Source: Malacoraja senta (lineage: Eukaryota). From it: a stretch of DNA of 64,000 bases. The stretch lies in NCBI GenBank assembly GCA_038087875.1, contig CM075994.1, forward strand, positions 8,000,001-8,064,000. The letters run 5' to 3'. Position 1 is the stretch's first letter. Each line of letters begins with the position of its first letter. The notes below the pieces were generated by a model. It was not told the origin of the DNA, did not search any database, and worked only from the letters and a program-made list of their open reading frames with translations. Shown here piece by piece: positions 1-64,000 of this stretch. The translations under genes were made by a program, and so were the position numbers.

Positions 1-14800: not shown

Positions 14801-16528
14801 ATATAAAATTATAAAAGGACTGGACAAGCTAGATGCAGGAAAGATATTCCCAATGTTGGGCGAGTCCAGAACCAGGGGCCACAGTCTTAGAATAAAGGGG
14901 AGGCTATTTAAGACTGAGATGAGAAAATACTTTTCCACCCAGAGAGTTGTGAATTTGTGGAATTCCCTGCCACAGAGGGCAGTGGAGGCCAAGTCACTGG
15001 ATGGATTTAAGAGAGAGTTAGATAGAGCTCTAGGGGCTAGTGGAGTCAAGGGATATGGGGAGAAGGCAGGCACGGGTTATTGATTGGGGACGATCAGCCA
15101 TGATCACAATGAATGGCAGTGCTGGCTCGAAGGGCCGAATGGCCTCCTCCTGCACCTATTTTCTATGTTTCTATGTAAATGACACCATTTCCTTCCTTGT
15201 TCAGCCTTAAATTTTTTTTTAAATTATAGCTTACACTAAGACATTTTACCTGATTGAATCAGGTTAAAAAAAAAGCCCATTGTGGTGTCGATGACATAGA
15301 GACTCTTGAATGCAGTGTGAGCATTGTATATGTGTACATAACTCTGTGCTCCCCACCCCAACCCCGGTACAGTAGGCCTAGGGGTTGGGGCGGTTCACAA
15401 GCTTAATTCCCGGGATGGCGGGACTGTCATATGCTGAGAGAATGGAGCAGCTGGGCTTGTACACTCTGGAGTTTAGAAGGATAAGAGGGGATCTTATTGA
15501 AACATATAAGATTGTTAAGGGTTTGGACACGCTAGAGGCAGGAAACATGTTCCTGATGTTGGGGGAGTCCAGAACCAGGGCCCGCAGTTTAAGAATAAGG
15601 GCTAAGCCATTTAGAACGGAGACGAGGAAACACTTTTTCACACAGAGAGTTGTGAGTCTGTGGAATTCTCTGCCTCAGGAGGCCGGTTCTCTGGATACTT
15701 TCATGAGAGAGCTAGATAGGGCTCTTAAAGATAGCGGAGTCAGGGGATATGGGAACAGGGTACTGAATGTGGATGATCAGCCTTGATCACATTGAATGGC
15801 GGTGCTGGCTCGAAGGGCCGAATGGCCTACTCCTGCACCTATTGTCTATTGGGGACAGAGGAAAACGCATGCAAAGACGGTCGGCCCTCACCCGTGTACT
15901 GGCTTTCCGCTAAGATCGACTCCGCGGATTTCCACGCACTCAACCATCCTCGCAGCGGCTCCCTGTCCCGCGGAAAGCCATTTGCAGCGGAGATTTAGAC
16001 CGATTATTTCATTTTTTTTACCGGATTTCAAAATCCGCGGACATCGGCGGAGAAATCTCGTGCCTGTGTTGTCTTGGCTCTGTAGCCTCTGGGACTGTAA
16101 ATAATTGGAACAGGAACTGCTAGGTGTGGCCCTGTGTTGTGGAGGGAGTTGTGGACGTTGGCCAAGCGGATGGTTTTTGTTCCGAGATACAGCACGGAAA
16201 CAGGCCCTTCATCCCACTGAGTCCCCGCCGACCAGCGATCCCCCCGTTTACACACTAGTTCCACGTCATCCCACTTTCTCATCCACTCCCTACACACACC
16301 AGGGGGCAATTTGCACAGGGGCCGATTAATCTACAAACCCGCACAAGAGGGGAGAAGAGGGAGTGACCGGGGTGCGACTGGTCCTTGATTATGCTGCTGG
16401 CCTTGCCGAGGCAGCGTGAGGTGTAGACGGAGTCAACGGAAGGGAAACAGGCCTTTTAGTTTGGTTTCGAGAGACATCGCTACGGGAGACAATGAACTAA
16501 ACCAAACTTTTAGATGTAGCGTTTGCGG

Positions 16529-16534
16529 TTTATT
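16529..16534 (-). promoter_or_regulatory. Likely polyadenylation signal of C4
   Basis: AATAAA on the minus strand, ~110 nt after the stop codon. Confidence 0.65.
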
Positions 16535-16644
16535 GAAAGACTGAGTATGTGTTTAGCAATAGATGATTTCAGATGGAGGGGAGGGGGGGAGGGGAGGATG
16601 GGGCAGGGGAGGGGGGAGGGGAGGGGAGGGGGGACTGGCCAAAG

Positions 16645-16786
16645 TTATAATTCACATCCGGACAAGGAGAACTCTTCAATGAAGCTCTTGACTTGCTGGC
16701 AATGTTCTCTGTGGTTCCAAAGGTCACAGGTGGTTTGTGATGGGATGGCTTCGATCCAAGTGGTGTCAGTCAGGAGATACTGGGCA
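16645..16786 (-). CDS. C4: C4 terminal coding exon (~exon 41): [46 protein letters not shown]
   Basis: tgcgcag|T...TAA; 142 bp; QYLL...+WIE..P...C.......C.....F.......GC C-terminus. Confidence 0.93.
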
Positions 16787-16923
16787 CTGCGCAAAGGGAC
16801 AACAGTTTATCACCCTTTAATGTAGACTTTGGTGATGTGGCGTTGAAACCGGCCCCATCGGCCCACCGAGATCGTGCTGACCGCACGCACACACGCACAC
16901 ACGCACGCACGCACGCGCACACA

Positions 16924-16958
<35 letters not shown>

Positions 16959-16959
16959 T

Positions 16960-16999
<40 letters not shown>

Positions 17000-17029
17000 C
17001 ACACACATAGACACACACACACACACATA

Positions 17030-17111
<82 letters not shown>

Positions 17112-17164
17112 CACACACACATACACACACATACACACACACGCACACACACACACACATAGAC

Positions 17165-17195
<31 letters not shown>

Positions 17196-17198
17196 TAG

Positions 17199-17230
<32 letters not shown>

Positions 17231-17844
17231 GCACACACACTCACACGCACACGCGCACACACACACACACACACACGCACACACGCTCACACGCACACAC
17301 ACACACTCACGCACACACACACGCACACACACACACACACACACACACGCTCACACGCACACACGCTCACACGCACACACACACACACTCACGCACACAC
17401 ACACTCACACATAGACACACACACACACACATATACACGCACACACATATACACGCACACGCACACGCACACACACTCACACTCACACTCACACTCACAC
17501 TCACACTCACACTCACACTCACACTCACACTCTCACACACAGACACAGACACAGTCAGACACACACACACACACACACATAGACACACACACACACACAC
17601 TCACACTCAGACACACACACACACACACATAGACACACACACACACACACACACTCACAGACACACACACACACACACTCACACTCACACTCACACTCAC
17701 ACACACACACACACAGACACAGACACAGACACAGACACAGACACACACACACACACACTCACACATAGACACACACACACACACACACACTCACACTCAC
17801 AGACACACTCACAGACACACACACAGACACAGACATAGACACAG

Positions 17845-17875
<31 letters not shown>

Positions 17876-18039
17876 CACACACACAGACACAGACACAGAC
17901 ACAGACACACTCACACTCACACTCACACTCACACTCACACACACACACACTCACACTCACACTCACACTCACACACACAAACACACACACACACACTCAC
18001 ACACACACTCACACACACACACACACTCACACTCACACT

Positions 18040-18073
<34 letters not shown>

Positions 18074-18450
18074 CTCACACTCACACACACACTCTCACAC
18101 ACACTCACCACTCACACACACACACACACCACACACTCACACTCACACTCACACACACACACACAGACACACACACACACACTCACACACACACACACTC
18201 ACACACACTCTCACACACACACAGACACACATAGACACACACACACACACACTCACACACACACACACTCACACTCACACACACACACACACACACACTC
18301 ACACACACACACACTCACACACACTCTCACACACACACACACACACTCACACACACACACACTCACACACACACACACACTCACACACACACACTCACAC
18401 ACACACACACTCACACACACACACAAACACACACTCACACACACACACAC

Positions 18451-18484
<34 letters not shown>

Positions 18485-18515
18485 ACACACACACTCACAC
18501 ACACACACACTCACA

Positions 18516-18572
<57 letters not shown>

Positions 18573-18582
18573 ACACGCACAC

Positions 18583-18616
<34 letters not shown>

Positions 18617-18662
18617 ACACACACACTCACACACACACTCACAGACACACACACACTCACAC

Positions 18663-18696
<34 letters not shown>

Positions 18697-18700
18697 ACAC

Positions 18701-18733
<33 letters not shown>

Positions 18734-18873
18734 GACACACACATACTCACACTCACACACACACACACACACACACAGACACACACATACTCACACTCAC
18801 ACACACACACACTCACACTCACACACACACACACACTCACACACACACTCACAGACACACACACACTCACACT

Positions 18874-18906
<33 letters not shown>

Positions 18907-19016
18907 ACACATACTCACACTCACACACACACACACACACACACTCACACACACAGACACACACATACTCACACTCACACACACTCACACACACACACTC
19001 ACAGACACACACATAC

Positions 19017-19050
<34 letters not shown>

Positions 19051-22000
19051 ACACACAGACTCACTCACACACACACTCACACACACACACACACACACTC
19101 ACACACACACTCACACACACACAAATACTCACACTCACACACAAACACACACACACTCACAGACGCACTGGGCTGGGAGAGGAGGATGGAGGGAAGATGG
19201 GGGAGTGAGGGGAGTGGAGGGGGTGGGACTGGAAGAGGATGATGGGGGAGTGAGGAGAGTGGAGGGGGAGAGGGGGAGGGGCCGGGAGAGGAGGAGGGAG
19301 GGAAGATGGGGGAGGGAGGGGAGTGGAGGGGGAGAGGGGAGGGAGAGGGGGTGGGACTGGGAGAGGATGAGAAGGGGAGATGGGGGAGTGAGGGAGTGGA
19401 GGGGGAGAGGGGGAGGGGGAGGGGCTGGGAGAGGATGAGGGGGAAGATGGGGGAGTGAGGGGAGTGGAGGGGGAGAGGGGGAGGGAGAGGGGGAGGGAAT
19501 GGGAGAGGATGAGGGAGGGGAGATGGGGAGAGGGAGGGGAGGAGGGGAGGAGGGGGAGGGGGAGGGGCTGGGAAGAGGATGAGGGGGAGATGGGGGAGTG
19601 AGGGGAGTGGAGGGGGAGAGGGGGAGGGAGAGGGGGGGGGGGAGGGAATGGGAGAGATGAGGAGGGAAAGATGGGGAGTGGAGGGGGGAGGGGGAGAGGG
19701 GGAGTGGAGGGGGAGAGGGGAGGGGACTGGGAGAGGATGAGGGAGGGGAGATGGGGGAGTGGGGGTGGGGAGAGGGGGAGGGACTGGGAGAGGATGAGGA
19801 GGAAATGGGGGAGTGGGGGTGGGAGAGGGGGAGGGACTGGGAGAGGATGAGAAGGGGAGATGGGGGAGTGAGGGGGAGTGAGGGAGGGGGGGGGCTGGGA
19901 GAGGATGAGGGGGGAGATGGGGGAGTGAGGGGAGTGGGAGGGGTGGACTGGGAGAGGGGAGGGACTGGAGAGGGATGAGGGAGGGGAGATGGGGGAGTGG
20001 AGGGGGAGAGGGGAGGGAGAGGGGGTGGGACTGGGAGAGGATGAGGAGGGGAGATGGGGAGTGAGGGGAGTGAGGAGGGGAGAGGGAGATGGGAGAGGGG
20101 GAGGACTGGAGAGGATGAGGGGAAGATGGGGGAGGAGGGGGTGGAGGGGGAGAGGGGGAGTGGAGGGGGAGAGGGGGAGGGACTGGAGAGGATGAGGGAG
20201 GGGAGATGGGGGAGAGTCTTGGACCACCACTCACTTGCCCGCTCCATGCATGGTGTTGCTGTTCTTGCCCATCAGCAGATATCCGTGCCCTCCCTCAGCT
20301 GCAGCCGGCAGGAGCTGCGATGGAGAAATGTCCTCACCCTGTCCCCACCCGCACCGTCTCATCTGGGGGGAGGACAGACAAAACATGTTGGTCTAGACTT
20401 AATTTAGACTCAAGACAGACACAGAAATGCTGGAGTAACTCAGCGGGACAGGCAGCATCTCTGCAGAGAAGGAATGGGTGACTTTTCGGGTCGAGCCCCT
20501 TCTTCAGACTGAGAGTGAGGGGAGAGGGGAACGAGAGATATAGACGGTGATAAGGTCATAAGTGATAGGAGTAGAATTAGACCATTCGGCCCATCAAGTC
20601 AACTCCGCCATTCCATCGTGGCTGATCTATCTCTCCTCCTACCCCCCTTCTCCCCATAACCCCTGACACCCGCACTAATCAACAATATATCTACCTCTGC
20701 ATTAAATATATCCACTGACTTGGCCTCCACAGCATCTGTGGCAAAGAATCCCACAGATTCACCACCCTCAGGCTGAAGAATGTAATGTAGAGATATAGAA
20801 CAGATGAATGAAAGATATGCAAAAAAGTAAGGATGATAAAGGAAACAGGCCATTGTTAGCTGTTTGCTGGGTGAGAACGAGAAGCTGGTGCGACTTGGGT
20901 GGGGGAGGACGGAGAGCGAGGGAATGTCGGGGCTACCTGAAGTGAGAGAAATCCATATCATACCACTGGGTATGACCAGCCAACAGCTAACAATGGCCTG
21001 TTTCCATTATCATTTGTGTCTCTGGCCTTCTGTGTCTATCTTCAGTTTAAACCAGCATCTGCAGTTCCTTTCTACTTAACTTAGACTAATGGCTCTGTCC
21101 CACGGTCAGGCGGTTACTGGCGGTGAAGCGCGGCGTCCACGGAAGCGGGGACCGCGCGGCTGCCGCGGGAGAGCCGCGGGAGCGCTGCGCGGCTGCGTCC
21201 CACGAGCATGCGGTAAGTTAAACCTCACTGGAAGCTGTTGCCGCGCGTATGCCGGGTGGTCACCGCACGACCTGTCCCACGGGCCCGACTGGAATGGACG
21301 TCGCGCGGCGTCGGGTGATGACGTCATCGCGCAGCGCAACACGCTACGCGATGACGCGAGACGGCTCGCGGCGTACAAGAGGTGGCGGCCGGGCGGTAGG
21401 CTGACATTTTTTGAACAGTGTCAGCTTTCCTTCGGTGTCGGGACCAGCTACATATGGTCCCGGCAGTCTGCGTGGGACCGACACCGCGGTCCACGCGCGG
21501 TCTCTGGCGGTCCACGCGCGGTCCCAACTTCCTGCTACACCGCCAGTAACCGCCAGTAACCGTCTGCCCGTGGGACAGGCCTTTTAGTTTAACAGGTCAA
21601 ACAGCATCTCTGGAGAAAAGGTTTTGGGTGGAAACATCACCAATTCCTTTCTCCAGAGATGCTGCCTGTCCTGTTGAGTTACTCCAGCTTTTGTGTCTGC
21701 CAGTATTTGCAGTTTCTTCCTACATATTAAACTAAATTCAGTTTAGTTTATTGTCACGTGTACCGAGGTGCAGTGAAAATCTTTTGTTGTGTGCTAACCA
21801 GTCAGCGGAAAGACAATACATGATTACAATCGAGCCGTTTACATAGATACATAGATACATAGAAAAAAGGTGCAGGAGTAGGCCATTTGGCCCTTCCGAG
21901 CCTGCACCGCCATTCAATATGATCATGGCTGATCATCCAACTCAGTATCCTGTACCTGCCTTCTCTCCATACCCCCTGATCCCTTTAGCCACAAGGGCCA

Positions 22001-25000
22001 CATCTAACTCCCTCTTAAATATAGCCAATGAACTGGCCTCGACTACCCTCTGTGGCAGAGAGTTCCAGAGATTCACCACTCTCTGTGTGAAAAGTTTTTC
22101 CTCATCTCGGTCTTAAAAGATTTCCTCCTTATCCTTAAGCTGTGACCCCTTGTCCCTGGACTTCCCCAACATCGGGAACATCTTCCTGCATCTAACCTGT
22201 CCAACCCCATAAGAATTTTGTACGTTTCTATAAGATCCCCTCTCAATCTCCTAAATTCTAGCGAGTATAAGCCAAGTCTATCCAGTCTTTCTTCATTATG
22301 AAAGTCCTGACATCCCAGTTTGCAGTATTAGATACATGATAAGGGACTAACGTTTAGTGCAAGGTAAAGCCAGCAAAGTCTTTACTGCAATAAACATTAT
22401 TCTCTTACCGATGTATCTATAATACATGAAACTTTAGAGATACAGCGCGGGAACAGGCCCTTCGGCCCACCGAGTCTGCACCGACCATCGATCCCCGCAC
22501 ACTAACACTATCCTACACACACTAGGGACAATTTACAATTTAATCAAAGCCAATTAACCTACAAACCTGCACGTCTTTGGAGTGTGGGATAAACGGGAGC
22601 ACCCGGAGAAACCCACGCGGGTCACGGGGAGAATATTGGCACCTATCCATGTTCCCCAGAGATGTGTAGGAAGGAACTGCAAGGTGCTGTTTACACCGAA
22701 GATAGACGCAAAGCGCTGGAGTAACTCAGCGGACGGGCATGGTCTCTGGAGAGGTGGAAAGGGTGACGTTTCGGTCGAGACCCATTTTCAGACTTAGAGT
22801 CACGGGAGAGGGAGGCACCGAGGTAAGGAAGGTCAGGTGGAAAACAGGACATCAAAAGAGATGCCGGTGAAAGGAAAATGAAAAATAGATCGCTGTTAGC
22901 GAGGAGAAGGTGACAATGAAATAGACTGAGATAAAACTGGTGGGAGAACTGGGAAGGGGGAGGGGATGGAGAGAGAGGGAAGGGAAGTTAGAGAAGTCAA
23001 TGTTCATACCGCTGGGTGTAAGCTGCCCAAGCGAAATATGAGGTGCTGTTCCTCCAATTAGCGCTGGGCCTCACTCTGACAGTGGAGGAGGCCCAGGACA
23101 GAAGGTCAGTGTGGAATGGGAGGCGTACAGGTTTGTGGGATAATTGGCTTGGTGTAAATGTAAATTGTCCCTAGTGTGTGTAGGATAGTGTTGATGTGCG
23201 GGGATCGCTGGTCGGCACGGACCCGGTGGGCCGAAGGGCCTGTTTCCGCGCTGTATCTCTAAACTAAACTAAATTCAACGTTACTGAGGCTGCATTTAGA
23301 GTATTGTGACCAGTTCTGGGCACCATGTTGTAGGAAAGATGTCGTCAAGCTGGAAAGGGTTCTGGGAAGATTTGCAAGGATGTTGCCAGGACTAGAGGGT
23401 GTGAGCTACAGGGAGAGATTGAGCAGGCTGGGACTCTATTCCTTGGAGCGCAGGAGGATGAAGGAAATGAATTCCTCACCCCAGTCACACCATATAACCA
23501 TTACAGCACGGACACAGGCCATCTCGGCCCTTCAAGTCCGTGCCGAACTTAGACCATAACCCTCCATTCCTTTCCCGTCCATATACCCATCCAATCTATT
23601 TTTAAAGGATAAAATCGAACCTGCCTCCACCACTTCCACTGGAAGCTCATTCCACACAGCTACCACTCTCTGAGTAAAGAAGTTCCCCCTAATGTTCCCC
23701 TAAACTTCTGTCCCTTAATTCTCAAGTCATGTCCCCTTGTTTGAATCTTCCCTACTCTCAATGGAAAAAGCTTATCCACGTCAACTCTGTCTAACCCGCT
23801 CATAATTTTAAGACCTCTATCAAGTCCCCTCGTAACCTTCTGCGTCCAAAAATAAAGACCTAACTTGTTCAACCTTTCTCTGTAACTTAGTTGCTGAAAC
23901 CAGGCAACATTCTAGTAAATCTCCTCTGTACTCTCTCTATTTTGTTGACATCCTTCCTATAATTAGGCGACCAAAATTGTACTCCATACTCCAGAATTGG
24001 CCTCACCAATGCCTTGTACAATTTTAACATTACATCCCAACTTCTATATTCAATACTCTGATTTATAAAGGCCAGCACCCCAAAAGCTTTCTTTACCACC
24101 CTATCTACATGAGATTCCACCTTCAGGGAACTATGCACAGTTATTCCTAGATCCCTCTGTTCAACTGCATTCCTCAATTCTCTACCATTTACCATGTACG
24201 TCCTATTTTGATTTGTCTGCCGAGATGTAGCACCTCACATTTATCAGCATTAAACTCCATCTGCCATCTTTCAGCCCACTCTTCCAAATGGCCTAAATCT
24301 CTCTGTAGACATTGAAAATTGACTTCATTATCCACCACACCACCTATCTTAGTATCATCTGCATACTTACTAATCCAATTTCCACACCATCATCCAGATC
24401 ATTGATGTACATGACAAACAACAGTGGACCCAACACAGACCCCTGAGGCACCCCACTAGTCACCGGCCTCCAACCTGACAAACAGCCATCCACCAGAGAG
24501 TGGTTTCCTGAGAGTGGTTTCCACGGGCAGACGACTTGCCGACCGATGCGTTTAAATTCCCCCAGCAGCCGTGCGCCATTGAGTTGTGTGAACCCGACTT
24601 ACCGTTCCTCCAGTAAATATCACGGACGGACATGGTGTACTTGTGGAAATATCCCACCGAGGTCTTGTTCAACACCTGCGCCACAAAGGCTGAAAGGCAA
24701 TCGGAAGATAAGCGCTTTAGGAATATTAGGAGATGCCGGCTTTTCATTTGGGAGGGTCTCGACCCGAAACATCACCCATTCCTTCTCTCCAGAGATGCTG
24801 CCTGTCCCGCTGAGTTACTCAACAGTGAATGCTGTTTGCTGCAAACAGAATAATTACGTGTTTCCAAAGCCGTGGCGTTTCATTCCACACGTTGGTCCTC
24901 AACTCAAATGTAGCTATGGGGCGGCACGGTGGCGTAGCGGTAGAGCTGCTGCCTTAGAGCGGGTTCGATCCCGACCACGGGTGCTGTCTGTACGGAGTTT

Positions 25001-28000
25001 GCACGTTCTCCCGTGACTGCGTGGTTTTCCTCCGAGATCTTCGGTTTCCTCCCACACTCCAAAGACGTGCAGGTTCGTGGTTAATTGGCTTGGTACGAAC
25101 ATAATTGTCCCTAGTGTGTGTAGGATAGGGGATTGTTGGTCAGCCATGACTCGGTGGGCCGAAGGGCCTGTTTCCGCACTGTATCTCTAAACTAATCTAA
25201 ATTATAACATGTTGTAAACAAACTTTTTCGATGTGTCTCATGAAGCTGAATCGGTTGGACTCATTTGTTTGATTGTAGCATCTCGCCCTGAGTAGTTATT
25301 GCAAGGTAGACATAAAAAGCTGGAGTAACTCAGCGGGACAGGCAGCATCTCTGGAGAGAAGGGATGGGTCCAATTGTGCAGGTTTGTAGGCTAATTGGCT
25401 GGGTATGAGTGTAATTTGTCCCTGTGTGTAAGATAGTATTAGTGTGCGGGGATCGCTAGTCGGCACGGACTCGGTGGGCCGAAAGGTTTCCGCGCTGTAT
25501 CTCTAAACTAACTGAACTACCTCCTCCGCTAATATTTTCCGTTTCTTATACCTAGAAGCAACGTTTCCTGAGGTTTGTTAACCTGAAGGACAAATAAAAT
25601 GGACGCCGCGTTCTAGCCACACGTACCATAATCCACAATTGGGCTGTAACAGGCAAATTCAGTCCGATCCTTCTCCAACAGATTATCAGGCAAAATATCT
25701 TGTTCATGAGGACAGCAACCTAGTGGATTTGTTCAATAAACAGTTTAGTTTCATTTATTATTGTCACGTGTATCGAGGTACAGCGAAGAGGCTTAGTTTG
25801 CGTTCTACACAGTCAGAGATTAAACCTAAATAGGTTCAAGCAATCCATAGTGGATAACACATAAGATTGTTAAGGGCTTGGACACGCTAGTGGCAGGAAA
25901 CATGTTCCCGATGTTGGGGGAGTCCAGAACCAGGGGCCACAGTTTCAGAATAAAGGGGGGGCCATTTAGAACGGAGATGAGGAAACACTTTTTCACCCAG
26001 AGAGTTGTGAATCTGTGGAATTCTCTGCCTCGGAAGGCGGTGGAGGCCAATTCTCTGGATGTTTTCATGAGAGAGTTAGATAGGGCTCTTAAAGATAGCA
26101 GATTCAGGGGATATGGGGAGAAGGTAGGAACGGGGTACTGATTGGGGATGACCAGCCATGAACACAGTGCATGGCAGTGCTGGCTCGATGGGCCGAATGG
26201 CCTACTCCTGCACCTATGTCTATTGTCATTCAATCATGGCTGATCTATCTCTCCCTCCTAACCCCATTCTACAGCCTTCTCCCCTCAATGCCTGACACCG
26301 GCACTAATCAAGAATCTATCTATCTGCACTTGGCCTCCACAGCCGTCTGTGGCAAAGAATTCCACAGATTCACCACCCTCTGACTGAAGAAATTCCTCCT
26401 CATCTCCTTCCTAAAGGAACGTCCTTTAATTCTGAGGCTGTGGCCTCCAGTCCTAGACTCTCCCACTAGTGGAACCATTCTCTCCACATCCACTCTATCC
26501 AGGCCATTTTTGGGAATTCTTTGCCACAGAAGGCCGTGGAGGACAAGTCAGTGGATATATTTAAGGCAGAGATGGATAGATTCTTGATTAGTATTCTTGG
26601 GTGTCAGGGGTTTTGGGGAGAAGGCAGGAGAATGGGGTTAGGAGGGAGAGATAGATCAGCTATAATTGAATGGCGGAGTAGACGCGATGGGCCGAATGCC
26701 TAATTCTGCTCCTATCACTTGTGAGCTTATGTGTTGTGGAGGCACACAGTGAGAGGCGGGGGGACTGGGGGCGGTTATCTGACTCTCAGTCTGAAGAAGG
26801 GTCTCGACCCGAAACGTCACCCATTCCTTCTCTCCAGAGATGCTGCCTGTCCCGCTGAGTTACTCCACAATTTAGTGTCTATCTAGGAGTTAACAGTTGC
26901 ACCGTACCATTGGCAGCCCGCCAACAGTCTGTTTGTTTTTTTGTCTTTAAAAAAGAAAAAAATGTTTTAATTACATTTAGTGTGTGTTTAAAGTTTGTGT
27001 AAATGTTCTCCGGTTGTTTTATTTGGGGGAGGGTTTTGTTTTTTTCCAGTTTCTTACCTTGCCGGAGACGCGATGTTTCCGGATCGCATTCTCCGGTTGC
27101 TCTGCGGCCTAACCATTGATGGAATGAAGGCCTCCTCGGACTGACCTTGGGCCCCACCGCAAGACATGGACTTAACATCGGAAGTCGATCACTTGCCTGG
27201 GATCGACGCTCCAACGGTCTTTACATCAGGAGCTCACAGTCTCGGGAGTCAAAGGGAAGATGTAGATTGGCTATTTCATACTAGCCAATTATAGTGTTTG
27301 TTGGTAGTGATTCCGCCTATTATGTGCTTCATATTATCTAGTGCCTGCTTATGCTGGTTAGAGTGAGTACCACCTCGGAGATGTGATGTCTGCAGATCCT
27401 TGCTGCATGTAGATTTAATAAACATGTGTTGTATCTTGATGTGTGTTCGAGTCGACTCATTACATGGTGTCAGAAGTGGGATTCGAACCCACGTTCGAGT
27501 CGACTCATTACATGGTGTCAGAAGTGGGATTCGAACCCACGTTCGAGTCGACTCATTACATGGTGTCAGAAGTGGGATTCGAACCCACGTTCGAGTCGAC
27601 TCATTACATGGTGTCAGAAGTGGGATTCGAACCCACGTTCGAGTCGACTCATTACATGGTGTCAGAAGTGGGATTCGAACCCACGTTCGAGTCGACTCAT
27701 TACATGGTGTCAGAAGTGGGATGCGAACCCACGTTCGAGTCGACTCATTACAGAAGCGATTGAACTTTTTTTCTCATTACATCACAGTGAGGAATGTGGA
27801 GGAGTCACTGTGGTGGATGTTTATGTTAAAATGTGTTTTGTGTGTTCCGTTGCTTTTTAGTGGCAACTGAAAAACATACTTGGCTAATGAAGTATGATTG
27901 TGATTGTGATTATTGTGCGTTTACCTGCAGCACACGTGCACACCGGGCCCTCACATAGCTTCGTGGTCATGGTGTTTTGTTCGGGAGGGCTGTAGGACAC

Positions 28001-31000
28001 AGTGCATCTGGTAGCTGAAAGCACACAGGCAGACACATACAGTCAGACACAGGGCGACACACAGTTAGAGGGATATTGCCCGCTCCCTCCATTCCCTGCA
28101 CATCCATGCGCCCGTCCTAAATCCTCTTAAACCCCCCACTATCGTATCTGCCTCCACTACCACCCCTGGCAGTGCATTCTAGGCCCCGCCCATCGTCTGA
28201 AGAAGGGTCTCGACCCGAAACGTCACCCATTCCTTCTCTCCAGAGATGCTGCCTGTCCCGCTGAGTTACTCCAGCACTTTGTGTCTATCTTCTGTAACCT
28301 TTGCCCCTTTCACCTCAAAGTTAGGCCCTCTGGCCTTTGATTGTAACATCCTGTGAATTAGGTTCTACCTACCCTATCTACCAAAGATCCTTTAGCGAGC
28401 AAGATAGACCACTCGACGAAAAAGACGTAGTACGGTCCATGGGCAGATTGATGGGTAATTTCCGGCCCCATTTCCGTAACCGGCTTCCGTCTCCGCACCA
28501 AAGATCCCATAGGATAATAGTGCGGAGACGGAAACATCCTCGTAAAAATCCCGGTTACGGAAACATCCTCGTAAAAATCCGGTTACGGAAACATCCTCGT
28601 AAAAATAAATGTTCTTTGGTAAAAAATCTTCTCCTCATTTTCAGAATTATAATTTATTAACACAAACTGTTCCCCGCAACGTTGATTACACCCGGGTCGG
28701 GTTATGGAAATGGATGAAAAAAAGTCCCCCGTTCCGCTCCATTGCGTACTACACGTCAGCCCATTGCATTTAGCAGGAGTGGTCGATCTTGCTCCCCTAT
28801 AGGATCTTTGCTATCTACTGTATGTCTAGTTTGACGTGTAGAAGGGTCTCGACCCGAAACGTCACCCATTCCTTCTCTCCAGAGACGCTGCCCGTCCCGC
28901 TGAGTTACTCCAGCATTTTAGTGTCTATCTTCTGTAACCCTTTGCCCCTTTCACCTCAAAGTTAGGCTCTCTAGCCTTTGATTGTAACATCCTGCAAAAA
29001 TCAGCGTGTAGGAAGGAACTGCAGACGCTGGTTTAAAACGAAGATAGACGCAAAAAGCTGGAGTAACTCAGCGGGACAGGCAGCATCTCTGGAGAGAAGG
29101 AATGGGTGACGTTCGGGTCGAGACCCTTCTTCAGACTTAGTTTAGTCTAGTTTAGAGATACAGCAAGGAAACAGGCCCCTTCAGCCCACCGAGTCCGTGC
29201 CGACCAGCGATCCCCGCACACTAATACTATCCCACACACACTGGGGACAATTGACACTTAAATCAAGCCAATTAACCTACAAACCCGCACGTCTTTGGAG
29301 TGTGGGAGGAAACCGAAGATGTTGGAGGAATCCCACGCAGGTCACGGGGAGAACGTACAAACTCCGTACAGACAGCACCCGTGGTCGGAATCGAACCCGG
29401 GGTCTCAGGCGCTGTGAGTCAGCAACTCTANNNNNNNNNNNNNNNNNNNNNNNNNNNNNNNNNNNNNNNNNNNNNNNNNNNNNNNNNNNNNNNNNNNNNN
29501 NNNNNNNNNNNNNNNNNNNNNNNNNNNNNNNNNNNNNNNNNNNNNNNNNNNNNNNNNNNNNNNNNNNNNNNNNNNNNNNNNNNNNNNNNNNNNNNNNNNN
29601 NNNNNNNNNNNNNNNNNNNNNNNNNNNNNNAAAATTAAACTATACTCTTTTTGTTTCATCCTAACTATCGGCCTATCTTTTTTCCATTGTTAGTTAACTT
29701 CTGGCATAGTCGCTAAACTAACTAAACTAAATTAACTAAACAAAGACAGGAGAGGGCAGTTTTATGAGTCTTTTGGACAATGGTTTGGAGGCTAGGAATG
29801 AACTGCAGATGCTGGTTTACACCGAAGATAGACACAGAATGCTGGAGTAACTCAGCGGGTCAGGCAGCATCTCTGGGGAGAAGGAACGGGTGACGTTTCG
29901 GGGTCGAGACCCTTCTTCAGGCTGAGAGTCAGGGAAAGGGAAATGAGTGATATGCAAGGGTGTGAAAACGACAGATCAAAGAGGACAGTGATCAATGAAA
30001 TATAAGGTACACAAAAATGCTGGAGAAACTCAGCGGGTGCAGCAGCATCTATGGAGCGAAGGAAATAGGTAACGTTTCGGGTTGAAACCCTTCTTCAGAC
30101 AATCAGTAATATTTAATCAGGAGGACAGTGGAACTAGTTGGAGAACTAGAGTGGGGGAGGGACGGAGAGAGAGGGGTAAAGCAAGGGTTACTTGAAGTTA
30201 GAGAGGTCAATGTTCATACCGCTGGGGTGTAAGCTGCCCGTGAAATATGAGGTGCTGTTCCTCCAATTAGCGCTGGGCCTGACTCTGACAGTGGAGGAGG
30301 CCCAGGACAGAAAGGTCAGTGTGGGAATGGGAGGGGGAGTTAAAGTGTTTGGCAACCAGGAGATCAGGTAGGTTTAGACGGACTGAGCGGAGGTGTTCAG
30401 CGGAACGATCGCCGAGCCTGCGCTTGTTCTCGCCGATGTACAGGAGTCCACACCTGGAGCAGCGTTCCCAACCTGCTTGGGGGGGCCGACAACTGAATCA
30501 CGCGCGTGTACCAGAGGACATAGGTTAAAGGTGAGAGGGCAAGATTCAACACAAACCTGACGAGCAACGTCTCCACACAGAGGGTGGTGGGTGTACGGAA
30601 CGAGCTGCCAGAGGAGGGAGTTGAGGCTGGGGCTATTGCAACCGGGAGATTGCTCGGCCTAGGTAGACTGAGTGTGTGGGAATGGGAGGGGGAGTTAAAG
30701 TGTTTGGCAACCGGGAGATCAGGTAGGCCATTCCTTCTCTCCGTCGCCCATTCCTTCTCTCCAGAGATGCTGCCTGACCTGCTGAGTTTGGTTTAGTTCA
30801 GAGATACAGCGTGGAGGTGAGCATGGCTTTAAGGTGAGAGGTGAGAAAGTTTAAAGGAGACCAGATTAAGTGGGACCCGTTGGGTCCCAGCATCACACGG
30901 GAAGGCTGGTCACCCAACGTAACATTCCACCCTCTCCACCAATTCCAATATCGCTGGCCAGTGGGGGGGGGTTCTGTTGCACTAGTATACGTATTGTGGG

Positions 31001-34000
31001 CCGAAGGGACTGCTTTCCAGAGGGCTAGTAGGGACATTGTGGGCCGGATGGATTATTGGGCTGGCAGCTCAATCACTGAGGCCAGGCAGCTCAGTCACTG
31101 AGGCCTGGCAGTATAGTCACTCAGACCTGGCAGGCTGGCAGCTGAGAAACTGCCAGAAATCTTTACAGAGGGTGGTGGGTGCCTGGAACGCGCTGCCAGG
31201 GGTGGTGGTGGAGGCAGATACGATGGTGGCGCTTTGGGGCGTCACGGTGGCGCAGCGGTAGAGTTGCTGACATACAGCGCTTTCAGCGCCAGAGACCCGG
31301 GTTCGATCCCGACTACGGGGTGCTTGCCTGTACGGAGTTTGTACGTTCTCCCCGTGACCCGCGTGGGTTTTCTCCAAGATCTTCGCTTTCCTCCCATACT
31401 ACGAAGATCTCGGAGAAAACCCACGCGGGTCACGGGGAGAACGTACAAACTCCGTACAGACAGCGCCACTGGTCGGGATGGAACCCGGGTCTCCGGCGCT
31501 GTGAGGCAGCAACTCTACCGCTGCGCCACCGTGACGAGCAGTTACTCCAGCTTACGGTGCCCACAGGAGACACAATCTGCTCCGCCGTTAGCTGACCTGA
31601 TCGAGGTACTTGGTGTCTGGCTCCAGCCCGCTGAGGAGGGTGATGTCAACCACGGCCATGCCCGTCCCCGAGATCAAGTTCTCATGTTCACCATCTTGCC
31701 TTCAAAGGGGGGAAGATCACAAAGGAAAGAGGTTTAGTACGGGGGTTACGGGCAGAAGGCAGGAGAAAGCATTTCGCTCGAGGAGGGCTAGAATACAAAA
31801 ACAGGGATCGTAAAACAACATCGATAGTATAGAGAGCAAACTCAACGCTAGCATTTATTTCAAGAGGGCTGGTATAGGGAGGTTTCACGGCAGTCGGGTC
31901 ACGACCCATGACCCGTACTGTTGCTACGCTACGCCAAATGGATTACACGCGATGAACTGCAGGCAGGCACTTACCTTTGTTTCCAGCGTAGCGGGCCCGT
32001 TAAAACCCGCCGAATGGTCAATTTTTGCGCTGTAAATAATTATGGAAATCGGGATAAGCGTGAGAGACATTTAGCCAACTTCAGAATTCAAAAAGTGAGG
32101 AGAAATGACGGTAGATTGAAGCGAGAGCTGAAAGGAACAACAACAGCCAGAGTGCTTGGCGAACATTGGCCGTTTGCTCACTGCATTTCATCAACTAAGG
32201 CATTATTTGTGTTTTTTCTTGATTCCTTTGGCATCTAAAAAGTTTCAGAAGGGATAATCGCCCCTGTTTCTCGTGGGTTTTTACATACAAAAATAAAACG
32301 CCTCTGAGGCAAAATTTACAACCAGATTTACCACTTCTGAGACTTTTTAGATACCAAAGAAATAAAAAACAAAACAAATAATGCCTTACCGTTAATGAAA
32401 TGCAGCGAACAAACGCGATAATTCCCAATATTTTCAATTCCGATATCTGCACGGCCAATGTTCGCCAAGCACTTTAGCTGCTGTTGTCCCTTCAGCTCTT
32501 GCTTCTCTTTACCTTCATTTCGCTTCACTTTGGGAATTCTGAAGTTGGGTACATGTCTCTCACACTTACCCCGACTTCCACAATTTTTTACAGCGAAAAA
32601 ATCCACTATTTTAGCGTTTTTTTAACGGGTAGGAAAGTACGCGTTTCTAGCATTAATAACATATACCGGAAGTGACGGGTGTCTTCCAGATGGATTGAGA
32701 GGCCCCGTGCGTCGAGCACTTTGAACCGGTGACCTTCCGTGAAACCTCCCTATACAAAAACAGGGATGTAATGCTGAGGCTCTATAAGGCGCTGGTCAGG
32801 CCACATTAGGAATATTGTGAGCAGTTTTGGGCTCCATATCTGAGGAAGGATGTGCTGGCTCCGGAGAGGGTCCAGAGGAGAATGATCCCAGGAATGAGTG
32901 GGTTAACCTATGATGAGCGTTTGCCGGCACTGGGCCTGTACTCGCTGGAGTTTAGAAGGATGAGGGGGCAGCTCATTGAAACGTACAGAATAGTGAAAGG
33001 CGTGGATAGAGTGGATGTGGGGAGGATGTTTCCACCAGTGGGAGAGTCCAGGACCAGAGGGCACAGCCTCAGAATTAAAGGACGTTCTTTAAGGATGGAG
33101 ATGAGGAGGAATTTCTTTGGTCAGTGGGTGGTGAATCTGTGGGATTCTTTACCACAGAAGGCTGTGGAGGCCAAGTCAGTGGATATATTTAAGGCAGAGA
33201 TAGATAGATTCTTGATTAGTACGGGTGTCAGGGGTTACGGGGCGAAGGCTGGAGAATGGGGTTAGGAGGGAGAGATAGATCAGCCACGATTTAATGGCGG
33301 AGTAGACTTGATGGGCCGAATGGCCTAATTCTGCTCCTATTCCTTCTGACTTTATGAGATCAAACTTAGAAGTTGATACTGCACATTACGACTGCATTAA
33401 AAATGGCGATGGGATGAGGAAACAGTTGTCACCACCAGGGTATCTTCCAACCTTACGGTGTGAAAGTTGAAGATAGACACAGGATGCTGGAGTAACTCAG
33501 CGGGACAGGCGGCATCTCTGGAGAGAAGGAATGGGTGATGTTTCGGGTCGAGACCCTTCCTCAGGCCACAAGGGTGGTGGGTGTATGGAACGAGCTGCTG
33601 GAGGAGATAATTGAGGCTTGGACCATCACAAAGTCTAAGTAACATCCAGTCTGCAGAAGGGGCTGGACCGTAACGTCACCCATCCCTTATCTCCACAGAT
33701 GCTGCCTGTCCTGCTGAGTTACTCCAGCGTTTTGTGTCTTATGTGAGAAACACAGGGACAGGGACAGGGACAGGGAAAGATCTAGAGGGATATGGGGCAA
33801 AGGTGGGACTGGTGTAGATGGGGCATGTTGGGCGGCATGGACATGTTGGGCCGAAGGGCCTGTATCCGCGCTGAATGGCTCTATGAAGGATAGAACACGG
33901 CCAGATGGAAGATGGAGTGTTGTTCCTTGTGTTTGAAGAGATGGCTGTCCAACAGATAAGTCATTGAACCAACAGTGCAAGATGAACTAACTCCAGTCAT

Positions 34001-37000
34001 GCTCACCACATGCAGACTTCATAGAAGACCGTCTGGTACTTGGCGGAGTCTGGGACGCTTCTTTTCCTTAGTCCAACCAGGCCGCGTTGCTTCCGGTGGG
34101 ATTCAGCTGGAAGAGACACATCCCAGGTTGCATTAGGGCACTAATCCCACTAGCTGGTGTCCCCCACCCCGTCTCTACGGTGTGTGGCACTGCAGGATGT
34201 GAACTCCTCCTCCAACAGGCCAGTCGCAGTGAGACCAGGCCCCACACACAGGGGAGAGACGGAGACGGAGACGGAGACGGAGACGGAGACGGAGAGGGAG
34301 AGGGAGAGGAGGGAGAGGGAGAGGGAGAGGGAGAGGGAGAGGGAGGAGGGAGACGGAGACGGAGACGGAGACAGAGACGGAGAGGGAGAGGGAGAGGGAG
34401 AGGGAGAGGGAGAGGGAGAGGGAGAGGGAGAGGGAGACGGGAGACGGGGAGACGGGAGACGGGAGACGGGAGACGGGAGACGGGAGACGGGAGACGAGAG
34501 CCAGAGACAAAGAGAAGGACAGAGAGAAAGGGATAGAGAGAGAAAGAGATACGGAGAGGGAAGGGGCGATGGCTTGGGGTGAGAGAGTGAAAGAAAAGGG
34601 TAGAGAGGGAGAGGGAGGGAGGGTGGGGTAGAGAGGGGGGAAGAGAGGGAGAGGGGGAACGGGGAGGAGGGAAAAGAGAGGGAGAGAGGAAAAAGAGAGG
34701 GAAAGAAAGAGAGAGAGGGAAAGGAAGGGGGAGAGAGGGGGGTAGAGAGGAGGTTGATGAGAGAGGGGGAGAGAGGAGGAAGTCTAAAGGAATGTGGATA
34801 AGAAAGGTTGAGGGGGACATGGGCCACACCTGGGGACGAGCTCAGATGGGGTATCTTGGTTGGCATGGGTCAGTAGGGCCGAAGGGCCTGTTTTCTTCTG
34901 AAGGACGCAAGAAATCGCAGCGAATTGTGGACGCAGCCCAGACCATCACACAAACCGACCTCCCTTCCACTGTCTCCATCTACACCTCACGCTGCCTCGG
35001 CAAGGCCAGCAGCATAATCAAGGACCAGTCTCACCCGGGCTACTCCCTCTTCTCCCCTCTCCCATCGGGCAAGAGGTACAGAAGTGTGAAAACACACACC
35101 TCCAGATTCAGGGACAGTTTCTTCCCAGCTGTTATCAGGCAACTGAACCATCCTACCACAACCAGAGAGCGGTCCTGAACGACTATCTACCTCATTGGTG
35201 ACACTCGGACTATCCTTGATCGGACTTTGCTGGCTTTACCTTGTACTAAACGTTATTCCCTTATCATGTATCTGTACACTGTGGACGGCTCATGTATTGT
35301 CTTTCTGCTGACTGGATAGCATGCAACTAAAGCTTTTCATAGGGTCATGAGGAATAGGAGTAGAATTAGGCCATTCGGCCCATCAAGTCCACTCTGCCAT
35401 TCAATTATGGCTGATCTATCTCTCCCTCCTAACCCCATTCTCCTGCCTTCTCCCCGTAACCCCTGACACCGCACTAATCAAGAATCTATCACCGCCTTAA
35501 AAATATCCACTGACTTGGCCTCCACAGCCTTCTGTGGCAAAGAATTGCGCAGATTCACCGCCCTCTGGCTAAAGAAATTCCTCCTCATCCCCATCCTAAC
35601 ATTCTTTAATTCTGAGGCTGTGGCCTCTGGTCCTAGACTCTCCCACCAGTGGAAACATCCTCTCCACATCCACTCTATCCAGGCCTTTCACTATTCCGTG
35701 CACTTCAATGTGGTCCCCCCCCACCCTCATTCTTCTAAACTCCAGCGAGTACAGGCCCAGTGCCGACTCTGTGCCTCGGTATAGGTGACCATAAGCTGAA
35801 CTGGAACGGAAAAGCTTTGGTGAAACAGGGCTTTGTATGCTCACTTACCATGCTTGATGTGGTTTTTGATGGTGATCGAGAGGTGAAGCTTGTCACAACT
35901 GCCAGAACCAAGCTCCATGATGTGGGATATAGACCGTAACTGGAATGTCATAGAGTCACAGAGTCACAGAGTGATACAGTGTGGAAACAGGGCCTTCGGC
36001 CCAACTTGCCCACACCGGCCAACATGTCCCATCTACACTAGTCATAGAGTGATACAGTGTGGAAACAGGCCCTTCGGCCCAACTTGCCCACACCGGCCAA
36101 CATGTCCCAGCTACACTAGTCACTGAGTGATACAGCGTGGAAACAGGCCAACTTGCCCAACTTGCCCACACCGGCCAACATGTCCCATCTACACTAGTCA
36201 TAGAGTGATACAGCGTGGAAACAGGCCCAACTTGCCCAACTTGCCCACACCGGCCAACATGCCCCAGCTACACTAGTCATAGAGAGATACAGTGTGGAAA
36301 CAGGCCCTTCAGCCCAACTTGCCCACACCAACCAACATGTCCCAGCTACACTAGTCATAGAGTGATACAGTGTGGAAACAGGCCCTTCAGCCCAACTCGC
36401 CCATACCGGCCAACATGTCCCAGCTACACCAGTCGTAGAGTGATACAGTGTGGAAACAGGCCCTTCGGCCCAACTCGCCCGCACCGGCCAACATGACCCA
36501 GCTACACTAGTCCCACCTGCCTGCGCTTGGTCCATATCCCTCCAAACCTGTCCTATCCATGTATCTGTCTAACTGTTTCTTAAATGTTGGGATAGTCCCA
36601 GCCTCAACTACCTCCTCTGGCAGCTTGTTCCATACACCCACCAACCTTTGTGTGAAAAAGTTACCCCTCAGATTCCTATTAAATCTTTTCCCCTTCACCT
36701 TAAACCTATGTCCTCTGGTCCTCGATTCCCCTACTCTGGGCAAGAGACTCTGTGCGTCTACCCGATCTATTCCTCTCATGATCTAATACACCTCTGTAAG
36801 ATCACCCCTCATCCTCCTGCGCTCCAAGGAAGAGAGACCCAGCCTGCTCAACCTCTCCTGTAGCTCACACCCTCTAGTCCAGGCAACATCCTCGTAAATC
36901 TTCTCTGTCCCTGTCCCAGCTTGCAGAAACAGTTGCATAAACAAGCTCCCATCTTATATTCCCCGTCCGTTGTTATATGCAGGGTAACGAATAACAAAGC

Positions 37001-40000
37001 TAAGTTCCCACACCAAAATTATTATATCGTTCAAGGAATCTTTTCCTCTAGCCACTATGATTGGAGCTAGTGGGGTTAGGAGATTATATCGATACGCATC
37101 CACAAACTCTCCACGAGACAGTCAATGCCGTGGAAAGTTAAATCTTCAAAACACAGTCTCTTGATTAATAGTTTCTTTACTGTCGTGGTAAAAACAGTGA
37201 GATATTCATCCAACCTTGTTTAAGTACATTTTGATCTTACTCATGGTCAAACTGGTGCATGGTCAAACTGGTGCATAGTCAAACTGGCGCATGGTCAAAC
37301 TTACTCATGGTCAAACTGGTGCATGGTCAAACTGGTGCATGGTCAAACTGGTGCATGGTCAAACTGGTGCATGGTCAAACTGGTGCATGGTCAAACTGGT
37401 GCATGGTCAAACTGGGGCATGGTCAAACTGGTGCATGGTCAAACTGGTGCATGGTCAAACTGGTGCATGGTCAAACTGGTGCATGGTCAAACTGGTGCAT
37501 GGTCAAACTGGGGCATGGTCAAACTGGTGCATGGTCAAACTGGTGCATGGTCAAACTGGGGCATGGTCAAACTGGTGCATGGTCAAACTGGGGCATGGTC
37601 AAACTGGTGCATGGTCAAACTCCATGCATGGTCAAACTGGTGCATGGTCAAACTGGTGCATGGTGGAACTGGTGCATGGTGGAACTGGGGCATGGTGGAA
37701 CTGGTGCATGGTCAAGCTGGTGCATGGTCAAGCTGGTGCATGGTCAAGCTGGTGCATGGTCAAGCTGGTGCATGGTCAAGCTGGTGCATGGTCAAGCTGG
37801 TGCATGGTCAAGCTGGTGCATGGTCAAGCTGGTGCATGGTCAAACTGGTGCATGGTCAAACTCCATGGATACTCAAACTGGTGCAGGGTCTAAAGCTGGG
37901 AGTTCTCCCCCATGCTCCTTCAAGACTAAAACTAAAACTACTAGGGTGTCTGCGTGAGAATCCCAGCCGCAAACACGCCCCCGACTACGTATAAATCCCA
38001 CCCACATCATTACAGGCTGATAAAATGTAACGGTATCTGGTTATAGTTTATAACATACAGAGACAAGCTCAATGGCTACTACAGATTCCATCTCCTGCAC
38101 TGCCAAGTGCTACATAAAAGCCTCTCAGATGCCACTGTCTTATCTGCCTCCACTAACAACTTTTGTGCGTGCAAAAAAAACCAGATGTCCCGCACATCTC
38201 CTTTAAAGACACAAGACTTATAGGTGAAGAAGGGTGTAGGAAGGAACAGGTTTAAACTGAAGATAGACCCACAAAGCTGGAGTAACTCAGCGGGACGGGC
38301 AGCATCTCTGGAGAGAAGGAATGGGTGACGTTTCGGGTCGAGACCTTTCTCCAGACTGAGTGTTGGGGGAGGGGGATAGGAGAGATATAGACGGTGATGT
38401 AGAGAGATATGGAACAAATGAATGAAAGATGTGCAGAAAAGTCACGGTGATAAAGGAAGCAGGCCATTGTTAGCTGTGGGCTAGGTGAAAACGAGTTACA
38501 GACAATGAGACTCAACAAGACAACTGAGCAGGACCAAACTGAAGTATGCCCCACTCCAACCTACCTCGGAGTGACCCTTGACAGGACCCTATCCTTCAAG
38601 GAACATCTCAAAAGAACAGCAGCTAAGGTGAAGTCCAGAAACAATCTCCTCAGTCAGCTTGTTGGCTCAAAGTGGGGGGGCAGCAGCCCCCACACTGCGC
38701 ATTTCAGCACTAGCCCTTGCATTTTCTTCAGCCGAATATTGCGCCCCTGTTTGGTCCAGGTCATCCCACACACACCATGTGGACACCCAATTGAACTCAA
38801 CAATGAGGATCATCACAGGAACAATCCGCTCAACACCACTCCCCTGGCTCCCTGTCCTATCCAATATAGCACCTCCACACATCCGGCGAGTAGCCCTCAC
38901 TCAAAGGATGCTCCAAAAGACCAAAAACTCCCCTCATCTGCCAATTCACATGGACATCTTCAACCCACCCACTGCTCGACTTCCATCTAGACGACCAATT
39001 TGGAAGAACCCACCACCAGCTGATTTCACCACCCAATCAGCTTGGAAAAAGGAATGGGAGTCCAAGGACGTCTCAAATATACATCTGGTGTCAGACCCAA
39101 CCCTACCGGTCCCTGGCACCAATCTCCCAAGGAAGCAGTGGACGACGCTCAATAGATTCAGGACTGGACGGCCCCTGCTTGGCCAGCCTTCACAAATGGG
39201 GCAGCAGCCCAACCCCACGGTGTGCTTGTGGAGAGCAGCAAACAATGCTCTTTAGATTCTGGAGTAGTTCCTGAGGATTGGAGGGTAGCAAACGTAACCC
39301 CACTTTTTAAGAAGGGAGAGAGAGAGAAAACGGGGAATTACAGACCAGTTAGTCTAACATCGGTAGTGGGGAAACTGCTAGAGTCAGTTTATTAAAGATG
39401 GGACAGCAGCACATTGGGAAAGTGGTGAAATCATTGGACAAAGTCAGCATGGATTTACGAAAGGTAAATCATGTCTGACGAATCTTATAGAATTTTTCGA
39501 GGATGTAACGAGTAGAGTGGATAGGGGAGAACCAGTGGATGTGTTATATCTGGACTTTCAGAAGGCTTTCGACAAGGTACCACATAAGAGATTAGGATAC
39601 AAACTTAAATCACACGGTATTGGGGGTTCAGTATTGATGTGGATAGAGAACTGGCTGGCAAACAGGAAGCAAAGAGTAGGAGTAAACGGGTCCTTTTCAC
39701 AATGGCAGGCAGTGACTAGTGGGGTACCGCAAGGCTCAGTGCTGGGACCCCAGCTATTTACAATTTATATTAATGAACTGGATGAGGGAATTGAAAGCAA
39801 CATCTCCAAGTTTGCGGATGACACTAAGCTGGGGGGCAGTGTTAGCTGTGAGGAGGATGCTAGGAGACTGCAAGGTGACTTGGATAGGCTGGGTGAGTGG
39901 GCAAATGTTTGGCAGATGCAGTATAATGTGGATAAATGTGAGGGTATCCACTTTGGTGGCAAAAACGGGAAGGCAGACTATTATCTAAATGGTGGCCGAT

Positions 40001-43000
40001 TAGGAAATGGGGAGATGCAGCGAGACCTGGGTGTCATGGTACACCAGTCATTGAAAGTAGGCATGCAGGTGCAGCAGGCAGTGAAGAAAGCGAATGGTAT
40101 GTTGGCTTTCATAGCAAGAGGATTTGAGTATAGGAGCAGGGAGGTTCTACTGCAGTTGTACAGGGTCTTGGTGAGACCACACCTGGAGTATTGCGTACAG
40201 TTTTGGTCTCCAAATCTGAGGAAGGACATTATAGCCATAGAGGGAGTGCAGAGAAGGTTCACCAGACTGATTCCTGGGATGTCAGGACTTTCATATGAAG
40301 AAAGACTGGATAGACTTGGCTTAAACTCGCTAGAATTTAGGAGATTGAGAGGGGATCTTATAGAAACGCACAAAATTCTTATGGGGTTGGACAGGCTAGA
40401 TGCAGGAAGATTGTTCCCGATGTTGGGGAAGTCCAGGACAAGGGGTCACAGCTTAAGGATAAGGGGGAAATCCTTTAAAACCGAGATGAGAAAAACTTTT
40501 TTCACACAGAGAGTGGTGAATCTCTGGAACTCTCTGCCACAGAGGGTAGTTAAGGCCAGTTCATTGGCTATATTTAAGAGGGAGTTAGATGTGGCCCTTG
40601 TGGCTAAAGGGATCAGGGGGTATGGAGAGAAGGCAGGTACGGGATACTGAGTTGGATGATCAGCCATGATCATATTGAATGGCGGTGCAGGCTCGAAGGG
40701 CCGAATGGCCTACTCCTGCACCTATTTTCTATGTTTCTATGTATCTAATGCAACACATCATTGAAGCATGCCCACAAAAAAGACTTAAAGGAGGACTTGT
40801 CACCCTTCATACAGCAAATCAAGAGGCAACTGCTTGGCTAAAGGACTTTGCCTTCGCTAAATAAATAAACAAGATAACTGTGAAACCAGTACACAGTCTT
40901 GGGTGGGGGAGGGATGGAGAGAGAGGGGATGCGAGGGGGTCTCGAATACTGTGGCACAGTGTTCAGAAAATACTCACATTTAGTTTCCCCTTTCCTTTTC
41001 CAGAGACCTCGACCAAAATCTTCTCGTCAAGGGGGAACTAGTGGAGAGAGAGTTGCGTTAAAACCAACCGGCAGAAGGTGTAATTCTACCTCCCATTCCC
41101 ACCATGACCTTTCTGTCCTCGGTCTCCTCCATTGTCAGAGTGAGGCTAAACGCAAATTGGAGGAACAGCATCTCATATTTCGCTTGGGCAGCTTACACCC
41201 CAGTGGTATGAATATTGATTTCTATCACTTCAGGTAGCCCCGGCATTCCCTCTCTCTCCATCCCTCCCCCACCCAAGTCACACCAGCTTCTCGTTCTCAC
41301 CCAACAAACAGCTAACAACGGCCTGTTTCCTTTATCATCGTAACTTTTTAGCATATCTTTCATTCATTGTTCTTTATCTCTCCACATCACCGTCTATATC
41401 ACTCGTTTCCCTTATCCCAGAACCAATCTGAAAGGCCTCGACCCTTATCCCTTATCCCTGACTCTCAGTCTGAAGAAGGGTCTCGACCCGAAACGTCACC
41501 CATTCGTCCTCCCCAGAGATGCTGCCTATCCCCGCTGAGTTACTCCAGCATTTTGTGTTTATCTTTGGATTGCGTCTGCAGTTCCTTCTTACAAAGAAGG
41601 TTCCGTGACACGATGGCACAGCGGTAGAGTTGCTGTCTCGGTACACTAGACAATAACAAGCTAACCTAAACTAAATTTACCTCTTGTAGATCCCTTTGAT
41701 AACAGCGTATCATTGAACAAGTATCAATTGAGACAATCGCTTGTCAGTGTCCATGGCCTCCCACCGATAGACCGTGTATTTAAGAGACAATGGTGTATTG
41801 CGGGGGAGGTCACAGGGAAACTGTTTTTTTCCTCAAGGCTGATTTCTTACCAAGACAGCTTTTTTTCCTACCAAAGTCCCATCCTGTTCTCGTGGAAAAA
41901 TTCCCATTGAGTCTATTTCTCCCGGATCTAGTGTTCGACTTTTCAACAAGATTTTCATCTTTAGGTTTAGATTTGGAGATACAGCGCAGAAACAGGCCCT
42001 TCGGCCCACTGAGTCCGCGCCGACCAGCGACCCCTACTAACACTATCCGACACACGCGAGGGACAATTTTTCTCTGGTACCTCTGCCAATTCTCTCCAGT
42101 CTGGTTTACTGGAAAAGTTTTGTGTTTGTTTACCGACTCAGGCACCTGATGTAAAGTACGTTGGCAAGATCTTATCGCCTACCAAGGTCAAAGTCAGTGT
42201 CGTGCTTGGTGGACGGAGCTGAACTGAACGAGCTAAATCCTGCTCAGGTACAGTTAGACAGGTACATGGATATTGTGCAGGGAAGGAACAGCAGATGCTG
42301 GTTTAAACCAAAATAGACACAAAATGCTAGAGTAACTCAGCGGGACAGGCAGCGTCTCTGGGTGAGAAGGAATGGGTGACGTTTCATGTCGAGACCCTTC
42401 TTCAGACTGACAGATACGAACTAGCAGCTTGTTTTAATGTTTTAATGAATTGTACACCTTCAATAACTTTTGGAACCTACAGAGGGCCACCTCAAAGTCC
42501 AGTCAAGAGTCTTGTAGGGTGGGCTACCTATTAGTTCAATCAAGAGTCAATGGTCTTGTTGGCTGGGCTCCAAGTCCAGTTGAAGTTCAAGTCTTCTTGG
42601 ATTGGCTACATAGAACATAGACAATAGATGCAGGAGTAGGCCATTCGGCCCTTCGAGCCAGCACCGCCATTCAATATGATCATGGCTGATCATCCAAAAT
42701 CAGTACCCCGTTCCTGCTTTATGAGTACAGGAGTAAAGAGGTCCTTCAGCAGTTGTACAGAGCCCTGGCGAGACCACACCTGGAGCATTGTGTGCAGTTT
42801 TGGTCCTCTAATTTGAGGAAGGACATTCTTGCTATTGAGGCAGTGCAGCGTAGGTTCACGAGATTGATCCCAGGGATGGCGGGACTGTCATATGAGGAAT
42901 GATTGGAAAGACTAGGCTTGTATTCACTGGAATTTAGAAGGATGAGGGGGAATCTTATAGAAACATATAAAATTATAAAAGGACTGGACAAGCTAGATGC

Positions 43001-46000
43001 AGGAAAAATGTTCCCAATGTTGGGCGAGTCCAGAACCAGGGGCCACAGTCTTAGAAAAGGGGAGGCCATTTAAAACTGAGATGAGAAAAAACGTTTTCAC
43101 CCAGAGAGTCGTGAATTTGTGGAATTCTCTGCCACAGAGGGCAGTGGAGGCCAAATCACTGGATGGATTTAAGAGAGAGTTAGATAGAGCTCTAGGGGCT
43201 AGTGGAATCAAGGGATATGAGGAGAAGGCAGGCACGGGATATTGATTGGGGATGATCAGCCATGATCACATTGAATGGCGGTGCTGGCTCGAAGGGCCGA
43301 ATGGACCTCCTCCTGCACCTATTGTCTATGTTGCTATGTTTTCTTGGGGCTATGGAGAGCAGTGCTGTTCATTTAGCTGATAGCTCCAATTCACACTTTA
43401 GCTGAACCCTCACACTCTAGTCTTACCTTCAGCTCCTCCTGTGTCAGGGCGGTTTTCTGGCTCAGTAGAACGTCCGAGCTCTTTCCAAGGGCGCTGAACT
43501 TAATCCGGAAGTTAAAGTCCTCCTCTCGCTCGTACAGGGCGGCGTGGTATTTCGACAGGGCCTCCAACGCCACCACCGTGTCCTGTCAAGTAAAGCAGGC
43601 CCAATGTTGGGAACGCAGGAAAACTTTTCCCAATGTCCCCAATGTTGGGGGACGTGCTTGCTATTGAGGGAGTGCAGCGAAGGTTCACCAGGTTAATTCC
43701 CGGGATGGCGGGACTAACGTATGATGTAAGAATGGGTCGACTGGGCTTGTATTCACTGGAATTTAGAGGGATCTTATGGAAACATATAAAATTCTTAAGG
43801 GATTGGACAGGCGAGATGCAGGAAAAATGTTCCCGACGTTGGGGGAGTCCAGAACCAGGGGCCACACAGTTTAAGAATAAGGGGTCGGCCATTTAGGACT
43901 GAGATGAGGAAAAGATTTTTCACCCAGAGAGTTGTGAATCTGTGGAATTCTCTGCCACAGAAGGCAGTGGAGGCCGATTCACTGGATGTTTTCACGAGAG
44001 AGATATGGCGCTTAGGGCTAACGGAATCAAGGGATTATGGGGAGAAGGCAGGAACGGGGTACTGATTGTGGATGATCAGCCATGATCATATTGAATGGTG
44101 GTGCTGGCTCGAAGGGCCGAATGGCCCACTCCTGCACCCATTTTTTAACGTATCTATGTTAGACCTGACTTTACACCTTCGACTTTAGAGGGACAGCTTA
44201 GAAACAGGCCCTTCGGCCCACTGCGTCCACGCCGACCAGCGATCACCCCGTACACAAGCACTATCCTTGGCTCAAGATTTCAGCACCTGCAGTTCCTTTA
44301 TCCCCACTTTTCACAAGTTCACAAGTGACAGGAGTAGAATTAGGCCATTCGGCCCATCGTGTCTAGTCCAACATTCAATCGTGGCTGATCTCTGCCTCCT
44401 AATCCCATTTTCCTGCCTTCTCCCCATAACCCTTGACACCCGTTCTAATCAAAAATTTGTGTATCCCTGCCATAAAAATATCCACTGACTTGGCCTCCAC
44501 AGCCCTCTGTGGCAATGAGTTCCACAGATTAACTGCCCTCTGACTAAAGAAGTTCCTCCTCACCTCCTTTCCAAAAGAGCGCCCTTTAATTCTGAGGCTA
44601 CGACCTCTAATCCTAGACTCTCCCACTAGTGGAAACATCCTCTCCACATCCACTCTATCCAGGCCTTTCACTATTCTGTACGTTTCAATGAGGTCCCCCC
44701 CTCATCCTTCTAAACTCCAGCGAGTACAGGCCCAGTGCCGGCAAACGCTCATCATAGGTTAACCCACTCATTCCTGGGATCATTCTTGTAAACCTCCTCT
44801 GGACCCTCTCCAGAGCCGGCACACATCCAGGGCCTGTATACACAAACAGGGATGTAACGCTGAGGCTCTATAAGGCGCTGGTCAGGCCCCATTTGGAATA
44901 TTGTGAGCAGTTTTGGGCCCCGTATCTGAGGAAGGATGTGCTGGCTCTGGAGAGGGTCAAGAGGAGGTTTACAAGAATGATCCCAGGAATGAGTGGGTTA
45001 ACATATGATGAGCGTTTGCCAGCACTGGGCCTGTACTCGCTGGAGTTTAGAAGGATGAGGGGGGGGTCCTCATTGAAACATACAGAATAGTGAAAGGCTC
45101 GGATAGATTGGATGTGGAGAGGATGTTTCCACTAGTGGGAGAGTCTAGGACCAGAGGCCATAGTCTTAGAATAAAGACAATTCCTTTAGGAAGGAGATGA
45201 GGAGGAATTTCTTTATTCAGAGGGCGGTGAATGTGTGGAATTCTTTGCCACAGACGGCTGTGGAGGCCACAAGTTAGTGGGTATTTTTAAGGCAGAGATG
45301 GATAGATTCTTGATTAGTACGGGTGTCAGGGGTTACGGGGAGAAGGCAGGAGAATGGGGTTAGGAGAGATAGATCAGCCATGATTGAATGGCGGAGGAGA
45401 CCTGATGGGCCGAATGGCCTAATTCTGCTCCTATTCCTTATCACCTTATGACGAAATGGAACACTGTCGCCGCCCTTTGTGTGGTGCCTCTTTGCATACC
45501 TTGTGAGTGGGAGGTAAAACAAGGAATCTCGCTGTGACTTGTCGCATGAGGAATAAAGTGTCATTCATTCACCTGTGTGTGTTTATCGTCAACGTTATCG
45601 GCAGTGAGGTGGGGGTGGGTTCCCTGTGGGGGGGGTCATCATGGGGTGGGTGTTCCCTGTGGGGGGGTCATCATGAGGGGAGGGTGGGTTCCCTGTGGGG
45701 GGGTCATCATGAGGGGGGGTTCCTTGTGGTGGGGTCATCATGAGGGGGGGGGTTGGGTTCCCTGTGGGGGGGTCATCATGAGGGGGGGGTTCCCTGTGGG
45801 GGGGTCATCATGAGGTGGGGGTGGGTTCCCTGTGGGGGGGTCATCATGAGGTGGGGGTGGGTTCCCTGTGGGGGGGTCATCATGAGGGGGGGGGTTCCCT
45901 GTGGGGGGGTCATCATGGGGGGGGGGGTTCCCTGTGGGGGGGTCATCATGAGGGGGGGGTGGGTTCCCTGTGGGGGGGTCATCATGAGGGGGGGTCATCA

Positions 46001-49000
46001 TGAGGGGGGTGTTCCCTGTGGGGGGGTCATCATGAGGGGGGGGTGGGTTCCCTGTGGGGGGGTCATCATGAGGGGGGAAGGGTTCACCATGAGGGGGGAG
46101 GGGTTCACCATGAGGGGTAATGGGGGAGGGGGGAGGGGGGAGGGGAGTTCACCATGGGGGGGGGTTCACCGTGGGGGGGGAGTGTTCACCGTGAGCGGGG
46201 GAGGTGAGGAGTTCACCTTGAAGGAGGGGGAGTGTTCACCGTGAGGGGGTGGGGGGGGGGGGTACCTGAGTGGACTGGAAGCCCCCGCCGTAGTTCTGCT
46301 GCTGTGTCAGCCACTCCACCACGGGCTTGCCGTACTCCACGTGGCCTCTAGCCAGGGCCTGCAGCAGGCCGTACGCCGTCGTCTCCACCGTTAACGCCGT
46401 TGCCGCGGGAGGAGAGCCGGCGTTGTCCTGTGTACCGTCGTCTGCCCTCCAGTAACGCCCACCGCCGTCTACCGGGGAAACAAGAACACAGCCTGTATTG
46501 TGGAGCACGCACGCGCACGCACACCTGGAGCAGAGCGTTAGTCTTTGTACACGATTATCGGCTAATTGTGTGTGAGTGTGAGTGTGAGTGTGTGTGTGTG
46601 TGAGTGAGTGTGGGGGGGAGGTGTGAGTGTGTGTGTGTGTGAGTGTGAGTGTGGGTGGTGGGAGGGTGTGAGTGTGCGAGTGTGTGCGTGATTGTGCGTG
46701 TGTGTGTGTGAGTGTGGGGGGGTGTGTGTGTCGAGTGTGTGTGAGAGTGTGTGTGAGTGTGTGTGTGAGAGAGAGAGAGTGTGTGTGTATAAATAAATAT
46801 ATATGTGTGTGTGTATATATATATATACAAACATGGAAGTCACAAAAAGCTGGAGTAACTCAGCGGGACGGGCAGCATCTCTGGAGAGAAGGAATGGGTG
46901 ACGTTTTGGGTCGAGACCCTTCTTCAGACTCTCTCCAGTATTCTCTCCAGAGTTGCTGCCTTATAGCGCTCGCAGCGCCAGACCCGGGTTCGATCCCGAC
47001 TACGGGTGCTGTCTGTACGGGGTTTGTACGTTCTCCCCGTGACCTGCGTGGGTTTTCTCCAGGTGCTCCGGTTTCCTCCTCCCACTTCCAAAGACGTACA
47101 GGTTTGTAGGTTAATTGGCTTGGTGCAAATGTAAATTATCCCGAGTGTGTCAAGGTTGGTGTGTGAATAGAAAATAGACAATAGACAATAGGTGCAGGAG
47201 TAGGCCATTCGGCCCTTCGAGCCAGCACCGCCATTCATTGTGATCACGGCTGATCATCCACAATCAGTACCCCGTTCCTGCCTTCTCCCCATATCCCTTG
47301 ACTCCGCTATCTTTAAGAGCTCAATCTAACTTTCTCTTGAAAGCATCCAGAGAATTGGACTCCACTGCCTTCTGAGGCAGAGAATTCCACAGATTCACAA
47401 CTCTCTGGGTGAAAAAGTGTTTCCTCATCTCTTACCCCTTATTCTTAAACTGTGGCCCCTGGTTCTGGACTCCCCCAACATCGGGAACTTGTTTCCTGCC
47501 TCTAGCGAGTCGAAACCCTTAATAATTTTATACCTTTCAATAAAATACCCTCTCATCCTTCTAAACTCCAGAGTGTACAAGCCCAGCCGCTCCATTCTAT
47601 CAACATATGTCAGTCCCGCCATCCCGGGTATTAACCTGGTGAACCTACGCTGCACGCCCCTCAACAGCAAGGATGTCCTTCCTCAACTTAGGAGACCAAA
47701 ACTGCACACAATACACAATGATCGCTGGTCGGCATGGACTCGGCGGGCCGAAGGGCCTGACCCCGTGCTGTATCTGTTAAGCTAACCCCACTATTGTCTC
47801 CTTCCACTGTGTGTTGATGATTTTGAAGGTTTACCAGCATCGTCAATGGCGATGTCTCTCAGCTTCTGCTCAGCCTCCTGTACTTTGGCCGTGTCAACTT
47901 GAGAGAAGGCAAGGGCGTACGCAGTGATCGCCACTGCGTAGGGCTGCCTGATATTCGGCAACTCTTGGTTCAGGTAGCCCACAGCTTTCCCAATGCTCTC
48001 CCTCTAGAGACAAGGATCATAGAAACATAGAAAACAGGTGCATGAGGAGGCCATTTGGCCCTTCATAGATACATAGATACATGAAAATAGGTGCAGGAGT
48101 AGGCCATTCGGCCCTTCGAGCCTGCACCGCCATTCAATATGATCATGGCTGATCATCCAACTCAGTATCCCGTACCTGCCTTCTCTCCATACCCCCTGAT
48201 CCCCTTAGCCACAAGGGCCACATCTAACTCCCTCTTAAATATAGCCAATGAACTGGCCTCAACTACCCTCTGTGGCAGAGAATTCCAGAGATTCACCACT
48301 CTCTGTGTGAAAAAGTTTTTCCTCATCTCGGTCTTAAAGGATTTCCCCCTTATCCTTAAGCTGTGACCCCTTGTCCTGGACTTCCCCAACATCGGGAACA
48401 ATCTTCCTGCATCTAGCCTGTCCAACCCCATAAGAATTTTGTACGTTTCTATAAGATCCCCTCTCAATCTTCTAAATTATAGCGAGTATAAGCCAAGTCT
48501 ATCCAGTCTTTCTTCATATGAAAGTCCTGACATCCCAGGAATCTGTCTGGTGAACCTTCTCTGCACTCCCTCTATGGCTATAATGTCCTTCCTCAGATTT
48601 GGAGACCAAAACTGTACGCAATACGCCAGGTGTGGTCTCACCAAGACCCTGTACAACTGCAGTAGAACCTCCCTGCTCCTATACTCAAATCCTTTTGCTA
48701 TGAAAGCCAACATACCATTCGCTTTCTTCACTGCCTGCTGCACCTGCATGCCTACTTTCAATGACTGGTGTACCATGACACCCAGGTCTCGCTGCATCTC
48801 CCCATTTCCTAATCGGCCACCATTTAGATAATAGTCTGCTTTCCTGTTTTTGCCACCAAAGTGGATAACCTCACATTTATCCACATTATACTGCATCTGC
48901 CAAACATTTGCCCACTCACCCAGCCTATCCAAGTCACCTTGCAGTCTCCTAGCATCCTCCTCACAGCTAACACTGCCCCCCAGCTTAGTGTCATCCGCAA

Positions 49001-52000
49001 ACTTGGAGATGTTGCCTTCAATTCCCTCATCCAGTTCATTAATATAAATTGTAAATAGCTGGGGTCCCAGCACTGAGCCTTGCGGTACCCCACTAGTCAC
49101 TGCCTGCCATTGCGAAAAGGACCCGTTTACTCCTACTCTTTGCTTCCTGTTTGCCAGCCAGTTCTCTATCCACATCAATACTGAACCCCCAATACCGTGT
49201 GCTTTAAGTTTGTATACTAATCTCTTATGTGGTACCTTGTCGAAAGCCTTCTGAAAGTCCAGATATAACACATCCACTGGTTCTCCCCTAACCACTCTAC
49301 TAGTTACATCCTCGAAAAATTCTATAAGATTCGTCAGACATGATTTACCTTTCGTAAATCCATGCTGACTTTGTCCAATGATTTCACCACTTTCCAAATG
49401 TGCTGCTATCCCATCTTTAATAAGTGACTCTAGCAGTTTCCCCACTACCGATGTTAGACTAACTGGTCTGTAATTCCCCGTTTTCTCTCTCCCTCCCTTC
49501 TTAAAAAGTGGGGTTACGTTTGCTACCCTCCAATCCTCAGGAACTACTCCAGAATCTAAAGAGTTTTCAAAAATTATCACTAATGCATCCACTATTTCTG
49601 GAGCTACTTCCTTAAGTACTCTGGGATGCAGCCTATCTGGCCCTGGTGATTTATCGGCCTTTAATCCATTCAATTTACCCAACACCACTTCCCGACTAAC
49701 CTGGATTTCACTCAGTTCCTCCATCTCCTTTGACCCGCGGCCCCCTGCTATTTCCGGCAGATTATTTATGTCTTCCTTAGTGAAGACGGAACCAAAGTAG
49801 TTATTCAATTGGTCCGCCATATCCTTGTTCCCCATGATCAATTCACCTGTTTCTGACTACAAGGGACCTACATTTGTTTTAACTAATCTCTTTCTCTTCA
49901 CATATCTATAAAAACTTTTGCAGTCAGTTTTTATGTTCCCTGCCAGTTTTCTTTCATAATCTATTTTCCTTCCTAATTAAGCCCTTTGTCCTCCTCTGCA
50001 GGACTCTGAATTTCTCCCAGTCCTCTGGTATGCTGCTTTTTCTGGCTAATTTGTACCCATCATCTTTTGCTTTGATACTATCCCTGATTTCCCTTGTTAT
50101 CCACGGATGCACTACCTTCCCTGATTTATTCTTTTGCCAAACTGGGATGAACTTCGAGCCTGCACCGCCATTCATTGTGATCATGGCTGATCATCCACAA
50201 TCAATAACCCCGTTCCTGCCTTCTCCCCATATCCCTTGATTCCGCTAGCCCCTAGAGCTCTATCTAACTCTCTTTTAAATCCATCCAGTGATTTGGCCTC
50301 CACTGCCCTCTGTGGCGGAGAATTCCACAAATTTACAACTCTCTGGGTGAAAAAGTTTTTTCTCATCTCAATTTTAAATGGCCTCCCCTTTATTCTAAGA
50401 CTGTGGCCCCTGGTTCTGGACTTGCCCAACATTGGGAACATTTTTCTTGCATCTAGCTTGTCCAGTCCTTTTATAATTTTATATGTTTCTATAAGATCCC
50501 CACTCATCCTAAATTCCAGTGAATACAAGCCCAGTCTTTCCAATCTTTCCTCATATGACAGTCCTGTCTCTTTCCTGATCAGTGGGATGCTGAAATATCC
50601 CCCTTTTACACATCTCGCTAAGTGACACTGGCTGAGGATGAGTCCAAGCCCAGAAGAAGGCCTGGGTGGAGTGGATGTGGAGATGACGTTTCCACTGGTG
50701 GGAGAGTCTAGGACCAGAGGGCACAGCCTCAGAATTAAAGGACGTTCCTTGCAGAAGTAGATGAGAAGGAATTTCTTTATCCGAATGCTCTGCAGCCTTC
50801 AGTGGCAAAGAATTCCACAGATTCACCATCCTCTGACTAACAAAATTCCTTCTCATCTCCGTTCTATAGGTACGTCCTTTAATTCTGAGGCTGTGCCCTC
50901 TGGTCCTAGACTCTCCCACCAGTGGAAACATCCTCTCCACATCCACTCTATCCAGGCCTTTCACTATTCGGTAAGTTTCATTGAGGCTGACTGGTTGCAT
51001 CGTGGCTTGGTTCGGCAACTTGAACGTCCAGGAGCGGAAAAGAATGCAAAACGTTGTGACCACTGCCCAGTCCATCATCGGCTCTGACCTCCCCACCATC
51101 GAAGGGATCTATCGCAGTCGCTGCCTCAAAAAGGCAGCCAGCATCATCAGAGACCCATACAATCCTGGCCACACACTCATTTCACCATTGCCATCGGGAA
51201 GAAGGTACAGGAGCCTGAAATCTGTAACATCCAGGTTCAGGAACAGCTTCTTCCCCACAGCCATCAGGCTACTAAACATGACAGCAAATAAGCTCTGAAC
51301 TACAACAGGATTATTATTATTGCACTATATCTGTTTAATTATTGGGTATGTGTGCATGTGTATTTAGACACACTGAACTTTGCTTCTCCTGTTCTGTATT
51401 GTGTTTACATATTCTGTTGTGCTGCAGCAAGCAAGAATTTCATTGTCCCATCTGGGACATATGAACTCTTGACTCATTCTTCTAAACTCCAGCGAGTACA
51501 GGCCTAGCGCTGTCAAAGGCTCATCGTACGTTAACTCAATCATTCCAGGCATCGTTCTCGTAAACCTCCTCTGGACCCTCTCCAGAGCCAGCACATCCTT
51601 CCTCAGATATGGGGCCCAGAATTGCCCACAACACTCTGAAGGAGGGTCTCGACCGCAAACGTCACCCATTCAATCTCTCAGTAGATGGTGCCCGTCCCGC
51701 TGAGTTACTCCAGCGTTTTGTGTCTATCTTCGGTGTAAACCAGCATCTGCAGTTTAACTTCCTACACAATACTCCAGACCAGCGCTTTGTAATATCCTTA
51801 TTCCTGTCTCGGTACACTGTGGACGGCTCGATTACAATCATGTGTCATCTTTCCGCTGACTGGATAGCACGCAACAAAAAAGCGTTTCGCTGTACCTCGG
51901 TACACGTGACATTAAACCCAACTGAATTAAACTAAATCGAAGGTAGACACAAAACGCTGGAGTAACTCAGCGGGACCGGCAGCATCTCTGGAGAGAAGGA

Positions 52001-55000
52001 ATGGGTGACGTTACGGGTCGAGACCCTTCTTCAGCATTGCAGTCTCTGTTTTTCGAATACTAGCCCTCTCCAAATAAATGCCAGCATAGCGTCCACCTTC
52101 CTTGCTACCGATTCGAGCCGCGCGACGTACCAGTTTAGCAGTAGACGGGTTGTTGGGCTGGAGGAAGGCGTTGAGGAAATGCTGAAGAGCCACGGTCACA
52201 AAGGCAGTCAGAGAGACCTCTCCCTCGGCTCCACCGACCCCTCCCTGCAGATAGAAAACCGGCCGTCACAGAGGCCAACGCCGCGCATGTGAAACAAACG
52301 GTGGAGCGATGCGGGGGATGCAATCAGCGGAGGGTAGAAACACTGCCTCACAGCGCCAGAGACCCAGGCTCGATTTACTTTAGTGTTGGAAGCAACTGCA
52401 GGTGCTGGGTTACGGAAATATAGTCTGGGTATCATGGTATCAGATCTGGGCAAAATGGTATCAAATCTGGGCACTATGGCATCAGTTCTGGGTACTATGT
52501 CACCAGTTCTGGGCACCATGTCATCAGTTCTGGGCACCATGTCATCAGTTCTGGGCACCATGTCATCAGTTCTGGGCACCATGTCATCAGTTCTGGGCAT
52601 ATGTCATCAGTTCTGGGTACCATCTCATCAGTTTTAGGGACATGTCATCAGTTCTGGGTACCATGTCATCAGTTCTGGGAACCACGTCATCAGTTCTGGG
52701 CACCATGTCATCAGTTCTGGGCACCATGTCATCAGTTCTGGGCACCATGTCATCGGTTCTGGGAATGATGTCATCAGTTCTGGGAACCATGTCATCAGTT
52801 CTGGGCACCATGTCATCAGTTCTGGGCACCTGATCATCAGTTCTGGGCACCATGTCATCAGTTCTGGGCACCATGTCATCAGTTCTGGGCACCATGCATG
52901 TCATCAGTTCTGGGCACTATGTCATCAGTTCTGGGTACCATCTCATCAGTTTTGGGGACATGTCATCAGTTCTGGGTACCATGTCATTATTTCTGGGTAT
53001 CATGTCATCAGTTCTGGGCACCATGTCATCAGTTCTGGGCACCTGATCATCAGTTCTGGGCACCATGTCATCAGTTCTGGGCACCATGTCATCAGTTCTG
53101 GGCACCATGTCATCAGTTCTGGGCACCATATTATCAGTTTAGTTTACAGATACAGCACGGAAACAGGCCCTTCGGCCCACCGGGTCCGTGCCGACCAGCG
53201 ATCCCTGCACATTAACACCCATTAGGGTCAATTTTTACACTTACACCAAGCCAATTAACCTACAAACCTGCACGTCTTTGGAGTGTGGGAGGCAACCAAA
53301 GATCTTGGAGAAAACCCATGCAGGTCACGGGGAGAACGTGCAAACTCCGTACAGACACCACCCGTCGTCGGGATCGAACCCGGGTCTCCGGCGCTGCATT
53401 CGCTGCAAGGCAGCAACTCTACCGCTGCTCCACCGTGACCGCCCCGTATCAGTTCTGGGCGCCGTGTTATAGGAAAGATGTTGTCAAGCTTGAAAGGGTT
53501 CAGAGAAGATTTACGAGGATGTTGCCAGGACTAGAGGGTGTGAGTTACAGGGAGAGGTTGGGGCAGGCTGGGTCTCTATTCCATGGAGCGCAGGAGGATG
53601 AGGGGAGATCTTACAGAGGTGTATAATATCATGAATGAATAGATCGGGTAGACGCACAGAGTCTCTTGCCCAGAGTAGGGGAATCGAGGACCAGAGGGCA
53701 TAGGTTCAAGGTGAAGGGGAAAAGATTTAATAGCAATCTGAGGGGTAACTTTTTCACACAAAGGGTGGTGGGTGTATGGAACGAGCTGCCAGAGGAGGTA
53801 GTTGAGGCAGGGACTATCCCAACGTTTAAGAAACAGTTAGACAGATACATGGATAGGACAGGTTTGGAGGGATATGGACCAAATGCAGGCAGGTGGGACT
53901 AGTGTAGCTGGGACATGTTGGCCGGTGTGGGCAAGTTGGGCCGAAGGGCCTGTTTCCTCACTGTCTCACTCTATGACTCTGTGACTTCATAGTCATGTCT
54001 AGTCTTTCCGCTGACTGGTTAGCACGCAACAAAAAGCTTTTGACTGTACCTTGGTACATGTGAGAATAATAATCCAAACTTAACTCAGCTTAACCTTGGA
54101 CTATCTTAAATCGGACTTTACCCTGCAGTAAACATTATTCCCTTTATCCTGTATGTGTACACTGTGGACGGCTCGATTGTAATCATGTATAGATCTTTCC
54201 GCCGACTGGATAGCACGCAACAAAAAAAGCTTTTAACTGTACCTTGGTACACGTGACATTAAACTAAACTAAACCAATATAGATTTCTCTAAGTAACCCC
54301 GGCATTCCCTCTCTCTCCATCCCTCCCCCACCCAAGTCGCACCAACTTCTCGTTCTCACCCAGCAAACAGCTAACAATGGCCTGTTTCCTTTTTCATCAT
54401 TACTTTTACGCATATCTTTCGTTCATTTGTTCTTTATCTCCCCACGTCACCGTCTATATCTCTCGTTTCCCTTATCCCTGACCAGTCTGAAGAAGGGTCT
54501 CGACCCGAAACGTCACCCATTCCTGCTCTCCAGAGATGCTGCCCGTCCCGCTGAGTTACTCCGGCATTTTGTGTCTATCTTCGATTTAGTCCAGTTTAAT
54601 ATCACGTGTACCGAGATACAGTGAAAAGCTTTTTTCTTGCGTGATTTCCAGGCAGCGGGAAGACATGGTTACAATCGAGCCGTCCACAGTGTACGTTTGG
54701 TGTAAAATAAAGTCCAGTAATGTCCGATGGTCTCCATGAGGTCGATGGGATGTCAGGACCGCTCCCTGGTTGTGGTAGGATGGTTCAGTTGCCTGATAAC
54801 AGCTGGGAAGAAACTGTCTCAGATTCTGAAGGTGTGCGTTTTCAGGGACAGGTTCTTACCAGTTAATTTCAGGCACCTGAACCTTCCTATCAACAACTAG
54901 ATCCTGACCTTTGGTGCTATCCGTGTGGAGTTTGCACGTTCTACCCGTGACCATGTGGGTTTTCTCCGGGAGCTCCGATTTCCTCCAAAAACGTGCAGGT

Positions 55001-58000
55001 TTGTAGATTAATTGGCCTCGGTAAAAATTGTAAAATATGTCTAGTGTACGGGGTGATCGCTGGTCAGCGCGGACTCAGTGGGCCGAAGGGCCTGTTTCCG
55101 CGATGTATCTCTCTAGTCGATACACTTAAGGCAGAGATAGATAGATCCTTAATTAGTACGGGTGTCAGAGGTTATGGGGAGAAGGCAGGAGAATGGGGTT
55201 GGGAGGGAGAGATCGATCAGCTAAATGAGTGGCGGACAAGGCCAAACCTGCATGGCTTTCATGAGCAAGGGGTGGGGATCTTCGAAATGCCCGTCGCCTT
55301 TCTGTTCCTTGATCAGGTAGGAGACCGACTCGGAGACGATCCTCTCGTTCACCGCCAAGTGCCGCTTCACAATGGAGAATATTTTGACAATAAACGCCGT
55401 CAGCCTGAGAGGAAACAGTTCATTAGTTGTGTGAGGGCCCGGCATGCACTGGAGCTGCAGGTAACTGCGCGATAACCTCACCAGTCCACCCACCCCTGAC
55501 TGTGTAGGAGTAAAGAGGCCCTTCTGCAGCTGTACAGGGCCCCGGTGAGATCACACCTGGAGTATTGTGTGCAGTTTTGGTCTCCTAATTTGAGGAAGGA
55601 CATCCTTGCTATTGAGGCAGTGCATCGTAGGTTCACCAGGTTAATTCCCGGGATGGCGGGACTAATTGGAAAGATTGGAAAGACTGGGCTTGTATACACT
55701 TTAACTTTAACTTGAACTTGAATTTAGAAGGAAGAGAGGGCATCTTATGGAAATGTATAACATTATAAAAGGACTGGACAAGCTAGATGCAGGAAAAATG
55801 TTCCCAATGTTAGGGGAGTGCAGAACCGGGGGCCACAGACTAAGAATAAAGGGGAGGCCATTTAAAACTGAGATGAGAAAAAAACTTTTTCACCCAGAGA
55901 GTTGTGAATTTGTGGAATTCTCTGCCACAGTGGAGGACAATTCACAAGACAAATTAAAAAGAGAGTTAGATAGATTGTCCAATGTCCCTCCTAACCCTAA
56001 TCTCCTGCCTTCTCCCCATAACCCCTGACACCCGTACTAATCAAGAATCTATCTATCTCTGCCTTAAATATATCCATTGACTTGGCCACCACAGCCTTCT
56101 GTGGCAAAGAATTCCGCAGATTCACCACCGTCTGGCTAATTCACGTTCTAAAGGAACGTCCTTTAATTCTGAGGCTGTGACCTCTAGTCCTAGACTCTCC
56201 CACTAGTGGAAACATCCTCCCCACATCCACTCTATCCAGGCCTTTCACTGTTCGGTAATTTTCAATGAGACCCCCCTCATCCAGAGATAGAGAGCGGAAA
56301 CAGGCCCTTCAGCCCACGGAGTCGGTGCCGACCAGCGATCCCGAACACCAGCACTATCCTACACACATAGATACATAGATACATAGAAAATAGGTGCAGG
56401 AGTAGACCATTCGGCCCTTCGAGCCTGCACCGCCATTCAATATGATCATGGCTGATCATCCAACTCAGTATCCCGTACCTGCCTTCTCTCCATACCCCCT
56501 GATCCCCTTTAGCCACAAGGGCCACATCTAACTCCCTCTTAAATATAGCCAATGAACTGGCCTCAACTACCCTCTGTGGCAGAGAGTTCCAGAGATTCAC
56601 CACTCTCTGTGTGAAAAAGTTTTTCCTCATCTCGGTCTTAAAGGATTTCCCCCTTATCCTTAAGCTGTGACCCCTTGTCCTGGACTTCCCCAACATCGGG
56701 AACAATCTTCCTGCATCTAGCCTGTCCAACCCCATAAGAATTTTGTACGTTTCTATAAGATCCCCTCTCAATCTCCTAAATTCTAGCGAGTATAAGCCAA
56801 GTCTATCCAGTCTTTCTTCATATGAAAGTCCTGACATCCCAGGAATCAGTCTGGTGAACCTTCTCTGCACTCCCTCTATGGCTATAATGTCCTTCCTCAG
56901 ATTTGGAGACCAAAACTGTACGCAATACTCCAGGTGTGGTCTCACCAAGAACCTGTACAATTGCAGTAGAACCTCCCTGCTCCTATACTCAAATCCTTTT
57001 GCTATGAAAGCTAACATACCATTCGCTTTCTTCACTGCCTGCTGCACCTGCATGCCTACTTTCAATGACTGGTGTACCATGACACCCAGGTCTCGCTGCG
57101 TCTCCCCATTTCCTAATCGGCCACCATTTAGATAATAGTCTGCTTTCCTGTTTTTGCCACCAAAGTGGATAACCTCACATTTATCCACATTATACTGCAT
57201 CTGCCAAACATTTGCCCACTCACCCAGTCTATCCAAGTCACCTTGCAGTCTCCAAGCACCCTCCTCACAGCTAACACTGCCCCCCAGCTTAGTGTCATCT
57301 GCAAACTTGGAGATGTTGCCTTCAATTCCCTCATCCAGTTCATTAATATAAATTGTAAATAGCTGGGGTCCCAGCACTGAGCCTTGCGGTACCCCACTAG
57401 TCACTGCCTGCCATTGTGAAAAGGACCCGTTAATCCTACTCTTTGCTTCCTGTTTGCCAGCCAGTTCTGTATCCACATCAATACTGAACCCCCAATACCG
57501 TGTGCTTTAAGTTTGTATACTATTCTCTTATGTGGTACCTTGTCGAAAGCCTTCTGAAAGTCCAGATACAACACATCCACTGGTTCTCCCCTATCCACTC
57601 TACTAGTTACATCCTCGAAAAATTCTATAAGATTCGTCAGACGTGATTTACCTTTCGTAAATCTATGCTGACTTTGTCCAATGATTTCACCACTTTCCAA
57701 ATGTGCTGCTATCCCATCTTTAATAACTGACTCTAGCAGTTTCCCCACTACCGATGTTAGACTAACTGGTCTGTAATTCCCCGTTTTCTCTCTCCCTCCC
57801 TTCTTAAAAAGTGGGGTTACGTTTGCTACCCTCCAGTCCTCAGGAACTACTCCAGAATCTAAAGAGTTTTGAAAAATTATCACTAACCAGGTAGAATTTA
57901 CAATTGAAACATTTTTCACCGAAGCCAATTAACCTACAAACCCTTGTGTAGGGACGAATTGCAGATGCTGGTTTAAGTAAGTAAGTAAGTAAGTTTATTG

Positions 58001-61000
58001 GCCAAGTATTCACATACAAGGAATTTGCCTTGGTGCTCCGCCCACAAGTAACATCATGACCTACAGTGACAGATACGAATGACTCCGAAAACACTAAACA
58101 TTAATGATAAAACACCATTGATCAAGCATGTGAACCGGTTGAAAGAAGGGTCTTAACCCGAAAAGTCACATCTTCCTATTCACCGGAGATGCTGCCTGAC
58201 CCTGTGTGTCACCTCCTTGTCAGCGAACAATGAACCATTCTACATTTCCTTATCGTCTACTTAGATCTGACCTTTCCCTTCCCTAGACTCCCTCTCCCCT
58301 GACTCTCAGTCTGAAGAAACGTCACCCATTCCTTCTCCCCAGGGACGCTGCCCGTCCCGCTGAGTTACTCCAGCATTTTGTGACTATCTTCGATTTAAAC
58401 CAGCATCTGCAGTACTTTCCAACACAAATATCTATCTCTCCCTCCTAACCCCATTCTCCTGCCTTCTCCCCATAACCCCTGACACCCGTACTAATCAAGA
58501 ATCTATCTGTCTCTGCCATAAATATATCCGCTGACCACCCACCATGTGCTGCTGGGGTGAGTTTTCCACGCCCCATAAGATCCATCGTCTTTCTTGAACT
58601 CCAAGATCTTGATGTAGCCTGGAAACAGAAAATTGCACCAGATCAATTCCTCGTCAGGACCGAACCCGTACAGACAGCACCCGTAATCAGGATCGAACCC
58701 GGGTCTCTGGCGATGTAAGGCAGCAACTCTACCGCTGCGCCACCATGCCGCCTATGGCAACAATAGACAGGAGTGAGGTTCTGGGTCTTGGATGAAGTTA
58801 ATGTTACTTGGGAATGAGGATCAGGGGTCATGGATTAAGGTGACTTTAATCGGGAATGGGATTAGGGTCGTGGATTCAGGTGACGTTGGTCGGGAATGGG
58901 AATCAGGGTCATGGAGTAAGGTGACATTGGTCGGGAATGGGAATCAGGGTCATGGAGTAAGGTGACATTGGTCGGGAATGGGAATCAGGGTCATGGAGTA
59001 AGGTGACATTGGTCGGGAATAGGAATCAGGGTCGTGGATTGAGGTGACGTTCGTTGGGAATGGAGATCACGGTCAAGGATTGAGGTGACGTTAATCGGAA
59101 ATGAGGATTAGGGACACCGATTGGAGTGACATTAATCGGGAATTGGGATCAGGGTCATGGATTAAGGTGTCGTTAGTCGGGAATTGGGACCAGGGTCATG
59201 GATTAAGGTGCCATTAGTTGAAAATTTGGATCAATGTCAAGGTGACGTTAATCGGGAATGGGGATCAGGGTCATGAATTAAATTGGCGTTAATCGGGAAT
59301 GGGATCAGGGACATGGATTATGATGGCATTCGTTGGGAATGAGATCAGGGACATGGATTAAGGTGTCATTAGTTGGGAATGGATATAACGGGGTCATAGA
59401 TTAAATTGACGTTAATCAGGAATGGGATCAAGGTCATGGATTAAAATGAGATTAGTTGGGAATGAAGATCAGGGGCACGGATTAAGGTGACATTAATCGG
59501 GAATGAGGATCAGGGGCACGGATTACGATTACGTTAAGTAGTAAGAAAACTGCAGATGCTGGTTTAAATCGAAGATAGACACAAAATGCTGGAGTAACTC
59601 AGCGGGACAGGCAGCATCTCTGGAGAGAAGGAATGGGTGACGTTTCGGGTCGAGACCCTTCTTCAGACTGATGACAGGGGAGGGGGCGGGACAAAGATAG
59701 AATGTAGTCGGAGACAGTCAGACTAGTGGGAGAACTGGGAAGGGGAGGGGATGGAGAGAGAGGGAAAGCAAGGGTTACTTGAAGTTAGAGAAGTCAATGT
59801 TCATACCGCTGGGGTGTAAAACTACCCAAGCAAAATATGAGGTGCTGTTCCTCCAATTAGCGCTGGGTCCCACTCTGACAGTGGAGGAGGCCCAGGACAG
59901 AAAGGTCAGTGTGGGAATGGGAGGGAGAGTTGAAGTGCTGGGCCACAGGGAGATCCCAGTTCTTCCACTAGTCTTAGTCTCCGACTACATTCTATCTTTG
60001 TCCCGCCCCCTCCCCAGACACCAGTCTGAAGAAGGGTCTCGACCCGAAACGTCACCCATTCCTTCTCTCCACAGATGCTGCCCGTCCCGCTGAGTTACTC
60101 CAGCGTTTTGCGTCTATCTTAAGATGGCTTTAGTTGGGAATGGGATCAGGGTCATGGATTAAGGTGACACTAATTGGGAATGAGGATCAGGGTCACGGAT
60201 TAAGATAACGTTCGTTGGGAATTGGGGTCATGGAGCACGGATGAAGGTGCGGGGGGTCGGGAGGAGAAGATTCGCACCTGTCTCGATGTGGAGCAGCGCC
60301 TGGTCCTTGCGTTCGGCTGTGAGGGAGAGCCACTGCTCACTCTGGTCCAGGTATTCCACGGCAAAGACGGTGGGGGCCATGTGCATGGCCGTCTGCTCCG
60401 CACAGCCCGTCGGCACCTTGATGAGTTTGTCAATCCCAGCCGCGCTCAGCGAGTTCACCACCGCGTTACCCAGGATGGTCCCTACAGAAGACCAGAAGAC
60501 CATGAATCCATGACTATAAGACCATGAAGATAAGACCATGAAGATAAGACCATGAAGATAAGACCATGAGGATAAGATCATGAAGATAAGACCATGAAGA
60601 TAAGACCATGAAGATAAGACCATGAGGATAAGATCATGAAGATAAGAACCATGAAGATAAGACCATGAGGATAAGATCATGAAGATAAGACCATGAGGAT
60701 AAGACCATGAAGATAAGACCATGAAGATAAGACCATGAAGATAAGACCATGAGGATAAGATCATGAAGATAAGACCATGAGGATAAGACCATGAGGATAA
60801 GACCATGAGGATGAGACCATGAGGATAAGACCATGAAGATAAGATCATGAAGATAAGACCATGAAGATAAGATCATGAAGATAAGACCATGAGGATAAGA
60901 TCATGAAGATAAGACCATGAGGATGAGACCATGAGGATAAGACCATGAAGATAAGATCATGAAGATAAGACCATGAGGATAAGATCATGAAGATAAGACC

Positions 61001-62962
61001 ATGAGGATAAGACCATGAGGATAAGACCATGAAGATAAGATCATGAAGATAAGACCATGAGGATAAGATCATGAAGATAAGATCATGAAGATAAGACCAT
61101 GAGGATAAGACCATGAAGATAAGATCATGAAGATAAGACCATGAAGATAAGACCATGAGGATAAGACCATGAAGATAACCCCATGAAGATGAGACCATGA
61201 AGATAAGACCATGAAGATAAGACCATGTCCATAAGACCATGAAGATAAGACCATGTCCATAAGACCATAAGACCATTAGACCATAAGACATAAATCACAC
61301 CATAAGACCATAACAACAAGGTGGCACAGCAGTAGAGTTGCTGCCTCACAGCGTCAGAGACCCGGGTTCGATTTTGACTCTGTGTGGAGTTTGCACCTTC
61401 TCCCCGTGACCTGCGTGGGTTTTCTCCGGGTGCTCCGGTTTCTACCACACTTCAAAGACGTGCAGGTTTGTAGGCTAATTGGCTTGGAATAAATGTAAAA
61501 ATTGTCCCTAGTGTGTGTAGGATAGCGTTAATGTGCGGAGATACTGGTCGGCGCAGATTCGGTGGGCCGAAGGGCCTGTTTCCGCTCTGTATCTCCAAAC
61601 AAAACTAAAGTAGAAGTACAGCACAGGACTTCGGCCCACAATGTCTGTGCTGAACATGAAGCCAAGACCAATTAATCTCCTCTCCCTGCATGTCCATGTG
61701 CCCGTCTCCGGTAAAAGCCACTTAAACATCACTATCGTATCTGCCTCTACCACCACCCCTGGCAGCGTGATCCAGGCATCCACTACTCTCTCTGTAAATA
61801 GGTTGCCCCGCACATCTCCTTTAAACTTTGCCCCTCTCACCTTACAGCTCCGCACAGACAGCACCCGTGGTCAGGATGGAACCCGGGTCTGTGGCGCTGT
61901 GAGGCAGCAACTCTACCGCTGAGCCACCCTGTCTCCTGTTTGGAGATAAAGCGCGGAAACAAGCGCTTCGGCCCACCGAGTCCGCGCCGACCAGTGATCA
62001 CCCCGTACACTAGTTTAGTTTAGAGATACAGTGTGTAAACAAATCGGTAGTAAAGAAAGCAAACTCAACGCTAGCATTTATTTCAAGTGGGCTTGTATAC
62101 ACAAACAGGGATGTAATGCTGAGGCTCTATAAGGCGTTGGTCAGGCCCCATCTGGGATATTGAGAGCAATTTTGGGCACCATATCTGAGAAAGGATGTGC
62201 TGGCTCTGGAGAGGGTCCAGAGAAGGTTTATAAGGATGATCCCAAGCAATGAGTGGGTTAACCTATGATGAGCATTTGACGGTACTCGCTGGAGTTTAGA
62301 AGGATGAGGGGAACACCTCATTGAATCTTACTGAATATTGAAAGGCCTGGATAGAGTGGATGTGGAGAGGATGTTTCCACCAGTGGGAGAGTCTAGGACC
62401 AGAAGTCATAGCATCAGAATTAAAGGACGTTCCTTTAAGAAGGAGATGAGGAGGAATTTCTTTAGTCAGATGGTGGTGAATCTGTGGAATTCATTGCCGC
62501 AGAAGGCCGTGGAGGCCAAGTCAGTGAATATTTTTAAGGCAGAGATAGATAGATTTTTTGTTTAGTACTGGTGTCAGGGGTTATGGGGAGAAGGCTGGAG
62601 AATGGGGTTGGGAGGGAGAGATATACCGGCCATGATTGAATGGCGGAGTAGACTTGATGGGCCGAATGGCCTAATTCTACTCCTATCACTTCTGACTTTA
62701 TGACGTTGTGAAACAGGGACTTTTGGCCCACCGAGTCCACGCCAACCAGCGATCCCCAGCAACTCTACCGCTGCACCACTGTGCCATCCCCACCCTGTTG
62801 TTAACAATGGTTTGTTAACATTGGCCACCATCTTGCCTCCAGCAGGCAGGTTAGGAACTGACTCTGTGCCATATTTACCAGTGGGTTTGATGTAGACGTA
62901 ATTTCTGGCATCGGGAACAACATTGGTTGGTGAACGTTCCAAAATTTCAATGGATCTTTTCT
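16645..62962 (-). CDS. C4: Complement C4-like gene, 3' half (partial, multi-exon span; 5' part lies beyond the right end of the window)
   Basis: 16 GT-AG exons that translate colinearly with the C4 alpha chain (CUB/TED), alpha-gamma junction, MG8, anchor and C345C regions. Phases are compatible except across the gap and at the exon-40 equivalent. Thioester Cys/Gln plus a basic alpha-gamma site argue for C4 over C3, C5 or A2M. Confidence 0.93.
16882..19165. repeat. Long compound (CA)n/(CACT)/(CAGA) microsatellite
   Basis: Direct reading. Confidence 0.98.
19170..20215. repeat. G-rich polypurine minisatellite (GGGAGAGGATGAGGG...GGGGAGT units)
   Basis: Direct reading; many G-runs. Confidence 0.95.
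20235..20362 (-). CDS. C4: C4 exon (~exon 40), frameshifted as assembled; corrected reading [43 protein letters not shown]
   Basis: ccccag|AT...GCAA|gtgagt; 128 bp; matches human [23 protein letters not shown] only if one base is added near 20343-20346 and one near 20283-20284. Confidence 0.85.
21090..21582. mobile_element. CpG-rich MITE, PIF/Harbinger-like
   Basis: TIR GGCTCTGTCCCACGG / CCGTGGGACAGGCC; subterminal inverted GGTTACTGGCGGT; TAA and TTTA flanks. Confidence 0.7.
21841..22318 (-). mobile_element. CR1 3' fragment
   Basis: Same family as 3098-4323. Confidence 0.9.
23500..24495 (-). mobile_element. CR1 LINE of a second subfamily (RT C-terminal half, degraded)
   Basis: QRDLGI.VH.SLK and [15 protein letters not shown] motifs. 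Confidence 0.88.
24603..24689 (-). CDS. C4: C4 exon (~exon 39): [29 protein letters not shown]
   Basis: ctttcag|CC...AACG|gtaagt; 87 bp, phase 1/1; C345C-like. Confidence 0.82.
24918..25195 (+). mobile_element. tRNA-headed SINE (HE1/V-SINE-like), representative copy; others at ~1530-1835(-), 22430-22632(-), 29150-29430(-), 53140-53445(-), 61320-61610(+)
   Basis: A box GGTGGCGTAGCGGTAG, B box GGTTCGATCC, CR1-like tail GGGCCGAAGGGCCTGTTTCC, (AAACT)n end. Confidence 0.85.
25627..25719 (-). CDS. C4: C4 exon (~exon 38): [31 protein letters not shown]
   Basis: ccactag|GT...TATG|gtacgt; 93 bp; R..FACY.P.V+Y is C4-typical. Confidence 0.92.
27261..27464 (+). mobile_element. LTR of a gypsy-like LTR retrotransposon
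   Basis: TGTA...TACA termini, AATAAA at 27417-27422, followed directly by the tRNA-Leu PBS TGGTGTCAGAAGTGGGAT. Confidence 0.8.
27445..27752 (+). repeat. 48-bp tandem array (6 units plus 20 bp): LTR end + tRNA-Leu 3' complement
   Basis: Unit GTTCGAGTCGACTCATTACA-TGGTGTCAGAAGTGGGATTCGAACCCAC; one substitution, at 27723. Confidence 0.95.
27925..28014 (-). CDS. C4: C4 exon (~exon 37): [29 protein letters not shown](G)
   Basis: ctttcag|CT...GCAG|gtaaac; 90 bp; anchor LC...VC.CA motif. Confidence 0.92.
28382..28810. mobile_element. 429-bp non-autonomous DNA transposon (hAT or P superfamily)
   Basis: ~33-bp imperfect TIR starting CAAAGATCCT; perfect 8-bp TSD CTATCTAC at 28374-28381 and 28811-28818. 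Confidence 0.88.
29431..29630. other. Assembly gap (200 N)
   Basis: Run of N. Confidence 1.
31597..31699 (-). CDS. C4: C4 exon (~exon 34): [34 protein letters not shown]
   Basis: tttgaag|G...CAG|gtcagc; 103 bp; GMA+.D+TLLSG motif. Confidence 0.9.
31876..32751. mobile_element. 876-bp TIR element with two inverted THAP-domain relics (ISL2EU/PIF-like), inserted in a CR1
   Basis: TIR AGGGAGGTTTCACGG / CCGTGAAACCTCCCT; AT (or TATA) duplication inside CR1 GTATACAAAAACAGGG; RVCSLHF motif. Confidence 0.8.
32752..33355 (+). mobile_element. CR1 3' fragment (5' part at 31830-31875)
   Basis: ORF2 C-terminal motifs and tail. Confidence 0.88.
34007..34106 (-). CDS. C4: C4 alpha-gamma junction exon (~exon 33): [33 protein letters not shown](W)
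   Basis: cttccag|CT...ATGTG|gtgagc; 100 bp, phase 1/2; basic site followed by V.Y.VC.W. Confidence 0.85.
34253..34780. repeat. (GGAGAC)/(GGAGAG) polypurine repeats
   Basis: Direct reading. Confidence 0.95.
34900..35340 (+). mobile_element. Rex1/Babar-type LINE 3' fragment; another at 50985-51465
   Basis: D.SHPG..LF.PLPSG+RYRS....TSRFR.SFFP..IR.LN C-terminus. Confidence 0.75.
35849..35939 (-). CDS. C4: C4 exon (~exon 32): [30 protein letters not shown]
   Basis: attccag|TTA...CATG|gtaagt; 91 bp, phase 0/1; C..L.+.+T+K pattern of the MG8 start. Confidence 0.82.
35949..36915 (-). mobile_element. CR1 3' fragment whose ~78-bp 3' end is repeated 7 times in tandem (35949-36512)
   Basis: Units start at 35971, 36049, 36127, 36205, 36284, 36362 and 36440; ORF end at 36507-36915. 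Confidence 0.9.
37242..37885. repeat. 16-bp minisatellite CATGGTCAAACTGGTG (~40 units)
   Basis: Direct reading. Confidence 0.95.
38527..40867 (+). mobile_element. Vingi/ingi-like (I-group) LINE, 5'-truncated, interrupted by a CR1
   Basis: [21 protein letters not shown] and [11 protein letters not shown] motifs; resumes at QHIIEACP; (TAAA)n tail; TSD AACAAGAYAACTG. Confidence 0.8.
39249..40746 (+). mobile_element. CR1 LINE, 5'-truncated, with a 377-aa RT ORF
   Basis: RT motifs; AATGC duplicated at 39244-39248 and 40747-40751. Confidence 0.95.
40978..41037 (-). CDS. C4: C4 exon (~exon 31): [20 protein letters not shown]
   Basis: ccactag|TTC...AAT|gtgagt; 60 bp; resembles human [20 protein letters not shown]. 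Confidence 0.88.
42720..45450. mobile_element. Cluster of CR1 3' fragments around exon 30, including a head-to-head pair at 44330-44820(-) and 44828-45450(+)
   Basis: ORF2 C-terminal motifs on both strands. Confidence 0.85.
43427..43582 (-). CDS. C4: C4 exon (~exon 30): [52 protein letters not shown]
   Basis: ttgacag|GAC...AAG|gtaaga; 156 bp; STQ|DTV+AL+AL continuation. Confidence 0.92.
45610..46260. repeat. G-rich ~30-bp minisatellite (GGTTCCCTGTGGGGGGGTCATCATGAGGG)
   Basis: Direct reading; abuts the exon-29 donor. Confidence 0.93.
46266..46468 (-). CDS. C4: C4 exon (~exon 29): [68 protein letters not shown]
   Basis: ccggtag|AC...CAG|gtaccc; 203 bp; VETTAY.LL and WL..Q..YGGGF.STQ motifs. 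Confidence 0.93.
47835..48003 (-). CDS. C4: C4 exon (~exon 28): [56 protein letters not shown]
   Basis: ctctag|AGG...GCTG|gtaaac; 169 bp; AITAYAL motif. Confidence 0.92.
48065..50142 (-). mobile_element. Longest CR1 copy (~2.1 kb), 5'-truncated, with an internal stop
   Basis: [19 protein letters not shown] and FADD motifs. Confidence 0.95.
52131..52244 (-). CDS. C4: C4 exon (~exon 27): [38 protein letters not shown]
   Basis: ctgcag|GGA...CTG|gtacgt; 114 bp, phase 0/0; SLTAFV.+AL motif. Confidence 0.93.
52425..53140. repeat. 21-bp minisatellite CATGTCATCAGTTCTGGGCAC
   Basis: Direct reading. Confidence 0.95.
53450..53985 (+). mobile_element. CR1 3' fragment
   Basis: [21 protein letters not shown] motif; ACTCTATG tail. 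Confidence 0.88.
55248..55404 (-). CDS. C4: C4 isotype exon (~exon 26): [52 protein letters not shown]
   Basis: ctctcag|G...CAG|gtttgg; 157 bp; WLTAF and Q..DG.F.D motifs. Confidence 0.94.
56365..57885 (-). mobile_element. CR1 LINE, 5'-truncated, frameshifted
   Basis: RT motifs, near-identical to 48065-50142. Confidence 0.95.
58543..58618 (-). CDS. C4: C4 exon (~exon 25): [25 protein letters not shown](W)
   Basis: tttccag|GC...CATG|gtgggt; 76 bp; matches the TED GY..F+K.DGSY.AW...SSTW motif. Confidence 0.93.
58780..60235. repeat. Diverged ~40-bp minisatellite (GGGAATGGGATCAGGGTCATGGATTAAGGTGACATTAATC), interrupted by a Penelope fragment with inverted ends (59540-60120)
   Basis: Direct reading. 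Confidence 0.85.
59639..59666 (-). ncRNA. Minimal hammerhead-ribozyme-type motif in a Penelope pLTR (representative; many copies)
   Basis: CTGAAGA-AGGGTC-TC-GACCC-GAAA-C-GTC fits CUGANGA / stem II / GAAA / palindromic ACGU / GUC. Confidence 0.55.
60278..60481 (-). CDS. C4: C4 thioester exon (~exon 24): [68 protein letters not shown](G)
   Basis: ctgtag|GG...ACAG|gtgcga; 204 bp; GCAEQ at 60393-60407. Confidence 0.95.
60490..61312. repeat. 14-bp minisatellite ACCATGAAGATAAG grading into the 8-mer ATAAGACC
   Basis: Direct reading. Confidence 0.95.
62050..62700 (+). mobile_element. CR1 3' fragment
   Basis: ORF2 C-terminal motifs. Confidence 0.85.
62879..62962 (-). CDS. C4: C4 exon (~human exon 23): [27 protein letters not shown](G)
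   Basis: ttctccag|AG...ACTG|gtaaat; 84 bp, phase 1/1; resembles human [27 protein letters not shown]. Confidence 0.85.
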
Positions 62963-63039
62963 CTGGAGAAGCAAAACAAAGGTTTAGTTTTAGTTGGAAG
63001 GAACTGCAGATGCTGGTTTACACTGAAGATAGACACAAA

Positions 63040-63575
63040 TATCCAAGGACCCCGACAGTCCTTTCAGGTGAGGCAGAGGTTCACTTGCACCACCTCCAAC
63101 CTCATCTACTGTATCCGCTGTTCCAGGTGTGGACTCCTGTACATCGGTGAGACCAAGCGCAGGCTCGGCGATCGTTTCACTGGACACCTCCGCTCAGTCC
63201 GCCTAAACCTACCTGATCTCCCGGTTGCCAAACACTTCAACTCCTCCTCCCATTCCCACACTGACCTTTCTGTCCTGGGCCTCCTCCACTGTCAGAGTGG
63301 GACCCAGCGCTAATTGGAGGAACAGCACCTCATATTTCACTTGGGCAGTTTACACCCCAGCGGTATGAACATTGACTTCTCCAACTTCAAGTAACCCTTG
63401 CTTTCCCTCTCTCTCCATCCCCTCCCCCTTCCCAGTTCTCCCACCAGTCTTATTGTCTCCGACTACATTCTATCTCTGTCCCGCCCACTCCCCTGACGTC
63501 AGTCTGAAGATGAGTCTCGACCCGAAACGTCACCCATTCCTTCTCTCCAGAGATGCTGCCTGTCCCGCTGAGTTA
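63040..63575 (+). mobile_element. Penelope-like element fragment (GIY-YIG endonuclease and pLTR); related pieces at 8920-9930, 29790-30460, 41090-41590
   Basis: [34 protein letters not shown] motif with Cys-x2-Cys. Confidence 0.88.
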
Positions 63576-63593
63576 TGGACCCGTCCCACTTAA

Positions 63594-64000
63594 AGGCCTG
63601 TCTCACGAGTTTGCGGTCATTGGCGGTGAAACAGGAAGTATCTACCGCTCGTGGACCGCCAGAGACCGCGGGTTCGGTCCAACGCACACCGCCGGGGTCG
63701 TGCGGGGTTGGTCCCAACCCCGCACGGTGCTCACAAAAAAACAACAATGTCGAAAAATCTTTTCCTACCGCACAGCCGCCGCCAGTGAGGCACGAGTGCG
63801 GCACGGGCACCGCCACAGCCGCCACCAGTGCGGCACGAGCGCCGTGAGTCCAACTTTCACCGCCACGGCCGGCGCCAGTGAGGCACGTGTGCTGCACGGG
63901 CACCGCCACAGCCCCGCGATCCGAAATGACGTCATCGCGTAGCGCGTCGTGTCGCGTGATGTCGTCATCACCCGACGCCGCAAGCTCGTGGAACCGGCCG
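63594..64000. mobile_element. Related Harbinger-like MITE, truncated by the window end
   Basis: TAA|AGGCCTGTCTCACG start; shares TGACGTCATCGCG with the 21090 element. Confidence 0.6.

What the first reader, a model, noticed from the sequence alone, without database searches (positions are those of the whole stretch)
27261..27752. LTR followed by a tandem array of LTR-end plus over-long tRNA-Leu copies
Seen: a 204-bp LTR (TGTA..TACA), then six repeats of [28-nt TGGTGTCAGAAGTGGGATTCGAACCCAC + last 20 nt of the LTR]. The array ends on TACA. Flanks GAAGA/GAAGC look like an imperfect 5-bp TSD, and there is no internal coding region. Known: the 28-mer is complementary to the vertebrate tRNA-Leu(CAG/CAA) 3' end including the post-transcriptional CCA, and PBS copies normally stop at 18 nt because m1A58 blocks reverse transcriptase. 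Here the match runs through position 58 to the base of the T-arm (nt 49/48). The LTR end GTGTGTTCGAGTC resembles the tRNA T-arm and can pair with the extension (TCGAAC-CCAC-GTTCGA hairpin). Inference: a fossil of m1A58 read-through with repeated template switching, or a minimal non-autonomous element with six priming sites. It lies ~170 bp from the exon-37 donor. On the C4 pre-mRNA strand it reads as six sense tRNA 3' fragments, each with a B-box.
Basis: partly seen in the sequence, partly recalled or inferred. Interest (0 to 1): 0.72.

Follow-up and report, generated by a model that had tools for sequence, protein, structure and literature searches.

The report
Jumping gene over-copied its tRNA primer
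A jumping gene copied too far into the tRNA that primes it, jumped back to its own end and was inserted anyway, leaving a repeated scar in an intron; similar scars turn up beside other jumping genes although such products are usually described as dead ends.

Summary
Confirmed: a 204-bp LTR of a high-copy family, then six 48-bp units (28-29 nt complementary to mature tRNA-Leu, plus the last 20 nt of the LTR), ending on CA, with a 4-of-5 target duplication, in an intron of a complement C3/C4-type gene. It is not a one-off type. Of 107 distinct LTR-end + Leu-PBS contexts from public contigs, 22 copy the tRNA past nt 18 (0.14 expected), in 13 of 80 LTR families. Position 58 is miscopied in 8 of 21 events and in 0 of 18 tRNA genes. 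Three events return to their own LTR end, and one of these copies the tRNA twice. One family copy in a related species has a normal 18-nt PBS, and no array was seen in three relatives. Best reading: plus-strand read-through of m1A58, re-entry at U5, then integration. Whether all six units arose during reverse transcription or some by later slippage is open. It lacks a PPT and a full 3' LTR, so it is not a replicating mini-element. Ten literature searches found no account of such inherited products.

The parts
27256..27260 (+). left target-site copy GAAGA
   Evidence: loose ends of the host repeat in related species read ...AAGGGAAGAGAT before 27760, i.e. the empty site carries GAAGA once (table 7)
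27261..27464 (+). 204-bp LTR (TG..CA) of a high-copy LTR-retrotransposon family; AATAAA at 27417
   Evidence: contigs of three related species align from 27261 and stop at 27464, 57 of them in X1 with unlike flanks
27441..27453 (+). U5 stretch with 11/13 identity to the tRNA-sense T-arm; can pair with the over-long copy (likely guide of the fixed re-entry point; inferred)
   Evidence: best match among 105 other LTR ends was 9/13; fold energy not better than shuffled U5 (114 of 500 as low)
27465..27512 (+). unit 1: tRNA-Leu 3' complement (nt 76-49) + last 20 nt of LTR
27513..27704 (+). units 2-5, identical to unit 1
27705..27752 (+). unit 6, ending on the LTR's CA terminus
27723..27723 (+). sole variant of the array (T>G), opposite tRNA A58
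27753..27757 (+). right target-site copy GAAGC (4/5)
27100..27910 (.). high-copy host repeat(s) into which the element inserted (limits approximate; interrupted by 27261-27752)
   Evidence: summed contig depth up to 1e4-1e6 versus 9-28 on the exon
27925..28014 (-). exon of the complement C3/C4-type host gene; donor GT at 27924-27923

Best explanation
An aberrant cDNA of a tRNA-Leu-primed LTR retrotransposon that was integrated and inherited. During plus-strand strong-stop synthesis RT copied U3-R-U5 and did not stop at m1A58; it copied the primer to the base of the T-arm (28-29 nt) [shown by sequence and by comparison]. That end no longer matches the genomic PBS, so it switched template with one shared base onto minus-strand DNA 20 nt from its U5 end, probably helped by pairing of the new T-arm copy with the T-arm-like U5 [inferred]. 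While tRNA was still attached, RT copied U5 end + tRNA again, at least twice, once miscopying position 58 [inferred from the unit-6 variant and from L091]. The last round ended at a tRNA-free CA end, giving two integrase-competent ends and a 5-bp duplication [inferred]. Some of the five identical units may have been added later by slippage across the 20-bp direct repeat. The product cannot replicate and is most likely neutral.
For: Copy includes CCA, which 0 of 18 gene matches carry. Only variant in 288 bp is opposite A58 (6 of 288 sites, 2%), while 24 CpG are intact. Position 19 is non-T in 8 of 21 read-through events elsewhere, versus 0 of 21 at unselected position 29 (p 0.003) and 0 of 18 in genes (p 0.004). 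22 of 107 distinct contexts have 8/9 or more matches at positions 20-28, 0.14 expected, in 13 of 80 families, about 30-57 nt long. One family has both 18-nt and over-long members (7 normal, 5 long loci). L014 and L065 = LTR + tRNA copy + LTR end with short flanking duplications; L091 copies the tRNA twice with different lengths. Other events land in gag (L013), pol/integrase-like DNA (L036, L094) or an inverted own LTR (L043, L118). A family copy in a relative stops matching at PBS position 18 and runs on for 136 nt (X2 record 12). m1A58 is the strong-stop and read-through occurs without it (PMC8599865, passages).
Against: G was seen in 0 of the 8 position-58 errors elsewhere (7 A, 1 C), and G is also the commonest base after normal 18-nt PBSs (27 of 85), so the unit-6 variant may be a point mutation, a genomic base or an assembly error. 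Five perfectly identical junctions are unlike L091, whose two copies differ in length. The target duplication has a mismatch although the array has no CpG decay, which mildly favours later expansion. The window has many other tandem arrays (58 TRF rows). The fold-back energy is not special (114 of 500 shuffles). No reads of the own species, so unit number and normal PBS length in this species are untested. The 18-nt evidence in relatives is one contig, and one X6 contig hints at a 25-nt or longer PBS-like match elsewhere (joint 27291-27651).
Confidence: 0.68

Rival explanations
1. One read-through and re-entry event only (LTR + one unit, as in L014 and L065); all further units are minisatellite expansion in the genome, and the unit-6 variant is an ordinary mutation that happens to lie at position 58.
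For: Single-unit analogues exist; 20-bp direct repeat and hairpin favour slippage; genome rich in minisatellites; G is atypical as a position-58 error (0 of 8); target duplication already has a mismatch.
Against: A random change falls at that position with about 2% chance, and CpG sites would be hit first; L091 shows that repeated passes occur during reverse transcription.
Confidence: 0.2
2. The family carries a 28-nt PBS as a normal feature; this copy is an internal deletion between the PBS and the 3' LTR end, followed by slippage.
For: One X6 contig has an LTR end followed by 25 nt or more of match (table 5); depth over positions 20-29 in relatives is high and cannot be split between tRNA genes and long PBSs (table 2); retroviral complementarity to 22 nt is reported (PMC8599865).
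Against: X2 record 12 shows 18 nt then other sequence; in other families long copies differ in length and in what follows, while normal members have 18 nt.
Confidence: 0.06
3. A minimal non-autonomous element (TRIM-like) with six priming sites that spreads as such.
For: Intact termini and a target duplication; tandem TRIM arrays are known (PMC7215508, passages).
Against: No purine tract of 8 or more and no U3-R at the 3' end; zero depth over 27516-27611 and no 'goes back' joint listed in three related species (contigs can drop rare forms).
Confidence: 0.03
4. Assembly artefact inflating one unit to six.
For: No reads of this species available; the window has a gap at 29431-29630.
Against: Units are in exact register with a single substitution, and both flanks continue one host repeat.
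Confidence: 0.03

Closest known systems
Plus-strand strong-stop read-through past m1A58 (HIV-1, M-MLV; PMC8599865, passages seen)
   Same: Primer tRNA copied past 18 nt when m1A58 does not stop RT.
   Different: There it is shown in vitro and in mutant cells, and the product is described as unable to finish or integrate; here it is integrated, inherited and repeated.
Ty1 PBS+2 replication intermediates in composite insertions (PMC2939329, passages seen)
   Same: Extra tRNA-complementary bases at a junction of an integrated, template-switched product.
   Different: 2 extra nt in a laboratory yeast assay; here 10-11 extra nt (up to about 39 in other loci), with return to the LTR end.
HIV-1 variants with multiple PBSs in culture (PMC1084362, passages seen)
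   Same: Several PBS copies arise during replication.
   Different: Engineered PBS mutants reverting in cell culture; over-long copies with LTR-end spacers are not described in the passages read.
Tandem-array TRIMs such as Cassandra (PMC7215508, passages seen)
   Same: Alternating LTR-derived and internal units; the same two explanations are debated (template switching versus recombination or slippage).
   Different: Their units have whole LTRs and an internal domain with PBS and PPT; here the unit is 20 nt of U5 plus a tRNA copy and has no PPT.
Helenus/Ajax TRIMs (PMC10886601, passages seen)
   Same: Short LTR elements carrying tRNA-related sequence; some vertebrate Helenus and Ajax use a Leu primer.
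   Different: Their tRNA/5S-like part lies inside the LTR as a promoter and is not complementary to the PBS; here it is an antisense primer copy outside the LTR.
tRNA-Leu-primed Ty3/Gypsy elements (Mag/SURL-type label recalled, from no call)
   Same: Same 18-nt PBS after a CA end; gag-like frames follow in other loci; 5-bp duplications in L057 and L071.
   Different: No coding region of this LTR's own family was seen, so the assignment is by PBS and duplication length only.

Membership tests
LTR retrotransposon derivative | TG..CA LTR, dispersed in many copies | tested here: met
   (related species only)
LTR retrotransposon derivative | PBS complementary to a mature tRNA 3' end directly after the LTR | tested here: met
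LTR retrotransposon derivative | 4-6 bp target-site duplication | tested here: inconclusive
   GAAGA/GAAGC, 4 of 5; empty host repeat carries GAAGA
Ty3/Gypsy superfamily | gag-pol with RT/IN of Gypsy type in the same family | not testable with these tools
   no genome held; no fetched locus shares this LTR
TRIM / tandem-array TRIM | two complete LTRs | tested here: not met
   3' end is only 20 nt of U5
TRIM / tandem-array TRIM | polypurine tract before the 3' LTR | tested here: not met
   no run of 8 or more purines on either strand
TRIM / tandem-array TRIM | multiple dispersed copies of the same unit | tested here: inconclusive
   none seen in three relatives; own genome not available
Helenus (TRIMp3) | tRNA-like promoter inside the LTR | tested here: not met
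   ARAGORN 0 genes in window; no Rfam tRNA-clan hit inside the LTR; only a 13-nt T-arm-like stretch
ordinary solo LTR | single LTR directly between the duplications, no PBS | tested here: not met
   288 bp of PBS/U5 units lie inside the duplication
m1A58 read-through product | copy of mature tRNA incl. CCA beyond nt 18 | tested here: met
m1A58 read-through product | miscopying opposite position 58 | tested here: inconclusive
   1 of 6 units, but with a base not seen in 8 errors elsewhere
m1A58 read-through product | parent family has an 18-nt PBS | tested here: inconclusive
   one contig in a relative supports it (record 12); own species untested

The most novel reading that the evidence does not exclude
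Read-through of m1A58 followed by re-entry on the minus strand is a common, undescribed route by which LTR retrotransposons fix copies of mature, modified tRNA in animal germlines and generate internally deleted elements. These fossils record in-vivo RT errors at tRNA modifications. This locus is the extreme case, in which a U5 mimic of the T-arm trapped RT in a loop so that all six units were made in one particle.
Probability: 0.33. Interest if true: 0.74.

Novelty: new variant of a known kind. Interest (0 to 1): 0.57.

Why it matters
Whether and how tightly m1A58 stops plus-strand synthesis in vivo was long unsettled, and read-through products are described as unable to integrate (PMC8599865). 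Integrated, inherited products in many LTR families would show that the stop leaks in germlines and is rescued by template switching. They make leak rate, stop positions and miscopying at tRNA modifications countable from assemblies alone, and suggest a route to short non-autonomous elements (L071). The locus itself is probably neutral.

Tried and rejected
Own-genome search for other LTR copies: no genome held. Other copies in the window: none. Rfam did not name the tRNA (sub-threshold tmRNA-clan hits only; nothing relevant on L013); identity came from ARAGORN on gene loci. Sequencing runs: no RNA holder listed and none with half of the words, so nothing is said about expression; RNA reads of a relative (X23) gave no information on the array. 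Viral contigs: 2 normal PBS loci, 0 for the 26-nt pattern. Coupled mismatch at position 20 (6 of 8) was first read as an RT signature and dropped, because 8 of 18 gene matches have T there. Fold-back energy as proof of a guiding hairpin: not significant. A blind search for target duplications in single loci gave chance-level hits and was not used except for L014, where terminal inverted repeats fix the LTR start. Short-read chimeras as the source of long PBSs: unlikely, as PBS and gene share only 15 nt and copies differ from genes at position 19 (inference). Earlier scan notes: nothing. Three loci (L060, L099, L102) were dropped as repeats of the same insertion before the 21-event counts; about half of the 21 events could not be classified by landing site.

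Full report
Observation. The window shows a 204-bp LTR (27261-27464), six 48-bp units (28 nt + the LTR's last 20 nt) to 27752, and flanks GAAGA / GAAGC. Positions 4-29 of the copy match genes that ARAGORN calls tRNA-Leu(CAG). None of 18 gene matches in 14 loci is preceded by TGG, and all 18 have T at position 19 (these appear to be eukaryotic contigs inside bacterial assemblies). So the copy derives from mature tRNA, covers nt 76-49, and shares one G with the LTR at the junction. The only variant in 288 bp is T>G at 27723 in unit 6, position 19, opposite A58; all 24 CpG are intact. There is no purine run of 8 or more in the element. The element lies in a host repeat, 172 bp from the donor of a minus-strand exon of a complement C3/C4-type gene. 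That the host is a cartilaginous fish is my recollection from its SINEs and comes from no call.

The LTR family. No genome is held and no public run holds half of the stretch, so only relatives could be examined. In contigs of three related species the LTR is abundant (summed depth about 1e4-9e4 at its ends versus 9-28 on the exon; not a copy number). Alignments start at 27261, and 57 contigs in X1 stop at 27464 with unlike flanks. One contig (X2 record 12) aligns 27395-27482, i.e. stops at PBS position 18, and continues for 136 other bases. Depth is zero over 27516-27611 in all three DNA runs and no backward joint is listed, so no array was seen; contigs can drop rare forms. Loose ends of the host repeat carry GAAGA once, fitting a 5-bp duplication with one change on the right. 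Against this tidy picture, one X6 contig has an LTR end plus at least 25 matching bases, and depth over positions 20-29 cannot be divided between tRNA genes and long PBSs.

The class. These gave 125 matches in 108 distinct contexts, 107 with 28 nt available. 22 of 107 match 8 or 9 of positions 20-28, none match 7, and 0.14 are expected by chance. They fall in 13 of 80 LTR-end families; one family has 7 normal and 5 long loci, another 1 and 1. After dropping three repeats of the same insertion, 21 events remain, about 30-57 nt long. Position 19 is not T in 8 of 21 (7 A, 1 C), against 0 of 21 mismatches at the unselected position 29 and 0 of 18 in genes. The longest copies run through the anticodon stem without the intron that related genes from other species show (consistent, not proof). 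After the copy, 3 events return to their own LTR end: L014 (98-bp LTR, 45-nt copy, about 21 nt of LTR end, 4-5 bp duplication), L065 (190-bp LTR, 45-nt copy, 5 nt of LTR end, 4-of-5 duplication; an 8-bp imperfect duplication without an LTR end is an alternative reading) and L091 (49-nt copy, LTR end, second 42-nt copy). Three land in gag or pol-like DNA (L013, L036, L094). L071 continues to a full 3' LTR with a perfect 5-bp duplication, two turn into an inverted copy of their LTR (L043, L118), L050 has a 14-bp duplication, and the rest are unclassified. The one-in-five share overstates the rate per insertion, because assemblies collapse normal copies while each aberrant junction is unique (inference).

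Mechanism. Established: m1A58 makes the plus-strand strong-stop at 18 nt, and without it RT copies more tRNA, giving an end said to be unable to finish and integrate (PMC8599865, passages). Shown here: such ends exist next to LTRs in genomic contigs, with flanks and duplications. Inferred for this locus: read-through to the T-arm base, a switch with one shared base to the minus strand 20 nt before its end, renewed copying of U5 end + tRNA, and a last round ending on a tRNA-free CA, which integrase accepted. The U5 stretch 27441-27453 matches the T-arm at 11/13, more than any of 105 other LTR ends (best 9/13), which could fix the re-entry point; the fold energy, however, is matched by 114 of 500 shuffles. 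With an error rate of 8/21 per pass, at most one error in six passes has probability 0.26, so six passes are allowed. The variant at position 58 favours at least two passes (2% by chance), but G was not among the 8 errors elsewhere. The mismatch in the duplication and the five identical junctions leave room for later slippage. My odds: read-through origin about 0.9, at least two passes about 0.68, all six in one round about 0.33.

Comparison with what is known. Related phenomena: Ty1 intermediates with 2 extra tRNA bases in composite insertions (PMC2939329, passages); HIV-1 PBS mutants with multiple PBSs in culture (PMC1084362, passages); tandem Cassandra arrays, for which template switching and recombination are both proposed (PMC7215508, passages); Helenus/Ajax, whose tRNA-like part is inside the LTR (PMC10886601, passages); position-58 miscopying noted in small-RNA libraries (PMC2359750, passages). 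The locus works like a read-through and template-switch product. It is not a TRIM (no second LTR, no PPT) and not a plain solo LTR. Ten full-text searches found no description of inherited LTR + over-long tRNA copy + LTR-end insertions. The library lacks most subscription papers and older retrovirology, I read passages only and no supplements, so prior description is not excluded.

Verdict. Real feature; new variant of known processes; the single locus is probably a neutral accident, while the recurrent class behind it is the interesting part and can be counted from assemblies. Interest 0.57.

Noticed in passing
window 1-8808 and 10111-18939: Tandem segmental duplication of about 8.8 kb at 94% identity, including a long CA-type array and an RT fragment.
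   Followed up: no
window 3100-4332, 13210-14440, 39248-40747, 48064-49856, 56366-57928: Five copies of an RT-encoding repeat at 97-98% identity (RVT_1 hits on four), a recently active family.
   Followed up: no
window 29431-29630: 200-bp assembly gap inside the host gene.
   Followed up: no
window 32331-32621 (-): Weak THAP-domain hit (E 5e-4) in a repeat also present near 44830-45453 and 62089-62705.
   Followed up: no
window 35962-36512, 37242-37890, 52424-53139, 58810-59525, 60508-61272: Many minisatellites with periods 14-78 bp in the introns.
   Followed up: no
run X6, joint 27291 to 27651: A contig of a related species with the LTR's first 31 nt, 31 other letters containing an inverted repeat, then an LTR end with 25 nt or more of tRNA match; perhaps another aberrant product.
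   Followed up: partly
window 27451: Most LTR copies in relatives have C here (about 70% of depth in X1); this copy has G, which makes a perfect 10-bp palindrome in U5 and a better pairing with the T-arm copy.
   Followed up: partly
L071 1004-1708 and L057: A TRIM-sized family (190-bp LTRs, about 320-bp interior, 5-bp duplications); L071 starts its interior with a 46-nt tRNA copy, a possible route to new non-autonomous variants.
   Followed up: partly
L123-L136: Contigs in bacterial genome records carry eukaryote-type tRNA-Leu genes and tRNA clusters, probably host contamination.
   Followed up: no
L008 1501-1699: Two normal PBS + gag starts 179 bp apart, a local duplication.
   Followed up: no
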